Under the pieces are notes generated by a model. It saw nothing but the letters and a program-made list of their open reading frames with translations, had not been told where the DNA came from and ran no database searches. The position numbers and the translations under genes are program-made. From Eubacteriales bacterium (lineage in GTDB: Bacteria; Bacillota; Clostridia; Oscillospirales; RGIG5299): a DNA stretch of 64,000 bases. The stretch is taken from assembly GCA_045588575.1 (NCBI GenBank), contig JAZNEJ010000005.1:2269-66268 (forward strand), read 5' to 3'. Of this stretch, positions 1 to 64,000 are shown piece by piece; within the stretch, counting starts at the first letter, position 1, and every line of letters begins with the position of its first letter.

Positions 1-40
1 CGCTGCCGCCGCCGGTGATTACACAAACTTTTTTCTTCAT
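1..40 (-). CDS. 5' end of a short-chain dehydrogenase/reductase-like gene (partial, leaves window)
   Basis: Reverse strand shows an AAGGAG RBS, then ATG at 40-38 and MKKKVCVITGGGS (TGxxxG Rossmann start). Only 13 codons are visible. Confidence 0.35.
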   Translation of the reverse strand, partial: MKKKVCVITGGGS

Positions 41-126
41 AAAAGACTCCTTTTATATTATTAGCTTTATAATTTTATCATAATATAAAATAAATTGTCA
101 ATATTTTAACAAAAAGATGACAAAAT

Positions 127-160
127 AAAAAAGCACTTGCGTAATGCAAATGCTTTTTTT
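127..160 (-). terminator. Intrinsic terminator downstream of the tRNA (bidirectional shape)
   Basis: 10-bp stem AAGCACTTGC/GCAAATGCTT (1 mismatch) with a 5-nt loop. It is flanked by an A-run and a T-run. Confidence 0.55.
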
Positions 161-161
161 A

Positions 162-238
162 TGGTGGACCTTCAGGGACTCGAACCCCGGACCAACCGGT
201 TATGAGCCGGTTGCTCTAACCAACTGAGCTAAAGGTCC
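162..238 (-). tRNA. tRNA with CAU anticodon (elongator Met or lysidine-modified Ile2)
   Basis: Reverse complement GGACCTTTAGCTCAGTTGGTTAGAGCAACCGGCTCATAACCGGTTGGTCCGGGGTTCGAGTCCCTGAAGGTCCACCA folds as a cloverleaf. The acceptor stem GGACCTT/AAGGTCC pairs perfectly, the anticodon loop is CTCATAA, TTCGAGT is the T-loop, and CCA is encoded. It is not an initiator (1-72 paired, no GGG/CCC anticodon stem). Confidence 0.9.
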
Positions 239-269
239 TTTGCACAGAAACTCGTTCAATGCGCTAAAT

Positions 270-298
270 ATTTTAGCATATATTCCTTTATTTGTCAA
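270..298 (-). promoter_or_regulatory. Sigma-A type promoter for the tRNA
   Basis: Reverse strand reads TTGACA (298-293), a 17-nt spacer, then TAAAAT (275-270). This lies about 30 nt upstream of the tRNA 5' end. Confidence 0.5.
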
Positions 299-338
299 TA
301 CAAAAAATATCTTTTTTAATAAAAAAGAAATAAGTGGC

Positions 339-662
339 TCAGAAAAAAGAAATATTGCCGAAACTGTTTGATTCCGACGGCGTAAAAGGAATAGACATCG
401 CATCGCTTTGAATGGAATTAAGAGGTGTTTGAGCGCTTCTCGTTGCATTCTGGTCATAAATTCCGTCAACGAAAGCAATGTTTGCCAAAGCGGTTGAAAC
501 GGTTGCAAAAAAGAGGCTTAACGTTGCACGCTGATTATCGGTGAGCTTGGTTGCAAGCGCGCCCGCAACCGAAATTGCAATTAAATTAAGCTTTTGAGCG
601 TTTATAATAGCGTCGGGAGAACAAGCGGCCGTTGTGTCGGTAACATTATTCTTTTCATCCAT
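339..662 (-). CDS. Small hypothetical protein (107 aa from ATG 662)
   Basis: ORF with a GGGAGAG RBS 8 nt before ATG 662 (MDEKNN...). It is Ala/Leu/Ile-rich with repeated LxxIAxxxA-like segments. I could identify no catalytic motif. Confidence 0.5.
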   Translation of the reverse strand: MDEKNNVTDTTAACSPDAIINAQKLNLIAISVAGALATKLTDNQRATLSLFFATVSTALANIAFVDGIYDQNATRSAQTPLNSIQSDAMSIPFTPSESNSFGNISFF

Positions 663-711
663 TTTTATCACTCTCCCTTATAACAGTTTATGAAAAAAGG
701 AGAGAAAAGTG

Positions 712-745
712 AAAAAATCCAACTCGAAAGAGTCGGATTTTTATT
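712..745 (-). terminator. Intrinsic terminator after uvrA
   Basis: Stem ATCCAACTC/GAGTCGGAT (1 mismatch) with a GAAA loop. A T-run follows on the minus strand directly after the uvrA stop. Confidence 0.6.
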
Positions 746-746
746 T

Positions 747-3572
747 TTATTTTTTTAAAAGCGGCTTTAAAAATTTTCCCGTGTAGCTTTGCTCGCACTC
801 GGCAACCTCTTCGGGAGTACCCATTGCAACGATTTGACCGCCGTTATCGCCGCCTTCGGGACCGAGGTCTATAATATAGTCGGCGGTTTTAATAACGTCG
901 AGGTTGTGCTCAATTGTCAAAACGGTGTTACCCTCTTCGGTAAAGCGGTTTAAAACCTCAATAAGCTTTTTAACGTCGGCGGTGTGAAGTCCCGTTGTAG
1001 GCTCGTCGAGAATGTAGATGGTTCTTCCCGTTGAGCGCTTTGTAAGCTCGGTTGCCAACTTAACCCTTTGAGCCTCGCCGCCCGAAAGAGTGGTTGAGGG
1101 CTGACCTATTTTAATGTAGCCTAAGCCGACGTCGTTTAAGGTTTTAAGCTTTTTTGCAATTTTCGGCACGTTTTTAAAGAATTCCAAGCCTTCAAAAACG
1201 GTCATTTCCAAAACGTCGCTTATATTTTTGCCGTTATATTTAACTTCGAGAGTTTCTCTGTTATATCTCTTGCCCTTGCAAACCTCGCAGGGAACGTAAA
1301 TATCGGGCAAAAAGTGCATTTCAATTTTCAAAATTCCGTCGCCCTCACAGGCCTCGCATCTGCCGCCCTTGACGTTAAAGGAAAAACGTCCGGGACCGAA
1401 GCCTCTTTCCTTGGCATCGGCGGTTAAAGAGAAGAGTTCGCGAATATCGGCAAAAACACCGGTGTAGGTTGCGGGGTTGGAGCGCGGTGTTCTTCCAATG
1501 GGAGATTGGTCTATAACTATCGCTTTATCTAAATTTTCAATGCCCAAAATTTCATCGTGAACGCCTGCCTTTTCCTTGCAGCCGTTTAACTCGGAAAGAA
1601 GCTTTTTCGAAACGATTCCGTTAATAAGACTCGATTTTCCCGAACCCGACACGCCCGTTACGCAAACCGACATTCCAAGCGGAATTTTAACGTTTATGTT
1701 TTTAAGATTATGCTCTCTTGCACCTTTAATTTCAAGAAAAGCGCCGTTACCCTTTCTTCTTTTTTCGGGAACGGGAACGGAAAGCCTTCCGGAGAGATAA
1801 TTTCCGGTAATGGAATCGGTATTTTTAAGAATTTCCTCGGGAGTGCCTGCGGCAACCACCTTTCCGCCCAAAACACCTGCGCCGGGGCCGATATCAACGA
1901 TGTAATCGGCATTTAACATCGTTTCCTCGTCGTGCTCAACCACAATAACGGTGTTTCCTATATCTCTTAATTTTTTAAGGGTTCCCAACAGCTTCATATT
2001 ATCGCGCTGATGAAGGCCGATTGAAGGCTCGTCGAGAATGTATAAAACGCCCATAAGAGATGAGCCTATTTGCGTTGCGAGCCTGATTCTCTGGCTTTCG
2101 CCGCCCGAAAGACTTTCGGATGCTCTCGAAAGAGTGAGATATTCCAAACCAACGTCTTTTAAGAATGAAAGCCTTGAAATAATTTCCTTCAAAATGGGAG
2201 TGGCAATCATTTTATCGCGCTCGTTTAAGATAAGAGCTTTTAAAAAGTCAAGCTCCTTGGAGATAGATAAATTACAAAGCTCGGCAATGTTAAGACCGCC
2301 TACGGTAACGCCGAGAGATATGGGGTTAAGCCTTTGTCCGTGGCAATCGGGGCAGGGAACCGAGTTCATAACACCCTCAATTTCGGCTTTTATATAGTCG
2401 CTTGACGACTCCTTATAACGTCTTTCAAGATTGGGAATAACACCCTCGAATGAGGATTCGTAATTTAACGAGCCGTAGGTATTTTGGCGCTTCATTTTAA
2501 GCTTTTCGCCGTTGTTTCCGTATAAAATTATCTTAACGATTTCGTCGGGAAGCTCGCAAACGGGGGTGTCGAGTGAGAAGGAATAACGCTTTGCCAAGGC
2601 AGAAAAATACATTTCGGCAATGGAATTATCGCAAACGTAGTTCCAGCTTGAAGCCTTAATTGCGCCCTCTCTTATTGAAAGATTTCGGTTGGGAATAACG
2701 AGCTCGGGGTCTATTTTCATTAAAACCGAAAGACCGGAGCAGGTTTTACAAGCGCCGAAGGGATTGTTAAACGAAAACATTCGGGGCTGAAGCTCTTCAA
2801 TTGCAATATCGTGCTCAGGGCAGGCGTAGGCAAGTGAAAAAAGCATCTCCTCGTTTTCGGTTATAACCATAACCAATCCCTTCGAGGCGTTGAGCGCGGT
2901 TTCAACCGAATCGGTAATTCTTTTTTGCGAATCAGCCTTAATTATAAGGCGGTCGACTATTATTTCAATGTTGTGCTTTTTGTTTTTATCAAGCGGAATA
3001 TCTTCAAAAAGGTCGTATAATATGCCGTCGACTCTAACTCTGGTAAAGCCCGATTTTTTAAAATCGGCAAGAAGCTTGTGATATTCGCCCTTTCTTGAAC
3101 GTATTACGGGCGCAAGAATTTGAATTTTAGTGCCCTCGGGAATTACACAAATGCGGTCAACTATATTATCTAAATTTTGCTTTACGATTTCTTTTCCGCA
3201 AACAGGACAATGGGGAAGACCTATTCTTGCATAGAGCAAGCGGAGATAATCGTAAATTTCGGTTATCGTTCCAACAGTTGAACGCGGATTCTTCGAGGTT
3301 GTTTTTTGGTCTATCGAGATAGCGGGAGAAAGGCCTTCAATCGAATCGAGCTCAGGCTTATCCATCTGACCGAGAAACTGCCTTGCATAGCTCGAAAGCG
3401 ATTCAACGTATCTTCGTTGACCTTCGGCGTAAATGGTATCAAAAGCAAGAGAAGATTTACCCGAGCCTGAAATGCCCGTTAAAACGACGAGCTTATCTCG
3501 GGGTATATCAATATCAATATTTTTTAAATTGTTTTCTCTTGCGCCTCTTATTTTAATAAATTCGTTTGCCAT
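747..3572 (-). CDS. uvrA: Excinuclease ABC subunit A
   Basis: 941 aa with two Walker A motifs ([18 protein letters not shown]) and two LSGGE ABC signatures. Cys-pair zinc modules are present. It starts 11 nt after uvrB. Confidence 0.97.
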
Positions 3573-3583
3573 AGCGTTTTTCC

Positions 3584-5575
3584 TTATTTTCGTTTTTTGG
3601 ATTTGGGAGTTTCGTTTTTCAAAAGCATTATCTTATCTCTTAAGAAGGCGGCGTGCTCGAATTCAAGCATTCTTGCGGCTTCCTTCATTTGTTTTTCAAG
3701 CTCCGAAATAAGAACAAGCTTTTCCTTTTCGTTTGAAATTTTAAGCGACGCTTCCTTTGAAACTTCCTCTTTGCTCGAAATTTCAATAACCTCTCTTATA
3801 TCTTTTACTATTGAATGAGGAACTATTCCGTGCTCCTCGTTATATTTCTTTTGAATTTCTCGGCGGCGGTTTGATTCTTTAATTGCAATTTCCATAGCGG
3901 GAGTAACGCTGTCGCCATACATAATAACCTCGCCGTTTGCATTTCTTGCCGCTCTGCCGATTGTTTGAATAAGAGAGGTATCGCTTCTTAAAAAGCCGGG
4001 CTTATCGGCGTCTAAAATAGCGACGAGCGAAACCTCGGGTAAGTCTAAACCTTCTCTTAAAAGGTTAATTCCCACCAAGCAGTCGAATTCACCCGAACGA
4101 AGCTCCTTGATAATTTTCATTCTTTCGATAGTATCGATATCGTGATGCAAATATTTCGCCTTAATACCCATTCCAACGAGATAATCGCTTAAATCCTCCG
4201 CCATTTTTTTAGTAAGCGTTGTAACCAAAACACGTTCGTTTTTCTCACTGCGCGTTTTAATTTCTCCGTATAGGTCTTCAACCTGACCGCTAATGGGACG
4301 CACCGAAATTTCGGGCTCCAAAAGTCCCGTGGGACGTAAAATTTGCTCAACTATATTATCTTCGCCCGAAACCTCTCTTTCATATTGAGAGGGAGTTGCC
4401 GAAACGAAAACGGTCTGATGCACCTTTTCGTTAAATTCGTTAAAATTAAGAGGACGGTTATCAAGCGCCGAGGGAAGCCTGAACCCGTAATTTACAAGCG
4501 TTTCTTTTCTTGCTCTGTCGCCCGCATACATTCCTCTGACTTGCGGAACGGTAACGTGGCTTTCGTCAATAAAGACGATAAAATCGTCGGGGAAATAGTC
4601 CAAAAGGGTGTAGGGAGCCGAGCCTCTCGGTCTGCCGCTTAAAATGCCCGAATAGTTTTCAATGCCTTTGCAAAAGCCTGTTTCGCGTAAAAGCTCCATA
4701 TCGTAATAACTGCGTTGCTTAATTCTCTGAGCCTCAACGAATTTACCTGCATTTTCAAAATATTTTATGCGCTCCTCGGTTTCTCTTTCAATTTCGGTTA
4801 AAGCTCTTGTTAATTTATCTCTGCCGATAACGTAATGCGATGCGGGGTAGATAGCAACGTGCGAAACAAAACCCGTAACCTCACCTGTAAGACATATAAT
4901 TTCGGTAATTCTTTCAACTTCGTCGCCGAAAAATTCAATTCTGATTGCCGTTTCGGCGGAATAAGAGGGAAAAACCTCAACGGTATCGCCTTTAACGCGG
5001 AATTTATTTCTTGAAAAATCAAAATCGTTTCTTTCATATTGCATTGAAATAAGACGTCTTATAAGCTCATCTCTTTCAAGCTGCATTCCAACTCTGACAG
5101 AAAGAGTCATCTCCTCATATTCGGCAGGGTCGCCCAAGCTGTAAATGCAGGAAACGGAGGAAACTATAATAACGTCGCGTCTTTCAAATAAAGCGCTGGT
5201 GGCGGAATGCCTTAATTTTTCAATTTCATCGTTTATCGAGGAATCTTTTTCTATATAAACGTCGGTTGCGGGAAGATAAGATTCGGGCTGGTAATAGTCG
5301 TAGTAGGAAACGAAATATTCAACTGCCGAATCGGGAAAAAATTCCCTAAATTCGCTGCAAAGCTGGGCGGCGAGAATTTTGTTGTGCGCCAAAACCAAGG
5401 TAGGCTTTTTAACCTTTGCAATAACGTTTGCCATAGTAAAGGTTTTACCCGTGCCGGTAGCTCCCAAAAGCGTTTGGAATCTTTTTCCTTCTTCAATTCC
5501 TTTTGCAAGCTTTTCAATGGCGGCAGGCTGGTCGCCGGTGGGATTAAAGCTTGAATGCAATTTAAAATTACTCAT
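3584..5575 (-). CDS. uvrB: Excinuclease ABC subunit B
   Basis: Helicase motif [12 protein letters not shown]-like DESH, and a C-terminal UVR motif ([12 protein letters not shown]). I moved the start to ATG 5575 (MSNFKL), which sits behind a GAGGA RBS. Confidence 0.96.
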
Positions 5576-5607
5576 TTTATCATTCCTCGGTAAATGGAGT
5601 ATATTAC

Positions 5608-5636
5608 AGTATAACATAAAACCGTAAATATGTAAA
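5608..5636 (-). promoter_or_regulatory. Putative sigma-A promoter of uvrBA
   Basis: Reverse strand reads TTTACA, 17 nt, TATACT, about 30 nt upstream of the uvrB start. Confidence 0.4.
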
Positions 5637-5700
5637 CCCCGCTATACCCAAACTTTTTTAACATAAAACTCGGAGCAAGCTTCTAATTTTTAAATTATTA

Positions 5701-5729
5701 TTGAAATTGTTATTCAGTTATGATATTAT
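5701..5729 (+). promoter_or_regulatory. Putative sigma-A promoter of the zinc-ribbon/acyl-carrier operon
   Basis: TTGAAA (5701-5706), a 17-nt spacer, then TATTAT (5724-5729), about 32 nt upstream of ATG 5762. Confidence 0.45.
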
Positions 5730-5761
5730 TATATATTATATAGATATTAGGAGGTCATATT

Positions 5762-6235
5762 ATGAAAATTTGCACCAAATGTAACAAATCGCTTGAAGAC
5801 AATATGAACTTTTGTCCTATATGCGGAGCTTCGCTTGTTGAGGTAACGCCTCTTGCAAAGGCTGAAGAAGAAAAGCCGTTAGCGCAAGAAGAGCCCAAAA
5901 AGGTTGGCCGTGGATTAAAAATAACGGCTTTAATGTTTTCGATTTTCGGATTTTTCTATGGAACTATTGATATTTTAATTGTTCTTATGAATCTTTTTCT
6001 TGAGTATCCGGTAGTAAAAGAATCTGTTTATGAAATGGCATTTGCTTTTATGATTTTCTTTTTCCCTCTCGCTTTGGTAGGCTTTATTCTTTCTCTTAAA
6101 GCAAAAAGAGCGGAAAAAACTTCAAAGGCAGCCGGACTCGGTAAGGTTTTCGGCTTGTTAGGCATTATTTTTATGAGCGTTGCTTTTGTAATAGCGCTTG
6201 ATTTATTTAAAAACGGCGGACAAATAATACTTTAA
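5762..6235 (+). CDS. Zinc-ribbon membrane protein, paralog 1 (157 aa)
   Basis: N-terminal CxxC-x10-CxxC (CTKC...CPIC), an acidic linker, then about 3 hydrophobic helices. A strong AGGAGG RBS precedes it. Confidence 0.7.
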   Translation: MKICTKCNKSLEDNMNFCPICGASLVEVTPLAKAEEEKPLAQEEPKKVGRGLKITALMFSIFGFFYGTIDILIVLMNLFLEYPVVKESVYEMAFAFMIFFFPLALVGFILSLKAKRAEKTSKAAGLGKVFGLLGIIFMSVAFVIALDLFKNGGQIIL

Positions 6236-6257
6236 AGATTTTTTAGGAGGTCATATT

Positions 6258-6731
6258 ATGAAAATTTGCACCAAATGTAACAAATCGTTTGAAGACAGTA
6301 TGAACTTTTGCGCTGTATGCGGAAGCGAGCTTACAGAGTTTACTCCCGTTTCCGCCGCTGTTGAAGCAGCACCCTGCGAAAACGAAGTAAAAAAGGTTGG
6401 TTTAGGCGCTAAAATAGCGGCAATGGTATTGTCGATAACAGGCGTTGAACTTGCTACCTTCTCATTTATTTACACCTACGTCTACGGTCTTTTCTCGGCA
6501 GCAATGGGCGTCGGTTACGTGTCGTTAATTATTGCAATTCTCTTTTCAGTGTTGATGATACCTTCTATTATAGGTTTTGCTCTTTCGCTTAAAAACATAA
6601 AAAACGGCGATAGTTCCGTTTTCACTAAAATTGGTAAAATTTTCGGATTAATTGGAATTATTTTAATCGGTGTTTTGATTTTTATAGGAATATTATTTAC
6701 CATAATCGGAATGGCAGTAGGAACGGTATAA
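6258..6731 (+). CDS. Zinc-ribbon membrane protein, paralog 2 (157 aa)
   Basis: Same length and architecture as paralog 1 (CTKC...CAVC plus about 3 TM helices), with an identical RBS and first codons. Its stop overlaps the next gene's start (TAATG). Confidence 0.7.
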   Translation: MKICTKCNKSFEDSMNFCAVCGSELTEFTPVSAAVEAAPCENEVKKVGLGAKIAAMVLSITGVELATFSFIYTYVYGLFSAAMGVGYVSLIIAILFSVLMIPSIIGFALSLKNIKNGDSSVFTKIGKIFGLIGIILIGVLIFIGILFTIIGMAVGTV

Positions 6732-8644
6732 TGAACAAAAAATTGAGGAAAGTAATCCGTCATAACAGAGATGCTCTTGTAAATTCACAAAAAACGCTTT
6801 GTGATATTTATAAAATTATGTTCGGTTTTGAAGAAAATATTCTTTGCGAATACAGTGACGGATTCCGTGTAAAAACCGAGAGCTACGGCGAGGTTTTAAA
6901 AAAAATAAATATTGCCGCATCGGGATTATACGAAAAAGTGGGAAGCACTCATCAGTATATAGCCTTGGAAATTGATAACTCGGTTGAGTGGATAGTTGCA
7001 TTTTGGGCAATTTTAAAAAGCGGAAATAAGCCCTATTTGGTTAATATGCGTTACCCGAATTCACTCACGAATAAAATCCTCAAAACGCTCGAAATAAAAT
7101 ACGTTTTGGCATTAAAAGAAACCGAGCTTGAAGCACAAACAATTGTTTTTTCAACTCTTTCGGGCAAAACGGAAATTCCCGAGGGTGAATTTGAAGACGA
7201 AATTGCATTTTCAACCTCGGCAACCTCAATGAACGAGGTAATTTGCTTTTATACGGGATATCAGATTTCCGAGCAAATTTTGAATTTTGAAGGAATAATA
7301 AAAAAAGAACCCAGAATAGCAAAGCATTATAAAGGAAGCTTAAAGCAGCTTGCATTTCTTCCTTTTTATCACGTTTTCGGCTTATTTGCGGTTTATTTTT
7401 GGTTTACCTTTTTCGGCAGAACGCTGGTATTTTTAAGGGATTATTCTTCAGATACCATCTTAAAAACCTGTAAAAGACATTTTGTTACCCACATTTTTGC
7501 GGTGCCTGTGCTTTGGCATACCGTTTCGGCGGGAATTATTGCCGCTGCAAAGGAACAGGGCGAAAAGAAATATAATAAGCTTATTAAGGGCTTGAAATTT
7601 ACCAATGCAGTTCAAAATCTTTTCCCAAGCTTTGGCCCCGAAATTGCCAAAAGCGTTATGGGTGAGGTTACCAAAAAGGTTTTCGGCAAATCGGTTATGT
7701 TTTGCATTAACGGCGGAAGCTACGTTAAAAACGAAACGCTCGAGCTTTTAAACGGCATCGGCTACAACCTTTATAACGGCTACGGAATGAGCGAAATAGG
7801 AATAACGTCGGTTGAACTTGCAAGAAAGCCAAAGGAGCGAAATTCAAACTCAATAGGCGCGCCTTTTTCGTCGGTTAAATATAAAATCGGGGAAGACGGC
7901 GTTTTAAGCGTAAGCGGCAGCTCACTTTGCGTTAAAAAGATTATAAACGGTAAAACCGAGCTTTTAAACGGCGAATTTTACACCGGCGACAAAATGGAAG
8001 AAAGAAACGGAAAATATTACATACTCGGCCGTCTTGGCGACGTTGTAATCGGCGAAAACGGTGAAAATATAAACCCCGATTCGATTGAAAAGCAAATAAT
8101 ATTGCCCGAAGCGCTTGCTTTTTCAGTTTTGGGAATTCAAGGCGCAAACGGTCAGGAGCTTTCGGTTGTGGTGCAGGTAAGCGAGTTTATTTCCGAAGAA
8201 AAAATAGAAAAAATAAAGAGTGAAATTTATAAATATAACGATACCTTACCCAAAGCAACCGCTATAAGAAAATTCTATTTCACAACGAATAATCTTGCGG
8301 CTGAGGGCGCAATTAAGGTAAGCCGAGTTCAGCTTGTTAAAAAAATAGAAAACGGCGAGGTAAGCCTTACCGAATTTGCCGATATGAAGGTAACTTCTCA
8401 AACGGGCGAGGAGTCGCCTTTAACCGAGGCGGTTAAGGAAATAGTAGCTTCTGTCTTGTCAGTTAAGGCGGAAGATATAGCTTCAGACGCTCACCTCTTT
8501 TACGACCTCGGCGCAACCAGCATACAGTATTTTTCAATTCTCACACGTCTTGCGGAGAAATTTTCAATAAACGATTATCAAAAAACCGATAGTTATTGCT
8601 ACACCGTTAAAGAAATTTGCGAATATATAGGAAAACGAATTTAA
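6731..8644 (+). CDS. Acyl-adenylating (AMP-forming ligase) enzyme fused to a C-terminal carrier-protein domain
   Basis: ANL-superfamily motifs LPFYHVFG, GYGMSEIG, FYTGD and GRLGDVVIGENGENI. The C-terminal ~80 aa are a 4-helix carrier-like region with LGATS at the phosphopantetheine-site position. The P-loop region reads STSATSMNEV rather than TSGTTGxPKG. Confidence 0.85.
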   Translation: MNKKLRKVIRHNRDALVNSQKTLCDIYKIMFGFEENILCEYSDGFRVKTESYGEVLKKINIAASGLYEKVGSTHQYIALEIDNSVEWIVAFWAILKSGNKPYLVNMRYPNSLTNKILKTLEIKYVLALKETELEAQTIVFSTLSGKTEIPEGEFEDEIAFSTSATSMNEVICFYTGYQISEQILNFEGIIKKEPRIAKHYKGSLKQLAFLPFYHVFGLFAVYFWFTFFGRTLVFLRDYSSDTILKTCKRHFVTHIFAVPVLWHTVSAGIIAAAKEQGEKKYNKLIKGLKFTNAVQNLFPSFGPEIAKSVMGEVTKKVFGKSVMFCINGGSYVKNETLELLNGIGYNLYNGYGMSEIGITSVELARKPKERNSNSIGAPFSSVKYKIGEDGVLSVSGSSLCVKKIINGKTELLNGEFYTGDKMEERNGKYYILGRLGDVVIGENGENINPDSIEKQIILPEALAFSVLGIQGANGQELSVVVQVSEFISEEKIEKIKSEIYKYNDTLPKATAIRKFYFTTNNLAAEGAIKVSRVQLVKKIENGEVSLTEFADMKVTSQTGEESPLTEAVKEIVASVLSVKAEDIASDAHLFYDLGATSIQYFSILTRLAEKFSINDYQKTDSYCYTVKEICEYIGKRI

Positions 8645-8645
8645 T

Positions 8646-9926
8646 ATGAAGAAAAAATGGTTTATAAACTTGTTTCTCGCATTCACTAAAATAACGGGAA
8701 TAATTCCCGCCTACCTTTTTTTAAAGCCGCGAGTATTCTTGGAAAACGGGGCAAAACGCCGTCTTCCCAAAAATTGCATATTGGTTTCAAACCACAAATC
8801 GCTTTTGGACTTTGTTCTTTATTTAGTGGTTTTTCCCTTTAACACAATTCGCTTTTTAATGGCGGAGGTGCTTTATAATAAGGGCGCCTTTTTCGGATTT
8901 TTGCTTAACTCGTGGGGCGGAATTAAGGTGGAGCGCGATGCGCGAGATTTTTCTTTCGTTTCCGAATGTCTTGAAATTTTAGATAACGGCGGGAAAATAG
9001 GAATATTTCCCGAATCTCGCTTGCCGATAAACGGAAAACCGTTTCCTTTCACAACCAGCACCGCTTTTATTGCAATGCATTCAAACGCGCCGATAGTCCC
9101 CGTTTACACAAACGGCAGATACGGCATTTTTAAACGCACCTCCGTTTGCATAGGAAAACCGTTTTACCTTTCCGATTATATGAAAGAGGGCTTAAACGAA
9201 GAGGAGCAGATAAAGCATCTTACAGACGTTATAGAAAGTAAGGTTTACGAGCTTAAAAAACAAATGGAGGTTAAAATGGAACAACACCGCCTTTTTAACC
9301 TTAAAAGTATTCCTATGGATATGGCTCGCTTGGTTTCATCGGTTTTAATTCCCGTTTTAAGAATAAAACGTTTAACGCCCGAAGGCAAAAAATATAAAGA
9401 AAAAATAAAGGGCGGCGCGATTATTGCCGCAAATCACACCTCGTTTATCGACCCGTTTGTAGTGGGCATAACCTTTTGGTACAGAAGAATGTATTTCCTC
9501 GTTGCCGAAATAGTTATGAATAAAAAGCTTCGCGCAATGCTTTTAAAGGGCGTCGGAGCAATAAAAATAGACAGAAACGGAACCGATATAGAAGCCATTG
9601 AAAAATCGGTAGCCAAGCTAAAAAAAGGCTATCTTCTCACTGTTTTTCCGCAAGGCGGAATAAGCAGAAACGACGATATAGTTTCAATTAAAGCGGGCAC
9701 CGTGCTTTTGGCAATAAAGGCCGGCGTGCCAATTGTGCCAATGCATATTCTTCCAAGAAAACGCTGGTATAATACCAGAACGGTGATTATAGGGAAAACA
9801 ATAAATCCCAAAGACTATTTCCAAAGAAAATTTCCCAGCACGGCAGATATTAACAACGTTTCTGCCGCTTTAATTGATGAATTAAACCGTTTGAAATCGC
9901 TAAACGATGATATTATCGGAGGATAA
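8646..9926 (+). CDS. Tandem double PlsC/LPLAT-family acyltransferase (two acyltransferase domains in one 426-aa protein)
   Basis: Domain 1 has NHKSLLD, GGIKVER, FPESR and PIVPV. Domain 2 has NHTSFID, GAIKIDR, FPQGG and PIVPM. There is an N-terminal hydrophobic segment, and the start lies 1 nt after the upstream stop. Confidence 0.85.
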   Translation: MKKKWFINLFLAFTKITGIIPAYLFLKPRVFLENGAKRRLPKNCILVSNHKSLLDFVLYLVVFPFNTIRFLMAEVLYNKGAFFGFLLNSWGGIKVERDARDFSFVSECLEILDNGGKIGIFPESRLPINGKPFPFTTSTAFIAMHSNAPIVPVYTNGRYGIFKRTSVCIGKPFYLSDYMKEGLNEEEQIKHLTDVIESKVYELKKQMEVKMEQHRLFNLKSIPMDMARLVSSVLIPVLRIKRLTPEGKKYKEKIKGGAIIAANHTSFIDPFVVGITFWYRRMYFLVAEIVMNKKLRAMLLKGVGAIKIDRNGTDIEAIEKSVAKLKKGYLLTVFPQGGISRNDDIVSIKAGTVLLAIKAGVPIVPMHILPRKRWYNTRTVIIGKTINPKDYFQRKFPSTADINNVSAALIDELNRLKSLNDDIIGG

Positions 9927-9927
9927 A

Positions 9928-10170
9928 ATGGATACTTACAACAGATTATTAGAGGTTTGCTCCGCCGTTTTCGAGGGAGAAATAGACGTTAGCTTAATTA
10001 AGCCCGAGGCAAAGCTGATAGACGATATTAAAATTAATTCCATAGGACTTTTATATATGGCGTTAGCCGTTGAAGAAGAGTTCGGAATTAAATTCAGTAA
10101 CGATGATTTTCTTAAAATAATCACCGTTTCCGACGTTGTGGAAATTATAGAAAAGAAGCTTGCGTTATGA
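9928..10170 (+). CDS. Stand-alone acyl/peptidyl carrier protein (80 aa)
   Basis: ATG 9928 follows a GGAGGA RBS. It has ACP size and an acidic helix pattern, with a candidate Ser in DIKINSIGLLYMALAVEEEFG. Confidence 0.75.
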   Translation: MDTYNRLLEVCSAVFEGEIDVSLIKPEAKLIDDIKINSIGLLYMALAVEEEFGIKFSNDDFLKIITVSDVVEIIEKKLAL

Positions 10171-10577
10171 ACTGGGAAGCAAAAGAGCCAAAGCCTGCCG
10201 ATATAATAAGAACAAAGGTTAAGTTTTATTATCATTACGGCATTTTCGTAAGCGAAAACGAGGTTATTCAGTTCGGACTTCCAAACGACCCCGGCAGGCC
10301 TGCCGAAGAAATAAAGGTTATTGAAACCGACGTTTACACCTTTCTTTGCGGCGGAAATATTGAGGTTTTTTGTCCGAGCACAGATGAAAAGAAAAAGATG
10401 CGCACGCCAACAGAAATAATAAACACAGCCCGCGGCAGAATAGGCGAGGGGAATTACGATATTCTTCACAATAATTGCGAGCATTTTGCAAACAGCTGTG
10501 TTTTCGGCGAGTCGTCTTCAAGCTTCGTTGATTCCGTTAGAGAAAAAATAAGAAAAAAACTAAAGAGAAACGACTGA
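10167..10577 (+). CDS. PLAAT/LRAT (NlpC/P60-fold) Cys-His acyltransferase/phospholipase-like protein
   Basis: N-terminal EPKPADIIRTKVKFYYHYGIFVSENEVIQF and C-terminal YDILHNNCEHFANSCVFG. These match the His box and NCEHF catalytic Cys motif of the LRAT/HRASLS family. An ATGA overlap joins it to the carrier gene. Confidence 0.8.
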   Translation: MNWEAKEPKPADIIRTKVKFYYHYGIFVSENEVIQFGLPNDPGRPAEEIKVIETDVYTFLCGGNIEVFCPSTDEKKKMRTPTEIINTARGRIGEGNYDILHNNCEHFANSCVFGESSSSFVDSVREKIRKKLKRND

Positions 10578-10621
10578 ACGTTTAAATAACGGTAAAAATA
10601 TAAAGGTCGGAGGTGATGAAG

Positions 10622-11254
10622 ATGTGGATTTTACTCGGAATAATATTATTCATATTATTTCTTGTAACGGTTATTTTGCTTTTACCCGTTTCGGTTATAA
10701 TTAAAGCTAATGAAAAGGGCGAATTTAAAATACTCTATAAGCTGCTCTTCAAAACCTTTGGAGAAAAGCCCGACCCGAATAATCCCATAGTTAAAACTTT
10801 AAAAGAGGTTGTGGGAGTTACAAGGCTCGATAAAGAAAAATTAAAGCAAAGCGTAAAAGAAAAAGGCTTTCTTAAAACTCTTAATGAAAGCGCTGCTCTC
10901 ATTTTGGAGCTTATTAAAAAAGCCTTTAATTTATTAAAAAAATGTAAGCTTAAAGATTTAAAAATAGATGTAATCTGCGCCGAGGAGGATGCCGCAAAAA
11001 CGGCAATCGCTTACGGGAGGGCTTATGCAATTATATCGCCCGTTTTGAATTTTATTAACGGTGTTATGAAGGTGCGTAAAAAGGGGCAGAAAATAAATAT
11101 AACTCCCGATTTTAACGGAGGCGAGCCTTCTTTTAGCCTTGAAATTGTTTTAACGGTTTCGGTTTTCAGAGTTTTAATTGTATTTTTACAGCTTATGGCT
11201 GATGAGAAAAAACGAAAAGAGCAGGAAACGGTTAAGAAAGAAAATCAAAAGTAA
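10622..11254 (+). CDS. Single-pass membrane protein, possibly DUF2953-like
   Basis: GGAGG RBS 8 nt before ATG 10622. It has an N-terminal TM helix (ILLGIILFILFLVTVILLL), a Lys-rich body and a late hydrophobic segment. The family call is from memory only. Confidence 0.55.
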   Translation: MWILLGIILFILFLVTVILLLPVSVIIKANEKGEFKILYKLLFKTFGEKPDPNNPIVKTLKEVVGVTRLDKEKLKQSVKEKGFLKTLNESAALILELIKKAFNLLKKCKLKDLKIDVICAEEDAAKTAIAYGRAYAIISPVLNFINGVMKVRKKGQKINITPDFNGGEPSFSLEIVLTVSVFRVLIVFLQLMADEKKRKEQETVKKENQK

Positions 11255-12206
11255 GATTTAAAACCTTGCTTAAAATAGCCTCGTCGCTTGCCAAAATGGC
11301 GTGAGTGGCGTTTTCAACGCTTTCAAAACGGCAGTTTTTGCATTTTTCAAAAAACTTTTTCTGCGGAGCGTTGTTAACCATTTTGTCTTCCGTTGCCGAT
11401 ATTATAAGAATAGGCGTTTGAATTTTTTTAACAACGCTTGAGCTTAAAATTTTTCTTCCAACGTTAAGCGAATTGCTAACCCAACCGAAGCTCATGGGAG
11501 TTGATTGGTAGTTGGGGTTTTCAATTCGAAGCTTCATATTATGTTCAAAGCGCGCTTGGCTTTGTCCCATTGCGGGATTAAATTTAACGTTTGGATTAAA
11601 TTCATCGCTCAAGAAAAATTTACGTTTTTTACCGAAAATAAATTTTCCAATATTAAGCGAAGCACGCGCAACCTTAAAGGGAACCTGCTTTGAAATCGGT
11701 TCAAACATGGGAGCCGATAAAACGGCTTTTTCAATTTTGTTTTGGTTTTGCGCCAAATATAAAGCGGTTACCGCGCCGCCCATTGAGTGAGAAAAAATGT
11801 AAAGCGGCTTATCTTCGGTTTTCAAAACTATTTCATCTATAAAATAGCTTAAATCCTTAACGTAATCGTTAAAACTGTTAACGTGGAGCAAATTTATTTC
11901 AGGTGTCAGCCTTTCGGAAAGCCCGTGGCAACGCTGGTCATATATGAAAACGTTAAAGCCCTTATTTAAAAAGTAATAAATAAGCTCGTAGAACTTTTTT
12001 GTAAACTCGCTTAATCCGTGCACTATAACCAAGTTAGCCTTGCTTTCCTCGGCTAAAAAATATTCATAAAAGATGTTAACGTTATCGAATGCGGTAAAAT
12101 TTCCCTCGCATTTAACGGAGTTAAGCATTTTTGTAATTTCGTTTATTTTGTTTGAAAAATCTTTTTCGGAAATTATTTCCGTCTTACAATTTGGAACAAA
12201 CCTCAT
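11232..12206 (-). CDS. Alpha/beta hydrolase, lysophospholipase/monoacylglycerol-lipase-like
   Basis: VIVHGLSEF oxyanion region, nucleophile elbow SHSMGG, and a late H (ENATHAIL). The start is set at ATG 12206 behind an AAGGAGA RBS. Its 3' end overlaps the convergent upstream gene by 23 nt. Confidence 0.8.
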   Translation of the reverse strand: MRFVPNCKTEIISEKDFSNKINEITKMLNSVKCEGNFTAFDNVNIFYEYFLAEESKANLVIVHGLSEFTKKFYELIYYFLNKGFNVFIYDQRCHGLSERLTPEINLLHVNSFNDYVKDLSYFIDEIVLKTEDKPLYIFSHSMGGAVTALYLAQNQNKIEKAVLSAPMFEPISKQVPFKVARASLNIGKFIFGKKRKFFLSDEFNPNVKFNPAMGQSQARFEHNMKLRIENPNYQSTPMSFGWVSNSLNVGRKILSSSVVKKIQTPILIISATEDKMVNNAPQKKFFEKCKNCRFESVENATHAILASDEAILSKVLNLTFDFLS

Positions 12207-12253
12207 ATTAGTTAATCTCCTTTGATTTTTAAAAGCAAAAAGTGGTGATAATA

Positions 12254-13195
12254 ATGATATCGAATAAAAAACAAAAAAAGGTTTTGATATCAATTATTGT
12301 TCTTATACTGTTTATAGCTTCTTCGTTTTTAATAACAAAAATTATTTACGACAGTATTTTCATCCGTTGCGACTGCCAAACCGCTCACTTTGAAAAACCG
12401 CTTGAAAATATTATTAACTCAAGAAAAAATTTTAAATACAAATGCAATGAAAACCTTTTGGCAGGTTTTTTATATGAAAGCTCAAGCGAGCTGAAAAACG
12501 ATACGCTCATTGTTTTGGCTCCAGGATTTAATGCATGCTCCGAAAGCTATTTATGGCAAATTAAAGAGCTTTGCGATTACGGCTGGTCGGTTTTTGCATT
12601 TGATGCAACCGGAACGGGCAGCTCCGAAGGAAGCACAAGCATTGGTTTCCCGCAAGAAGTAATAGATTTGGAAAAAACGCTTGATTTCATTGAAGAAAAT
12701 AACAGATTTAACTATAAAAACGTCGCTTTAATGGGGCATAGCAGGGGCGGTTACGCCGTTTGTTGTGCATTGGCGGAAAAACGCGATATAGCGGCGGTAA
12801 TCTCAATAAGCGGCGTAAACAGCGCAATGGAAGGTGTTATAGGCGCAAGCAAGAAATACGTTGGCAATTTTGCCTATGCAAATTACGGTCTGCTTTGGCT
12901 TTATCAAACTATGCTTTTCGGCGAAGATGTTGTAAACCTGAGAGCAGACGAGGTTTTAAAAACCACTCAAACTCCCGTGCTTGTAATACACGGTAAGGAC
13001 GACGGCAAAATCCCGATAAACGAATTTTCAATAATGTCTTATAAAGATAAGATTGCAAACGGTAACGTTGAATATTTGGTTTGCGGCGATGCGGGAAGCT
13101 CAGGACATAACGACCTGCTTTTTGACAGCGACGGCACCGCAGACGATATTTTAATAGGAAAAATAAACGATTTTTTAAATATGAGTATCAAATAA
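12254..13195 (+). CDS. Membrane-anchored alpha/beta hydrolase
   Basis: N-terminal TM helix, elbow GHSRGG, and late VIHGKDD...GHNDL. The start is ambiguous (GTG 12242 or ATG 12254). Confidence 0.75.
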   Translation: MISNKKQKKVLISIIVLILFIASSFLITKIIYDSIFIRCDCQTAHFEKPLENIINSRKNFKYKCNENLLAGFLYESSSELKNDTLIVLAPGFNACSESYLWQIKELCDYGWSVFAFDATGTGSSEGSTSIGFPQEVIDLEKTLDFIEENNRFNYKNVALMGHSRGGYAVCCALAEKRDIAAVISISGVNSAMEGVIGASKKYVGNFAYANYGLLWLYQTMLFGEDVVNLRADEVLKTTQTPVLVIHGKDDGKIPINEFSIMSYKDKIANGNVEYLVCGDAGSSGHNDLLFDSDGTADDILIGKINDFLNMSIK

Positions 13196-13212
13196 AAGGA
13201 TTGAAAAATAAA

Positions 13213-14244
13213 ATGGACGTAGTTTTAATACCTGCCTACGAGCCCGACGGCGAGCTTATTAAAATAGTTAACGAGCTAAGCGAAAACAGTTTTAAAACCG
13301 TTGTTGTTAACGACGGCAGCAGCGAGAAATACAATGAAATTTTTAACGCAGTTAGCGAGAAAGCCGAAGTTGTTACATTAGAGAAAAACTCCGGCAAGGG
13401 TGCTGCCTTAAAGGCAGGTATGAAACACATAAAAGCGAACTATCCGAACTGCAAAAACTTCATAACCTGCGATGCCGACGGTCAGCACCGAGTTTCCGAC
13501 GTTATTAAGGTTAGAGAAGAACTTCATAAAGGGAAAAACTTCGTTTTAACAATAAGAGAAAGAAAGGGTAAAATTCCGTTTCGTTCCCGCTTTGGAAACG
13601 ACCTTTCCAAATTCGTTTTCACCATATTAACAAACAACTATTTATCCGATAATCAGTCGGGCCTTCGCGGCTTTTCAATAAAGAATATAGATTGGCTTAT
13701 GGAGGTTGAAAAAGATAAATACGATTATGAAATGAACGTTTTATATTATGCCGCCAAAAAAGGCCTTGAAATAACCACCGTTCCGATTGAGGCAATCTAC
13801 ATTGAAAACAATGCTTCTTCGCATTTTTCACCGGTTAAAGATACCGTTAGAATTTATAAAAGCCTTTTCGGTTTGGCAATGGGAACACTTCTTACCTTTG
13901 CTTTCACCGAGCTGTTGGTTATTATAACATCGCTTACCTTCGGCACAGAGCAAATATTTTTAACGCTTTCGGTAATAGGCGCGTTAAGCTTATTATTACA
14001 TATTATATTAAACCGTTTCGTTTTTTTAAGAAAAGCAAAAGTAGGGGACGACCTTTCAACCGTTGTTTACACAATTATTTATTATTTCGTCTACACCATT
14101 TTAACGGCGTTGTTTTCCTTTATGTTTACGGGCGTTTCGCTTTTCATAATTTTCAACTTGGCTTATATAATTTGTTTACCGCTGAAATTTTTCTTGCATC
14201 AGCTTATCTTTATTGCAAGAACTAACCGAAACAAAATATTATAA
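13213..14244 (+). CDS. GT2 glycosyltransferase fused to a GtrA-like 4-TM domain (polyprenyl-phosphate sugar transferase type)
   Basis: IPAYEP...VVNDGS...DADGQH (DxD-type GT-A motifs), followed by about 120 aa with four hydrophobic helices. Confidence 0.8.
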   Translation: MDVVLIPAYEPDGELIKIVNELSENSFKTVVVNDGSSEKYNEIFNAVSEKAEVVTLEKNSGKGAALKAGMKHIKANYPNCKNFITCDADGQHRVSDVIKVREELHKGKNFVLTIRERKGKIPFRSRFGNDLSKFVFTILTNNYLSDNQSGLRGFSIKNIDWLMEVEKDKYDYEMNVLYYAAKKGLEITTVPIEAIYIENNASSHFSPVKDTVRIYKSLFGLAMGTLLTFAFTELLVIITSLTFGTEQIFLTLSVIGALSLLLHIILNRFVFLRKAKVGDDLSTVVYTIIYYFVYTILTALFSFMFTGVSLFIIFNLAYIICLPLKFFLHQLIFIARTNRNKIL

Positions 14245-14251
14245 AAGATAT

Positions 14252-14283
14252 AAAGACAAACAAAGCGTTTGTCTTTATTTTTA
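14252..14283. terminator. Bidirectional terminator between the GT2 gene and plsX
   Basis: Perfect 10-bp stem AAAGACAAAC/GTTTGTCTTT with an AAAGC loop, followed by a T-run. Confidence 0.6.
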
Positions 14284-15258
14284 TTTTACAAATATGTTCG
14301 ACATTTCTTTCGAAAAATCGGCCTTGTTAAGCCTTAAAATTTGAGCTATTGAGGATATAACCGTTTCTTCGTTAGCCATACCGTGCATTTTAACAACGGT
14401 TTTTTGAGTGCCCAAAAAGGTTGCGGCGCCTCTTGAATTAAAATCGAATTTTTCGGTTATTTTCGCCTTCATTTTTTCAACCAATTCGGGAGCCTCGTCC
14501 TTAAAGGATTCAATAATTTCAAGAGCTTTTTTGCCTGAGGCTTCGGTGTTTTTCAAAAGCAAATTTCCCGAAAAACCGTCGGCTACAATTACGTCGGCAT
14601 AGCCCGAAACCATATCGCTGCCTTCAAGATTACCTATAAAATTAAGGTTGGTTTCTTTTAATTTAGCAAAGGCTTCCAACGTTAATTTGTTTCCCTTGGC
14701 GTCCTCTCTGCCAACCGACATAAGCCCAACTCTCGGGCTTTCAATACCGCAATAACACTTTGAGAAAACGTTGCCCATTTTTGCGAAATTAACCAAATCG
14801 GTTGAGCTGCAATCCACCAATGCGCCGCAATCAACCAAGGTTAAAAGAGATTCGTTTGCGCAAGGCAAAGCGCTGCAAAGCGACGGGAATTTAATTGAGG
14901 GAAGCAAGCCCAAACGGCAAACCGAGCCGACTAAAAGCGCACCGGTGCTTCCTGCCGAAAGAAAGGCAACTGCGTTTTCGTCTTCCTTTAAACGTTTGTA
15001 GCCGAGAGCAACAGAGATTTCATCACGTCCGCGGAAAATAGAGGAGGCAGGCTCATTATTGGTTATATAATCGGTTGTGTGAATAATTTCATATTTGTCT
15101 TCAAAAACACCGTTAGCAGACATAATTTCCGAAACCGTTTGGCTGTTTCCGACTAAAACGGGGAAGATGCCGTAAAGCTTAACAGCTTTGGCAACACCCG
15201 CAATAATAACCTTTTCGCCGAGGTCGGCGCCATAGGTATCAACAACAATTTTTTCCAT
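14281..15258 (-). CDS. plsX: Phosphate acyltransferase PlsX
   Basis: 325 aa. GNLEGSD...ADVIVADGFSGNLLLKNTE and HGMAN match the PlsX family pattern. Confidence 0.92.
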   Translation of the reverse strand: MEKIVVDTYGADLGEKVIIAGVAKAVKLYGIFPVLVGNSQTVSEIMSANGVFEDKYEIIHTTDYITNNEPASSIFRGRDEISVALGYKRLKEDENAVAFLSAGSTGALLVGSVCRLGLLPSIKFPSLCSALPCANESLLTLVDCGALVDCSSTDLVNFAKMGNVFSKCYCGIESPRVGLMSVGREDAKGNKLTLEAFAKLKETNLNFIGNLEGSDMVSGYADVIVADGFSGNLLLKNTEASGKKALEIIESFKDEAPELVEKMKAKITEKFDFNSRGAATFLGTQKTVVKMHGMANEETVISSIAQILRLNKADFSKEMSNIFVK

Positions 15259-15266
15259 AGCGCACC

Positions 15267-16901
15267 TTATTCCAAAGAAATAATGTAATCGTAAATTTCC
15301 TGCTTGCCGTCGATAAAACCAATATCGGCAAGAGGATATTCGTTTTCAATATAGCTTTTAAGAATGTTAACCTCATCGGAAGAAACGTTTTTGCCGTGGA
15401 AAACTATAATAATTGATTTTTCGTCCTCGCTCATAATGCGGTTGATTAACGAAACGGTAAGCTCAAAGCGGTTAAAACCGTTTAAAACTATATCTTTGTT
15501 TTTAATGCCGAGATACTGATTTTTCAAAATTTCAAGCTCGCCTATTTTAGCATCTCTCGTGGCGGTGGTAACGGCGGCGGAAACAACGGAGTTTAAGCCG
15601 GAAGACATATCTTCAATAAGAGTTTCCACGTCTTCGCTCCACAAATTCATCATAGAAAGGGCGCTGTAACCCTCAACTATCGTTTTGGTGGGAATAACGT
15701 GCACGTGAGCAGATTTATAAATGCCCGCAACCTGATTTGCAGTGAGAATAATGTTTGAATTGTTGGGAAGTAAAATAATGTGCTCGGCATCAAACTTTTT
15801 AAAGGCGTTTAAAAAATCCTCAACCGAAGGGTTGTTGGTTTGACCGCCGTTTATAACGGAAGTAGCGCCTATGCTGTAAAAATAATCTATAATACCCTCG
15901 CCCGAAGCAACGGTTACAATGGCGTATTTAACCTTTTCGCGCTTATCTTCGAGCTGTGTTTCGTTGTGCTGAACCGACATATTTTCAATTTTTAAATTCA
16001 CAAACTCGCCAAACGCTCTTGCGTGAGCCAAAACCTTTTCGGGAGTAAAGGTGTGAATGTGAAGCTTAACTATATCGCCGCTTACAACGCAAACGATTGA
16101 ATCTCCCATGGGGTAAAGCGGCTCTAAAAAGCTTTCCTTTGAAAAAGAGGGAATATCAACCTTTGCATTCATTAACTGCAAAATAAATTCGGTGCAATAT
16201 CCGTATTCCATAACGCTGTCGGGCCCGAAATTCAAAGCCGTTTTAGCCGAATTGGGCGCATAAGACTCAACAGTTTCAACGTCGTCGATTGAAATGCCGC
16301 AAAAATAAGAATAAATTCCTTCAAAAAAGCAAACAAGACCTGCGGCCCCGCTATCTACAACTCCGGCTTCCTTTAAAACGGGAAGCATATCGGGAGTTTT
16401 TGCAAGCGTTTTTTTCATACATTCGAGTAATGCCTCAATGCCCGATTTAAAATCCGAATAGTGTGAAGCATTAGAGTCCAAAAAATCATAAGCTTCTCTT
16501 ATAACGGTTAAAATCGTTCCTTCGGTAGGAACGATAATTGAGTTATATGCATCTTCCTTTGCAAATTTAAAGGCGTTTGCCAAATCGGCAAAGCAAATTT
16601 CGGTTTTGTCGTTAAGACCTCTTGCAAAGCCCGTTACAAACTGAGAAAATATAACGCCCGAGTTACCTCTTGCGCAAAGCAAAACCGATTTTGCAAGAGA
16701 ATTGGTATATTCGTTAACCTTTTCGCTTTTTGTAACAGCGGCCATACCGCCGCCGAAGGTGTGGAGCATATTAGTTCCGGTATCTCCGTCCGGCACGGGA
16801 AAAACGTTTAAGTCGTTAATAACCGAAACGTTCTTTTTTAAATTGCCGCAACCAACGGTAAATAAAGCGTGAAGCTCATTACCGTTAATAAACTGTTGCA
16901 T
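15267..16901 (-). CDS. fakA: DAK2-domain protein YloV / fatty acid kinase FakA
   Basis: 544 aa. The N-terminal Dak2 motif is FPVPDGDTGTNM, and there is a C-terminal DegV-like/uncharacterised domain. It starts 2 nt after the upstream DegV gene. Confidence 0.9.
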   Translation of the reverse strand: MQQFINGNELHALFTVGCGNLKKNVSVINDLNVFPVPDGDTGTNMLHTFGGGMAAVTKSEKVNEYTNSLAKSVLLCARGNSGVIFSQFVTGFARGLNDKTEICFADLANAFKFAKEDAYNSIIVPTEGTILTVIREAYDFLDSNASHYSDFKSGIEALLECMKKTLAKTPDMLPVLKEAGVVDSGAAGLVCFFEGIYSYFCGISIDDVETVESYAPNSAKTALNFGPDSVMEYGYCTEFILQLMNAKVDIPSFSKESFLEPLYPMGDSIVCVVSGDIVKLHIHTFTPEKVLAHARAFGEFVNLKIENMSVQHNETQLEDKREKVKYAIVTVASGEGIIDYFYSIGATSVINGGQTNNPSVEDFLNAFKKFDAEHIILLPNNSNIILTANQVAGIYKSAHVHVIPTKTIVEGYSALSMMNLWSEDVETLIEDMSSGLNSVVSAAVTTATRDAKIGELEILKNQYLGIKNKDIVLNGFNRFELTVSLINRIMSEDEKSIIIVFHGKNVSSDEVNILKSYIENEYPLADIGFIDGKQEIYDYIISLE

Positions 16902-16903
16902 CG

Positions 16904-17791
16904 TTATTCATTCCCCTCAACTGTTACTTCTTCTCCGAAGGTAAAGCATATAACCGTTCCGGGACCTACGGAAGCGCCCACAATGGGACCTATGTAACCT
17001 AAAATTACCTCTTTGAAAGGTGCTTTTTTAAGAATTTCATCTCTTAAAAGAATGGCGTCGTCCAAGCAATCGGCGTGGCTTATTAAAAGAGTATCAAAAA
17101 CACCGTTTGCCGCATTAACTATATGGTCGGCAATGGCAACTCTTGCGTTTGCAGTGCCCTTAACCTTTTTATAGGCGTAGTTCTGACCTTTTCTGTCGGA
17201 AATAATTATGGGCTTAACGCCGAAAAGGTTTCCGAAAAAGGCTTTAGATGCCTTAACTCTGCCCGCTCTTGAAAGATATTCCATAGATTCAACGGTTCCG
17301 CACTGGTTAACTTTTAAGCGAATGCTTTCAATGTAATCGGCGGTTTCCTTTGCGGTTTTGCCCTCGGCTCTTTTCTTGGAGGCTTCCATTAAAAGATAGC
17401 CCTGACCGAGTGAGCTTATAAGCGAGTCAACACAGCAAATTTCGGCATCGGGAAATTCCGATTTGAGCTCGGAGGCAACCATATTAGCCGCATTTATTGA
17501 AGCCGAAAGGGCAGAAGAACAGGAAATGTAAAGAACGTCCTTTCCTTTTTCAAGCTGCTCCTTAAAACTGTTATAGTAAACGTTTTTGGGAACCTGAGTT
17601 GTAAAAACTCTTTTTCCCGCACGCATTATATTGTAATGCTCCTTGGCCTTTTCCGAGTCCCAGTCAAGAGAAGCAACGTATTCAACGTCGTCAACGGTGA
17701 AATTCATTGCAACGTATTCAATATTATATTGCTCGCGCATTTCTTTGGTTAAATCGCAGGTTGAATCACCGAAAATAACAAAATCCCGCAT
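16904..17791 (-). CDS. DegV/FakB family fatty-acid-binding protein
   Basis: 295 aa with a DSTCDL start motif and typical DegV length and pattern. Confidence 0.9.
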   Translation of the reverse strand: MRDFVIFGDSTCDLTKEMREQYNIEYVAMNFTVDDVEYVASLDWDSEKAKEHYNIMRAGKRVFTTQVPKNVYYNSFKEQLEKGKDVLYISCSSALSASINAANMVASELKSEFPDAEICCVDSLISSLGQGYLLMEASKKRAEGKTAKETADYIESIRLKVNQCGTVESMEYLSRAGRVKASKAFFGNLFGVKPIIISDRKGQNYAYKKVKGTANARVAIADHIVNAANGVFDTLLISHADCLDDAILLRDEILKKAPFKEVILGYIGPIVGASVGPGTVICFTFGEEVTVEGNE

Positions 17792-17802
17792 ATTAAATCT
17801 CC

Positions 17803-18747
17803 TTAATTCTGTTTTTGACCTTCAATAATTTCATTCATTATTGCTTTCTCGCGAGAAAAGTCTTCGCTTATTTTCTCGCCCCAATAGAAAGCGGCGCAAA
17901 GACCGGGACCTATTGAAGCTCCGCAAGACATTCCAACGGAATTTATAATAACTTCCTTCGGGTTAAATTCTTTAATTATCATTTCCTTTAAAAGCTCTGC
18001 GGCGGCATCTCTGTTTGAATGAGCAACGAAGATGATTTGCTCGGAAGGATTTTTTACGGTTTTCTTCATATACTTAATAACCGCGTCGAAAGCGAGCTTT
18101 TTACCCTTGAATTTACCAATTACCTCGGAAAGCCCTTTGCGGTTAAAATCGGCAACGGGATTTATGCCGACTAAAGTGCCGAAAAAGGCCTTGAAGTTTG
18201 AAATTCTGCCGGTTTTACATAAAAAGAAAAGGTCGTCCATCGGGCCGCACTGATGTAAGCAGTGCTTGTTTTTGTCAATATATTCGGCATTTTGTTCAAG
18301 TGTAAGACCTTCGCTTCTTTTAAGAGCGGCTTCAATTACAAGCATAGATAACGCCGTTGAATAACGCATTGAGTCAACGACCATTATTTTTCTTTCGGGG
18401 TATTTTTCCGAAAGCTGATTTTTGGCAAGTTCGCAGTTTTGGTAGGTTCCCGAAAGAGCAGAGGAAAGAGTAATGCATAAAACATCCTTTCCCATTTTTA
18501 ATTGACGCTCGAAAACTTCCATTATTTCACCGATAGGTGCGCAGGCGGTGCGGTATGAAACATTTTTGTCCTTCATCGATTCAAAGAAATCCTTGGGGTT
18601 ATATGTTTCCCAGTCTATATCGGAAGAAATTTCGGTGCCGTCGGGCAAATATACAACGCTTCTGATATAATCATCTATTCCGAAACGCTCTCGGAGAGGC
18701 TTTATAAGGTCGCAGGAAGCGTCGGGTATAATGGCGTAATTAGACAT
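17803..18747 (-). CDS. DegV/FakB family fatty-acid-binding protein
   Basis: 314 aa with a DASCDL start motif. It is a paralog of the downstream gene. Confidence 0.9.
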   Translation of the reverse strand: MSNYAIIPDASCDLIKPLRERFGIDDYIRSVVYLPDGTEISSDIDWETYNPKDFFESMKDKNVSYRTACAPIGEIMEVFERQLKMGKDVLCITLSSALSGTYQNCELAKNQLSEKYPERKIMVVDSMRYSTALSMLVIEAALKRSEGLTLEQNAEYIDKNKHCLHQCGPMDDLFFLCKTGRISNFKAFFGTLVGINPVADFNRKGLSEVIGKFKGKKLAFDAVIKYMKKTVKNPSEQIIFVAHSNRDAAAELLKEMIIKEFNPKEVIINSVGMSCGASIGPGLCAAFYWGEKISEDFSREKAIMNEIIEGQKQN

Positions 18748-18879
18748 ATTTCTCCTCCAAAAGATAAATATATATAACTATATCACAAAAATCGCCCTTT
18801 TTCAACATTTTTTTACTTTTTTATAGAAATTTCCAAAGTTATATGCTATAATAAATTAAATGCGTTTTTGGAGGAAAAT

Positions 18880-19827
18880 ATGGAGATTTTTTTAATAATT
18901 TTGCTCTTTTTAATAATTTCGGGCTTTATAGCAATGGTTATTTATACCTATCCGATTTCAAAAATGGTTTATAAATCTCAGCTTGTTAAAACCGAAAAAG
19001 AAAAATGGGGAAGATGCTGCTCCGCTCCCGAAAACGCCGAACAGCTTGAAATGTGGAACGAGGGCGTTAAGTGGGCAGAGGAAAACCGAGAGGTATGCCG
19101 TGAGGTTAAAACAGAAAACGACGGCCTTAACCTTTACGGAGAATATTTTGATTTCGGCGCCGAGAGATGCGTTATTATAATCCCGGGCAGATGCGAAAGC
19201 CTTATGTATTCTTACTATTTTGCTCCTCCCTATAAAAAAGCGGGATTTAACGTTTTGGTTATAGACACGCGTTGCCACGGCAAAAGCGACGGAATTTACA
19301 ACACCATTGGCGTAAAGGAATCGACCGACATTCTTGCTTGGTCGAGGCTTATGTTTGAAAATTTCGGAAATAAGGAAATTTATTATCACGGCATTTGCAT
19401 AGGAACGGCATCGGGCATTTTTGCAATGACTGACAAAAACTGTCCCGATTACGTAAAGGGCTTTGTAACCGAGGGCTGCTTCGTTTCATTCAGAGAAACC
19501 TTTAAGCGACATATGATTGCCGATAAGCGTCCGCTTTTCCCTGTTTTAGATTTCGTAATGCTTCACATTAACAAAAACGCAAAAATAAACGTATATAGAA
19601 AAACTCCCCTAAAAGAAATTAAAAAGATTAAAAAAGATGCGAGAGTTTTGCTCCTCTACGGTGAAAAAGACATTTTTTCGTTACCCGAAAAGTCGAAAAA
19701 GCTTTTTGAGGCTTGTTCGGCAAACGATAAGAAAATTGTTTGGTTTGATAAGGGCGGCCATTCGCATTTGAGAATTAACAACACCGAAAAATACGATAAC
19801 GCCATAATAGATTTTTTTAAAGGATAA
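18880..19827 (+). CDS. Membrane-anchored alpha/beta hydrolase with Cys at the nucleophile elbow
   Basis: GGAGGA RBS before ATG 18880 and an N-terminal TM helix. The elbow reads HGICIGT (GxCxG). Late LLYGEKD...GGHSHL suggests an Asp/His pair. Confidence 0.7.
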   Translation: MEIFLIILLFLIISGFIAMVIYTYPISKMVYKSQLVKTEKEKWGRCCSAPENAEQLEMWNEGVKWAEENREVCREVKTENDGLNLYGEYFDFGAERCVIIIPGRCESLMYSYYFAPPYKKAGFNVLVIDTRCHGKSDGIYNTIGVKESTDILAWSRLMFENFGNKEIYYHGICIGTASGIFAMTDKNCPDYVKGFVTEGCFVSFRETFKRHMIADKRPLFPVLDFVMLHINKNAKINVYRKTPLKEIKKIKKDARVLLLYGEKDIFSLPEKSKKLFEACSANDKKIVWFDKGGHSHLRINNTEKYDNAIIDFFKG

Positions 19828-19832
19828 TATTG

Positions 19833-20702
19833 ATGTTTAAACAAAAATATGCTGTTTTTACTATGGACGTTGAACCATTTTCCGATACCGAATGCATTTC
19901 TCGCTCAAAAGAAACGGTTAACGAGGAGCTTTTGGACGGCTTCGACGAATATATTAAAATTCTCGATGAAAACAATATAAAGGCAACGCTTTTCACGGTG
20001 GGAAATCTTGCGCCCAAAATGTCGGATAAGCTTAAAAAATGCATTTTAAACGGGCATGAGCTTGCGCTTCATAACTACGAGCATATTGCGCCTGCCGAAA
20101 TTGAGCCCGAAGAATTCAAAAAGAATTTAACGAAAACAAAAAAAGAGCTTTCAAATATCTTTAACACCGAAATTTCGGGCTTTCGCGCGCCCTTTTTCGG
20201 AATAGATAAAGAGCACTTGGATATAATAAAAGAAGCGGGATTTAAATATGATTCGAGCTTTCTTAAATTTTCAGCGGCGCGCCACATCGTTGACTTTGAG
20301 TTAAACGATTTTGAAAAACGCTCGAAAAACATTTATAAAAACGGAGATTTTTACGAATTCGGAATTCCAAACCATAAAATGTTCGGCTTCCCTTATCCCA
20401 TTTCGGGAGGCGGCTACATAAGACTCGGCTACTGGCCTTTTATTAAAGGGCTTATAAAGCAGTATATTCAAAAAAACGACTACTACGTTTTTTATTTACA
20501 TCCCTTCGAGCTTACCAAGCAAAAAATACCGCGTATGAAACACTTGAAATCCTACGATAAATTTTATTTGAATTACGGAATAAAAAATTATTCGAAACAT
20601 ATAAAACAAATAATTTCAATGTTACAAAAATTCGGCTATACCTTTATTACCTTTGAGGAATTTGCCGAAAAATTAAATAAAGAAAAAGAAGCCTTAAACT
20701 AA
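19833..20702 (+). CDS. Polysaccharide deacetylase (NodB-homology) family protein
   Basis: FTMDVEPFSD, ATLFTVGN and HELALHNYEH motifs. It starts 5 nt after the upstream stop. Confidence 0.8.
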   Translation: MFKQKYAVFTMDVEPFSDTECISRSKETVNEELLDGFDEYIKILDENNIKATLFTVGNLAPKMSDKLKKCILNGHELALHNYEHIAPAEIEPEEFKKNLTKTKKELSNIFNTEISGFRAPFFGIDKEHLDIIKEAGFKYDSSFLKFSAARHIVDFELNDFEKRSKNIYKNGDFYEFGIPNHKMFGFPYPISGGGYIRLGYWPFIKGLIKQYIQKNDYYVFYLHPFELTKQKIPRMKHLKSYDKFYLNYGIKNYSKHIKQIISMLQKFGYTFITFEEFAEKLNKEKEALN

Positions 20703-20717
20703 GGCTTCTTTATTTTT
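20685..20717. terminator. Bidirectional terminator between the deacetylase and the PPTase
   Basis: Stem AAGAAGCCTT/AAGGCTTCTT spans the stop codon and is followed by ATTTTTTT. Confidence 0.6.
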
Positions 20718-21302
20718 TTAATAAGCTATTGAAATTACGTATTCGCCGTAAACAACCGTTTCAATTCGGTTATTTAGTGGCTTTGAAATTTCCGAAAGAC
20801 CGTTTCCGGTAAGCTTGGAGGAGGCTTCCTTTGCCGTCCAGAGCTTGAAAAAACGGGTTAAAAGCTCAAAATTTTCAGAGTGGGAAAAGTCTGCGTCTGT
20901 CGGGATACGCCCAAAGAGATTATAAAGCTCCTCGCCGTTGCAAATACGCTTTGCTATTTTTAAATCTATGGGGCGAATTTGTTCAACGTCTATTCCAACG
21001 GGACTGTCGCTTACGGCGCAAACAACAAGGTCGCCCGAATGACTTACGTTAAATTCAACGTCAAAGCTTTTAACGCAGGGTTTACCGCTTGGTTTTACCT
21101 CGAAAACAATTTCTTCGGGGGGAATGCTCAAAAACTCCGAAACGGCGTTTCGAGCAATCATTTCGGCTGAAACGCTTCGCTTTTTATCGTCATTTGAACG
21201 AAAACGGTTAACTCTTGCTTTTTTTTCCTCGCTCATTAAAGAAAACTGCTTTTCATATTCTTGTTCGCTTAAATTGCGAATGTTATATTTATACCATTTC
21301 AT
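20718..21302 (-). CDS. Sfp-type 4'-phosphopantetheinyl transferase
   Basis: GKPC...FNVSHSGDLVVCAVS..VGIDVE...LWTAKEASSKLTG matches the Sfp-family signature (W/F-x-x-KE-A/S-x-x-K). Confidence 0.85.
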   Translation of the reverse strand: MKWYKYNIRNLSEQEYEKQFSLMSEEKKARVNRFRSNDDKKRSVSAEMIARNAVSEFLSIPPEEIVFEVKPSGKPCVKSFDVEFNVSHSGDLVVCAVSDSPVGIDVEQIRPIDLKIAKRICNGEELYNLFGRIPTDADFSHSENFELLTRFFKLWTAKEASSKLTGNGLSEISKPLNNRIETVVYGEYVISIAY

Positions 21303-21308
21303 AAGGCG

Positions 21309-21995
21309 TTATCTTATAATGCCGCTGTCGCGCATTGAAACAAAGTCGCGGTTACCCACGATGATATGGTCAAAAAGGGTAATTTGCAAATTTTCCAAAA
21401 GCTCGACAAGATATTTGGTTGCCGAAACGTCTTCGGGAGAAGGAAGGGCAATTCCGCCGGGATGGTTGTGTGCAAGGGCGACTATTGAAGCGTTGTTTCG
21501 AAGAGCAACCTCGCAAAGAAGACGGTAATCTATTTCGCAGGAGTTAACGCTTCCTTCGGCAATTTGCGAAACGTTTAAAAGCTTCATTTTGCTGTCGAAC
21601 GACATAAGAATAATTTTTTCTTCATTATCGCCCACAAAATAGTTTCGGGCATAAGCCCCTACCTCTTTTGTTGTTGATAAAATTTTAGAAAAATTTTCTC
21701 TGTCTATATAATACCTTTTGCTTATCGGCAAAATAAGCTTAATAAGTCTTGCGGCGTTTTTGCCCACGAATCTTTCAAGCTCGTAATCTTTGGCATCAAA
21801 AACACCCGAAAGCGAGCCGAAATTGGCAAGAAGCGTGTGTGCAAGCTCGTTTGTATCTCTTTGAGGAATGGCGTAAAAGAGTAAAAACTCCAAAACCGCA
21901 TGGTCGGCAAATGCGCCGAGTCCTTCCTTATCGAAGCGTTCTTTAACACGCTGCCTGTGGCCTGCGTGAATATTTTTAGATTTTTCGTTAGCCAT
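21309..21995 (-). CDS. radC: RadC-like JAB-domain protein
   Basis: 228 aa with an N-terminal HhH-like region and a C-terminal JAMM motif HNHPGG...PSPEDV. Confidence 0.9.
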   Translation of the reverse strand: MANEKSKNIHAGHRQRVKERFDKEGLGAFADHAVLEFLLFYAIPQRDTNELAHTLLANFGSLSGVFDAKDYELERFVGKNAARLIKLILPISKRYYIDRENFSKILSTTKEVGAYARNYFVGDNEEKIILMSFDSKMKLLNVSQIAEGSVNSCEIDYRLLCEVALRNNASIVALAHNHPGGIALPSPEDVSATKYLVELLENLQITLFDHIIVGNRDFVSMRDSGIIR

Positions 21996-21996
21996 A

Positions 21997-22572
21997 TTAT
22001 TTTACTTTGCGGCTTCCGGGTTTGGTTATGGGAAGGCCCTGCTTGCAAAGCTCGCATTCATCGGCTTCCCAGCTCTTAATAACGGCAGAGTAAACCGCAC
22101 GGAAGGGAACACCGAAGGAAACCTGACCTTTTGAACGGTCAACAATTGAAGCAACGCCAACAACCTCACCGCCGAGAGCGTTAACAAGCTCAATAACCTC
22201 TTTAACGGTGCCGCCGGTGGTGATAACGTCTTCAACGACCAGAACCTTTTGGCCTTTTTCAATATGGAAGCCTCTTCTTAAAGTCATTTTGCCGTCTTCA
22301 CGCTCTGCAAAATAGCAAAGAGCTCCGAGCTGTCTTGCCGTTTCATAGCTCATCTGAATAGCGCCGATTGCGGGGCCGATAACGATATCGGGAGTTACGT
22401 CGAACTTTCCTTTAAGCTCCTTGCAAAGCATTTCGGCATATTCGGGATGCTCGAAAATGCGGGAAACCTGCATATAGGTATCGGAGTGCTTGCCTGAGGT
22501 TAAAAGGAAATGTCCTTTATTCATAACACCTGTTTTTTTAAAAATTTCAATAATTTCTTTCTCTGTAAGCAT
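21997..22572 (-). CDS. pyrE: Orotate phosphoribosyltransferase
   Basis: 191 aa with the PRPP-binding motif [13 protein letters not shown]. Confidence 0.92.
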
Positions 22573-22644
22573 TCTACGTCCTCCAAAAGTTATTTAAAAT
22601 TATCAATTTATTTTACAACTAAAAGCAAAGAAAATCAAGATGCT

Positions 22645-24555
22645 TTATCTTCTTCGCATTGAAGATGCGCGGCGTTTTCTTAATTTTTTCTGCCTTGCAG
22701 CCGAAATAACAAGGAAAAGTGTTGCAATAACAACTGCGCCCAAGAAAATTCCGAGGAATATCATAATGTTTTTCTGCGTTTCGAGCTGTTTAAGATAATC
22801 GTTATATTCTTTAACCGCCAAGGTGTAGTTGTTTATAAGCTCAAGCGAGGTAGTTTCGGGAGCTTTTTCGTTTGAGTAATTTAAGAAGAAGCTTCCTATT
22901 GCCGCTTTGGCGTCTAAAACCTTTTGATAATGGCTTGCATCACCGTTTTCCTGTCTTTCGGGAACTTCTTTAAGCCAAACGTTTTTGAGTGATTCAACGT
23001 CGGCGGGAACCGTGTAAAGAGAGGGAACGATTGAGGGTTTAAGGTTTAAATCAATTGCTTGCTCGTAGGAATAGGCAATTTCGAAAACAACCTTTTCATT
23101 GTTTGCTTTAGATAAAATTTCCAATCCCACGGGATTGCCGTTGCCGTCAACGCCCATAGGCATTGAAAGGGCGGGGTAGCCGCAGGTTGAAGCCATAAGA
23201 TAAGAGTTCGAATAATAGCCGTTATAGGGGTTAGAGGAAAGCAAAGGAGTATTTTGCATTGTGGGATAAACGATAGCGTCTAAACCGTATTTATCAAAAA
23301 ATCCGTCAACGTGTTCCTTAACCTGATTTCTGTATTTTGCTTTGCTTTTAAGCAAATTTGAATAGGAACCGGAGGTAAGGTCTTTAACTGTTTTTCCTTC
23401 GTAATAACTGTTAAGAAGGCTTGATTTGTCGGCAAGCTGCTTAAAGGAACGTATGGTTCCGGTAGTACCCTTAATGTATTCGTTAAAGAAAATTTCAAAG
23501 GTGCCTGCGGTGTAGCCGAGCTGAACGAGATAGTTGGTATCCTCGTTTACAACACCTTCAAGCAAAATAACCGTTGCGCCCTCGGCTTCGAGCTTTGCAA
23601 TGGTTTGCTCCATAAGATTTTTAACGGTTTCGTTTTCATATTGCAAAATCGGAATATTTGAATTTTTCCAAGTTGCCTGCATATAAAGCTCCTTGGGAAT
23701 TCCTATAACCTTTCCCTGAAGACCGTTTGCTTTTAAAGATGAGATGTATTTTTCGCTGTTTCCTTCAAGCGAGCCTAAAAGAAGAGCGCAATCGGAAACG
23801 TTTTGAGCAATGGGACCAACGGTATCTCTGTAATAATCGTAGGGCAAAACGCCGTCAAGAGAAATTAAGCCGTAGGTGGGACGTATTGCAACAACGCCGT
23901 TTGCCGAAGCGGGATTGCGAAGCGATGAATTTGTGTCTGTTCCGAGGGCAAGAGGGGCAAATCTTGCAGCAACGCCAACGCAAGAGCCGCTTGAAGAGCC
24001 GTAAGCCGAATAGTCGGGATTAAAGGCGTTATAAACGTTACCGTAAGAGCTTGTGGATTCATAAGCGGTCATTGCAAAAAAGCTCATATTGGTTTTTGCA
24101 ATAACTATTGCGCCCGCATCTAAAAGAGCCTGAACCGCTTCGGAGTTTTCGTTGGGGTAGTTATCCTTCATTGCGATTGAGCCTGCCGTTGTGGGAAGAC
24201 CTTTAACGTCTATGTTATCTTTAACCAAAACGGGAAGACCGAAAATATCGCTCCTTCTGCCGCTTTTCTTAAATTCCTCGTCTTTTGCCCTTGCTTCTTC
24301 CAAAGCGGTGGGATTTTTGTTTATAATAACGTTACCGTATTGCTTGTTATAGGCGTTAATGCGGTCTAAATAAAGCTGCATAATGGTTTCGTAGTTAATA
24401 AAGCCTTTATCAACCGCTTCCTGAAGCTCGGCTACCGACATCGAAAAAATGTCAATCGCCGCTTTGCTGTTTGCGGCAAAGCCGAAAACGGAAAAGGTTA
24501 GAGAAAGTAATAAAATTGCAATTATAACTGACAGTGCTTTTTTGATTTTTTTCAT
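22645..24555 (-). CDS. Amidase-signature enzyme with signal peptide and C-terminal membrane anchor
   Basis: N-terminal signal-like helix. The AS core is LVKDNIDVKGLPTTAGS...YGSSSGSCVG. The C-terminus has a TM helix followed by RQKKLRKRRASSMRRR. Confidence 0.85.
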   Translation of the reverse strand: MKKIKKALSVIIAILLLSLTFSVFGFAANSKAAIDIFSMSVAELQEAVDKGFINYETIMQLYLDRINAYNKQYGNVIINKNPTALEEARAKDEEFKKSGRRSDIFGLPVLVKDNIDVKGLPTTAGSIAMKDNYPNENSEAVQALLDAGAIVIAKTNMSFFAMTAYESTSSYGNVYNAFNPDYSAYGSSSGSCVGVAARFAPLALGTDTNSSLRNPASANGVVAIRPTYGLISLDGVLPYDYYRDTVGPIAQNVSDCALLLGSLEGNSEKYISSLKANGLQGKVIGIPKELYMQATWKNSNIPILQYENETVKNLMEQTIAKLEAEGATVILLEGVVNEDTNYLVQLGYTAGTFEIFFNEYIKGTTGTIRSFKQLADKSSLLNSYYEGKTVKDLTSGSYSNLLKSKAKYRNQVKEHVDGFFDKYGLDAIVYPTMQNTPLLSSNPYNGYYSNSYLMASTCGYPALSMPMGVDGNGNPVGLEILSKANNEKVVFEIAYSYEQAIDLNLKPSIVPSLYTVPADVESLKNVWLKEVPERQENGDASHYQKVLDAKAAIGSFFLNYSNEKAPETTSLELINNYTLAVKEYNDYLKQLETQKNIMIFLGIFLGAVVIATLFLVISAARQKKLRKRRASSMRRR

Positions 24556-24590
24556 TTTTTGCCTCGCCCTTTAATAATATTCTACATATT

Positions 24591-24619
24591 ATAATATTTT
24601 CTTTAATATAATTTGTCAA
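24591..24619 (-). promoter_or_regulatory. Putative sigma-A promoter of the amidase gene
   Basis: Reverse strand reads TTGACA, 17 nt, TATTAT. Confidence 0.45.
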
Positions 24620-24668
24620 TAGAGAAAAAAGTAAAATTTTTAAAAACAGTAAAAAAGTAATAATATTA

Positions 24669-24697
24669 TTGACAAAAGCCAAGAAAAAGAATATTAT
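24669..24697 (+). promoter_or_regulatory. Putative sigma-A promoter of the lipoprotein gene
   Basis: TTGACA (24669-24674), 17 nt, TATTAT (24692-24697). Confidence 0.45.
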
Positions 24698-24716
24698 TTA
24701 ATCGGGAAGTGAAAAA

Positions 24717-25397
24717 ATGAAAAAGTTTTTTTTAATTTTAGCATCAATATTCGTTTTGCTTGGCTTTGCCGCCTGTAACGTAACTCAAAATCAAGAAGAC
24801 GGGGAAGGACAAAGCTCTGAGCCTGCATCTTCATTGCCGAGCGTTACTGTTAATGGCGATTATTTTGCCGTTTCCGCAAAAGCGGCAGGAGCAGTATCTT
24901 ACGAATATTCGGCGTATTTGTGGCTTGCCGACGACGGCTACTATGCAATAACCGTTTGCGAGGGCTTAGATGAAAATAAAATAGTATATAGCGAAACCGG
25001 CCCTTACAGTTGTGAAGAAAACGTTATAAATTTCGGCGAATTCGGTGTGAGAACGGGAACTCTTGAGAAAAACACCGTTATCGTAACTCTTAAAATAAAT
25101 TCGGTTGACGTGTTATTCACCTTTATTTCCGAAAAAATGCAGGGTGATTTTGAAAACGGTAATTTCAAATTAAAAACGCTCGGCACCGCCTTTGAGCTTA
25201 ACGTTTTGGGCGAAACGCCTTATCGCTTAACGGGCGCGCTTACCGGAAACGGATTAATGCCCGTTGAAATTAACGGATTTAAAATAATAAACGCCGCTCC
25301 TATTCCGCTTGAAATAACCGAAAACGGTTTAAAAGGTGTTTTTGAATTGGATTACGGCGACGGTCAAGGCGAAGAAATAAATTTAATAAAGCAATAA
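24717..25397 (+). CDS. Hypothetical lipoprotein
   Basis: Signal peptide with the lipobox LLGFAAC. I recognised no other motifs. Confidence 0.6.
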   Translation: MKKFFLILASIFVLLGFAACNVTQNQEDGEGQSSEPASSLPSVTVNGDYFAVSAKAAGAVSYEYSAYLWLADDGYYAITVCEGLDENKIVYSETGPYSCEENVINFGEFGVRTGTLEKNTVIVTLKINSVDVLFTFISEKMQGDFENGNFKLKTLGTAFELNVLGETPYRLTGALTGNGLMPVEINGFKIINAAPIPLEITENGLKGVFELDYGDGQGEEINLIKQ

Positions 25398-25454
25398 AAA
25401 GTTAAAAATACTTGCATTTTAATATCTTATATGTTAAAATAAGATGTATTTTAA

Positions 25455-25688
25455 AAAAGGCTGTGAAAAAGAGCGCCCTGCGATGTCCTCAAAGAGAGCC
25501 GAAGACGGTGAGATTTCGGCAGGAATAAGCAATAAGGTAAATCACTTTTGAGCTGCAGTCCAAAAGCCGTTAGGCAAGTAGGCACTGACGTGATGTTCTC
25601 GTTACGAACAAACGCATAATAGGTGCGTGGCACAAGAAAATGGTGACATTTCCGTCTTTTCTTTGTGAAAAGGCGGTTTTTTTATTCT
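25455..25688 (+). promoter_or_regulatory. T-box leader (Ile) with terminator, controlling ileS
   Basis: Stem I elements are GCGATG...TGAGC (K-turn-like), an AGAGAG bulge and a GGTGAGA distal loop. A candidate specifier ATC(A) lies at 25541-25544. A T-box-like AATAGGTGCGTGGCAC precedes the terminator CCGTCTTTTC/GAAAAGGCGG plus a T7 run at 25652-25688. Confidence 0.8.
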
Positions 25689-25710
25689 TCAAATTATAAG
25701 GAGCAAAAAA

Positions 25711-28700
25711 ATGTTTAAAAAGGTAGAAACGGAGCTTAATTTCGTAGAACGCGAAAAGAAAACCGAAAAATTTTGGAAAGAAAACCAAATTTTTGAAAAA
25801 AGCTGCAAAATAAACGAGGGAAAGGAAAACTATAACTTTTACGACGGACCTCCCACCGCGAACGGAAAGCCGCACATCGGCCACGTTCTCACCCGCGCAA
25901 TAAAAGACCTTTTCCCCCGCTACTACACAATGCAGGGCTATAACGTTCCCAGAAAAGCAGGATGGGATACCCACGGTCTTCCCGTTGAGCTTGAAGTTGA
26001 AAAGCTTTTAAAGCTTGACGGCAAGGAGCAAATTGAGCAATACGGTTTGCTTCCCTTTATTGAAAAGTGCCGTGAAAGCGTTTGGAAATATAAAGGAATG
26101 TGGGAAGATTTTTCCGATACCGTCGGCTTCTGGGCAGATATGGAAAATCCCTATATTACCTACGATAACAAGTTTATAGAATCGGAATGGTGGGCTCTTA
26201 AAGAAATTTGGAACAAAAATCTTCTTTATAAGGGCTTTAAAATCGTGCCTTACTGTCCCCGTTGCGGCACTCCTCTTTCAAGCCACGAGGTTGCGCAGGG
26301 ATATAAAGATGTTAAGGAACGCTCGGCAATCGTTCGCTTTAAGGTAAAGGGTGAGGATTCCTATTTCCTTGCTTGGACCACAACTCCGTGGACATTACCC
26401 TCAAACGTTGCTCTTTGCGTTAACCCCGATGAAGAATACGTTAAGGTAACCTCCGGTGAATACACTTATTATATGGCAAAGGTTCTTTGCGAAAAGGTGC
26501 TCGGCGAGGGCTTTGAAATTGTTGAAACCTTTAACGGAAAATCACTTGAATTCAAAGAATACGAGCCGCTTTGGGATTTTGTTTCTCCCAAGGAAAAGGC
26601 ATATTACATAACCTGCGACAGCTACGTAACCATGACCGACGGTACGGGTATTGTTCACATTGCTCCCGCCTTCGGTGAAGACGACGCAAACGTTGGCAGA
26701 AAATATAATCTTCCTTTCGTTCAGCTCGTTGACCAAAAGGGTGAAATGACCGCGCAGACCAAATGGGCGGGAATGTTCTGCAAAAATGCCGATAAGGAAA
26801 TTTTAATTGACCTTGAAAAATCGGGCAAGCTTTTCTCCGCGCCCGTTTACGAGCACAGCTATCCTCACTGCTGGCGTTGCGGCACACCTCTTATCTACTA
26901 CGCCCGTGATAGCTGGTTTATAAAGATGACCGCCGTTAAGGACGATATGATAAAGAACAACAAAACGGTCAACTGGGTTCCCGAAAGCATAGGAAGCGGC
27001 AGATTTGGCGATTGGCTTGAAAACGTGCAGGATTGGGGCATTTCCCGAAATCGCTATTGGGGCACGCCTCTTAATATATGGGAGTGCGAGTGCGGCCACA
27101 GACATTCAATAGGCTCAATTGAGGAGCTTCGCTCAATGTCGGATAATTGTCCTGAAACCGTTGAGCTTCACCGTCCTTATATCGACGAAATCACCATTAA
27201 GTGCGAAAAGTGCGGCGGCAAAATGCACCGTGTTCCCGAGGTTATCGACTGCTGGTTTGACAGCGGCGCAATGCCCTTTGCACAGCACCATTATCCCTTT
27301 GAAAATAAGGAGCTTTTCGAGCGTCAGTTCCCCGCAAACTTCATTTCCGAGGCGGTTGACCAAACAAGAGGCTGGTTCTATTCACTCCTTGCAATATCCA
27401 CCCTTCTCTTTAATAAAGCTCCCTATAAAAACGTTGTTGTTTTGGGCCTCGTTTGCGACGAAAACGGTCAGAAAATGTCGAAATCCAAGGGCAATGCGGT
27501 CGACCCGTTTGAAGCTCTTGCAAAATACGGCGCCGATACTATAAGATGGTATTTTTACGTAAACTCTGCTCCGTGGCTTCCTTCAAGATTTATCGACAGA
27601 GCGGTTTTGGAGGGCCAGCGCAAATTCCTCGGCACTCTTTGGAACACCTATGCATTCTTCGTTTTGTATGCGGGCATAGATAATTTCAACCCCACTGAAT
27701 ATAACCTCGATTCTCTTGAGCTTACGGTAATGGACAGATGGATTCTTTCCCGTCTTAACACCGCAGTTAAGGAATGCGCCGAAAATATGAATAACTACCG
27801 CATTCCCGAATCGGCGGCAGTGCTCGAAAAATTCACCGATGAGCTTTCGAACTGGTACGTTCGCAGAAGCCGCGAAAGATTCTGGGGCACCGAGCTTACC
27901 GAAGATAAAATTGCGGCGTATATGACACTCTGGACCGCACTGGTAACCCTTTCAAAAGCAGCGGCTCCCATGATTCCCTTCATGACCGAAAGCATTTATC
28001 AGAATCTCGTCCGTTCAAACGATGCAAATGCTCCCGAAAGCATACATCTCACAAAATACCCCGTAGCCGATGAAAAATATATCGATAAAGAGCTCGAAGC
28101 AAGCATGGAAATTGTTTCGAAGGCTGTTGTTCTCGGCAGAGCCGCAAGAAATGCGGTAAGCATTAAAAACCGTCAGCCTCTCTCGGTAATTTATTTGCAG
28201 TCTGCAAAGGCTATTGACGAAAAATATCTTTCAATTATTTCCGATGAGCTTAACATTCATAAGGCAGAGCTTACGAGCGACGCTTCTTCCTTCGTATCAT
28301 ATAGCTTTAAGCCTCAGCTCAAAACCGTCGGTCCCAAATACGGAAGACAGTTAAACGAAATTCGCGCAGCTCTTATGGAGCTTGACGGCAAAGAGGGCAA
28401 AAAAGAGCTTGATGAAAAGGGCGCAATTACCCTTAAACTTGCAAGCGGCGACGTTTCACTCGGCGCAGAGGACCTTCTTATTGAAACCAAGCAGATGGAG
28501 GGCTACGTTTCCGAAACCGACGGCACCGTTACCGTTGCGCTTGATACCGAGCTTACCGAAGCACTTATCGACGAGGGCTTTGTAAACGAGGTTGTTTCAA
28601 AGCTTCAAACCATGCGTAAAGAAACCGGCTTTAACGTAACCGACCATATTATTGCATCGGTAACCGGAAGCGAAAGAGTTGTAAAGGCGTTTAAGGCAAA

Positions 28701-28827
28701 GGAAGAGGAAGCCAAAAAGGTTGTTTTGGCAAACGAAATAGTCTACGCCGAAATAGAAAACGCCGAAGCTTCAAAGGAATGGGATATAAACGGTGAAACC
28801 GCAACCCTTTCGGTAAAAAGAGTATAA
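25711..28827 (+). CDS. ileS: Isoleucine--tRNA ligase (long, type-2-like form)
   Basis: 1038 aa with the HIGH motif PHIGHV, KMSKS, and CxxC zinc pairs. Confidence 0.97.
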   Translation: MFKKVETELNFVEREKKTEKFWKENQIFEKSCKINEGKENYNFYDGPPTANGKPHIGHVLTRAIKDLFPRYYTMQGYNVPRKAGWDTHGLPVELEVEKLLKLDGKEQIEQYGLLPFIEKCRESVWKYKGMWEDFSDTVGFWADMENPYITYDNKFIESEWWALKEIWNKNLLYKGFKIVPYCPRCGTPLSSHEVAQGYKDVKERSAIVRFKVKGEDSYFLAWTTTPWTLPSNVALCVNPDEEYVKVTSGEYTYYMAKVLCEKVLGEGFEIVETFNGKSLEFKEYEPLWDFVSPKEKAYYITCDSYVTMTDGTGIVHIAPAFGEDDANVGRKYNLPFVQLVDQKGEMTAQTKWAGMFCKNADKEILIDLEKSGKLFSAPVYEHSYPHCWRCGTPLIYYARDSWFIKMTAVKDDMIKNNKTVNWVPESIGSGRFGDWLENVQDWGISRNRYWGTPLNIWECECGHRHSIGSIEELRSMSDNCPETVELHRPYIDEITIKCEKCGGKMHRVPEVIDCWFDSGAMPFAQHHYPFENKELFERQFPANFISEAVDQTRGWFYSLLAISTLLFNKAPYKNVVVLGLVCDENGQKMSKSKGNAVDPFEALAKYGADTIRWYFYVNSAPWLPSRFIDRAVLEGQRKFLGTLWNTYAFFVLYAGIDNFNPTEYNLDSLELTVMDRWILSRLNTAVKECAENMNNYRIPESAAVLEKFTDELSNWYVRRSRERFWGTELTEDKIAAYMTLWTALVTLSKAAAPMIPFMTESIYQNLVRSNDANAPESIHLTKYPVADEKYIDKELEASMEIVSKAVVLGRAARNAVSIKNRQPLSVIYLQSAKAIDEKYLSIISDELNIHKAELTSDASSFVSYSFKPQLKTVGPKYGRQLNEIRAALMELDGKEGKKELDEKGAITLKLASGDVSLGAEDLLIETKQMEGYVSETDGTVTVALDTELTEALIDEGFVNEVVSKLQTMRKETGFNVTDHIIASVTGSERVVKAFKAKEEEAKKVVLANEIVYAEIENAEASKEWDINGETATLSVKRV

Positions 28828-28843
28828 AATTTAAAATAAAAAT

Positions 28844-28867
28844 GCGGCTTTTTAAGCCGTATTTTTT
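28844..28867 (+). terminator. Intrinsic terminator after ileS
   Basis: Stem GCGGCTT/AAGCCGT with a short loop, followed by ATTTTTT. Confidence 0.5.
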
Positions 28868-28951
28868 AATCGTTATATTTCACGGTTATTGCAAATTCTG
28901 CATTTTTTTGTTATAATACTTAAAACTATAATTACAAAAGGACGTGATGAT

Positions 28952-29908
28952 GTGAAATACGTCAATATTAACGGAATGCAGCTTTCAAAGATAGTTCTCG
29001 GCACTTGCTATTTCGGCACGAGAATTCCCGAAAAAGACTGTATGGAAATGATGGATTATTTCGCCGAAAAGGGCGGTAACGTTATAGACACCGCATTTTC
29101 TTACGCCGACTGGCTTCCGAACGGTGAGCAGGCAAGTGAAAAGGTAATAGGAAAATGGCTTAAAGAGTCGGGTGCAAAGGATATTCACATCATAACGAAG
29201 GCGGGGCTTACCAAACGCTTGGATTCGGGTTGCTCTGCAAATATTTCCTATGAGAGTCTTCGCACGGAAATTGAAAAAAGCCTTTACGCTCTCGGAGTTT
29301 CAACTCTCGACGGCTGGTTGCTTCACAGAGACGACGAAAAGATACCCGTTGACGAGATAGTAGATATATGTAACACCTTTACAAACGAAGGTAAAACGAA
29401 GTTTATAGGCGTTTCAAATTGGCGTCCCGAAAGAATTGCCGCCGCAAACGAATGGGCGGTTAAAAACGGACGTATTCCTTTTTCTGTAAGCCAAATACTT
29501 TGGAGCGCGGCGCAGATTACCAAAGAGGATTGGGGCGACCCCGAGCTTGCCGCAATGAATGCCCAAGCAAGAGAGTTTTATAAAAAGGAGAAAATGCCCG
29601 TAATGGCTTATTCCTCGCTTGCAAAAGGCTTTTTCTCAAAGGGATTTGAAAATTTAAATAATCTTAACGGTCCCGCAAAGGAACGTTTCTTAACACCGAG
29701 AAATATTGAAAGACTTGAAACTATGCGCAGAATATGCCGTGAAAACGGCGTTTCACCCTCTGCGGCGGCCATCTCTTACGTTACAAGCAATTCTCTTTTG
29801 GGCTTAGCTCTTGCGGGCCCCACCAAGCCTTATCAGATGGTCGATGCACTTTCCGCTCCCGATTTCGTTATGTCGGCAGAGGATATTGCGGAATTTGAGA
29901 GAGAATAA
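28952..29908 (+). CDS. Aldo/keto reductase
   Basis: The AKR pattern (GTCYFG...DTAFSYAD...HRDD...GVSNW) runs through the ORF. I chose GTG 28952, which is 9 nt after an AAAGGA RBS, over the upstream ATG that has no RBS. Confidence 0.83.
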   Translation: MKYVNINGMQLSKIVLGTCYFGTRIPEKDCMEMMDYFAEKGGNVIDTAFSYADWLPNGEQASEKVIGKWLKESGAKDIHIITKAGLTKRLDSGCSANISYESLRTEIEKSLYALGVSTLDGWLLHRDDEKIPVDEIVDICNTFTNEGKTKFIGVSNWRPERIAAANEWAVKNGRIPFSVSQILWSAAQITKEDWGDPELAAMNAQAREFYKKEKMPVMAYSSLAKGFFSKGFENLNNLNGPAKERFLTPRNIERLETMRRICRENGVSPSAAAISYVTSNSLLGLALAGPTKPYQMVDALSAPDFVMSAEDIAEFERE

Positions 29909-29930
29909 TAAAAGAGGTAAAATCGAACGC

Positions 29931-29967
29931 AAAAAAACCTGCGGCTTTAAAAGCTGCAGGCTTTTTT
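29931..29967. terminator. Bidirectional terminator between the AKR gene and folA
   Basis: Stem CCTGCGGCT/AGCTGCAGG (one G-U pair), flanked by an A7 run and a T6 run. Confidence 0.6.
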
Positions 29968-29968
29968 A

Positions 29969-30481
29969 TTATTTTTTTCTTTTGTATTCGGTAAATACGA
30001 AGGAAAGACCTTCTTCGGTATCGGTTTCGGGATTGCTTTGCTGCATCTCGCCAACGTTTACGCATTCCCAAAACTCAGAATCGTCTAAATTGGGGAAATA
30101 GGTGTCTTTTTCAAAAGATTTATCAAACTTTGTAACGTAAGCGGTATCGCAATAGGGAAGAAGCTGACGGTAAACGCTTGCGCCGCCGATTACGAAAACG
30201 TCGTCGGTGTTGTGCTTTTCAAGCTCAGTGAAAAGCTCGTCAAGACTGTGAACCACCGTTGCGCCCTCGGGCTGATAAGACATATCGGGGTGCAAAACTA
30301 TGTTTATTCTGTTTTTTAAAACTCTGCCGCCGGGGAAGGTGGCAAGCGTATTCGAGCCTAAAATAACGGTTTTACCGTTTGTGAGCATTTGGAAGTTTTT
30401 AAGGTCGGCTCTCACTCTTGCAAGTAAGTCGCCCTTGTAACCAATGCCCCACTCTTTATCAACTGCAACAACAAGCTTCAT
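29969..30481 (-). CDS. folA: Dihydrofolate reductase
   Basis: 170 aa. The motifs are VAVDKEWGIGYKGDLL and VFVIGGASVY. Confidence 0.92.
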   Translation of the reverse strand: MKLVVAVDKEWGIGYKGDLLARVRADLKNFQMLTNGKTVILGSNTLATFPGGRVLKNRINIVLHPDMSYQPEGATVVHSLDELFTELEKHNTDDVFVIGGASVYRQLLPYCDTAYVTKFDKSFEKDTYFPNLDDSEFWECVNVGEMQQSNPETDTEEGLSFVFTEYKRKK

Positions 30482-30490
30482 TTTAATACC

Positions 30491-31321
30491 TCACACAGCA
30501 ACGGGAAATTTATTTATTTTTTCACCGTGAAGATAATTTTCAACGGTAAAGCTTTCGGGAGTAAATTTATAAAAATCGGTAACGGTCGGGTCGAGTGTTA
30601 CCTTGGGAGCGTCATAGGGAGTGCGCGAGATGAGCTCCTTAACGATGGGAATATGTCTGTCGTAAATGTGAGCGTCGGCAATAACGTGAACGAACTCACC
30701 GGGCTCAAGGCCCGAAACCTGAGCAAACATAAGAACCAAAGCGGCGTATTGCGCAACGTTCCAAGCGTTTGCGGCAAGCATATCCTGCGAGCGCTGATTT
30801 AAAATGGCGCAAAGCTTACCGTTTGTAACGTTAAAGGTCATGCTGTAAGCGCAGGGGTAAAGAGCCATCTCCGAAAGGTCGGAAAAATTATATAAATTGG
30901 TCATTATTCTGCGACTTGCGGGATTGTTTTTAAGGTCGAAAAGCACTCTGTCAACCATATCGAATTCGCCTTCGCGGTATTTGTGCTTAACGCCCATCTG
31001 GTAGCCGTATGCCTTGCCGATTGAACCGTTTTCGTCGGCCCAACTGTCCCAAATATGACTTCCCAAATCTTTAACGTTGTTGGATTTTTTCTGCCAAATC
31101 CAAAGAATTTCGTCAACCGCAAGCTTGAGGCTTATGGGACGTATTGTTAAAAGCGGAAAATCTTTTGAAAGGTCGTAACGGTTTACAACGCCGAATTTTT
31201 TAATGGTGTAGGCGGGAGTGCCGTCATCCCAATGAGGTCTTACCTTGGCTTCCTTATCGTAATAACCGTTTTCAAGAATGTCTTTACAGGTGGAAATGAA
31301 TGCGATATCCGCAGAGCTCAT
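30491..31321 (-). CDS. thyA: Thymidylate synthase (ThyA)
   Basis: RRIMTNLYN...ALYPCAYSMTF (catalytic Cys) with ending KFPVAV. It closely resembles the B. subtilis ThyA layout. The start is probably ATG 31321 (MSSAD). Confidence 0.93.
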   Translation of the reverse strand: MSSADIAFISTCKDILENGYYDKEAKVRPHWDDGTPAYTIKKFGVVNRYDLSKDFPLLTIRPISLKLAVDEILWIWQKKSNNVKDLGSHIWDSWADENGSIGKAYGYQMGVKHKYREGEFDMVDRVLFDLKNNPASRRIMTNLYNFSDLSEMALYPCAYSMTFNVTNGKLCAILNQRSQDMLAANAWNVAQYAALVLMFAQVSGLEPGEFVHVIADAHIYDRHIPIVKELISRTPYDAPKVTLDPTVTDFYKFTPESFTVENYLHGEKINKFPVAV

Positions 31322-31476
31322 AATCATCAACCTTTCAATCAGTATAAAAATATTATACTATAACAGAACGGAAAAAGCAATAAATATTTAAAAGGCATTT
31401 TATTAAAACAAAACGAGCCGACAACCCGTTAAGGTTATTGGCTCAAATATTTTATGATATTAATGGATTTTTAAAA

Positions 31477-31698
31477 TTATTTTTTATTATCGGGTTTAAG
31501 CGCAAAAAACATTGCAACAAGACCTGAAATCATTAAAATTGCAGCAATCAAAAACCATATCCATAAGTTGCCGTCTGCAAAACTTTCTAAAAGATAAATA
31601 AAAGAGCGACTGCCAACGTTGGAAACCACAGCACCCAAAAGAGATGTGCCGGAAAATAAAAGGCCGCTTCCGCATATTGCCAATACAATTTTATTCAT
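31477..31698 (-). CDS. Small two-TM membrane protein
   Basis: 73 aa with two hydrophobic helices. A terminator-like hairpin follows at about 31411-31445. Confidence 0.5.
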   Translation of the reverse strand: MNKIVLAICGSGLLFSGTSLLGAVVSNVGSRSFIYLLESFADGNLWIWFLIAAILMISGLVAMFFALKPDNKK

Positions 31699-31869
31699 AA
31701 TTTAACTCCTTTAATTCTTTTGATTTGTTTGTCCAATAATTAAGTTGTGTCGCATTTTTATTATACTATAATGAAATAAAAAAATTAATAATAAAATAAA
31801 GAGTAAACAAAAAACCGATTGTCCGTTAGAGCAATCGGCTTTTTGCTATAAGGAGACGAATGATAAAGC

Positions 31870-33582
31870 TTATGCGTTTTTGCCGGTAACAAGATCGTAC
31901 CATGCATTTACTTCGTCGGTAATTGCCTGACCGCCGTTATCGAGCCACTGCTGCACAGCAACGTCGAAATATTCGAGTTCCTGAGCGCCTGTAACAATAT
32001 CATTAACTGCGGCATTAAGCTCGGCGGTTAAGTCATCTAATTTAAGAATCATCGTTTCGGTCGGTGCACCCTGGAACAAATCAATAACTCTTTCAGGCTC
32101 TCCGACTTCATCATAAACGTATGCAGCACCCTCAAGACCGTACATTCTTTCCCAATACCAGTAATTGATGTAATCTCTGCCTTCCTTATTGAGATATTTT
32201 GTAACGTAGGTGTAGGACTGAAGCTGACCTTTAGTGGTTAAGCCAGAGGTGTCCCCTGTTTCAAGAGCTTCTCTAACAGCACGGTTGCTTCCAACGCTGT
32301 CAGTATTGAAGCATGGAGTGGTAACCGGAGAGAAGTTATAGTAGTGTGATGCACCGTCGGGAGAATACATAAAGGTTTCCAGGAGGTTTTGATCTGTCTC
32401 TGCCCTATCCTCAACATCTACATACATGTTCATAAGAATAACCAAAGCAGCAGGAGAAACGCAGTTTTTGGAAACAACGTATGCTCTGTAATGAGTGCCT
32501 GTGCCGGTTATTTTCCATTCATCGCCCGTTGCGGAGAAACCGGTAGTTGGAACGAGCTCAAACTCGGGATTCATAAGCTTCATGCCGGTATAACGCTGAA
32601 GGTAGTTGGAAGTTGCTTCAATAACACCGCACAGACCGTTGGTCATACACATATAGTAACCTGCGTTAATAGCGGATACATAAGCCTCGGGGCTAACGAT
32701 GTAGCCGCCGGTATAGAGTTCACGGAGCGCTCCGATTGCATCTTTCATTTCGGGCTGAATGCTTCCGTATTCAAGCTTGCCGGTTTCTTCGTTTTCAAGC
32801 CAAATGCCCGGATATGCGCCCCAACCGTTAAAGAAAAGGTTAGAGCTCTGGCCTGCATTTTCAATGTTTATTGCAAGACCGAAGGTGTTTTTAATACCGT
32901 CTTTATCGGGGTCACCGTTGGTGAACGCTTTAATAACGTCGATAAGCTCGTCATAAGAGGTTGGAACTTCTTTACCGACTGCATTTAACCAGTCTTGTCT
33001 TATCCAGTAAACCGTGTTAGAGCCGTTACCGTTACTTAACTGCGGAATAGCGTAAATCTCGCCGCCGTAGGTAAAGGAATATAACGCCTCATCACCGCCA
33101 AGATAATCAAGACAGTTTAAATATTTTTCGTGGCCGTAGGTTCTTAATTCCTCAGTTATGGGAGCAATAAGGTCCTGCTCGTAAAGCTTTTTAACGTAGG
33201 TGGTTGCCCACTTGTTTTCACCCTCGTCGGGACCTACATTTAATATGTCCGGAATCTGGCCTGCAAGAATCTGACCGTTAAGTCGGTCTCTATAGGTGCT
33301 CCATTCAGCAACGTCCCAGATAAGCTCCATTTCAATGCCGTATTCATCTCTTGCCAATCTGGTCCAGTCGTTATCGGCTGTGGTCCAGTTGTTCGGATGC
33401 TTATCGATATCGCCTTGGTTGATACCGATAAAGGGGCATGCCCAAGTAACGTGTATGGGCGGGTCAAATCTTCCGTCGACGATGGTAGCTTCTACTTTTT
33501 CGGGCTCACCGCATGATGCGAGCATGCCGACGGTTCCGAGCAACATGAGAGCAGCCAACGCGTAAACTAAAAATTTCTTCAC
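31870..33582 (-). CDS. Large ABC-type extracellular solute-binding lipoprotein (family 1-like), orphan
   Basis: Signal peptide with the lipobox MLASC. The 570-aa body is rich in W, Y, G and D, typical of sugar or oligosaccharide SBPs. No adjacent permease genes are present. Confidence 0.8.
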   Translation of the reverse strand: MKKFLVYALAALMLLGTVGMLASCGEPEKVEATIVDGRFDPPIHVTWACPFIGINQGDIDKHPNNWTTADNDWTRLARDEYGIEMELIWDVAEWSTYRDRLNGQILAGQIPDILNVGPDEGENKWATTYVKKLYEQDLIAPITEELRTYGHEKYLNCLDYLGGDEALYSFTYGGEIYAIPQLSNGNGSNTVYWIRQDWLNAVGKEVPTSYDELIDVIKAFTNGDPDKDGIKNTFGLAINIENAGQSSNLFFNGWGAYPGIWLENEETGKLEYGSIQPEMKDAIGALRELYTGGYIVSPEAYVSAINAGYYMCMTNGLCGVIEATSNYLQRYTGMKLMNPEFELVPTTGFSATGDEWKITGTGTHYRAYVVSKNCVSPAALVILMNMYVDVEDRAETDQNLLETFMYSPDGASHYYNFSPVTTPCFNTDSVGSNRAVREALETGDTSGLTTKGQLQSYTYVTKYLNKEGRDYINYWYWERMYGLEGAAYVYDEVGEPERVIDLFQGAPTETMILKLDDLTAELNAAVNDIVTGAQELEYFDVAVQQWLDNGGQAITDEVNAWYDLVTGKNA

Positions 33583-33750
33583 TTGTTTTCTCTCCTTTTT
33601 TTATAATGCAAACAATTAAAACTTATTGTTTAATAACATTATAATATAGCAAAAAGAAAAAAACAATGAGATTTTTCCATTGTAATATATAAAAAAGTTA
33701 GTTTTTGTGAAAGAATATAGGCGTTTTTGAGAAAAGAAAAGCAAAAAAAT

Positions 33751-33786
33751 AAAACCGACAGGCCTCAACACAGGCCTGTCGGTTTT
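33751..33786 (-). terminator. Intrinsic terminator after tRNA-Leu
   Basis: Perfect 10-bp stem CCGACAGGCC/GGCCTGTCGG, flanked by an A-run and a T-run. Confidence 0.7.
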
Positions 33787-33873
33787 TGGTGCCGGAAGCG
33801 GGGGTCGAACCCGCACGGTATCGCTACCACTGGATTTTGAGTCCAGCACGTCTGCCAATTCCATCATTCCGGC
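33787..33873 (-). tRNA. tRNA-Leu (CAA)
   Basis: Reverse complement GCCGGAATGATGGAATTGGCAGACGTGCTGGACTCAAAATCCAGTGGTAGCGATACCGTGCGGGTTCGACCCCCGCTTCCGGCACCA. The acceptor stem GCCGGAA/TTCCGGC pairs perfectly. The anticodon loop is CTCAAAA, there is a long variable arm, and CCA is encoded. Confidence 0.9.
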
Positions 33874-34037
33874 GCATATTCAATTTTACCGCTAGTTATT
33901 ATATCACCTTTTAAAGCATTTTGCAATATAAAAAATGAAAAAAATAAAAAACTGTTAAAAGTTAAAGACGGGTAAATAATATGCTTGTAAAAAACTATAA
34001 ATTATGGTAAAATAATTTTAAGAAAGGGTGATGCTTT

Positions 34038-34934
34038 TTGGCAAAGAAAAAATCCTCGTTAACAAAAATAATAAGCGTGCTTTTGGTTTTGGCGTTAATA
34101 GGCGGCGCGCTTTTTTATGAATTCGTTATAAATTCAAACGGAAGCGGCGATATATCGGAAGCCGTTTTTTCCGTCCACGTTATAGACGTCGGACAGGGCG
34201 ACAGTATTTTGGTTCGCTCGGGCGATAAAACAATGCTTATAGACGCGGGCCCGAAATCCGCCAAAAACGAGGTTGAGCGTTATTTAAAGCAAAACGAGAT
34301 TACAAAGCTCGATTACGTAATTGCAACGCATCCGCACGAGGACCATATCGGCGGAATGGAGCATATTTTGGAAAGATTTGAATATGAAACGGTGATTATG
34401 CCAAACGTAACCCACACCTCGCAAACCTACCTTTCGCTTCTTGAAAAAATAGATGCCGATAACAAGGGAATAACCGAGGCAAAAAGCGGCGACGTTTACA
34501 CCTTGGGCGAAGCAACCTTTAAAATTTTAGCTCCAAACAGCGATAAATACGTTGAGAAAAACGACTATTCGGTGGTTATAAAGCTCACTTTTAAAGGAAA
34601 AAGCTTTATTTTGTCGGGCGATGCCGAAAAGATTTCGGAAAACGAGATGGTGCAAAAATACGGCAAAGAGCTTAACTGCGACGTTTACAAGGTTGGCCAT
34701 CACGGCTCCGATTCTTCAACCGACGAAATTTTCCTTGCAATGATGTCGCCGAAATATGCAGTTGTTTCCTGCGGAAGAGAGAATATGTATAAGCACCCCT
34801 CCGAAAAGGTTGTAAAGCGCATAAGAAGCTCGGGCGCAACTCTTTATCAGACCTTTGAGGACGGCACCGTTATCTTCTTTATAACCGAAAACGGTGCTTT
34901 AAACGTAACGACCAAAGGAAGCGAAAGCGTATGA
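34038..34934 (+). CDS. Membrane-anchored MBL-fold hydrolase (ComEC C-terminal-domain-like)
   Basis: TTG start after an AGGGTGA RBS and an N-terminal TM helix. The motifs are HVIDVGQGD, HPHEDHIGG and GHHGS. Confidence 0.85.
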   Translation: MAKKKSSLTKIISVLLVLALIGGALFYEFVINSNGSGDISEAVFSVHVIDVGQGDSILVRSGDKTMLIDAGPKSAKNEVERYLKQNEITKLDYVIATHPHEDHIGGMEHILERFEYETVIMPNVTHTSQTYLSLLEKIDADNKGITEAKSGDVYTLGEATFKILAPNSDKYVEKNDYSVVIKLTFKGKSFILSGDAEKISENEMVQKYGKELNCDVYKVGHHGSDSSTDEIFLAMMSPKYAVVSCGRENMYKHPSEKVVKRIRSSGATLYQTFEDGTVIFFITENGALNVTTKGSESV

Positions 34935-35146
34935 TTTATATAGTTGACCGCATTGAAAACGGCGTTGCGGTTTTAGTTGACGATAACGGCGAAACGCTTG
35001 AAATAAGTGCGAAATTGCTCCCCGAAGGCGCAAAGGAAAGCGATGCCTTAACAAAAGAAAAAGAAGGCTTTGTTCTTTGTGAAAACGAGCGAAAAATAAG
35101 AGAGGAAAAGGCAAAAAAGCTTTTGGAAAAGCTTTTTAAAAAATGA
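34931..35146 (+). CDS. DUF3006-like small protein
   Basis: MIYIVDRIENGVAVLVDDNGETLEI...LPEGAKESD pattern. An ATGA overlap joins it to the MBL gene. Confidence 0.7.
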   Translation: MIYIVDRIENGVAVLVDDNGETLEISAKLLPEGAKESDALTKEKEGFVLCENERKIREEKAKKLLEKLFKK

Positions 35147-35149
35147 GAT

Positions 35150-35416
35150 ATGAGAGATTTTAAAGCAGGCGATAAGGCCGTTCATTTTAAAAGAGGCTTT
35201 TTAACCGAGGAAGAGCTTAAAAAAGAGCCGAATAAATATATTTATGAAATTATAGGGAAGGCAACCGACAGTGAAACGGGAGAACCTTTAATGGTTTACC
35301 GCGCCGAATACGGAGAAAAGACTATTTTCGTAAGACCTTATAATGATTTTTTCTCGGAAACCGACATTGAAAAATATCCAAATGCGAAGCAAAAATACCG
35401 CTTTGAAAAGCTGTGA
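35150..35416 (+). CDS. DUF1653-like small protein
   Basis: The YIYEIIGKATDSETGEPLMVYRAEYGEKTIFVRPYNDF pattern is typical of DUF1653 as I recall it. Confidence 0.6.
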   Translation: MRDFKAGDKAVHFKRGFLTEEELKKEPNKYIYEIIGKATDSETGEPLMVYRAEYGEKTIFVRPYNDFFSETDIEKYPNAKQKYRFEKL

Positions 35417-35421
35417 AAATT

Positions 35422-35457
35422 AAAAAATCCGCAAGCGTTGGCTTGCGGATTTTCATT
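35422..35457. terminator. Bidirectional terminator between the DUF1653 gene and galU
   Basis: Perfect stem ATCCGCAAGC/GCTTGCGGAT with a GTTG loop, flanked by A and T runs. Confidence 0.65.
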
Positions 35458-35463
35458 TGTAAA

Positions 35464-36333
35464 TTAAAGAGTTTTTACAAATTCTTTGAGATATTCTTTG
35501 AATTCTTCGCCTATTTCGGGGTGATTGATTGCAGTTTCAACGGCTGCCTGCATAACGCCTAACTTGTTTCCCATATCGTAACGGGTGCCCGAGAAAACAA
35601 CGCCTGTCATACCGTCTCTTCTTGCCAAAACCTTCATTGCATCGGTGAGCTGAATTTCGCCGCCTGCGCCGGGTTCGGTTTTATCAAGAATATCAAAAAT
35701 TTCATAAGGTAAAACAACTCTGCCCAAAATTGAAAGATTGGAAAATTCCTCGCCTTTTTTGGGCTTTTCAATCATATCGGTAACGTTATAAATGTTTTCT
35801 TCAAGCTCTTCCGCTTTCATTGAAGAATAGCGTGAAAGCTGTTCTACGGGCACGGGCTTTAAGCCGCAAACGCCCTTGCCGTATTTTTCATAAGCCTCGC
35901 AAAGCTCTTTGGTTGCGGGAATGTCGCCCATAATAACGTCGTCGCCGTAAAGAATTGCAATAGGCTCGCCTGCCGCAAACTCTCTTGCATAGGTAATTGC
36001 GTGGCCCAAGCCTTTAACCTCTTGCTGACGAACGAAGGTTATTTTTGCAAGACCGCAGGGTTTAACGGCTGCATCAAGCTCTTTTTGCTTGTTGCCTGCT
36101 ATTAAACGTTCTTCAAGCTCAACGAAACGGTCGAAATGGTCTTCAATTGCGCTTTTTCCCCTTGATGTGATTATGAGAATTTCTTCAATTCCCGATTTTG
36201 CCGCTTCTTCAACTATATATTGAATTGCAGGCTTATCAACGATGGGTAAAAGCTCCTTCGGAATAGCCTTTGTTGCGGGAAGCATTCTGGTACCGAAACC
36301 CGCTGCGGGAATAACAGCCTTTCTTACTTTCAT
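35464..36333 (-). CDS. galU: UTP--glucose-1-phosphate uridylyltransferase
   Basis: KAVIPAAGFGTRMLPATKAIPKELLPIVDKP N-terminal signature, 289 aa. Confidence 0.93.
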   Translation of the reverse strand: MKVRKAVIPAAGFGTRMLPATKAIPKELLPIVDKPAIQYIVEEAAKSGIEEILIITSRGKSAIEDHFDRFVELEERLIAGNKQKELDAAVKPCGLAKITFVRQQEVKGLGHAITYAREFAAGEPIAILYGDDVIMGDIPATKELCEAYEKYGKGVCGLKPVPVEQLSRYSSMKAEELEENIYNVTDMIEKPKKGEEFSNLSILGRVVLPYEIFDILDKTEPGAGGEIQLTDAMKVLARRDGMTGVVFSGTRYDMGNKLGVMQAAVETAINHPEIGEEFKEYLKEFVKTL

Positions 36334-36349
36334 ATTATCAAACCTTCCA

Positions 36350-36895
36350 TTATTTTTTTCTATTCAGTGCCGACAAAACGTCGTATTTGTTCAATAAAAA
36401 GATAAAAGGAACGCCCAAAACGGCGCACGAAACTATTTCGGATGCGAAAATAGAAACGAAATTAGTTAAATAAACCGTTAAAAATATCTCGTTTGTTGCG
36501 GAGGGAATTGTAAGGGCTAAAGAAACTATAACCGCGTTGAAAATAACGGGCGGAAAAACAGCAAAGAAATATTCGCTTTTTTTAATTTTAAGCGGACTTA
36601 CTCCTTCTTCAAAGCGTTTGCGGTATTTTCTTCCTGCATAGGCGGTAAAAAAAGCCGCAATTAAGGTTGCAAGAGGACCTAAAAAAAGGTCGAACGCATT
36701 TGAGAAGATGTTTGCAAAAAAACAACCAACCGTGAGTGCGATTGCGGCGGGCGGAAAGAAAAACGGAATTAAAGTAAGCAGCTCCGAAAGCCTTAGTTGA
36801 ATGGGCGTAAAAGCAACGGGAAGCGTTACCCAAGTCAGCGCTACGTAAGCGGCTGCAATTATACCGCAAAGAGTAATCTCACGTGTTTTGTTCAT
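36350..36895 (-). CDS. queT: QueT-family queuosine-precursor transporter
   Basis: 181-aa protein with 5-6 TM helices directly downstream of a preQ1-I riboswitch. The family call rests largely on this context. Confidence 0.75.
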   Translation of the reverse strand: MNKTREITLCGIIAAAYVALTWVTLPVAFTPIQLRLSELLTLIPFFFPPAAIALTVGCFFANIFSNAFDLFLGPLATLIAAFFTAYAGRKYRKRFEEGVSPLKIKKSEYFFAVFPPVIFNAVIVSLALTIPSATNEIFLTVYLTNFVSIFASEIVSCAVLGVPFIFLLNKYDVLSALNRKK

Positions 36896-36915
36896 TTTTA
36901 AATACCTTGCTTTGT

Positions 36916-36953
36916 CTTAGTTTTTTTTAGAGTCGGGAATTCTCGAACCGACT
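36916..36953 (-). promoter_or_regulatory. preQ1-I riboswitch
   Basis: Reverse strand AGTCGGTTCGAGAATTCCCGACTCTAAAAAAAACTAAG aligns with the B. subtilis queC aptamer AGAGGUUCUAGCUACACCCUCUAUAAAAAACUAA. It has the P1 stem, a C-containing loop and the A-rich tail with CUAAG. Confidence 0.8.
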
Positions 36954-36959
36954 GAATAT

Positions 36960-36988
36960 ACTATAACACTTTCTTGCGAAAAGGTCAA
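36960..36988 (-). promoter_or_regulatory. Sigma-A promoter of the preQ1-queT unit
   Basis: Reverse strand reads TTGACC (36988-36983), 17 nt, TATAGT (36965-36960), just upstream of the aptamer. Confidence 0.6.
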
Positions 36989-37125
36989 CAATAATTTTTG
37001 TAAAAGCAGCTGTTAATAACAATTGTGCAAGATAACGAAAATTAAAAACCCCCTTGAAATAAAAGAAGAAAACTGTTAAAATATAGAAGATGGGTTAAAA
37101 TTTTGAAAAAGAAATGAGGAACAAT

Positions 37126-38880
37126 ATGTCAGTTTTTGACGTGTTTACACTTCTTGGCGGACTTGCGTTTTTCCTTTTCGGAATGAACGTAATGTCAGAT
37201 GGGCTTGAAAAAATTTCAGGCGGAAAACTTGAGCACACCCTTAGAAAAATGACTTCTAACCGTTTTAAAGGAATCGGCCTCGGCGCCGGAATAACGGTTG
37301 CAATTCAGTCTTCTTCGGCAATGACGGTTATGCTCGTTGGCTTGGTTAACTCCGGCATTTTGGTTTTAGACCAAACCGTTGGCGTAATTATGGGTTCAAA
37401 CATAGGAACCACCTTAACGGCGTGGATTTTGAGCTTAACCGGTCTTGAAGGCGATAATTTCTGGCTTCAGCTTTTAAAGCCCTCTTCCTTCTCACCGCTT
37501 TTTGCATTTTTGGGAATAGTTCTCATAATGTTTGCCAAAAACGGCAAAACCAAAGACATTGGCGGAAGCTTGGTTGGCTTTGGAATTTTAATGTTCGGCA
37601 TGGAGCTTATGTCGGGCTCGGTTAAGGGGCTTGCAGCGCTTCCCGAATTCAGCGCAATTCTCACTGCATTTGAAAATCCCATTTTAGGTCTTGTTGTCGG
37701 CGCAGTTTTCACCGGCATAATTCAAAGCTCGGCTGCAACCGTTGGTATTGTGCTTGCTTTTGCGGCAATGGGTAACGGCGATTTTACAATGGCTGTTGCA
37801 CTTCCCATAATTTTGGGTTCAAACATAGGAACCTGCGTAACCGCGCTTATTTCGAGTATCGGCGTTAACAAAAATGCAAAGCGCGTTGCCTTTATTCACA
37901 TAATATTTAACACCATAGGCTCAATTGTTTGGCTTATAGTTCTTTACGGAACCGACCTATTCTTCCACTACGAATTTTTAAGGTCGGCGGTAACTCCCAT
38001 AGGCGTTGCAATAATCCACACCGTCTTTAACGTTACCACTACGATTTTGCTCTTGCCCTTCTGCAAGCATCTCGTTAAATTTGCAAAGCTTGCAATTAAA
38101 GATAAAAAATCCGACGAGGTTTACGAACTTCTCGACGAGCGTCTTATGCGCTCGCCCTCAATTGCAATTTTCGAGAGCAAAAACGTTGCCTATAAAATGG
38201 CAGGTCTTGCAAAGCAAAATCTTTTGGATTCGTTATCGCTTTTGGAAAAATACGATGCCAAGCTTGCCGAAAGCATTGCGGCAACCGAAGAAAAGATAGA
38301 CGTTTATGAAGATAAGCTCGGAACCTATCTCGTTAAGCTTTCGGGCCACAATCTCTCCGCGCAGGAAGGTAATGATATTTCCAAGCTCTTACATACCATC
38401 GGCGATTTCGAAAGAATTGCCGACCACGCAATGAATATAAGAGACGTTGCAGTGGAAATGCATTCCAAGAAGCTTGATTTCTCCGAAAGTGCAAAAGAGG
38501 ATTTAAAAACGGTTATCGAGGCGGTTAAGGAGATAATGGATATTACCGTTTCTTCCTTTGAAACCGAAAACAGCTCTCTTGCAATAAGCGTTGAGCCTCT
38601 TGAAGAGGTAATAGACGAGCTTGTTAAAGAGGTTAAGGGACGTCATATTGAAAGACTCACTCAGGGTGCTTGCACCATTGAGCTCGGTTTCGTTCATTCC
38701 GATTTATTAACCAACTTTGAAAGAATTTCCGACCACTGCTCCAACGTTGCGGTTGCGGTAATTAAAATTAAAGATTCTTCTTTCGATGCTCACGGTTACT
38801 TAAACGAAATTAAAAAAGGCGGCGAGCCTCAGTTCGTTGCCGAATTTAAGAGCTACAAAGAAAAATACGCTCTCAAATAA
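37126..38880 (+). CDS. Na/Pi cotransporter family protein with C-terminal PhoU-like domains
   Basis: Repeated QSSSA/QSSAAT motifs lie in the TM region, followed by a C-terminal helical PhoU-like repeat (ERIADHAMN, ERISDHCSN). ATG 37126 sits behind a GAGGA RBS. Confidence 0.87.
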   Translation: MSVFDVFTLLGGLAFFLFGMNVMSDGLEKISGGKLEHTLRKMTSNRFKGIGLGAGITVAIQSSSAMTVMLVGLVNSGILVLDQTVGVIMGSNIGTTLTAWILSLTGLEGDNFWLQLLKPSSFSPLFAFLGIVLIMFAKNGKTKDIGGSLVGFGILMFGMELMSGSVKGLAALPEFSAILTAFENPILGLVVGAVFTGIIQSSAATVGIVLAFAAMGNGDFTMAVALPIILGSNIGTCVTALISSIGVNKNAKRVAFIHIIFNTIGSIVWLIVLYGTDLFFHYEFLRSAVTPIGVAIIHTVFNVTTTILLLPFCKHLVKFAKLAIKDKKSDEVYELLDERLMRSPSIAIFESKNVAYKMAGLAKQNLLDSLSLLEKYDAKLAESIAATEEKIDVYEDKLGTYLVKLSGHNLSAQEGNDISKLLHTIGDFERIADHAMNIRDVAVEMHSKKLDFSESAKEDLKTVIEAVKEIMDITVSSFETENSSLAISVEPLEEVIDELVKEVKGRHIERLTQGACTIELGFVHSDLLTNFERISDHCSNVAVAVIKIKDSSFDAHGYLNEIKKGGEPQFVAEFKSYKEKYALK

Positions 38881-38889
38881 AAAAATAAA

Positions 38890-38919
38890 AACGGTGCTGA
38901 AATCGGCACCGTTTTTTTA
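38890..38919 (+). terminator. Intrinsic terminator after the Na/Pi gene
   Basis: Stem ACGGTGC/GCACCGT followed by a T7 run. Confidence 0.7.
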
Positions 38920-38997
38920 TATAAATTTTAATATTTTATAGACATTTAAAGAATAAGTTGGTATAATATAATAAGATTAGTGTATAGTGGAGGAAAT

Positions 38998-40188
38998 ATG
39001 CTTTTTAAAAATTGCATTACGGAAAACGGCGTTTGCGATATTGCCGTTAAAAACGGAGTTATTACAAACGGAGAATACGACGGCGAGGTAATCGACTGTA
39101 ACGGGCTTTTTGCCTGCTACGGCTTTTTAGATATGCATTGCCATTTACGAGACCCCGGCTTTACTCATAAGGAAGATATAACAAGCGGCTTAAAGGCTGC
39201 GGCAAAGGGCGGCTTTACCTCGGTTATGCCTATGCCGAATACCAAGCCCGTTTGCGATTCGCCCGATGTAGTTAACTATATTTTGCAAAAATCAAAGCCT
39301 TTGGGCGTTAAGGTTTATCCCGTTGCAGCGGCAACCGAAGGGCAAAAGGGCGAGCACCTAACCGACTTTGAGGCGCTTAAAGAAAGCGGCGCCATAGCCT
39401 TTTCCGACGACGGCGTTCCCGTTTGTTCAAACTCTTTGGCAAAAGAGGCAATAATAAAGGCGGCAAATATTTCGAGCTTTTTTATATCGCACTGCGAAAC
39501 CCCCGAGCTTAACCAAAACGGCAAGGTAACTCCCGAATCGGAGGAAGCAATGATTTTGCGCGAATGCGAAATTTCCAAGGAAACGGGCAAAAGAGTTCAC
39601 ATAGCCCACGTAAGCACCGCAAAAGGTATTGAGATTATAAGAAAAGAAAAAAAAAGCGGCGCCTGCGTTACGGCGGAAAGCTGTCCTCACTATTTTTGTT
39701 TTAATGAAACAGAGGTTAGCGGAACGAACTTTAAAATGAATCCTCCTTTAAGAGCCGAAAACGATAGGCTTGCGGTTATAGAAGGGTTAAAGGACGGCAC
39801 GCTCGACGTTATTTCAACCGACCATGCTCCCCACACTCCCGAGGAAAAAGCGGCTCCCTATAACAAAGCTCCCAACGGAATTTTGGGATTTGAAACGGCT
39901 TTTGCGGCAGGATACACCCACCTTGTTAAAACGGGAAGGCTAACGCTTTCGGAGCTTGTTTATAAGATGTCGAAAAAACCTTATGAAATTTGCGGCATAA
40001 AGGGCGGCGAATTAAAAGAGGGTATGCCCGCCGATGTGGTTTTCATAAATTTAAGCGAAAGCTTCGTTTATAAAAAAGAAGAAATTCTTTCAAAATCGCA
40101 AAACTCACCGTTTATAGATAAAGAACTTTACGGCAGAATAAAAATCACAGTTTCAAACGGAAATATTATATACGACGAAAGGAAATAA
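38998..40188 (+). CDS. pyrC: Dihydroorotase
   Basis: DMHCHLRDPG metal motif and HVSTA...DHAPH. ATG 38998 follows a GGAGGA RBS. Confidence 0.92.
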   Translation: MLFKNCITENGVCDIAVKNGVITNGEYDGEVIDCNGLFACYGFLDMHCHLRDPGFTHKEDITSGLKAAAKGGFTSVMPMPNTKPVCDSPDVVNYILQKSKPLGVKVYPVAAATEGQKGEHLTDFEALKESGAIAFSDDGVPVCSNSLAKEAIIKAANISSFFISHCETPELNQNGKVTPESEEAMILRECEISKETGKRVHIAHVSTAKGIEIIRKEKKSGACVTAESCPHYFCFNETEVSGTNFKMNPPLRAENDRLAVIEGLKDGTLDVISTDHAPHTPEEKAAPYNKAPNGILGFETAFAAGYTHLVKTGRLTLSELVYKMSKKPYEICGIKGGELKEGMPADVVFINLSESFVYKKEEILSKSQNSPFIDKELYGRIKITVSNGNIIYDERK

Positions 40189-40190
40189 AA

Positions 40191-41054
40191 ATGGACAGAC
40201 TTATTTCGTTAATGAAAGAAAAAAATAATGCATCGGTAATAGGGCTCGACCCCGTTATCGACTATATTCCCGATTTTGTAAAGGCAAAGCACGCCGATAT
40301 AACGGATGCGATTTTGGAATATAACTTGAATTTAATCGACGTTTTTTACGATATCGTTCCCGCAATTAAGCCTCAGCTCGCTTACTACGAGGTTTTCGGA
40401 AGCAAGGGCTTGGCGGTTTACGAAAAAACAGCGGCTTACGCAAAGGAAAAAGGTCTTTACGTAATTGCCGACGGTAAAAGAAACGATATAGGCTCAACCG
40501 CATCGGCTTACGCTGCGGCATATCTCGGCGAAAACAAATCGGCCGACGCTTTAACCGTTAACGGCTATCTCGGAATAGACGGCATTAAGCCTTTCTTGGA
40601 CGAGGCGGTTAAAAACGATAAAGATATTTTCGTTTTGGCAAAAACCTCAAACGCATCGTCGGGTGAATTTCAAGATATAAAACTCGAAACCGGTGAAAAA
40701 ATTTCCGAAAAAATGCTTTCGCTCATTTCCGAATGGGGAAAAGAAACAATAGGCGAATACGGATATTCGAGAATAGGCGCGGTTGTTGGAGCAACCTATC
40801 CCGAGGAGCTTAAAGAGTTCAGAAACAAAAGAAGCGATATATTCTTCCTCGTCCCCGGTTACGGCTTCCAAGGCGGCGGCGCAGAGGGCATAAAGGGCGG
40901 ATTTGATTCAAACGGATTCGGCGCAATAGTAAATTCATCGAGAGCCATTATGCTCGCATATAAAAAAGAGGGCGACCCGCTTAAATATAAAGAGGCGGCA
41001 AGAAAAGAAGTTATAAGAATGAAAGATGAAATTAATTCCGTGAGGGTGAAATAA
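40191..41054 (+). CDS. pyrF: Orotidine-5'-phosphate decarboxylase (long type 2)
   Basis: VIGLDP...IADGKRNDIGST...VNGYLG pattern, 287 aa, within the pyr operon. Confidence 0.9.
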   Translation: MDRLISLMKEKNNASVIGLDPVIDYIPDFVKAKHADITDAILEYNLNLIDVFYDIVPAIKPQLAYYEVFGSKGLAVYEKTAAYAKEKGLYVIADGKRNDIGSTASAYAAAYLGENKSADALTVNGYLGIDGIKPFLDEAVKNDKDIFVLAKTSNASSGEFQDIKLETGEKISEKMLSLISEWGKETIGEYGYSRIGAVVGATYPEELKEFRNKRSDIFFLVPGYGFQGGGAEGIKGGFDSNGFGAIVNSSRAIMLAYKKEGDPLKYKEAARKEVIRMKDEINSVRVK

Positions 41055-41821
41055 TGGATAAAATGGTAACTCTTGCTCCCGTAACAGAAATACGGGAAAT
41101 CAGAAAAGACCTGTTTATGCTCACCTTTGAAAGTAAGGAAATTGCCGAAAAAGCAGTGTGCGGACAGTTCGTTCACATAAAATGCGGAGAGGGCGTTTAT
41201 TTAAGACGTCCCATAAGCATCTTTTCGGTTGAAAACAATAATGTTACAATTATTTTCGAAGTAAGAGGAAACGGCACAAAGGCTCTTTCAGAGAAGAACG
41301 TGGGCAATCTCATAGACGTTATAGGCCCGCTTGGAAACGGATATTCTCTTTCAAAGCTTAAAGATAAAAAAGTATGGTTAATAGGCGGCGGAATAGGCGT
41401 TTTTCCGCTTTATATGGCGGCAAAGGAATTTAAAGAAAACAGTGAAACTGTTTTGGGATTTAAAAACGCCGACCTCGTTGTAACCGAAAAGGATTTTGCA
41501 TTCACCGGCTCATCGGTAACGGTTGTAACCGACGACGGAAGCATGGGCGAAAAAGGCTTTGTAACCGATATTTTCCGTAAAAAGCTTTTAAACGGTAAAC
41601 CCGACGCCGTTTTAGCGTGCGGACCTATGGTAATGCTTAAAGCGGTTTCGGAAATATGTAAGGAAAACGGAATTTTTTGCGAAATATCTCTCGAAGAGAG
41701 AATGGCTTGCGGTCTCGGCGCTTGCCTTTGCTGCATAACTCCCGTTAAGGTGGCCGATGAGGTTGAAAATCTCACGGTTTGCCGCCACGGTCCCGTTTTC
41801 AACGCAACGGAGGTGTTCTAA
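41054..41821 (+). CDS. pyrK: Dihydroorotate dehydrogenase B electron-transfer subunit
   Basis: FAD/NAD-binding fold motifs (RRPISI, GGGIGVFP) and a C-terminal 2Fe-2S Cys cluster CGLGACLCC...C. Confidence 0.9.
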   Translation: MDKMVTLAPVTEIREIRKDLFMLTFESKEIAEKAVCGQFVHIKCGEGVYLRRPISIFSVENNNVTIIFEVRGNGTKALSEKNVGNLIDVIGPLGNGYSLSKLKDKKVWLIGGGIGVFPLYMAAKEFKENSETVLGFKNADLVVTEKDFAFTGSSVTVVTDDGSMGEKGFVTDIFRKKLLNGKPDAVLACGPMVMLKAVSEICKENGIFCEISLEERMACGLGACLCCITPVKVADEVENLTVCRHGPVFNATEVF

Positions 41822-42727
41822 ATGGATATGTCGGTTAATATTGCGGGCGTAACGCTTAAAAATCCCGTAATCGTTTCGTCGGGCTGCTTTGCATTCGGCA
41901 GAGAATTTAACGAATTTTATCCCATTTCTTCCTTGGGCGCAATAGCCGTTAAAGGCTTAACCAAAGAAAAACGGTTGGGAAACGCCGCACCGAGAGTTAC
42001 GGAAACTCCTGCGGGACTTTTAAACTCGGTAGGTCTTCAAAACCCCGGAATTGAAGATTTTATAAAATACGAGCTTCCTTATTTGGAGGAACAGGGCGCA
42101 ACCGCAATTGCAAATATTGCAGGCAAATCGGTTTATGAATTTGCCGAAATGGCTGAAAGACTTAACGAAACGAGCGTGGCGTTAATTGAGCTTAACGTTT
42201 CATGCCCCAACGTTTCGTCGGGCGGAATGGCTTTCGGCGTAAGCGCCGAGGCGGTTTCTCAAATAACCAAAGAGGTTAAAAGCAAAACCAATAAGCCCGT
42301 AATAGTAAAGCTTTCGCCAAACGTTACCTCTGTTGCCGAAATAGCAAAGGCGGCCGAGGCATCGGGCGCAGATGCAATATCGCTTATAAACACCCTTTTG
42401 GGAATGAGAATAGATATTAAAACGAAAAAACCTATTTTAAGAAACAATACGGGCGGTCTTTCTGGCCCTGCGGTTTTTCCCGTTGCGGTAAGAATGGTAA
42501 GAGACGTTTATAAGGCGGTTAAGCTTCCCATAATAGGAATGGGCGGCATTTCAAACGTAAACGACGCCGTTGAAATGATGGTTGCGGGCGCAACCGCAAT
42601 ATCGGTTGGAAGTGCAAATCTCGTTGACCCCTACGCCGCTTACGCGATTGTAAACGAGCTTGAAGAATACTGCGAGAAAAACGGAGAAACACCCGCATCG
42701 CTTACCGGAAGCTTGGTTGAATATTAA
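41822..42727 (+). CDS. pyrD: Dihydroorotate dehydrogenase B catalytic subunit
   Basis: NPVIVSSGCF...LNSVGLQNPG...ELNVSCPN...GGLSGP motifs. Confidence 0.93.
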   Translation: MDMSVNIAGVTLKNPVIVSSGCFAFGREFNEFYPISSLGAIAVKGLTKEKRLGNAAPRVTETPAGLLNSVGLQNPGIEDFIKYELPYLEEQGATAIANIAGKSVYEFAEMAERLNETSVALIELNVSCPNVSSGGMAFGVSAEAVSQITKEVKSKTNKPVIVKLSPNVTSVAEIAKAAEASGADAISLINTLLGMRIDIKTKKPILRNNTGGLSGPAVFPVAVRMVRDVYKAVKLPIIGMGGISNVNDAVEMMVAGATAISVGSANLVDPYAAYAIVNELEEYCEKNGETPASLTGSLVEY

Positions 42728-42742
42728 AAGGAGAACGGTATT

Positions 42743-43669
42743 ATGATATACACAGTAACCTTAAACCCGTGTATTGATAAAACCTATATGGTGCCCGAAC
42801 TTAAAGAGGGCGGCTTTTCAAGAGCAACCTCATCGCGCACCGATTTAAGCGGAAAAGGCGTTAATGTTTCAATTGACCTTGGAATTTTAGGCTTAAAAAC
42901 CGTTTCAACGGGATTTATCGGTAATGCCGACGCTGAAAGATACCAAAGCTTTTTAAAAAATTTCAATGCAGATTTCGGCTTCGTTTTAATTGACGGCGCG
43001 GTTAGAATAAACTGTAAAATAATAGATTTAAAAACCAAAAAGCAAACCGACGTTAACGAAAGCGGTCCTGCTGTTTGCGAGGAAAAAAAGCAAGAGCTTT
43101 TAAAATTTATTTCAGGAGTTACGGGCGAAGACACCGTTATAATTTCGGGCTCAATGCCTCCCGAATTTAACGGCGAGGATTTTGAAAAGCTCGTTTCTCT
43201 CGTAAAACAAAGAGGGGCAAGACTTATAATAGACACCGAAAAAACAGGTCTTGGTCTTGCTGAAAAATATAATGCGTTTGTAATAAAACCGAATCAAAGC
43301 GAATTTTGCGAATATATAGGCAAGCAAACCGAGGATATTAACGAAATAGTCGAATATGCTTTAAAAAAGGCAAAAAATATAGAAAATATAATTATCTCGC
43401 TCGGCGGCGACGGTTCGGTTTTCGTAAGAGGAAACGAGGCTTATTTTGCCAAGGCGGAAAACGTCAACTGTCTTTCGACAACGGGCGCGGGTGATGCGCT
43501 TCTTTCGGGCTTCGTTTTCGGAATTACTACCGGAAAAAGCTATTCGGACGCAATTAGGTGGGCGGTTTCTACGGCATCGGCAAAGGTTGAAAACGAGGGC
43601 ACAAAGCCACCCGAAAAAGAAAAAATAGAAGCATTTTTAAACAGAGTTAAAATAACTAAAATAAAGTAA
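42743..43669 (+). CDS. PfkB-family sugar-phosphate kinase (1-phosphofructokinase/tagatose-6-P kinase type)
   Basis: MIYTVTLNPCIDKT start, GKGVNVS and TTGAGDAL motifs. No PTS or fruR partner is adjacent, so the substrate is uncertain. Confidence 0.82.
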   Translation: MIYTVTLNPCIDKTYMVPELKEGGFSRATSSRTDLSGKGVNVSIDLGILGLKTVSTGFIGNADAERYQSFLKNFNADFGFVLIDGAVRINCKIIDLKTKKQTDVNESGPAVCEEKKQELLKFISGVTGEDTVIISGSMPPEFNGEDFEKLVSLVKQRGARLIIDTEKTGLGLAEKYNAFVIKPNQSEFCEYIGKQTEDINEIVEYALKKAKNIENIIISLGGDGSVFVRGNEAYFAKAENVNCLSTTGAGDALLSGFVFGITTGKSYSDAIRWAVSTASAKVENEGTKPPEKEKIEAFLNRVKITKIK

Positions 43670-43683
43670 AGAGGAGAATCGAA

Positions 43684-44622
43684 ATGGAAGCACCGTTACT
43701 TTTTGTAAAACTCGGAGATATAGCAAAGGAATTTGAATTTGAAAACGTTTTCGTTCCTGAAAATTGGGAAGAAATAAAGGTTACAACTCCGGAGGTTAAC
43801 CGTCCGGGTCTTGAAATAAGCGGCTTTTACGCGCATTTCGATAACAATCGTCTTCAGGTTATAGGAAACGTTGAATACGGCTACTTAAATCAGCTCACGG
43901 CTGAAAAACGATATGAAAGCTGCAAAAGCCTTTTTGAAACGAAAATCCCCGCTCTTATAGTAACAAGAGGATTGCATCCGTTTGATGAAATGGTAAAGGC
44001 CGCAGAGGAAACCAAAACTCCTCTTTTCAGCGTTAAGGAGTCGGCGGCAGAGCTTATGGCAAACATTATTTCCGATTTAAACGTAAGACTTGCCGAAAGA
44101 ATAACCCGACACGGCGTTTTGGTTGAGGTTTACGGCGAAGGTATTTTGCTTTTGGGTGAAAGCGGAGTAGGTAAGAGTGAAACGGCAATGGAACTTTTAA
44201 AAAGAGGCCACCGTTTAATTGCCGACGACGCCGTTGAAATAAAAAAGGTTTCAAAGAAAACACTTGTAGGCTCCTCTCCCGAAATGATAAGACATCTTAT
44301 TGAAATAAGAGGCATAGGAATAGTTGACGTAAGACGTCTTTTCGGTATGGGTGCTGTTAAAGAAACCGAAAAAATCGACCTTGTTATAAATTTGGAAAAG
44401 TGGGATGAAAACACTCACTACGACCGCTTCGGTTTAGACGAGCAATACACCGAAATTTTAGGCATAAAGGTAACGAGCCTTAAAATTCCGATACGTCCCG
44501 GACGTAACCTTGCGGTAATAATCGAGGTTGCATCAATGAACAACCGTCTTAAAAAGATGGGCTACAATTCTGCAAAAGAGCTTAATAAACGCCTTATGGC
44601 AGAATACGAAACCAATATATAA
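43684..44622 (+). CDS. hprK: HPr kinase/phosphorylase
   Basis: Walker A GESGVGKSE and the signature LIADDAVEI...LIEIRGIGIVDV. Confidence 0.93.
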   Translation: MEAPLLFVKLGDIAKEFEFENVFVPENWEEIKVTTPEVNRPGLEISGFYAHFDNNRLQVIGNVEYGYLNQLTAEKRYESCKSLFETKIPALIVTRGLHPFDEMVKAAEETKTPLFSVKESAAELMANIISDLNVRLAERITRHGVLVEVYGEGILLLGESGVGKSETAMELLKRGHRLIADDAVEIKKVSKKTLVGSSPEMIRHLIEIRGIGIVDVRRLFGMGAVKETEKIDLVINLEKWDENTHYDRFGLDEQYTEILGIKVTSLKIPIRPGRNLAVIIEVASMNNRLKKMGYNSAKELNKRLMAEYETNI

Positions 44623-44633
44623 GGGGAATTTAT

Positions 44634-45524
44634 ATGTCGGCTTACTGCGAAAAACTTAAAAAAGCAGGAATTGAATACCGTTTAAACGAGCCTTCTGCGG
44701 CTCACGTAACAATGAAAGCCGGCGGAGCCCTTTCAATTTTCGTTTTGCCTAAAAACGTTTCCGAACTTATTTTTGCATTTAACGAGGCAAAAAAGGAAAA
44801 TATAAAGCCTTTTATTTTAGGAAACGGCTCGAACACAGTTTTTTCCGATAACGGCTTTAACGGAGCGGTAATCGGAACCGAGCTTATTTGCAATATAATG
44901 GTAACGGAAGAAAAGATTGAAGCCGATTGCGGAGCAATTCTTTCAAAGGTGGCAAGCTTGGCGGCAGATAATTCTCTTGCAGGCATGGAGTTTGCTCACG
45001 GAATTCCCGGAAGCCTCGGCGGCGCAGTATTTATGAATGCCGGCGCTTACGGCGGTGAAATGAAGGATATTATCGAATCGGTAACCTTTTTCGACGGTGA
45101 AAAAATAACCGTTAAAAATGCAAACGAGCTTTTCTTCGACTACCGTGAAAGTGAATTTTCAAAAAACGGTGCAATAGTTTTATCGGTTAAATTAAAGCTT
45201 CAAAAGGGCAAAAAAACCGAAATTAAGGCTAAAATGAAAGAGCTTTTGAAAAAAAGAAAAGAAAAACAACCGTTAAACTATCCTTCAAGCGGCTCAACCT
45301 TTAAACGTCCGGAGGGATATTTTGCGGGAAAGCTCATTGAAGATGCAGGACTTAAAGGCAAAAGAATTGGAAATATGGCGGTTTCCGAAAAGCACGCAGG
45401 CTTTGTGGTAAATTTGGGCGGCGGCACGGAAACCGATTTGGAAAAGCTTATTTCGGAAGTTCAAGAAACCGTTATGGAAAAATTCAAGGTGGAGCTTGAA
45501 CCCGAGATAAGAATAATCAAGTAA
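44634..45524 (+). CDS. murB: UDP-N-acetylenolpyruvoylglucosamine reductase
   Basis: ILGNGSN, GIPGSLGGAVFMNAGAYG and GSTFKRP motifs. Confidence 0.93.
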   Translation: MSAYCEKLKKAGIEYRLNEPSAAHVTMKAGGALSIFVLPKNVSELIFAFNEAKKENIKPFILGNGSNTVFSDNGFNGAVIGTELICNIMVTEEKIEADCGAILSKVASLAADNSLAGMEFAHGIPGSLGGAVFMNAGAYGGEMKDIIESVTFFDGEKITVKNANELFFDYRESEFSKNGAIVLSVKLKLQKGKKTEIKAKMKELLKKRKEKQPLNYPSSGSTFKRPEGYFAGKLIEDAGLKGKRIGNMAVSEKHAGFVVNLGGGTETDLEKLISEVQETVMEKFKVELEPEIRIIK

Positions 45525-45536
45525 GAGGGAATTAAA

Positions 45537-46394
45537 ATGAAACTAGTCGTCATAACAGGAATGTCGGGAGCGGGAAAAAGCCGCGCAATCGACGCTATGG
45601 AGGATATGGACTTTTATTGCGTCGACAATATGCCCGTTGATTTTTTCGTTAAATTCACGGAAATTTGTCTTTCCTCGCAGGATAGACTTTCAAAGGTTGC
45701 AATAGTAACCGATATTCGTTCGGGAAAAGATTTCAGCAAATTTATAGACGATTTGGGCGTAATTAAGCAAATGGGTGTTGAATACGACCTTGTTTACGTT
45801 GACGCCAGCGACGATACCATTGTAAAACGCTATAAGGAAACGCGCCGCAAGCATCCTCTTGAAAAAGAAGAGGAGGGTGTTTCAATAAAAGATTTAATCA
45901 CAAAAGAGCGTAAAACCTTAATTCCGCTTTACGATTCGGCAAACAGAATAATAGACACCACTTATTTCACTCCCGCTCAGTTAAAAGAGCAAATAATGAA
46001 TATTTATTCCGAAAACGATATAAAGCTCACAATGAACGTAATGTCGTTCGGTTATAAATACGGAATTCCGCCCGAAGCGGACTTGGTTTTCGACGTAAGA
46101 TGTCTTCCGAATCCTTATTACGATTATGATTTAAAGCACAAAACGGGAATGGATAAGGAAGTAAGAGATTTCGTAATGAGCTATACTTGCTCGAAAAAAT
46201 ATATGGAAAAAATATGCGATATGATAACCTTTTTAAATCCTTTTTTCAAAGAAGAGGGAAAATCAAGCGTTAATATCGCCATAGGCTGCACGGGCGGCAA
46301 GCATCGCTCGGTAACCTTTGCAAAACTTATTGCGGAGTTTTTGAGAAACTCGGGAAACAGCGTTAAAGAAAGCCACAGAGATATTGAAAAATAA
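45537..46394 (+). CDS. rapZ: RNase adapter / nucleotide-binding protein RapZ (YvcJ)
   Basis: ITGMSGAGKS Walker A, FDVRCLPNPYY and CTGGKHRSV motifs. Confidence 0.92.
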   Translation: MKLVVITGMSGAGKSRAIDAMEDMDFYCVDNMPVDFFVKFTEICLSSQDRLSKVAIVTDIRSGKDFSKFIDDLGVIKQMGVEYDLVYVDASDDTIVKRYKETRRKHPLEKEEEGVSIKDLITKERKTLIPLYDSANRIIDTTYFTPAQLKEQIMNIYSENDIKLTMNVMSFGYKYGIPPEADLVFDVRCLPNPYYDYDLKHKTGMDKEVRDFVMSYTCSKKYMEKICDMITFLNPFFKEEGKSSVNIAIGCTGGKHRSVTFAKLIAEFLRNSGNSVKESHRDIEK

Positions 46395-46412
46395 GGTAAG
46401 GGAAAAAGCAAA

Positions 46413-47333
46413 ATGACGTTTTGCCAAGCATTAAAGGAAGAATTATCACAAGCCACCGGAAAAACCTGCTGCAGAAAAGCAGGTTTATTCGGTGCTGTTT
46501 TGTTTTCTTCGGAATTTAACGAAAAAAGCTTCCGCTTGGCAACCTCTTCTCAGGGTGTTTGCAGAAGAATAAGAGAAGATATGAAGGTTGTTTTCGGCTT
46601 TAAGCCCGATATGAAAATAACCAAACGAAAAGGCGAGGATTTCTTTATTTTAACAATAAAAGACGAAGCTAAAATGAAGGCGATTTTCAAAACCTTTTAT
46701 CCTCCCGAAAGTGAAAAACTCGGTATAAATCACTTAATTTTGCAAAACGAGTGCGATAAGGCGGCGTTTATAAGAGGCGCATTTTTAACGGGAGGCACCG
46801 TTACCAACCCCGAAAAAAGTTATTATATGGACCTTACGACTCCGAGTTTGAGGCTTTCAAACGAAATGCAAACCTTGATTTCGGAATACGATATTTCGGT
46901 TAAAACCGTTGTCCGCAGAGGAACAAAAGTGCTTTATTTCAGAGGCAGCGAAAAAATTGAAAATATGCTTCAAATAATGGGCGCGTTTAACAGCTATTTT
47001 GAATTTTTAAACGCCAAAATAGAAAAAGAAACGCGAAACGGAATGAACCGTACCTTAAATTGCGATAGCGGAAACGCCAAAAAAAGCTTGATTGCCGCTA
47101 AAAAGCAGATAAAAGCAATAAACTATCTTAAAAGAACGGGAAAAATAGAAAGTCTTCCCGAGGATATGAAAAGAGTTGCTCTTTTGAGAATTCAAAACGA
47201 GGATTTAAGCATAAACGAAATAGGAAAGCTTTGCGGTCTTTCGAAAACCGCAGTTTATTCAAGACTTTCCAAAATAGAAGAAGCCGCAAATAAATTCAAG
47301 GCTGAAAAGAAGCAGGAGGTAAAACCCAAATGA
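46413..47333 (+). CDS. whiA: Sporulation/cell-division regulator WhiA
   Basis: LAGLIDADG-derived middle domain (AFIRGAFLTGGTV) and a C-terminal HTH (INEIGKLCGLSKTAVYSRL). Confidence 0.9.
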   Translation: MTFCQALKEELSQATGKTCCRKAGLFGAVLFSSEFNEKSFRLATSSQGVCRRIREDMKVVFGFKPDMKITKRKGEDFFILTIKDEAKMKAIFKTFYPPESEKLGINHLILQNECDKAAFIRGAFLTGGTVTNPEKSYYMDLTTPSLRLSNEMQTLISEYDISVKTVVRRGTKVLYFRGSEKIENMLQIMGAFNSYFEFLNAKIEKETRNGMNRTLNCDSGNAKKSLIAAKKQIKAINYLKRTGKIESLPEDMKRVALLRIQNEDLSINEIGKLCGLSKTAVYSRLSKIEEAANKFKAEKKQEVKPK

Positions 47334-50300
47334 ACAATTTTGTCCATCTTCACGTTCACAGTGAGTTTTCACTTCTTGACGGCGCTTGCCGCACCGAAAA
47401 GCTTGTTAAAAAGGTAAAAGAGCTTGGCCAAACTGCCGTTGCAATAACCGACCACGGCGTTATGAACGGCACCATTGAGTTTTATAATCTGGCAAAAAAA
47501 GAGGGCGTAAAGCCTATAATCGGTTGTGAGGTTTACGTTGCCTCCAAAAGCCGTTTTGAAAAAAAGGGCGGCGATTATAACCATCTTGTTCTTCTTGCAA
47601 AGGATATGGAGGGTTACCGAAATTTAATAAGGCTGGTATCTCTCGGCTTTACCGAAGGCTACTACTATAAACCCCGAATAGACGATGAGCTTTTAATGAA
47701 ATATTCCAAGGGGTTAATTTGCTCGTCTGCCTGCCTTGCAGGCTCAATTCCGCAGTTTCTTCTTCACGATAATTACGAGGAAGCTGAAAAAAAGGCAAAG
47801 CTTTATGCACAAATATTTGAAAACGATTTTTATTTAGAGCTTCAGGACCACGGCTATAAAGAGCAGGAACAGGTTAATAAAGGACTTATAACGCTTTCGA
47901 AGAAGCTCAATTTACCCTTAATTTGCACTAACGATGCGCATTACGTTGAAAAAGAAGATGCAAAGCTTCAGAATATCTTGCTTTGTGTTCAAACGGGCAA
48001 AACGGTCGAGGAAGGGTCGGGAATGGGCTTTGATACCGACGAATTTTACCTGAAATCAACCGAGGAAATGCAAGAACTTTTCAAAACCACGCCCGAAGCG
48101 TGTCTTAACACCGAAAAAATTGCCGAAAAAATCGAGCTTGAGCTTGATTTTAAAAAGGTATATCTTCCCGCTTTCCCGCTTGAAGAGGGAACGGATAAAA
48201 AGCAGGAATTTGTAAAAATTTGCGAAGAAGGTCTTAAAAGAAGATACGGCGAGGACGCAAATAAGCACAAGGAAAGACTCGATTATGAAATTTCGGTAAT
48301 CGAGAAAATGGGTTATATAGACTATTTCTTAATAGTTTCCGATTACGTTAACTTTGCAAAGAAAAAGGGAATTCCCGTTGGTCCCGGAAGAGGCTCTGCG
48401 GCGGGAAGTATAGTTTCTTACTGCATGGGAATAACCGATATAGACCCCATTCGGTTTAATCTCCTTTTTGAGCGTTTTTTAAATCCCGAACGAATTTCAA
48501 TGCCCGATATAGACGTCGATTTCTGTGAAAAAAGACGTCAGGAGGTAATTGATTACGTTGCCGAAAAATACGGAAGAGACAGAGTTGTTCAAATTGCAAC
48601 CTTCGGTACGATGAAGGCGCGTCTTGCCATAAGAGACGTTGGAAGAGCGCTGGGAATGAGCTATCAAGAGGTTGATACGGTAGCTAAAATGATTCCCAAC
48701 GAGCTTGGAATAACCATTCAAAAAGCAATAGATATGAAAGGCTCCGACCTCAAAAAAGCAATGGAAGAAAACAGCGAGGTTAAAGAGCTTGTAACGGTTG
48801 CAGCAGAGCTTGAGGGTATGCCTCGAAACATTTCAACCCATGCGGCAGGCGTTGTTATAACCGATAAACCCGTTTACGAATACGTTCCGCTTATGATTTC
48901 GAAAGACGTTCCCGTAACGCAATACGCAATGGGAACGCTTGAAAAATTAGGTCTTCTTAAAATGGACTTTTTAGGCCTTCGCAACTTAACGGTTATTGAA
49001 GACGCAATTCGTGAAATAAGAAAAACGGAACCGAACTTTTCTGCGGAGTCTATTCCGCTTGACGATAAGGCGACCTATGAAATGCTTTCGGCAGGTCTTA
49101 CAAAGGGCGTTTTTCAGCTTGAACAGGGCGGAATGACCAAAACGGTTATGAGTTTTCAGCCGAAAACGATAGAAGATATTATTGCAATAATAGCGCTTTA
49201 CCGTCCCGGCCCTATGGACTCTATTCCGAGATATTTGAAAAATCGCGAAAACTCCGATAAAATAGAATATAAGCACCCAATGCTCAAATCTATTTTAGAC
49301 GTAACCTACGGCTGTATAGTTTATCAGGAGCAGGTTATGCAAATCGTTCAAAAGCTTGCGGGTTACAGCTACGGCAGAGCCGACCTTGTAAGAAGAGCAA
49401 TGTCGAAAAAGAAGGCCGACGTAATGCTTGCCGAGCGTAAAAACTTTATTGAAGGAATAGTTTCGGAAGACGGCACGGTAACCGTTAAGGGAACACGTCG
49501 AAACGGCATTTCCGATGACGTTGCAAACAGTATTTTTGACGAAATGGTTTCGTTTGCGGAATATGCTTTTAATAAATCTCATGCGGCAGCCTATGCCTAT
49601 CTTTCCTGCCAAACGGCATATTTAAAACGTCATTACACCAAGGAATATTATGCGGCGCTTATGACCAGCGTTGTGGATAATCCCGATAAAATAATGCTTT
49701 ACGCCGAGGATTGCAAGGCATTTGGAATAAATCTCTTGCCGCCCGATATAAACGAATCAAATGCGGTTTTCACCGTTTCGGGCGATAATATCCGCTTTGG
49801 ACTTGCTGCGGTTAAAAACGTTGGCGCGGCGTTTATAGAAAGCATTGTTAAAGAAAGAAACGAAAACGGAAAATTTGTGGATTTTTACGATTTTTGTCGC
49901 CGTCTTAAAGACAGCGACTTAAACTCGAAGGCTGCGGAATGCCTTATAAAATGCGGTGCGTTTGATTCGCTCCCTCAAAACAGACGTCAACTTATTGAAA
50001 CCTATTCCAAAATTTTAAGCGACCTTTCGCATTCGGGTAAAATAAATGCCGAAGGTCAAATGGACCTTTTCGGAGATTTTATGGGCGAAACCGTTTCGGG
50101 AGTAGATTATCCCAATAAACCCGAATACAGCTTAAGAGAATGTCTTGCAATGGAAAAAGAATTAACAGGCCTTTTCCTTTCGGGGCATCCCATGTCGGAA
50201 TACGTTAAAAACGCCAAGGATTTCGATAAAACCGATATCGGTGAAATAAATTCGAGCGACGCCGAAAATGAAGAGGATTACACTCTTCAAAACGAAATTT

Positions 50301-50815
50301 ACGATAGAAAAAGAGTAGTCCTTTGCGGCGTTGTAACCTCGCTTTCGGTTAAGCTTACGCGAAGCGGCGAAAAAATGGCAATAATCCGTCTTGAAGATTT
50401 AACGGGCGGAATAGAGTGCCTTGCTTTCCCGAAAACCTTTGAAAAATACGGCTCAATGCTAAACGGCGAATCCGCAGTGGCGGTAACGGGAGAAATATCA
50501 ATTAAAGAAAACGAGCCGCCGAAGGTTATGATTTCAAAAATAGACCGCCTTCTCAAAAACGACGAATACGAGGGCGAGCTTGAAATTAAAGAAGTGAAAA
50601 AACGTCTTTTCTTAAAGGTGGAAAGGGAAGATTCGCCCGAGTTTTTAATAGTAAAACAAATCCTGAAAGATAATCCCGGTAAAGACGAGGCGGTTGTTGT
50701 AATAACCGCACCGCAACGTAAAAAGATGGTTTTGGGTGCGGGCGTTAACACCGAAAAACGCGTTTTGGAAATGTTAAAGGACGCAATCGGCGAGGAATCG
50801 GTTGTTTTACAGTAA
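47330..50815 (+). CDS. dnaE: DNA polymerase III alpha subunit (DnaE type)
   Basis: 1161 aa. It has an N-terminal PHP motif (VHLHVHSEFSLLDG), the polymerase core PDIDVDF, and an OB-fold region. An ATGA overlap joins it to whiA. Confidence 0.96.
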   Translation: MNNFVHLHVHSEFSLLDGACRTEKLVKKVKELGQTAVAITDHGVMNGTIEFYNLAKKEGVKPIIGCEVYVASKSRFEKKGGDYNHLVLLAKDMEGYRNLIRLVSLGFTEGYYYKPRIDDELLMKYSKGLICSSACLAGSIPQFLLHDNYEEAEKKAKLYAQIFENDFYLELQDHGYKEQEQVNKGLITLSKKLNLPLICTNDAHYVEKEDAKLQNILLCVQTGKTVEEGSGMGFDTDEFYLKSTEEMQELFKTTPEACLNTEKIAEKIELELDFKKVYLPAFPLEEGTDKKQEFVKICEEGLKRRYGEDANKHKERLDYEISVIEKMGYIDYFLIVSDYVNFAKKKGIPVGPGRGSAAGSIVSYCMGITDIDPIRFNLLFERFLNPERISMPDIDVDFCEKRRQEVIDYVAEKYGRDRVVQIATFGTMKARLAIRDVGRALGMSYQEVDTVAKMIPNELGITIQKAIDMKGSDLKKAMEENSEVKELVTVAAELEGMPRNISTHAAGVVITDKPVYEYVPLMISKDVPVTQYAMGTLEKLGLLKMDFLGLRNLTVIEDAIREIRKTEPNFSAESIPLDDKATYEMLSAGLTKGVFQLEQGGMTKTVMSFQPKTIEDIIAIIALYRPGPMDSIPRYLKNRENSDKIEYKHPMLKSILDVTYGCIVYQEQVMQIVQKLAGYSYGRADLVRRAMSKKKADVMLAERKNFIEGIVSEDGTVTVKGTRRNGISDDVANSIFDEMVSFAEYAFNKSHAAAYAYLSCQTAYLKRHYTKEYYAALMTSVVDNPDKIMLYAEDCKAFGINLLPPDINESNAVFTVSGDNIRFGLAAVKNVGAAFIESIVKERNENGKFVDFYDFCRRLKDSDLNSKAAECLIKCGAFDSLPQNRRQLIETYSKILSDLSHSGKINAEGQMDLFGDFMGETVSGVDYPNKPEYSLRECLAMEKELTGLFLSGHPMSEYVKNAKDFDKTDIGEINSSDAENEEDYTLQNEIYDRKRVVLCGVVTSLSVKLTRSGEKMAIIRLEDLTGGIECLAFPKTFEKYGSMLNGESAVAVTGEISIKENEPPKVMISKIDRLLKNDEYEGELEIKEVKKRLFLKVEREDSPEFLIVKQILKDNPGKDEAVVVITAPQRKKMVLGAGVNTEKRVLEMLKDAIGEESVVLQ

Positions 50816-50919
50816 AAAATAAAAAAATATTTTTATTTTAACCTAAAAATATGTTGAAATTTGTATTTGAATTGTTATATAATATTATGTGGAATTTTTT
50901 ATTTAAAGGATGATAGATT

Positions 50920-51891
50920 ATGTCAGAAAAAAGAGCAATAGCAGTCCTTACCAGCGGAGGAGACGCACCCGGAATGAATGCGGCGGTAAGAGCCGTAGTT
51001 CGCACCGCAATAGCAAAAGGATTTAAGGTTTACGGTGTTAAAATGGGTTATCAGGGCCTTGTAAACGATGAGTTCGAGGAATTCACCGTTCGCTCCGTTT
51101 CCGACATAATTAACAGAGGCGGAACGGCAATTTATTCCGCTCGTTGCTTGGAGTTCAAAACCGAGCCTGCAATGCAAAAGGCAATTGAAAACTGCCGCAA
51201 GAGAAACATTTGCGGTCTTGTAGTTATCGGCGGCGACGGCTCCTTCAGAGGAGCAAAAGACCTTTCTGAAAGAGGACTTCCCACGGTAGGCATTCCCGCC
51301 ACCATAGATAACGATATCGCAGCCAGCGAATATTCAATAGGCTTCGATACCGCAATTGATACCGTAATGGAAATGGTTGACCGTTTAAGAGATACCTCTC
51401 AATCACACCTTCGTTGCTCCGTTGTTGAGGTAATGGGCAGAAGAGCGGGCTGGCTCGCACTTGAGTCGGGCATCGCAGTCGGCGCTTCGGCAATTATCGT
51501 TGAAGAGGTTCCTTTCGATTTTGAAAAAGACATAATTGAAAGATTTAAAGAATACTTAAAGAGCGGCAGACAAAACTTCACCGTTATCGTTTCAGAGGGT
51601 GTTGGCGGCGTTGTTGAAATGGCAAAGAGAATTGAAGCCGAAACCGGCATTGAAACCAGAGCAACCATTTTAGGCCACGTTCAAAGAGGCGGCTCGCCCA
51701 CAGCGAAAGACAGAATTATCGCAACCAAAATGGGACATTACGCAGTGGAACTTTTGGAAAAGGGCATTGGCAAAAGAGTTGTTGTAATGCAGAACAACAA
51801 AATAACCGATATGGATATTTTTGAAGCATTGCAAATGAAAAAAGATTTTGACTTCGAAAGCTATAAAATTGCTGCCGAAGTAAATATATAA
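50920..51891 (+). CDS. pfkA: ATP-dependent 6-phosphofructokinase
   Basis: LTSGGDAPGMNAA, IGGDGS, PATIDNDI, MGRRAG and LGHVQRGG motifs. Confidence 0.95.
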   Translation: MSEKRAIAVLTSGGDAPGMNAAVRAVVRTAIAKGFKVYGVKMGYQGLVNDEFEEFTVRSVSDIINRGGTAIYSARCLEFKTEPAMQKAIENCRKRNICGLVVIGGDGSFRGAKDLSERGLPTVGIPATIDNDIAASEYSIGFDTAIDTVMEMVDRLRDTSQSHLRCSVVEVMGRRAGWLALESGIAVGASAIIVEEVPFDFEKDIIERFKEYLKSGRQNFTVIVSEGVGGVVEMAKRIEAETGIETRATILGHVQRGGSPTAKDRIIATKMGHYAVELLEKGIGKRVVVMQNNKITDMDIFEALQMKKDFDFESYKIAAEVNI

Positions 51892-51893
51892 TT

Positions 51894-52589
51894 ATGAAGA
51901 AAAAAGCCTCAATACTTTTCATTATAATCGGAATCTATTTTGTTTTGGCGCTCGGTCTTTCGATTTTTGCCGATAATTTAGATACCGCAATGGAAAATTA
52001 CAGAATAGGTTATTTCGGTCTTTCCGATGCCGATTTTTCCGCCTTCCAATTTTTAATAATGCCGTTTACAATGCTTTTGCTCGGAACCGCAATCTTTTTC
52101 AATAAAGGATTTTTAAAGGTTATAGCATATCTTTCAATAGTTGCTGCGGCAATTTACAGAATAGCGGCATACCTTGGAATTTTCAGCGAAACCGAAATAG
52201 GAAAAATTCTTCAAGACGATTTTTCGGGTCTTATCTATAAGTTGTTTATAGTAATGGCGGCCTGCGTTTTAATTTCGTCGTTTATATCGTTTTTTGAAAA
52301 CGAAAAAACGGTTAGATTTACCAAAAAGTTTTCGTTTTTCGTTCCCTTGGCAGTTGCTGCATTTAACCTTTTCTGGTTGCTTTCACTCGGATTTTTTGTA
52401 ATAATCGGCGGTTTGGAAACCGATTTATCGGTAAATAACCTTTGGCTTTTGGCAATAAGTCTTGTAATCGATACCTGCTTTGCGGTAATTTTCGCATTTG
52501 CGTCAAGGCTCCGTGCAGATATGGTTTTAGACGAAATTATAGATTTTAAAGATTTAATGACCAACACACACGTAAAAGAGGAACAGTAA
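51894..52589 (+). CDS. Polytopic membrane protein (about 6 TM), unknown function
   Basis: 231 aa with six hydrophobic segments. It starts 2 nt after the pfkA stop and ends 4 nt before the DUF2156 gene. Confidence 0.6.
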   Translation: MKKKASILFIIIGIYFVLALGLSIFADNLDTAMENYRIGYFGLSDADFSAFQFLIMPFTMLLLGTAIFFNKGFLKVIAYLSIVAAAIYRIAAYLGIFSETEIGKILQDDFSGLIYKLFIVMAACVLISSFISFFENEKTVRFTKKFSFFVPLAVAAFNLFWLLSLGFFVIIGGLETDLSVNNLWLLAISLVIDTCFAVIFAFASRLRADMVLDEIIDFKDLMTNTHVKEEQ

Positions 52590-52593
52590 AAAT

Positions 52594-53466
52594 ATGCTGT
52601 TTAAAAAACTGGAAATTACAGATATTGAAATTATCCGTCCGTTTTTTGAAGAAAATAAAATTCCGTCCTGCGATTTTTCGATGGGCGGAGTTTTCCTTTG
52701 GAGAGATTTTTTTAAAACCGAATATTTAATAGTTGAAGAAACTCTTATATTCAGATTTGAATATTTTGGAGGAAAGCTCGCATTTTCATCGGCTCTTGGA
52801 AAAAATCCAAAAGCGGTTTATCAAGCGGTGTCGAATATTCATAAAAACGAGGAGCTTTTCTTTTGCATTGCACCAACCGAAAAAGCGGCTGAAATAAAAG
52901 AGTTTTTCAAGGAAAGAGAATTGAAAACCGAGCTTCAAAGGGATTGGTTTGATTATCTTTATTTACCTGAGGACCTTGCTGAATTCAAAGGTAAAAAATT
53001 TTCGGCAAAAAGAAATCACTTAAATAAATTTAAAAAGCTTTATGAAAATTACAAAATTAAAGAAATAACAAAAGAAAATCTTTGCGATGTTAAAAAATTC
53101 CTTGAAAACTTTCCCGAAAACGATGAAGGCGAGCTTTATAAAGCAGAGGAAATTGCGTTAAACGAGTTTTTTGAGAATTATAATAAATATAACTTTTTCG
53201 GCATAATTCTTTACGTTAACGGTGAGATTGCGGCATTTTCAATAGGCGATAAAATAGGAGAAACGCTTTTCGTGCATTTTGAAAAAGCAAAAACGGAATA
53301 TGAGGGAAGCTACACCTTAATTGCAAACGAATTTGCAAAGCGTTTCGGTAAAGACGTTAAAATTATTAACCGAGAAGAAGATATGGGCATTATGGGACTT
53401 AGAAAATCAAAGCTTTCATATCAGCCGACGGCACTTTTGGAAAAAACAAATATTTACGTAAAATAA
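52594..53466 (+). CDS. Stand-alone DUF2156 protein (MprF/aminoacyl-phosphatidylglycerol synthase C-terminal-domain-like)
   Basis: The pattern is SCDFSMGGVFLWRDFF...DYLYLPEDLAEFKGKKFSAKRNHLNKFKK...INREEDMGIMGLRKSKLSYQP. This matches the conserved KRN-x-xN-xF and NREEDxGxxGLRKxKxSYxP blocks I recall for this family. Confidence 0.78.
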   Translation: MLFKKLEITDIEIIRPFFEENKIPSCDFSMGGVFLWRDFFKTEYLIVEETLIFRFEYFGGKLAFSSALGKNPKAVYQAVSNIHKNEELFFCIAPTEKAAEIKEFFKERELKTELQRDWFDYLYLPEDLAEFKGKKFSAKRNHLNKFKKLYENYKIKEITKENLCDVKKFLENFPENDEGELYKAEEIALNEFFENYNKYNFFGIILYVNGEIAAFSIGDKIGETLFVHFEKAKTEYEGSYTLIANEFAKRFGKDVKIINREEDMGIMGLRKSKLSYQPTALLEKTNIYVK

Positions 53467-53496
53467 AAAAATCCTCTCGAATGAGAGGATTTTTTA
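53467..53496. terminator. Bidirectional terminator
   Basis: Perfect stem ATCCTCTC/GAGAGGAT with a GAAT loop, flanked by an A6 run and a T6 run. Confidence 0.7.
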
Positions 53497-54255
53497 TTAT
53501 GCCAAAACAACCTTAACGTTTTTGGCTTTAATTTTTTTAATTTCGTTATCGTCTGCTTTTGTATCGGTTATTAACATATCAACCTTTTCGATATCGCCCA
53601 TATTTATAAATCTCGTGGTGCCTACTTTGGTGTGGTCGGCAACGACTATAACGGTTTTGCTCTTGTTAATCATAGCACGGTTTATGTCGGTTTCATAGGG
53701 TTGGTCGTTGGTAATTCCCGTTTCGGCGTTAATGCCGTCAACCGCAAGGAAAAGCTTGTCGATGTTATAATCGTTAAGCTGCTTAATTGCCTGAATGCCG
53801 TAGGTAGCGCCTGTATCGGGGTTGAAGTTTCCGCCTATTACAACCGTTTTAACGTTGGGATATTTTTTAAGCTCATAGGCAATATGAATTGAATTGGTAA
53901 CGGCAATTATGTTAATTTGCGAAGGAAGATATTTTGCAATTTGAAGAGTGGTGGTGCCGGTGTAAAGCATTACCGATTCGCCGGGATTTATAACCGAAGC
54001 GGCGTATTTGCCTATTTTTTCTTTTTCATCGATTTGCTTTATTGAGTGCATATCAAAGGCGGAGGAAAGACGCTCGTCTCTTAAAATTGCCTTTCCGAAA
54101 AGACGCTTTATAACGCCCTTTCTTTCAAGAAAAATAAGGTCGTTTCTAACGGTAACGCTTGAAACCCCGAATTTTTCCTTAATAAAATTAACTTCAATTT
54201 CTTTGTTTTCTCTTATTATTTCTTCAATAATATTTCTGCGTTCTGCAGTAGTCAT
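53497..54255 (-). CDS. DeoR/GlpR-family transcriptional regulator
   Basis: N-terminal wHTH (RRNIIEEIIRENKEIEVNFIKEKFGVSSVTVRNDLIFLE) plus a DeoR C-terminal sensor domain. ATG 54255 follows an AGGTGA RBS. Confidence 0.87.
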   Translation of the reverse strand: MTTAERRNIIEEIIRENKEIEVNFIKEKFGVSSVTVRNDLIFLERKGVIKRLFGKAILRDERLSSAFDMHSIKQIDEKEKIGKYAASVINPGESVMLYTGTTTLQIAKYLPSQINIIAVTNSIHIAYELKKYPNVKTVVIGGNFNPDTGATYGIQAIKQLNDYNIDKLFLAVDGINAETGITNDQPYETDINRAMINKSKTVIVVADHTKVGTTRFINMGDIEKVDMLITDTKADDNEIKKIKAKNVKVVLA

Positions 54256-54344
54256 TAAAATCACCTATCAAATAACTTTAAAATACTTAACGATTTGCTT
54301 ATAAGTTTAACCTAAAACAATAAAAATGTCAAGTATTAAAAACG

Positions 54345-55313
54345 TTAAAGCGATTTTAAAACGTTAATTGCGTTTTTCACCTCGTTAAGACTGTCTTCGT
54401 AAAGCTTTGCTCTTTCAACCTCAACGGCGTAAGCCTCAACGAGAGCCTCTTTTTCCTTTGTGGCGTCAACAAGCTTTTTTTGAAGCTCTGCGTTTTTTGC
54501 TTTTTCTTCTTCCCAAAGAGCCTCGTAATCTATGGGCGGAATAACGGTGGATAGCTCGTCGTATACTGCCGACCAATAAGCCACTTCGGAGTTTTCGAAT
54601 AAAAACTTAATCCAAGTGTAACCGCCGTTTTCAAAAGAAGCAAGAGCTTCATATTCTCCTTCGGGGAGTAAACCCACTCTGTTATCATTTGAAATTTTGG
54701 GTGAGGTTCTGTAATAAAGAGCGTTAGATTTCAAACATTTGAAAATGCTTCCCTTGGCTAAGGGAGTTTCGGTAATTTCGGGCAATTTTAATACCTCGTT
54801 TTTAGGGTCGTAACCTATTTGTTGCTCGGGGTAAAGATAGCAATAATCAAGCGGGTCAACGGCGTATTTTGAAACGTCGGCGGATTTAAAGGAATAGTCG
54901 GTGGGACAAATAAGAAACTCAAAATGCAAATGCGAGCCGGTTGCATTTCCCGTTTTGCCCTCAATTCCCAAAATTTCACCGCGCTTAACTTCTTTGCCCA
55001 CCACCATTCCGTCGGCAATGCTTTCCATGTGGAAATATCTCGTATGTACCGTTTTGCCTTCAATAAGGTCGTAATGCTCAATGCGAAGAGCGTTTGCAAC
55101 GCTTCCCGATGCATTTGCATTTTGCCGCCATTTAATAACTCCGTCGGAGGCGGCGTAAACGTATTTTTTGCCGCCCGTCCATTTGCTCGTGTAGGCCATA
55201 TCCATAGCGTAGTGATGAGTCTTAAACTGCTCGTAATATGCCTCTTCGTCATCGAAATAGGTGGTAATGCAAACAAAATCCTCCGGAAGTCTGGGGTATT
55301 TAAGTAATTTCAT
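54345..55313 (-). CDS. M23-family metallopeptidase with C-terminal extension
   Basis: HxxxD-type region (HYAMDMA) and GNATGSHLHFE. The C-terminal ~60 aa look like a coiled coil. The start is ATG 55313 behind an AAAGGAGA RBS, and there is no obvious signal peptide. Confidence 0.78.
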   Translation of the reverse strand: MKLLKYPRLPEDFVCITTYFDDEEAYYEQFKTHHYAMDMAYTSKWTGGKKYVYAASDGVIKWRQNANASGSVANALRIEHYDLIEGKTVHTRYFHMESIADGMVVGKEVKRGEILGIEGKTGNATGSHLHFEFLICPTDYSFKSADVSKYAVDPLDYCYLYPEQQIGYDPKNEVLKLPEITETPLAKGSIFKCLKSNALYYRTSPKISNDNRVGLLPEGEYEALASFENGGYTWIKFLFENSEVAYWSAVYDELSTVIPPIDYEALWEEEKAKNAELQKKLVDATKEKEALVEAYAVEVERAKLYEDSLNEVKNAINVLKSL

Positions 55314-55369
55314 AAAACCATCTCCTTTAATAAGATGATAAACTGTTTTAACTGCAACGGACTGCAAAG

Positions 55370-56548
55370 TTAACCCGTAACGGCTTTCCAAATTGAAGAA
55401 AGGTAGAAAAGAAAGCCTGCTTTTAAAACGCCTTCTTCGGTGATTACGGGAAGACGCATAATTACCTCACCGTCAAGAGAGTAAACCGCTTCACCGACGG
55501 TTTGATTTTGCTCAACAGGCGCCAAAACACAGTCGGGAAGAATAATTTCTCTTGTTATTTCATTTGCTTTTCCCTTGGGAAGCAAAATTCCGCCGCTGTT
55601 TTTTATTTTTGCGGTAACCTCTTTTTTAACACCCTTTTTAACGGGAATAAAAAAGGTTTCACTGCTGTCTAACGAAACTTTTTCATAGTTTGCAAAGCCG
55701 TAATCCAAAAGCTTTGTTGCTTCTTCAAAGCGAATATTGCCCGAGGGCGCGCCCAAAATAACGGCAATAAGCTCAACGTCGTTTCTTAAAGCAGATGCCG
55801 AAATGCAGTTTTTTGCAAGGTCAGTCGAGCCTGTTTTAAGTCCGGTTGCACCGCTGTAAAATCTAATAAGACGGTTGGTGTTAACCAAATCGAACTTTCC
55901 GTCGCGAAGCGAATCCATCCAAATAACGCTGTATTCTCTTATTAAATCGTGTTTTAAAAGCTCTCTGGACATTAAAGCAATATCTCGTGCCGTAGACATA
56001 TGCCCGTCAACGTCAAGACCGCAACAGTTTACAAAGGTGGTATTTTCTAATCCCAAAGCCTTTGCTTTTTCATTCATTTTGCTAACGAAAGCTTCCTCGC
56101 TTCCCGCAATGTGCTCGGCCAAAGCAACCGATGCATCGTTTGCCGAAGCAACGCAAACAGCCTTTAAAAGCTCGTTAACCGTCATTTGCTCGTGCTCTTT
56201 TAAATATATTTGCGAGCCGCCCATTTGTGATGCCTTGGTTGAAGCGGTAACGGTATCGGAAAGCTTAAGATGTCCGCTTTCTATTTCCTCCATTACCAAA
56301 ATAAGAGTCATAACCTTGGTTATGCTTGCGGGATGCCGAAGCTCGTCGGGATTTTGCTCGTATAAAACCGTGCCGCTTTCGGCATCAATTAAAATTGCCG
56401 CCGCACAGTTAAGCGCGGAAAGCGAGCCTATTGTGGGAACCGATGCATCCGTTTCGACGTCATCGGGCTCGTAATTTCCGCCCGCAAATGCGCCTATTGA
56501 GAAAATAAACAAAAAAATCGCAGTGATTAATATGAAAAAACGTTTCAC
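55370..56548 (-). CDS. Serine-type D-Ala-D-Ala carboxypeptidase (PBP5 class)
   Basis: Signal peptide, SxxK (ASITKVMT), SxN (SANDAS) and KTG (LKTGST) motifs. Confidence 0.88.
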   Translation of the reverse strand: MKRFFILITAIFLFIFSIGAFAGGNYEPDDVETDASVPTIGSLSALNCAAAILIDAESGTVLYEQNPDELRHPASITKVMTLILVMEEIESGHLKLSDTVTASTKASQMGGSQIYLKEHEQMTVNELLKAVCVASANDASVALAEHIAGSEEAFVSKMNEKAKALGLENTTFVNCCGLDVDGHMSTARDIALMSRELLKHDLIREYSVIWMDSLRDGKFDLVNTNRLIRFYSGATGLKTGSTDLAKNCISASALRNDVELIAVILGAPSGNIRFEEATKLLDYGFANYEKVSLDSSETFFIPVKKGVKKEVTAKIKNSGGILLPKGKANEITREIILPDCVLAPVEQNQTVGEAVYSLDGEVIMRLPVITEEGVLKAGFLFYLSSIWKAVTG

Positions 56549-56700
56549 TTATATCTTTCCTTTCATTTTTTAAAATTTTATGATAAAAAACATCGGCTTA
56601 TAACCTTATTTTTTAAAAAAAGCGATAACTTTCTTGACATCCGTAATTATATGGTATAATATAAATAATAATATAAAATCAAAAATTGGGAGAAAAAAGA

Positions 56701-57567
56701 ATGAAAATACTTATAGCAGGCGGAAACGGAAATTTAAAAAATACGTCGGCAAGATATTTCAATTTAAAATATGAGGTATATGCTCCGTCGGAGTTGGACG
56801 TTTCTTCAAAGGAAGAGGTTTTCGACGAGGTTTTGGCATTTATGCCTGATGTTGTCTTCTTTTTTCCTCCCGTAACAGATGAAAAGAAGGCAATTGAAAA
56901 TCCCGATGAGACGTTTAAGAAAAACGCCTATGCGGCAGGCCTTTTTGCCGTTGCGGCAAGCTCAATAGGAGCGGCAACGGTGCTTTTCTCGTCATATAAG
57001 GTTTACGGCAAAAACTACGAAATTGCATATAAGGAAACCGATGAATTAAATCCCGAAACCGTTTTGGGAAAATGTCTTTTGGAAGCCGAAAAGCAGGTAA
57101 TGCTAAACCCCAAGCATTTCATTTTGCGATTGGGCGAGGTTTTCGATACCGATAACGGTATAATGGAAGCGCTTGAAAGTGTAATCGGCAAAGAGGGAAT
57201 TTTAAAAATTTCCGACGATAAAAAGGGTAGCTTCGTTTCTGCGCATTCGGCGGCTTTAATAGCCGATAAGCTGATTGACGAGGGCGAATACGGCGTTTAT
57301 AACGCCGCTCTTTCGGGCGTGGGCAGCTGGTTTTCGCTTGCCAACGAAATATTCCGTCATTTAGACGCCGACGTTAAAACCGAGGGTGTTGAGTCGAAGG
57401 ATTTAAAGGGCGGAGCGGCTTTTGAAATATGCGAGCTTTCGCTTAAAAAGCTTATAAAAACCCTTAAAACAACACCGCTTGACTGGCACGACGAATTAAA
57501 GCATATTATAGAAGAAAAGCTTATGCTTCGTCAGGCAGAGGATGCGCTCAGGAGTGAAGAAAAATGA
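56701..57567 (+). CDS. RmlD/NAD-epimerase-fold protein, apparently degenerate
   Basis: Rossmann-like start MKILIAGGNGNL. The region aligned to the catalytic YGxTK reads LGKCL. ATG 56701 follows a GGGAGA RBS. Confidence 0.55.
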   Translation: MKILIAGGNGNLKNTSARYFNLKYEVYAPSELDVSSKEEVFDEVLAFMPDVVFFFPPVTDEKKAIENPDETFKKNAYAAGLFAVAASSIGAATVLFSSYKVYGKNYEIAYKETDELNPETVLGKCLLEAEKQVMLNPKHFILRLGEVFDTDNGIMEALESVIGKEGILKISDDKKGSFVSAHSAALIADKLIDEGEYGVYNAALSGVGSWFSLANEIFRHLDADVKTEGVESKDLKGGAAFEICELSLKKLIKTLKTTPLDWHDELKHIIEEKLMLRQAEDALRSEEK

Positions 57568-58478
57568 TATATAACAATATAACAGAGCTTATAGGAAACA
57601 CCCCGATTGTAAGACTTTCGGCGCTTTCAAAAATTTACGGCCTTGAAACACCCGTTTTGGCAAAGCTTGAAAAGGCAAACCCTGCGGGAAGCTCGAAAGA
57701 CAGAGTAGGCTACGAGATGATAGTCGATGCCGAAGAAAAAGGCATTTTAAAGGCAGATAGCGTAATAATCGAGCCCACCAGCGGAAACACGGGCATAGGT
57801 CTTGCAATGACTGCCGCCGTTAAGGGCTACCGCTTAATTTTAACAATGCCCGAATCAATGAGCAAAGAGCGCCGCGACCTTTTAAAAGCCTACGGCGCCG
57901 AGCTTGTTTTAACTCCCAAGGAGGAGGGAATGCAGGGCGCGGTTAATAAGGCAAACGAGCTTAAAAAGCAGTTTAAAAACTCCTTCATTCCATCGCAGTT
58001 TGATAATCCCGCCAACCAAAGAGCGCACGAAAAAACCACCGCAAAGGAAATTATTGAAGCAACGGGCGGCGAAATTGCCGGCATAGTTGCCGGAATAGGC
58101 ACGGGCGGCACGCTTTGCGGCACGGGCAAGGTCTTGAAGGAATATAACGAAAATATAAAAGTAATAGGCGTAGAGCCTTATGAAAGCCCGTTAATTACCG
58201 AGGGAAGAGCGTCAGGCCACGAAATTCAGGGAATAGGAGCAAACTTTATTCCCGGAAACTACAACGAAAAAATCGTAGATAAGGTAATTGCCGTTAAAGG
58301 TGAGGACGCCAAAAAACTGGCAAAAGAGCTTGTGAGAACCGAGGGAATTTTATGCGGAATTTCATCGGGTGCCGCTCTTTATGCGGCAATAATGCTTCAA
58401 AAGGAAACAAGGCTTCCTTATCTTGCAATATTGCCCGACAGCGGTGAAAAATATCTTTCAACGGGAATTTACGGTTAA
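57564..58478 (+). CDS. cysK: Cysteine synthase A (O-acetylserine sulfhydrylase)
   Basis: NPAGSSKDR (PLP lysine), PTSGNTGIGLA and GIGTGGT motifs. Confidence 0.93.
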   Translation: MIYNNITELIGNTPIVRLSALSKIYGLETPVLAKLEKANPAGSSKDRVGYEMIVDAEEKGILKADSVIIEPTSGNTGIGLAMTAAVKGYRLILTMPESMSKERRDLLKAYGAELVLTPKEEGMQGAVNKANELKKQFKNSFIPSQFDNPANQRAHEKTTAKEIIEATGGEIAGIVAGIGTGGTLCGTGKVLKEYNENIKVIGVEPYESPLITEGRASGHEIQGIGANFIPGNYNEKIVDKVIAVKGEDAKKLAKELVRTEGILCGISSGAALYAAIMLQKETRLPYLAILPDSGEKYLSTGIYG

Positions 58479-58489
58479 GGGGAAACAAA

Positions 58490-59131
58490 ATGGATTTAAA
58501 GCAATATAAAAAAGTCGGCGCGGTAATAGCAATGGAAAGCGAAGCAGAGCCGATTTTAAAAGCAATTCCTTTAAAGAAAATAGCTGAAAAGCCCTTCGTG
58601 ATTTATAATGAAAAAAATCTTTACGTTATAGTAAGCGGAGTAGGAACTTTATCGGCAGCAATGGCGGCAAGCTATTTAATAAGCGTTGTGGGCTGCGATG
58701 CTCTCGTTAATTTCGGCGTTTGCGGCTACACGGGCAAAGAAGCGTGGCACGGAATTCTTTTCTCGGTTGAAAAAGCCTTTAAAAGAGACGTTGACTGCAC
58801 TCTTTTGGGCTATGAAAAATATGCTTATCCTCACGAAAGCGCCTTTTTAACGTTGCCGAGAGATAAACAACTTCCCGCTTGCGATTTATATACTTCCGAT
58901 GAATTTATAGGCAAGGAAAGCGACGTTCCCAAGGGCGTTTTGGTGGATATGGAGGGTTATTCCGTGGCTTATGCGGCAAACCGCTATAACGTGCCTTGTT
59001 ATCTTTACAAATCGGTTTGCGACAGCACCGACGAAAACGTCGACCGTGCAAATTACGACTCCAAGCTCGACGGCGCAATAGTGGGTATGGAAGAATATAT
59101 AAACAAAATGTTTATTGATTATCTTGCTTAA
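58490..59131 (+). CDS. PNP/UDP-1 family nucleosidase (MTA/SAH nucleosidase-like)
   Basis: IAMESEA, VSGVGTLSAA and VDMEGYSVA motifs resemble the MtnN family. Specificity is uncertain. Confidence 0.62.
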   Translation: MDLKQYKKVGAVIAMESEAEPILKAIPLKKIAEKPFVIYNEKNLYVIVSGVGTLSAAMAASYLISVVGCDALVNFGVCGYTGKEAWHGILFSVEKAFKRDVDCTLLGYEKYAYPHESAFLTLPRDKQLPACDLYTSDEFIGKESDVPKGVLVDMEGYSVAYAANRYNVPCYLYKSVCDSTDENVDRANYDSKLDGAIVGMEEYINKMFIDYLA

Positions 59132-59190
59132 ATCAAAAAAATATGTTATAATATAAGTTAAGATAATCTTTTAAGAAAGAAGGATTTAAG

Positions 59191-59478
59191 TTGGCAGAAG
59201 AAATTTTAAGATATAAAGATGTTCCGCTCGTTCGTTCGGGAGATATAATTTACTACGGCGACCCTGCTGAAAAATACATAATTATGCTTCAGGTAACCGA
59301 TAAGAGCAAGCTTAAAGACATAACCTTGGCAAAGAAAATTATGGTAACTCTTCAGCTTACCGATACCGACATAAAAGCAACCGACAGAATTATTAAAAAG
59401 TCGGAAAAAACGAGCTTTTACGCCGCAATGGATATAGCGGATATTTGGCTTACAAGAGCAAAAGCCGGCAAGGTTTAA
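59191..59478 (+). CDS. Hypothetical 95-aa protein
   Basis: TTG start 6 nt after a GAAGGA RBS. I recognised no motif. A strong terminator follows. Confidence 0.45.
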   Translation: MAEEILRYKDVPLVRSGDIIYYGDPAEKYIIMLQVTDKSKLKDITLAKKIMVTLQLTDTDIKATDRIIKKSEKTSFYAAMDIADIWLTRAKAGKV

Positions 59479-59481
59479 AAT

Positions 59482-59515
59482 AAAAGGGAATGGAGAAAGC
59501 TCCATTCCCTTTTTT
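59482..59515. terminator. Bidirectional terminator (hypothetical gene / sigG)
   Basis: Perfect 10-bp stem GGGAATGGAG/CTCCATTCCC with an AAAG loop, flanked by A and T runs. Confidence 0.7.
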
Positions 59516-60284
59516 ACAGCTCTTTTTTAATTTTATCTAAAGCGGCCTTTTCAAGACGTGAAACCTGCGCCTGCGAAATTCCTATTTCGGAAGCTACTTC
59601 GGTTTGTGTTTTTCCAACGAAAAACCTAATCCAAAGAATTTTTTTCTCTCTTTCCGAAAGATGCTCAATGCTTTCCTTTAAGGCGAATTCCTCAATCCAG
59701 TTAAGCTCTCCCGAGTTTTCGTCTTTAATTGAATCCATAACGCAAAGAGAATCGCTGCCGTCGGTTGAAACCGGCTCGTGAAGCGAAATTGGGTCGGCAA
59801 TGGCATCAAGAGCCTCGGTAATATCACACGCTTTAACCTCCAAAATCTTCGCAACCTCCTCGGTTGTGGGCTCTCTGCCTTTTTCTTTTATAAACCGCTC
59901 CTTAACGCTTAACGTTTTATAGGCAAGGTCTCTTAACGAGCGCGATACTCTTATGGGGTTGTTATCACGAAGATATCTGCGAATTTCACCTATAATCATC
60001 GGCACTGCGTAGGTAGAAAATTTAACGTTTAAATCGGTGTTGAAATTGTCAACCGATTTTATAAGTCCAATGCACCCGACTTGAAAAAGCTCATCGGGAT
60101 TTTTGCCTCTGAAAGAGAATTTTTGAACAACGCTTAAAACCAATTTCAAATTTCCGTTTATAAAAGTTTCTCTTGCCTTTTTATCGCCGTTTTTAATTTT
60201 TGAAAGTAAAATTCTTTTTTCGTCCTCGTTTAAAACGGGCAATTTCGAGGTGTTAACCCCCGAAAGCTCTACCTTGTTATACAA
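59514..60284 (-). CDS. sigG: Forespore sigma factor SigG
   Basis: Collinear with B. subtilis SigG: VELSGVNTSKLPVL, FQVGCIGLIKS, FSTYAVPMIIGEIRRYLRDNNPIRVSRSLRD and ISQAQVSRLEK. TTG start. Confidence 0.93.
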   Translation of the reverse strand: MYNKVELSGVNTSKLPVLNEDEKRILLSKIKNGDKKARETFINGNLKLVLSVVQKFSFRGKNPDELFQVGCIGLIKSVDNFNTDLNVKFSTYAVPMIIGEIRRYLRDNNPIRVSRSLRDLAYKTLSVKERFIKEKGREPTTEEVAKILEVKACDITEALDAIADPISLHEPVSTDGSDSLCVMDSIKDENSGELNWIEEFALKESIEHLSEREKKILWIRFFVGKTQTEVASEIGISQAQVSRLEKAALDKIKKEL

Positions 60285-60289
60285 AAAAT

Positions 60290-60320
60290 CCCCTCCGTCA
60301 ATGATTATTGACGTAAGGGG
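60290..60320 (-). promoter_or_regulatory. Hairpin covering the sigG Shine-Dalgarno (terminator-like)
   Basis: Minus strand reads CCCCTTACGTCAAT-AATC-ATTGACGGAGGGG, then ATTTTTTG, which ends in the TTG start. The 3' arm contains the GGAGGGG RBS. Confidence 0.5.
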
Positions 60321-60340
60321 AAAAAATAATCTCGGAAAAA

Positions 60341-61036
60341 TCAGGAAATTTTCATAAGCTCTTTTTTAAGCTTTGCAAAAATCTTCTTTTCAAGACGCGA
60401 TATGTACGATTGCGAAATAGAAAGCATATCCGCAACCTCTTTTTGAGTGAATTCTCTGCCCGAAAAACCGAAACGCAGCTCGGTAATTTGCCGTTCTCTC
60501 GGCGAAAGGGAAGAGAGAGCCGATTTTAAAAGCTCCGACTCTATTTCGCTTTCAAGCCTATGTCCTATATCACTTTCGTCGCTTTGCAAAATGTCGGCAA
60601 GTAAAAGCTCGTTTCCGTCGGAATCGGTGTTAAGCGGCTCGTCTATTGAAATATCGGTGCGGTGCGATGCGTTTTTTCTTAAAAACATAAGAATTTCGTT
60701 TTCAATGCATCTTGAAGCGTAGGTTGCAAGCTTAATGCTTTTATCTGCCTTAAAGGTGTTAACCGCTTTTATAAGCCCTATTGTGCCTATTGAAATAAGG
60801 TCCTCGATGTTTATTCCCGTGTTATCGAATTTTTTTGCAATGTAAACCACAAGACGCAAATTGTGCTCAATAAGACGTTCGCGCGCATTTCTTTCGCCCG
60901 ATGCCGAAAGCGCGGCAAGAGAAGCCTCTTCTTCCGAAGAAAGCGGCGGCTTTAAGGTGTCGGGAGAGGAAATATAGTGAAGAAATCCAAAACCGAAAAG
61001 CTTGCCAAAAAGCAATCTTAACTTAAAAAGCAACAT
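60341..61036 (-). CDS. sigE: Mother-cell sigma factor pro-SigE
   Basis: Collinear with B. subtilis pro-sigma-E: hydrophobic pro-sequence, [14 protein letters not shown]-type region, [24 protein letters not shown] and [11 protein letters not shown]. Confidence 0.93.
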
Positions 61037-61051
61037 TGAAAATCAGTCCTT

Positions 61052-61927
61052 TTAAAGAAAAATTGAGGGATTAAGTAAAACGGGATATTTCCCCAAAGGC
61101 ACCGTTGAAACGGCAATAACGGCCTGCCTTGCAACGTTTCCGTAGCCTTTGATTTTAATACTGTCAACAGGGAAGGCAAAAAGCATTTTATTGCCCGCCG
61201 CGGTTTTTGCGAAAACCGTTCTCAGCTTTTTTAAAAGCTCGGGCGGAAGAAAGGGAATTTCGTTCGTTTTTTCAAATATTTCAACGCTTTTAAGCTCGTC
61301 GGGCAGTGCGGGAGCAATCACCGAATGGTCGCAAATGATAACGGGAAAACCGTAAAATCCTTCGGTTAGGCTGTTGCCGGTATCGCAAAGAGCCTTTGAA
61401 ACAAAGCTTTTTCCGAAAACGGTAACCGTTACCTCGCATGAAAACGGAGAATCGAAGCACGGAGGCTTTATTTTTGAAATAAAAAAGCAAAGGGCGGCAA
61501 AGAAAAACGCAATTAAAAAAACTGCGGTGAAAGAAAGGTCGAAATAAAAGCTTCCGTCAAAAAGATAAAAAATACTGCCGAGCGGCGTAAAAAAATAAAT
61601 TAAAAGGGTAACGGCGCCGAAAGCAAGTGAAACGCCTAAAAAAAGCAGATTGCAAATAATGAAATTTTTAAGCTTTTTGTAGCCGAAAACGATAAAAACG
61701 GTAATAAGTAAAGAAATAATATCGAATATTAAAGAAAGAAAAAAGGGCAGGGAAATAAAATAAAAAACAGTGGCATAAAGCGAACCGAAAAGAGCGCCAA
61801 GCAAAATTCTGAAGAAAAAAACCTTATATTTTAAAATCAGCTGGCACACCGAAATAACGAAGAAATCAACGGTAAGATTTGTTAAAAACATAACGTCGGC
61901 ATAAACGTCGTATTCCAAATTTTCCAC
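61052..61927 (-). CDS. spoIIGA: Sigma-E processing peptidase SpoIIGA
   Basis: Five N-terminal TM helices and a C-terminal aspartic protease region (ALCDTGNSL). It lies directly upstream of sigE. The start is ambiguous (GTG 61927 or TTG 61918). Confidence 0.87.
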   Translation of the reverse strand: MENLEYDVYADVMFLTNLTVDFFVISVCQLILKYKVFFFRILLGALFGSLYATVFYFISLPFFLSLIFDIISLLITVFIVFGYKKLKNFIICNLLFLGVSLAFGAVTLLIYFFTPLGSIFYLFDGSFYFDLSFTAVFLIAFFFAALCFFISKIKPPCFDSPFSCEVTVTVFGKSFVSKALCDTGNSLTEGFYGFPVIICDHSVIAPALPDELKSVEIFEKTNEIPFLPPELLKKLRTVFAKTAAGNKMLFAFPVDSIKIKGYGNVARQAVIAVSTVPLGKYPVLLNPSIFL

Positions 61928-61950
61928 TCCCTTGTTTTTTAACTGACTGA

Positions 61951-61984
61951 ATTATAGCATCTTTGAGCGGGTAATTTTTGTCAA
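61951..61984 (-). promoter_or_regulatory. spoIIG-type promoter with 22-nt spacer
   Basis: Minus strand reads TTGACA (61984-61979), a 22-nt spacer, then TATAAT (61956-61951). The TTTGACA overlapping the -35 resembles a Spo0A box (TTCGACA) at 6 of 7 positions. Confidence 0.55.
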
Positions 61985-62135
61985 AATAAGCCTTAAAAAA
62001 TTCTTTTTTAAAAAATATTTTCAATTCGCTTCTTAAATATTAAAAAATATTATTATAATATTATTAAAAAAAGAGGAATTTTTAAAATTCAGAGATATAT
62101 ATTTTAGTAAAGATTTTTTAAGGAGGTAATTTTTG

Positions 62136-62702
62136 ATGAAAGTTGTTTTTGTTTCGGGAAGTCCCAACGAAAACGGAACGACCTCAAAGCTTTTTGATTT
62201 AATAAAAAAAGACCTTACAGACGTTGATATAGTAGATATAAATGCGGGCAAAGCGGTGGCTTCGGCAAAATATCCTTTTTGTGTTTGCTGCTCAACACCC
62301 TGCAATAAATCCTGCTTTGCGGGAAGCGAGCTTGAAAAAGCTTTTGAAGAAATTTCCACGGCAGATTTCGTTGTTTTCGGAAGTCCAACCTATTTCGGCG
62401 CACCTTCGGCGCAGCTTAAAGCGTTTTTTGATAAAACGAGAGATGTAAGAAACAAAAGAAGCTGGGTTGGAATTCCCACGGCTGCGGTTTCAAGCGGCGG
62501 CTCGAAATACGGCGGTCAGCAGGCAACCGTTTGCGACATACATAATATGTGCCTCGTTCACGGTATGACCATAGTGGGCGACAGCTCTGTTGAAACGGGT
62601 GTCGGCCATTTCGGCTTGTCATCACACCGAGAAAATTTCGATGAATACACCTTATTAAGAGCAAAAGCACTTGCAGAAAGAATAATGAGCTTCAAAAAAT
62701 AA
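62136..62702 (+). CDS. Flavodoxin-fold FMN reductase / iron-sulfur flavoprotein-like
   Basis: MKVVFVSGSPNENGTT start, FGSPTYFG FMN-binding region, and a compact Cys cluster CVCCSTPCNKSC. Confidence 0.72.
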   Translation: MKVVFVSGSPNENGTTSKLFDLIKKDLTDVDIVDINAGKAVASAKYPFCVCCSTPCNKSCFAGSELEKAFEEISTADFVVFGSPTYFGAPSAQLKAFFDKTRDVRNKRSWVGIPTAAVSSGGSKYGGQQATVCDIHNMCLVHGMTIVGDSSVETGVGHFGLSSHRENFDEYTLLRAKALAERIMSFKK

Positions 62703-62725
62703 AGATATAAAAAGGGGGATTTTTC

Positions 62726-63772
62726 TTGGAAAAAACCATAAGAGAAATAACCGAAGAAAGAGAATACGAACTTCTTTCACCCCTTGCATCTAAAAGCAGG
62801 GAAGCAAAAAGAGAAAATGAAGACGAGCCTTGTCCTCTTCGCACCGAATTTCAAAGAGACGGCGACAGAATAATTCATTCAAAGGCATTCCGCCGATTAA
62901 AGCATAAAACGCAGGTTTTCTTGGCGCCCGAGGGCGACCATTACAGAACCCGACTTACTCATACGCTTGAGGTAAACCAAATAGCGAGAACGATAGCGAG
63001 AGCGCTTTATTTAAACGAATATTTAACCGAAGCAATAGCACTTGGACACGATTTGGGCCATTCGCCCTTCGGCCACGCCGGCGAAAGAGCGCTCGATTCA
63101 GTTTGCCCTCTCGGATTTTCACATAACGAGCAATCGGTTAGGGTTGCCAAAAAGCTTGAAAAAAACGGAAAAGGCTTAAATCTCACAAACGAATGCTTGG
63201 ACGGAATAAGATGGCACTGTGTTGACGGTGCGGCAAACACTCTTGAAGGACAAATCGTCCGTTACGCCGATATGATTGCTTTTATAAATCACGATATCGA
63301 CGATGCAATAAGAGGCAGAGTTATTTCAAAAGAAGATATTCCCGATGAAATTTCTCAAATAGTGGGCTATCGCCATTCGGAAAGAATAGGCGCGATGATA
63401 AACGCAACGGTATCGGAAAGCCGCAAGAGAATGGCAAAGGCAATTGAGAACGGCGCGGGCGTTTCGCAAGGAATCATAGACCTTGAGCCGACCGTAAGAA
63501 AGGCTCTTTTCGACCTTAAAGATTTTATGTTCAAATATGTTTACCTCGGAAGCGAAGCAAAAAAAGAAGAGGGCAAGGCGGTTGAAATAGTTAAAACGCT
63601 TTACGGTTATTTTTCAAAAAATCCCGAAAAGTTAACGGGCGAATATAAAGAAATTTTTGTAAACGAAGGTCCCGAAAGAGCGGCGCTCGATTACGTTGCT
63701 TCAATGAGCGACGGTTATGCGGTTTCGCTTTTCTCGGAAATTCACATACCAAAGAAGTGGCAGCTTTTGTAA
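62726..63772 (+). CDS. dgt: dGTPase-like HD-domain triphosphohydrolase
   Basis: FQRDGDRIIHSKAFRRLKHKTQVF...RLTHTLEV...GHDLGHSPFGHAGE motifs. TTG start after a GGGGGA RBS. Confidence 0.87.
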   Translation: MEKTIREITEEREYELLSPLASKSREAKRENEDEPCPLRTEFQRDGDRIIHSKAFRRLKHKTQVFLAPEGDHYRTRLTHTLEVNQIARTIARALYLNEYLTEAIALGHDLGHSPFGHAGERALDSVCPLGFSHNEQSVRVAKKLEKNGKGLNLTNECLDGIRWHCVDGAANTLEGQIVRYADMIAFINHDIDDAIRGRVISKEDIPDEISQIVGYRHSERIGAMINATVSESRKRMAKAIENGAGVSQGIIDLEPTVRKALFDLKDFMFKYVYLGSEAKKEEGKAVEIVKTLYGYFSKNPEKLTGEYKEIFVNEGPERAALDYVASMSDGYAVSLFSEIHIPKKWQLL

Positions 63773-63803
63773 AAAGCTAAAAGAGAAGGAAAGGGGGAGA
63801 AAA

Positions 63804-64000
63804 ATGGCGAAAATTCCCGAAAGCTTTATAAGAGAAGTTATAGACAGAAACGGAATAGAAGAGCTTATAGGAAGCTACGTGCAATTAAAAAGAAGCAGCG
63901 GAAATTTTGTTGGATTATGTCCGTTTCACTCGGAAAAAACACCGTCTTTCACCGTTTTCCCCGATTCAAAATCGTTTTATTGCTTCGGCTGCGGCACAGG
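63804..64000 (+). CDS. dnaG: DNA primase (5' part, leaves window)
   Basis: MAKIPESFIREVIDRNGIEELIGSYVQLKRSSGNFVGLCPFHSEKTPSFTVFPDSKSFYCFGCG is the classic CHC2 zinc finger. A GGGGGAGA RBS precedes it. Confidence 0.9.
   Translation, partial: MAKIPESFIREVIDRNGIEELIGSYVQLKRSSGNFVGLCPFHSEKTPSFTVFPDSKSFYCFGCGT

Follow-up and report, generated by a model that had tools for sequence, protein, structure and literature searches.

A putative carrier-dependent lipid-acylation gene cluster of gut Clostridia and its reduced form in a Eubacteriales bacterium

Background

Which pathway is served by an operon that combines zinc-ribbon membrane proteins, an adenylate-forming enzyme, two acyl carriers and acyltransferases of both the LPLAT and the LRAT/PLAAT families? 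Such an operon is found in the window analyzed here, a 64,000-nucleotide stretch of DNA from a Eubacteriales bacterium. A preliminary description of the window read seven genes as one unit, in which free fatty acids are converted to acyl-AMP and loaded onto a carrier, two acylations follow, and a PLAAT-type enzyme removes or transfers acyl chains.

Parts of this gene set resemble known lipid-acylating systems. The Aas/LplT system re-acylates lysophospholipids in Gram-negative bacteria (PMC11416262), and LnsA is a precedent for a bacterial LRAT-like enzyme that can act as a lipid acyltransferase (PMC13559823). In this study, we examined the operon, its flanking genes and related loci in other genomes, and asked what the conserved system is and what it may do.

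Results

Operon layout

All seven co-directional ORFs of the plus strand were found by an ORF check at the coordinates given earlier (Table 1), and Pfam and NCBIfam searches matched the domain families that had been assigned to them. The junctions were also as first described: the stop codon of the second ZnR-TM gene overlaps the start of the gene for A-CP, the adenylate-forming enzyme (TAATG, 6729-6733), the stop of the free acyl carrier protein (ACP) gene overlaps the start of the LRAT gene (ATGA, 10167-10170), and a 44-nt gap precedes the ATG of the DUF2953 gene at 10622. The free ACP gene has its own ribosome-binding site, GGAGGA. The promoter-like site lies within the 144 nt that separate uvrB from the divergently oriented first ZnR gene. 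It is present as proposed, with a TG extension, but sites of this kind show no more than a modest excess in such AT-rich sequence (29 observed versus 20.4 expected from shuffles), so that the promoter is plausible and statistically unremarkable.

Table 1. Features of the operon and of the genes flanking it (positions in the window)
Feature	Position	Strand	Evidence or remark
Promoter-like site, TTGAAA-17-TATTAT with TG extension	5701..5729	+	Consensus match only
ZnR-TM protein 1, N-terminal zinc ribbon and three TM helices, DUF4190/MpPF26-like	5762..6235	+	Pfam Zn_Ribbon_1, E=1e-7
ZnR-TM protein 2	6258..6731	+	Paralogue of ZnR-TM protein 1, 42% identical
A-CP, ANL adenylate-forming domain fused to carrier domain	6731..8644	+	Pfam AMP-binding 5.5e-30, PP-binding 2e-7
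Double LPLAT, two PlsC/Aas-type acyltransferase domains	8646..9926	+	PF01553 twice
Free acyl carrier protein, 80 aa	9928..10170	+	PP-binding 8.6e-7; Ser in INSIG
LRAT/PLAAT-family Cys-His acyltransferase, 136 aa, predicted cytoplasmic	10167..10577	+	PF04970 1.9e-21
DUF2953 single-pass membrane protein	10622..11254	+	PF11167 1.8e-9
Lysophospholipase-L2-like alpha/beta-hydrolase	11232..12293	-	Hydrolase_4 4e-45
Membrane-anchored alpha/beta-hydrolase, conserved neighbor	12242..13195	+	
PlsX, acyl-ACP:phosphate transacylase	14281..15258	-	FA_synthesis in syntenic L001
FakA, fatty acid kinase subunit A	15267..16901	-	Pfam Dak2, FakA-like_M, FakA-like_C
DegV/FakB fatty-acid-binding protein	16904-17791	-	Pfam DegV 1.6e-50
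DegV/FakB fatty-acid-binding protein	17803-18747	-	Pfam DegV 1.2e-50
Membrane-anchored alpha/beta-hydrolase	18868..19827	+	Orthologue inside full cluster
Sfp-type 4'-phosphopantetheinyl transferase (PPTase)	20718..21302	-	AASDHPPT_N 2.7e-17, ACPS 3.3e-11

A conserved cluster in gut Clostridia

A core consisting of A-CP, two LPLAT domains, ACP and LRAT is conserved in more than 100 loci, with identity down to ~30%. Its hosts are gut Clostridia of the Acutalibacteraceae and Oscillospiraceae, uncultured anaerobes known from metagenome-assembled genomes only. The conserved order is A-CP, LPLAT-N, LPLAT-C, (A2), ACP and LRAT, where A2 is a second adenylase found in part of the loci. Dozens of loci with 30-75% identity repeat the quartet in this order, which is far beyond chance, and the synteny check suggested earlier thus gave a strongly positive answer. 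Where flanking sequence allows, LPLAT-C lies upstream of LRAT in 28/28 loci, A-CP lies upstream in 23/23, and ACP immediately precedes LRAT in 63 of 64.

Relative to a full cluster of 13 genes, the copy in the window is reduced. Additions in the full form are the FadD-like A2, three alpha/beta-hydrolases, FakA, FakB/DegV, an MFS_2 transporter and ZnR-DUF4190 proteins. A2, which its FadD-like character marks as a fatty-acid type, is located directly before ACP in 35 of 36 loci. The transporter lies between A-CP and the LPLATs (L048-L050, L086, L087 and L145), and the best sequence matches of these MFS_2 proteins are MelB/GPH sugar symporters rather than known lysolipid transporters. ZnR-TM protein 1 is a recurrent accessory, as matches to its profile adjoin the cluster in most loci, including the distant L041, L050 and L139.

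The conserved system and the seven-gene unit proposed at first have different boundaries. DUF2953 may be co-transcribed with the operon, but it was not found in the distant loci, in L034 it moves with a block of lysoPL, GT2 and PlsX genes, and in L001 a ZnR gene and a reverse-strand PPTase gene are situated between LRAT and DUF2953. Judged by this distribution, it is an unrelated neighbor that belongs with the adjoining block, outside the conserved system. In the other direction, the system reaches past 11254 to include hydrolases, PlsX/FakA/DegV and the PPTase.

The lysophospholipase-L2-like hydrolase (1.4e-46 to NCBIfam PRK10749, lysophospholipase L2, below cut-off) is a conserved neighbor that is linked in nearly all loci lacking A2. 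A homologue of the second hydrolase in Table 1 occurs upstream of A-CP in full clusters, and the third is 45% identical (E=1e-104) to a full-cluster protein at L139:14000-14950. PlsX is linked in 28/34 loci without A2 versus 0/21 with A2 (contingency table); in L002, fakA, plsX, A-CP, LPLAT2, ACP and LRAT are contiguous, and plsX is co-directional with A-CP. Both cluster types have FakA linked to them (28 of 34 A2-less and 15 of 21 A2-bearing loci), and in L139 and L111 it is part of the full cluster itself; DegV/FakB is likewise linked in both types. Since PlsX, FakA and DegV are housekeeping proteins, their linkage could be partly inherited synteny.

The adenylate-forming protein

A-CP carries conserved motifs A5, A7, A8 and A10, and its carrier domain has its Ser in GATSIQY. 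Its A3 P-loop is non-canonical: FSTSATSMNEV in the window, with SSATSMNEV invariant in its clade. The canonical Gly and Lys, both kept in the fuller clusters, are missing, and the window A domain therefore may not adenylate. This leaves the step from free fatty acid to acyl-AMP, as first proposed, uncertain for the window copy. The degenerate P-loop is confined to clusters without A2 and correlates with PlsX adjacency.

The best profile and fold matches of A-CP are MenE, aryl-CoA ligases and nonribosomal peptide synthetase (NRPS) A-PCP proteins as much as fatty-acid enzymes; the Aas-type models PRK08043 and PRK08633 are absent from its best 25 NCBIfam models. An AF2 model (pLDDT 72, poor around the active site) has MenE, McyG A-PCP and AasS as its nearest folds.

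Two acyltransferase domains

That one protein has two complete PlsC/LPLAT motif sets was borne out: H50/D55, H264/D269 and the FPE and FPxG blocks are invariant, and both HX4D and FPEG sets are kept across the family. LPLAT-N and LPLAT-C, which are of two distinct types and always paired, are encoded separately in the majority of relatives (L044, L047-L050 and most of L086-L164). Each half scores best in NCBIfam against AGP_acyltrn and the Aas-type PRK08633, below family cut-offs. The whole protein reaches 56 bits with PRK08043 and 105 with PRK08633, whose equivalog cut-offs are 886 and 1221; with TIGR00530 (PlsC) it exceeds the cut-off of 102.95 only as a two-domain sum (113.7 bits; 49 and 68 for the halves). 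Its AF2 model (pLDDT 81) is closest to PlsC 5kym, GPAT 1k30 and PatA.

The LRAT enzyme and its carrier

The LRAT protein scores 77 bits with PF04970 (gathering cut-off 24.3) and aligns with PLAAT3 (4fa0, E=2.5e-7), such that His23 and Cys104 match catalytic residues. The His (in HYGIF) and Cys (in NCEHF) are nearly invariant among relatives; the third catalytic position is Gln35 here and His or Glu in some relatives. No TM helix or hydrophobic segment was detected over the 136 residues, which end in a basic tail (KIRKKLKRND), and no signal peptide was detected at the N-terminus, MNWEAKEPKPADIIR.

In 49 of 71 metagenome loci, as well as in L049 and L050, the LRAT orthologue and an Sfp-type PPTase form a single protein, and an ACPS domain is present in at least 69 of the 150 closest cluster representatives. 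This fusion, together with the strict adjacency to ACP, links LRAT to carrier-protein chemistry. It points to acyl-ACP as a likely substrate or product of the enzyme, in place of the free-standing phospholipid de-acylation envisaged earlier. Some loci (L044, L047 and L048) have no LRAT, so that the enzyme is not essential to the LPLAT arm. By its gene context, the predicted enzyme is the first bacterial LRAT/PLAAT-type protein seen to be genetically tied to an ACP.

The free ACP itself scores below the cut-offs of NCBIfam ACP families. The PPTase of the window probably activates both carriers and corresponds, as a detached protein, to the PPTase that is fused to LRAT elsewhere; a PPTase lies within or adjoining the cluster in L001, L048, L142, L149, L152 and L154.

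Discussion

Relation to known systems

No profile match placed the gene set in the dlt, ornithine lipid, lipid A or any other characterized pathway, and literature searches likewise yielded no such pathway and no published description of the cluster, in agreement with the preliminary description. NCBIfam equivalog scores, all far below their cut-offs, argue against orthology of these proteins with Aas, PlsC or OlsA. Dlt D-alanylation was rejected, as neither an MBOAT protein (DltB) nor DltD was detected by Pfam in the operon and flanking genes, and DltA is only a weak structural relative. Ornithine or amino-acid lipid synthesis was also rejected: there is no OlsB-like domain, and scores were 28.9 bits for OlsA (cut-off 300) and 22.6 for OlsF (cut-off 620).

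The closest parallel to Aas/LplT is that an ANL acyl-carrier synthetase is combined with a PF01553 acyltransferase and that acyl-ACP would serve as the intermediate. Aas-type models (fused MFS-LPLAT-ANL, PRK08633 and PRK08043) rank among the best matches of both LPLAT halves, and variant loci have an MFS transporter between synthetase and acyltransferases. E. coli Aas, however, has its ANL domain C-terminal to the acyltransferase in a single polypeptide, whereas the ANL domain of the window belongs to a different protein from the LPLATs and is joined to a carrier domain. Two LPLAT domains are present instead of one, and the set is enlarged by an LRAT enzyme, a dedicated PPTase and a further carrier. 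LplT belongs to MFS_1, whereas the transporter of relatives is of MFS_2/GPH type and the window operon has no MFS gene. Scores with Aas-type models are 40-105 bits against cut-offs of 886-1349, and the hosts are Gram-positive Clostridia, in which LplT-Aas has not been identified.

LnsA of Staphylococcus aureus is, like the window enzyme, an LRAT-like protein of Firmicutes, a permuted NlpC/P60 Cys-His acyltransferase that acts on lipids, and its non-catalytic membrane partner LnsB could offer an analogy for the ZnR-DUF4190 proteins (PMC13559823, PMC7387801). LnsA is a secreted protein whose signal peptide is cleaved off; its acyl donor is PG (sn-1 chain), and its partner belongs to the CPBP family. 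The window LRAT, in contrast, lacks a signal peptide, is translationally coupled to ACP and has PPTase-fused orthologues. No CPBP/CAAX-protease protein appears in Pfam results for the operon and flanking genes, the membrane proteins there being ZnR-DUF4190. Mammalian PLAAT/HRASLS and LRAT enzymes share the PF04970 domain and the aligned catalytic His and NCEHF Cys with the window protein, which differs from them in having Gln at the third triad position and no C-terminal TM anchor; its genomic partners, ACP and PPTase, suggest a thioester rather than a phospholipid substrate.

As for the FakA/FakB-PlsX-PlsY-PlsC pathway, FakA, two FakB/DegV proteins and PlsX adjoin the operon, and FakA and FakB are inside the full cluster. 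Domains of the fatty acid kinase pathway were found in the neighbors at 14281-18747 rather than in the operon itself, and that pathway uses housekeeping AcpP and a single-domain PlsC, with no adenylating enzyme, dedicated carriers or LRAT.

A proposed function

We consider it somewhat better than an even chance (about 0.55) that the window cluster is a reduced version of a widespread, uncharacterized cluster for carrier-dependent, Aas-like lipid acylation that serves scavenged (exogenous) fatty acids. In this model, the PPTase would convert the A-CP carrier domain and free ACP to their holo forms, the linked membrane hydrolases would release fatty acids, and FakB/FakA would handle them. Fatty acids would then become thioesters on both carriers, presumably loaded by the A domain of A-CP or, in the reduced version, by PlsX from acyl-phosphate made by FakAB. 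Each of the two PlsC/Aas-type domains could, with an acyl-carrier, O-acylate a phosphate-bearing glycerolipid acceptor, the simplest candidates being two lyso-phospholipid isomers, or G3P and then LPA. LRAT may take the acyl chain of free ACP onto Cys104; from there the chain could go to the amine or hydroxyl of a lipid, which would be a third acceptor, or, for editing, to water. Docking of the soluble enzymes at the membrane is probably the task of the ZnR-DUF4190 proteins. Of the elements behind this model, the gene content and order, the catalytic motifs, the PPTase fusion, the Fak linkage and the correlation of P-loop, A2 and PlsX are observations; all substrates, the direction in which LRAT works and the roles of PlsX and the ZnR proteins are inferred. 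Compared with the earlier overall reading, this proposal retains its protein families, the (sub-cut-off) Aas-type LPLAT scores, the synteny and the place outside known pathways, gives up the seven-gene unit, treats the acyl-AMP step as uncertain for the window copy, and favors acyl-ACP chemistry over free-standing de-acylation.

A bolder form of this proposal is tentative, and we think it rather doubtful. LRAT would be the first PLAAT/LRAT member with a carrier-protein thioester as its substrate, which would make it an acyl-ACP:lipid (or ACP:phospholipid) transacylase, and lipids would be made or repaired by a route undescribed in Gram-positives. The degenerate-P-loop A domain of the reduced cluster would work without using ATP, the carriers being loaded by the A domain or PlsX from FakAB acyl-phosphate. 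If true, such loading would take the place of the lost second adenylase by non-orthologous replacement.

Alternative explanations

The sequence data also allow a Lands-cycle-like remodeling system, as put forward in the preliminary description, which we regard as unlikely. Here LRAT, as a PLA1/2 or transacylase, would take a phospholipid acyl chain onto its Cys and might pass it to holo-ACP (ATP-independent loading), and the LPLATs would re-acylate the lysolipid with a new chain activated by A-CP. LRAT is homologous to PLAAT/LRAT enzymes and bacterial LnsA, which take sn-1 or sn-2 chains of phospholipids (PMC13559823); lysophospholipase-like hydrolases are linked; and, because the window-type cluster has no dedicated adenylase for free ACP, loading by LRAT would fill a gap. 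The fuller and commoner cluster, however, has its FadD-like adenylase directly before ACP, which implies ATP-dependent loading there and leaves LRAT as the unloading enzyme. The PPTase fusion, moreover, ties LRAT to the carrier and not to the membrane, and the lack of a TM helix or signal peptide also argues against this scheme.

A route from exogenous fatty acids to phosphatidic acid, with one LPLAT half as GPAT, the other as AGPAT and dedicated carriers, would parallel or replace PlsX/PlsY/PlsC with AcpP in fatty-acid scavengers. The constant pairing of two LPLAT types, folds that match both PlsC and GPAT, the tight linkage of FakA, FakB and PlsX, and hosts that are gut anaerobes recovered only as metagenomic assemblies agree with it. 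Yet separate single-domain PlsC-like genes near the clusters of L002 and L044, along with PlsX, suggest that the canonical phospholipid pathway exists, and the ACP-LRAT arm and the MFS transporter would be left without a role; we therefore hold this route to be improbable.

Quite unlikely, too, is the synthesis of a specialized multi-acylated lipid or lipid-like metabolite, for instance a glycerolipid N- or O-acylated on its head group (N-acyl-PE or acyl-PG), an N-acyl amine or an acylated glycoside. Each of the two arms would supply a different acyl group, and export or flipping of the product would fall to the MFS protein. The pairs of adenylases and carriers, the three acyltransferase active sites and the dedicated PPTase do look like a small assembly line, LnsA and the PLAATs act as N-acyltransferases, MFS_2/GPH relatives carry glycosides, and GT2 often neighbors window-type loci. 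Full clusters, on the other hand, lack GT2, and no condensation, KS, reductase or tailoring genes occur in the cluster, which lies among housekeeping genes, is syntenic across a family, and by its Fak and hydrolase linkage favors bulk fatty-acid salvage.

Finally, although the promoter-like site is unexceptional and DUF2953 and GT2 do seem unrelated to the cluster, an accidental arrangement of genes with unrelated functions is effectively refuted by a gene order kept down to ~30% identity with overlapping start and stop codons, by the LPLAT-N/LPLAT-C, LRAT/PPTase and A/CP fusions, and by correlated gene loss and gain.

Gene Content of the Operon

All seven plus-strand open reading frames of the proposed operon are present in the window exactly as a preliminary description had given them, and its family assignments were all upheld by Pfam and NCBIfam. 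The operon consists of genes for two zinc-ribbon, 3-TM (ZnR-TM) proteins, which are paralogues (42% identical), a fusion of an ANL adenylating domain with a carrier domain (A-CP), a double LPLAT (LPLAT2), a free carrier protein (ACP), an LRAT-family protein and a DUF2953 protein. Also confirmed were the reported junctions between these genes, namely the overlaps TAATG and ATGA and a gap of 44 nt. The proposed promoter, TTGAAA-17-TATTAT, does exist, with a TG extension, in the intergenic gap between uvrB and the first ZnR-TM gene, but this AT-rich DNA contains many such sites (29 observed, 20.4 expected). A promoter-like site for the divergent uvrB gene lies in the same region. An antisense reading frame across the ACP and LRAT genes has a sequence that looks odd by eye and is almost certainly spurious. 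At the 3' end, the DUF2953 gene and a lysophospholipase-like gene converge, and no terminator-like hairpin was found between the two.

Features of the operon and its surroundings in the window
Feature	Position	Strand	Remarks
uvrA and uvrB	747-5617	-	divergent, upstream of operon
Promoter-like site for uvrB	5636-5608		
ZnR-TM protein 1	5762-6235	+	zinc ribbon, 3 TM
ZnR-TM protein 2	6258-6731	+	zinc ribbon, 3 TM
A-CP	6731-8644	+	AMP-binding and PP-binding fusion, 637 aa
Double LPLAT	8646-9926	+	two PF01553 domains, 426 aa
Free carrier protein (ACP)	start ATG 9928	+	80 aa; own GGAGGA site upstream
Antisense reading frame	9936-10484	-	182 aa
LRAT-family protein	10167-10577	+	136 aa
DUF2953 membrane protein	best start ATG 10622	+	
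Overlap of DUF2953 (+) and lysophospholipase-like (-) genes	11232-11254		23 nt
GT2, polyprenyl-phosphate glycosyltransferase-like	13201-14244		
FakA, two DegV genes, PlsX	14281-18747		
Hydrolase	18868-19827		
Polysaccharide deacetylase	19830-20702		
Sfp-type phosphopantetheinyl transferase (PPTase)	20718-21302		

Distribution and Conserved Gene Order

In a scan of GTDB species genomes, a double LPLAT was found at 46 loci, and every one of these belongs to uncultured Clostridia of the gut and rumen (Acutalibacteraceae, Oscillospiraceae, Faecousia and one Lachnospiraceae). Synteny of the core genes is conserved: almost all complete loci have the order A-CP, LPLAT2, ACP, LRAT, even at identities as low as 32-37%. 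LPLAT2, ACP and LRAT genes approximately 66% identical to those of the window were also seen on a 1.6-kb contig binned as Elusimicrobiaceae (L024); probably this is a Clostridia contig in the wrong bin and not a true occurrence in Elusimicrobia.

Genes for ZnR proteins, 1-3 per locus, are recurrent neighbors of the cluster on its upstream or downstream side, also in distant loci, and one of these proteins is recognizable as Zn_Ribbon plus DUF4190. In two loci (L044, 11568-12839, and L003, 14956-15342), small membrane proteins of the DUF4190 type that have no zinc ribbon occupy the usual ZnR-TM place; judging from these sequences, it is apparently the TM domain of this putative accessory protein that is conserved.

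The Window Carries a Reduced Form of a Larger Cluster

Two loci (L049 and L050) encode the LRAT domain and an Sfp-type PPTase as one protein, with the PPTase at the C-terminus. The LRAT alignment, used as a profile in an exhaustive search, returned 3,617 cluster representatives (E <= 1e-3); from this profile alone, homologues number in the thousands. Among the best 150 of these 3,617 matches, most are ~330-350 aa long and have an N-terminal LRAT domain, and at least 69 have an ACPS domain recognized by Pfam. One protein from the search (P0366, 1125 aa) has ten stretches matching the profile, apparently tandem LRAT domains, and probably accounts for the lowest LRAT E-value from Pfam, 9.9e-276.

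With the LRAT-PPTase fusion as bait, 80 metagenome loci were retrieved, and these share a single layout: A-CP, (MFS_2), LPLAT-N, LPLAT-C, a second, FadD-like adenylase (A2), ACP, and LRAT with or without PPTase. Counted only over loci whose flanking sequence allows, ACP is directly upstream of LRAT in 63/64, and A2 (35/36), LPLAT-C (28/28) and A-CP (23/23) are also upstream of it; LRAT is fused to PPTase in 49/71. In L139 and L111, the genes form a tightly packed, co-directional 13-gene cluster in the order hydrolase, A-CP, LPLAT-N, LPLAT-C, A2, ACP, LRAT-PPTase, hydrolase, DegV/FakB, MFS_2, FakA, hydrolase and ZnR-DUF4190. In the window this cluster is present in reduced form, with only A2 and the MFS protein missing; the two LPLATs are joined in one protein, the PPTase lies apart from LRAT, and the hydrolase at 18868-19827 is orthologous to an L139 hydrolase (45% identical).

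These comparisons shift the boundaries of the operon, which had been described as a seven-gene unit. The DUF2953 gene is a neighbor and was rejected as a component, as it is confined to a close clade, moves in L034 with a lysophospholipase/hydrolase/GT2/PlsX block and not with the operon, and is separated from LRAT in L001, from the MAG GCA_054288585.1, by a ZnR gene and a PPTase gene on the reverse strand. GT2, which is syntenic in window-type loci and missing from the full clusters, was likewise rejected. GT2 and the polysaccharide deacetylase, which lie among the lipid genes of the window, are probably unrelated cell-envelope genes.

Catalytic Motifs

The two HX4D motifs and the two FPE/FPxG blocks do not vary within the double-LPLAT family, whose members are 28-72% identical. 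When the window LRAT protein was aligned to human PLAAT3, His23 and Cys104 of the NCEHF motif were in place; Gln occupies the third position of the triad, where some relatives have His or Glu. The phosphopantetheine Ser is kept in both carriers, i.e., the carrier domain of A-CP and the free ACP. The A domain of the window A-CP retains motifs A5, A7, A8 and the A10 Lys, while its A3 P-loop (residues 158-174), FS(S/T)SATSMNEV, is without the canonical Gly and Lys and is invariant in the clade.

Correlated Changes in A2, the P-Loop and PlsX

Linkage was counted in loci of at least 12 kb, 21 with A2 and 34 without it. FakA (15/21 with A2, 28/34 without) and DegV (16/21 and 26/34) are linked to both cluster types, and therefore the link to fatty-acid kinase holds for both. 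PlsX is linked in 0/21 loci with A2 versus 28/34 without, and MFS in 18/21 versus 1/34. The P-loop of A-CP is near-canonical (SSGTSxxVK) in A2-type clusters and degenerate (SSATSMNEV) in all A2-less ones. PlsX appears to be present where A2 has been lost and the P-loop altered; in L002, an uninterrupted, co-directional run of genes comprises fakA, plsX, A-CP, LPLAT2, ACP and LRAT. Since PlsX is a housekeeping gene, its linkage may instead be inherited synteny. If PlsX does load the carrier, an acyl-phosphate-fed version of the system is possible. Clusters with and without A2 amount to a natural experiment, differing in P-loop and PlsX linkage and open to biochemistry.

Predicted Function and Relation to Known Systems

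The gene content, motifs, order, fusions and correlations observed are best read as an Aas-like, carrier-protein-dependent system that places scavenged fatty acids on glycerolipid acceptors. The best-scoring models for each LPLAT half were those of AGPAT and of Aas-type acyl-ACP:phospholipid acyltransferases, with scores below cut-offs, and the fold of the double LPLAT is nearest to PlsC, GPAT and PatA. The substrates are inferred; the neighbors of A-CP do not discriminate between substrates (MenE, chlorobenzoate ligase, McyG A-PCP, AasS and FadD13, by PDB sequence search and by Foldseek with an AF2 model of low confidence near the active site). The two LPLAT steps would acylate glycerolipid acceptors with scavenged fatty acids, and the other arm, which runs from (A2) through ACP to LRAT, would deliver a further acyl chain or edit the carrier. 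Fusion to PPTase and strict adjacency to ACP point to the thioester of the carrier as the substrate of LRAT. The direction of the LRAT reaction is likewise inferred, as are loading by PlsX and the role of the ZnR proteins. The preliminary description, which proposed Aas-like, Lands-cycle-like lipid acylation by the seven-gene operon, is partly supported, with its mechanism as well as its boundaries in need of revision.

Gram-positive bacteria are thought to use exogenous fatty acids through FakAB and are not known to have Aas-type acyl-carrier synthetase systems. The nearest known system, LplT-Aas, has been identified only in Gram-negatives, and lysolipid uptake and acylation in Gram-positives are genetically unassigned (PMC11416262). 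The cluster differs from Aas in architecture, scores and transporter type; it is predicted to work like Aas, but is not Aas. The MFS_2 proteins were rejected as lysolipid transporters: against PDB sequences they matched only MelB or nothing, and against NCBIfam only GPH and sugar symporter models, below cut-offs. If the predicted function is correct, the cluster is a concrete candidate for Gram-positive lysolipid uptake/acylation in abundant uncultured gut and rumen Clostridia.

We know of no characterized bacterial LRAT-like enzyme other than LnsA. The window LRAT differs from LnsA, a secreted enzyme that takes its acyl chain from the sn-1 position of PG (PMC13559823). The potentially new element is an ACP-coupled LRAT enzyme. 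Acyl-ACP chemistry, as predicted from the PPTase fusion and strict ACP adjacency, would be new for the LRAT/PLAAT family, and the cluster would offer a testable hypothesis on the role of bacterial LRAT/PLAAT proteins. A distinctive acylated lipid as product could bear on host-microbe lipid signaling.

The gene set could not be placed in a characterized pathway: the absence of the defining partner enzymes, together with profile scores far below cut-offs, speaks against dlt-like, ornithine-lipid and lipid A acyloxyacyl routes, which were therefore rejected. LpxM was seen only as a distant fold relative. Our literature search found no description of the gene set or of an LRAT-PPTase fusion.

A minimal variant was observed in L048 (4731-10531), which has A-CP, MFS_2, two LPLAT genes and PPTase, and no free ACP or LRAT. 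Among the layouts it is the nearest to LplT-Aas, and it may show the core of the system.
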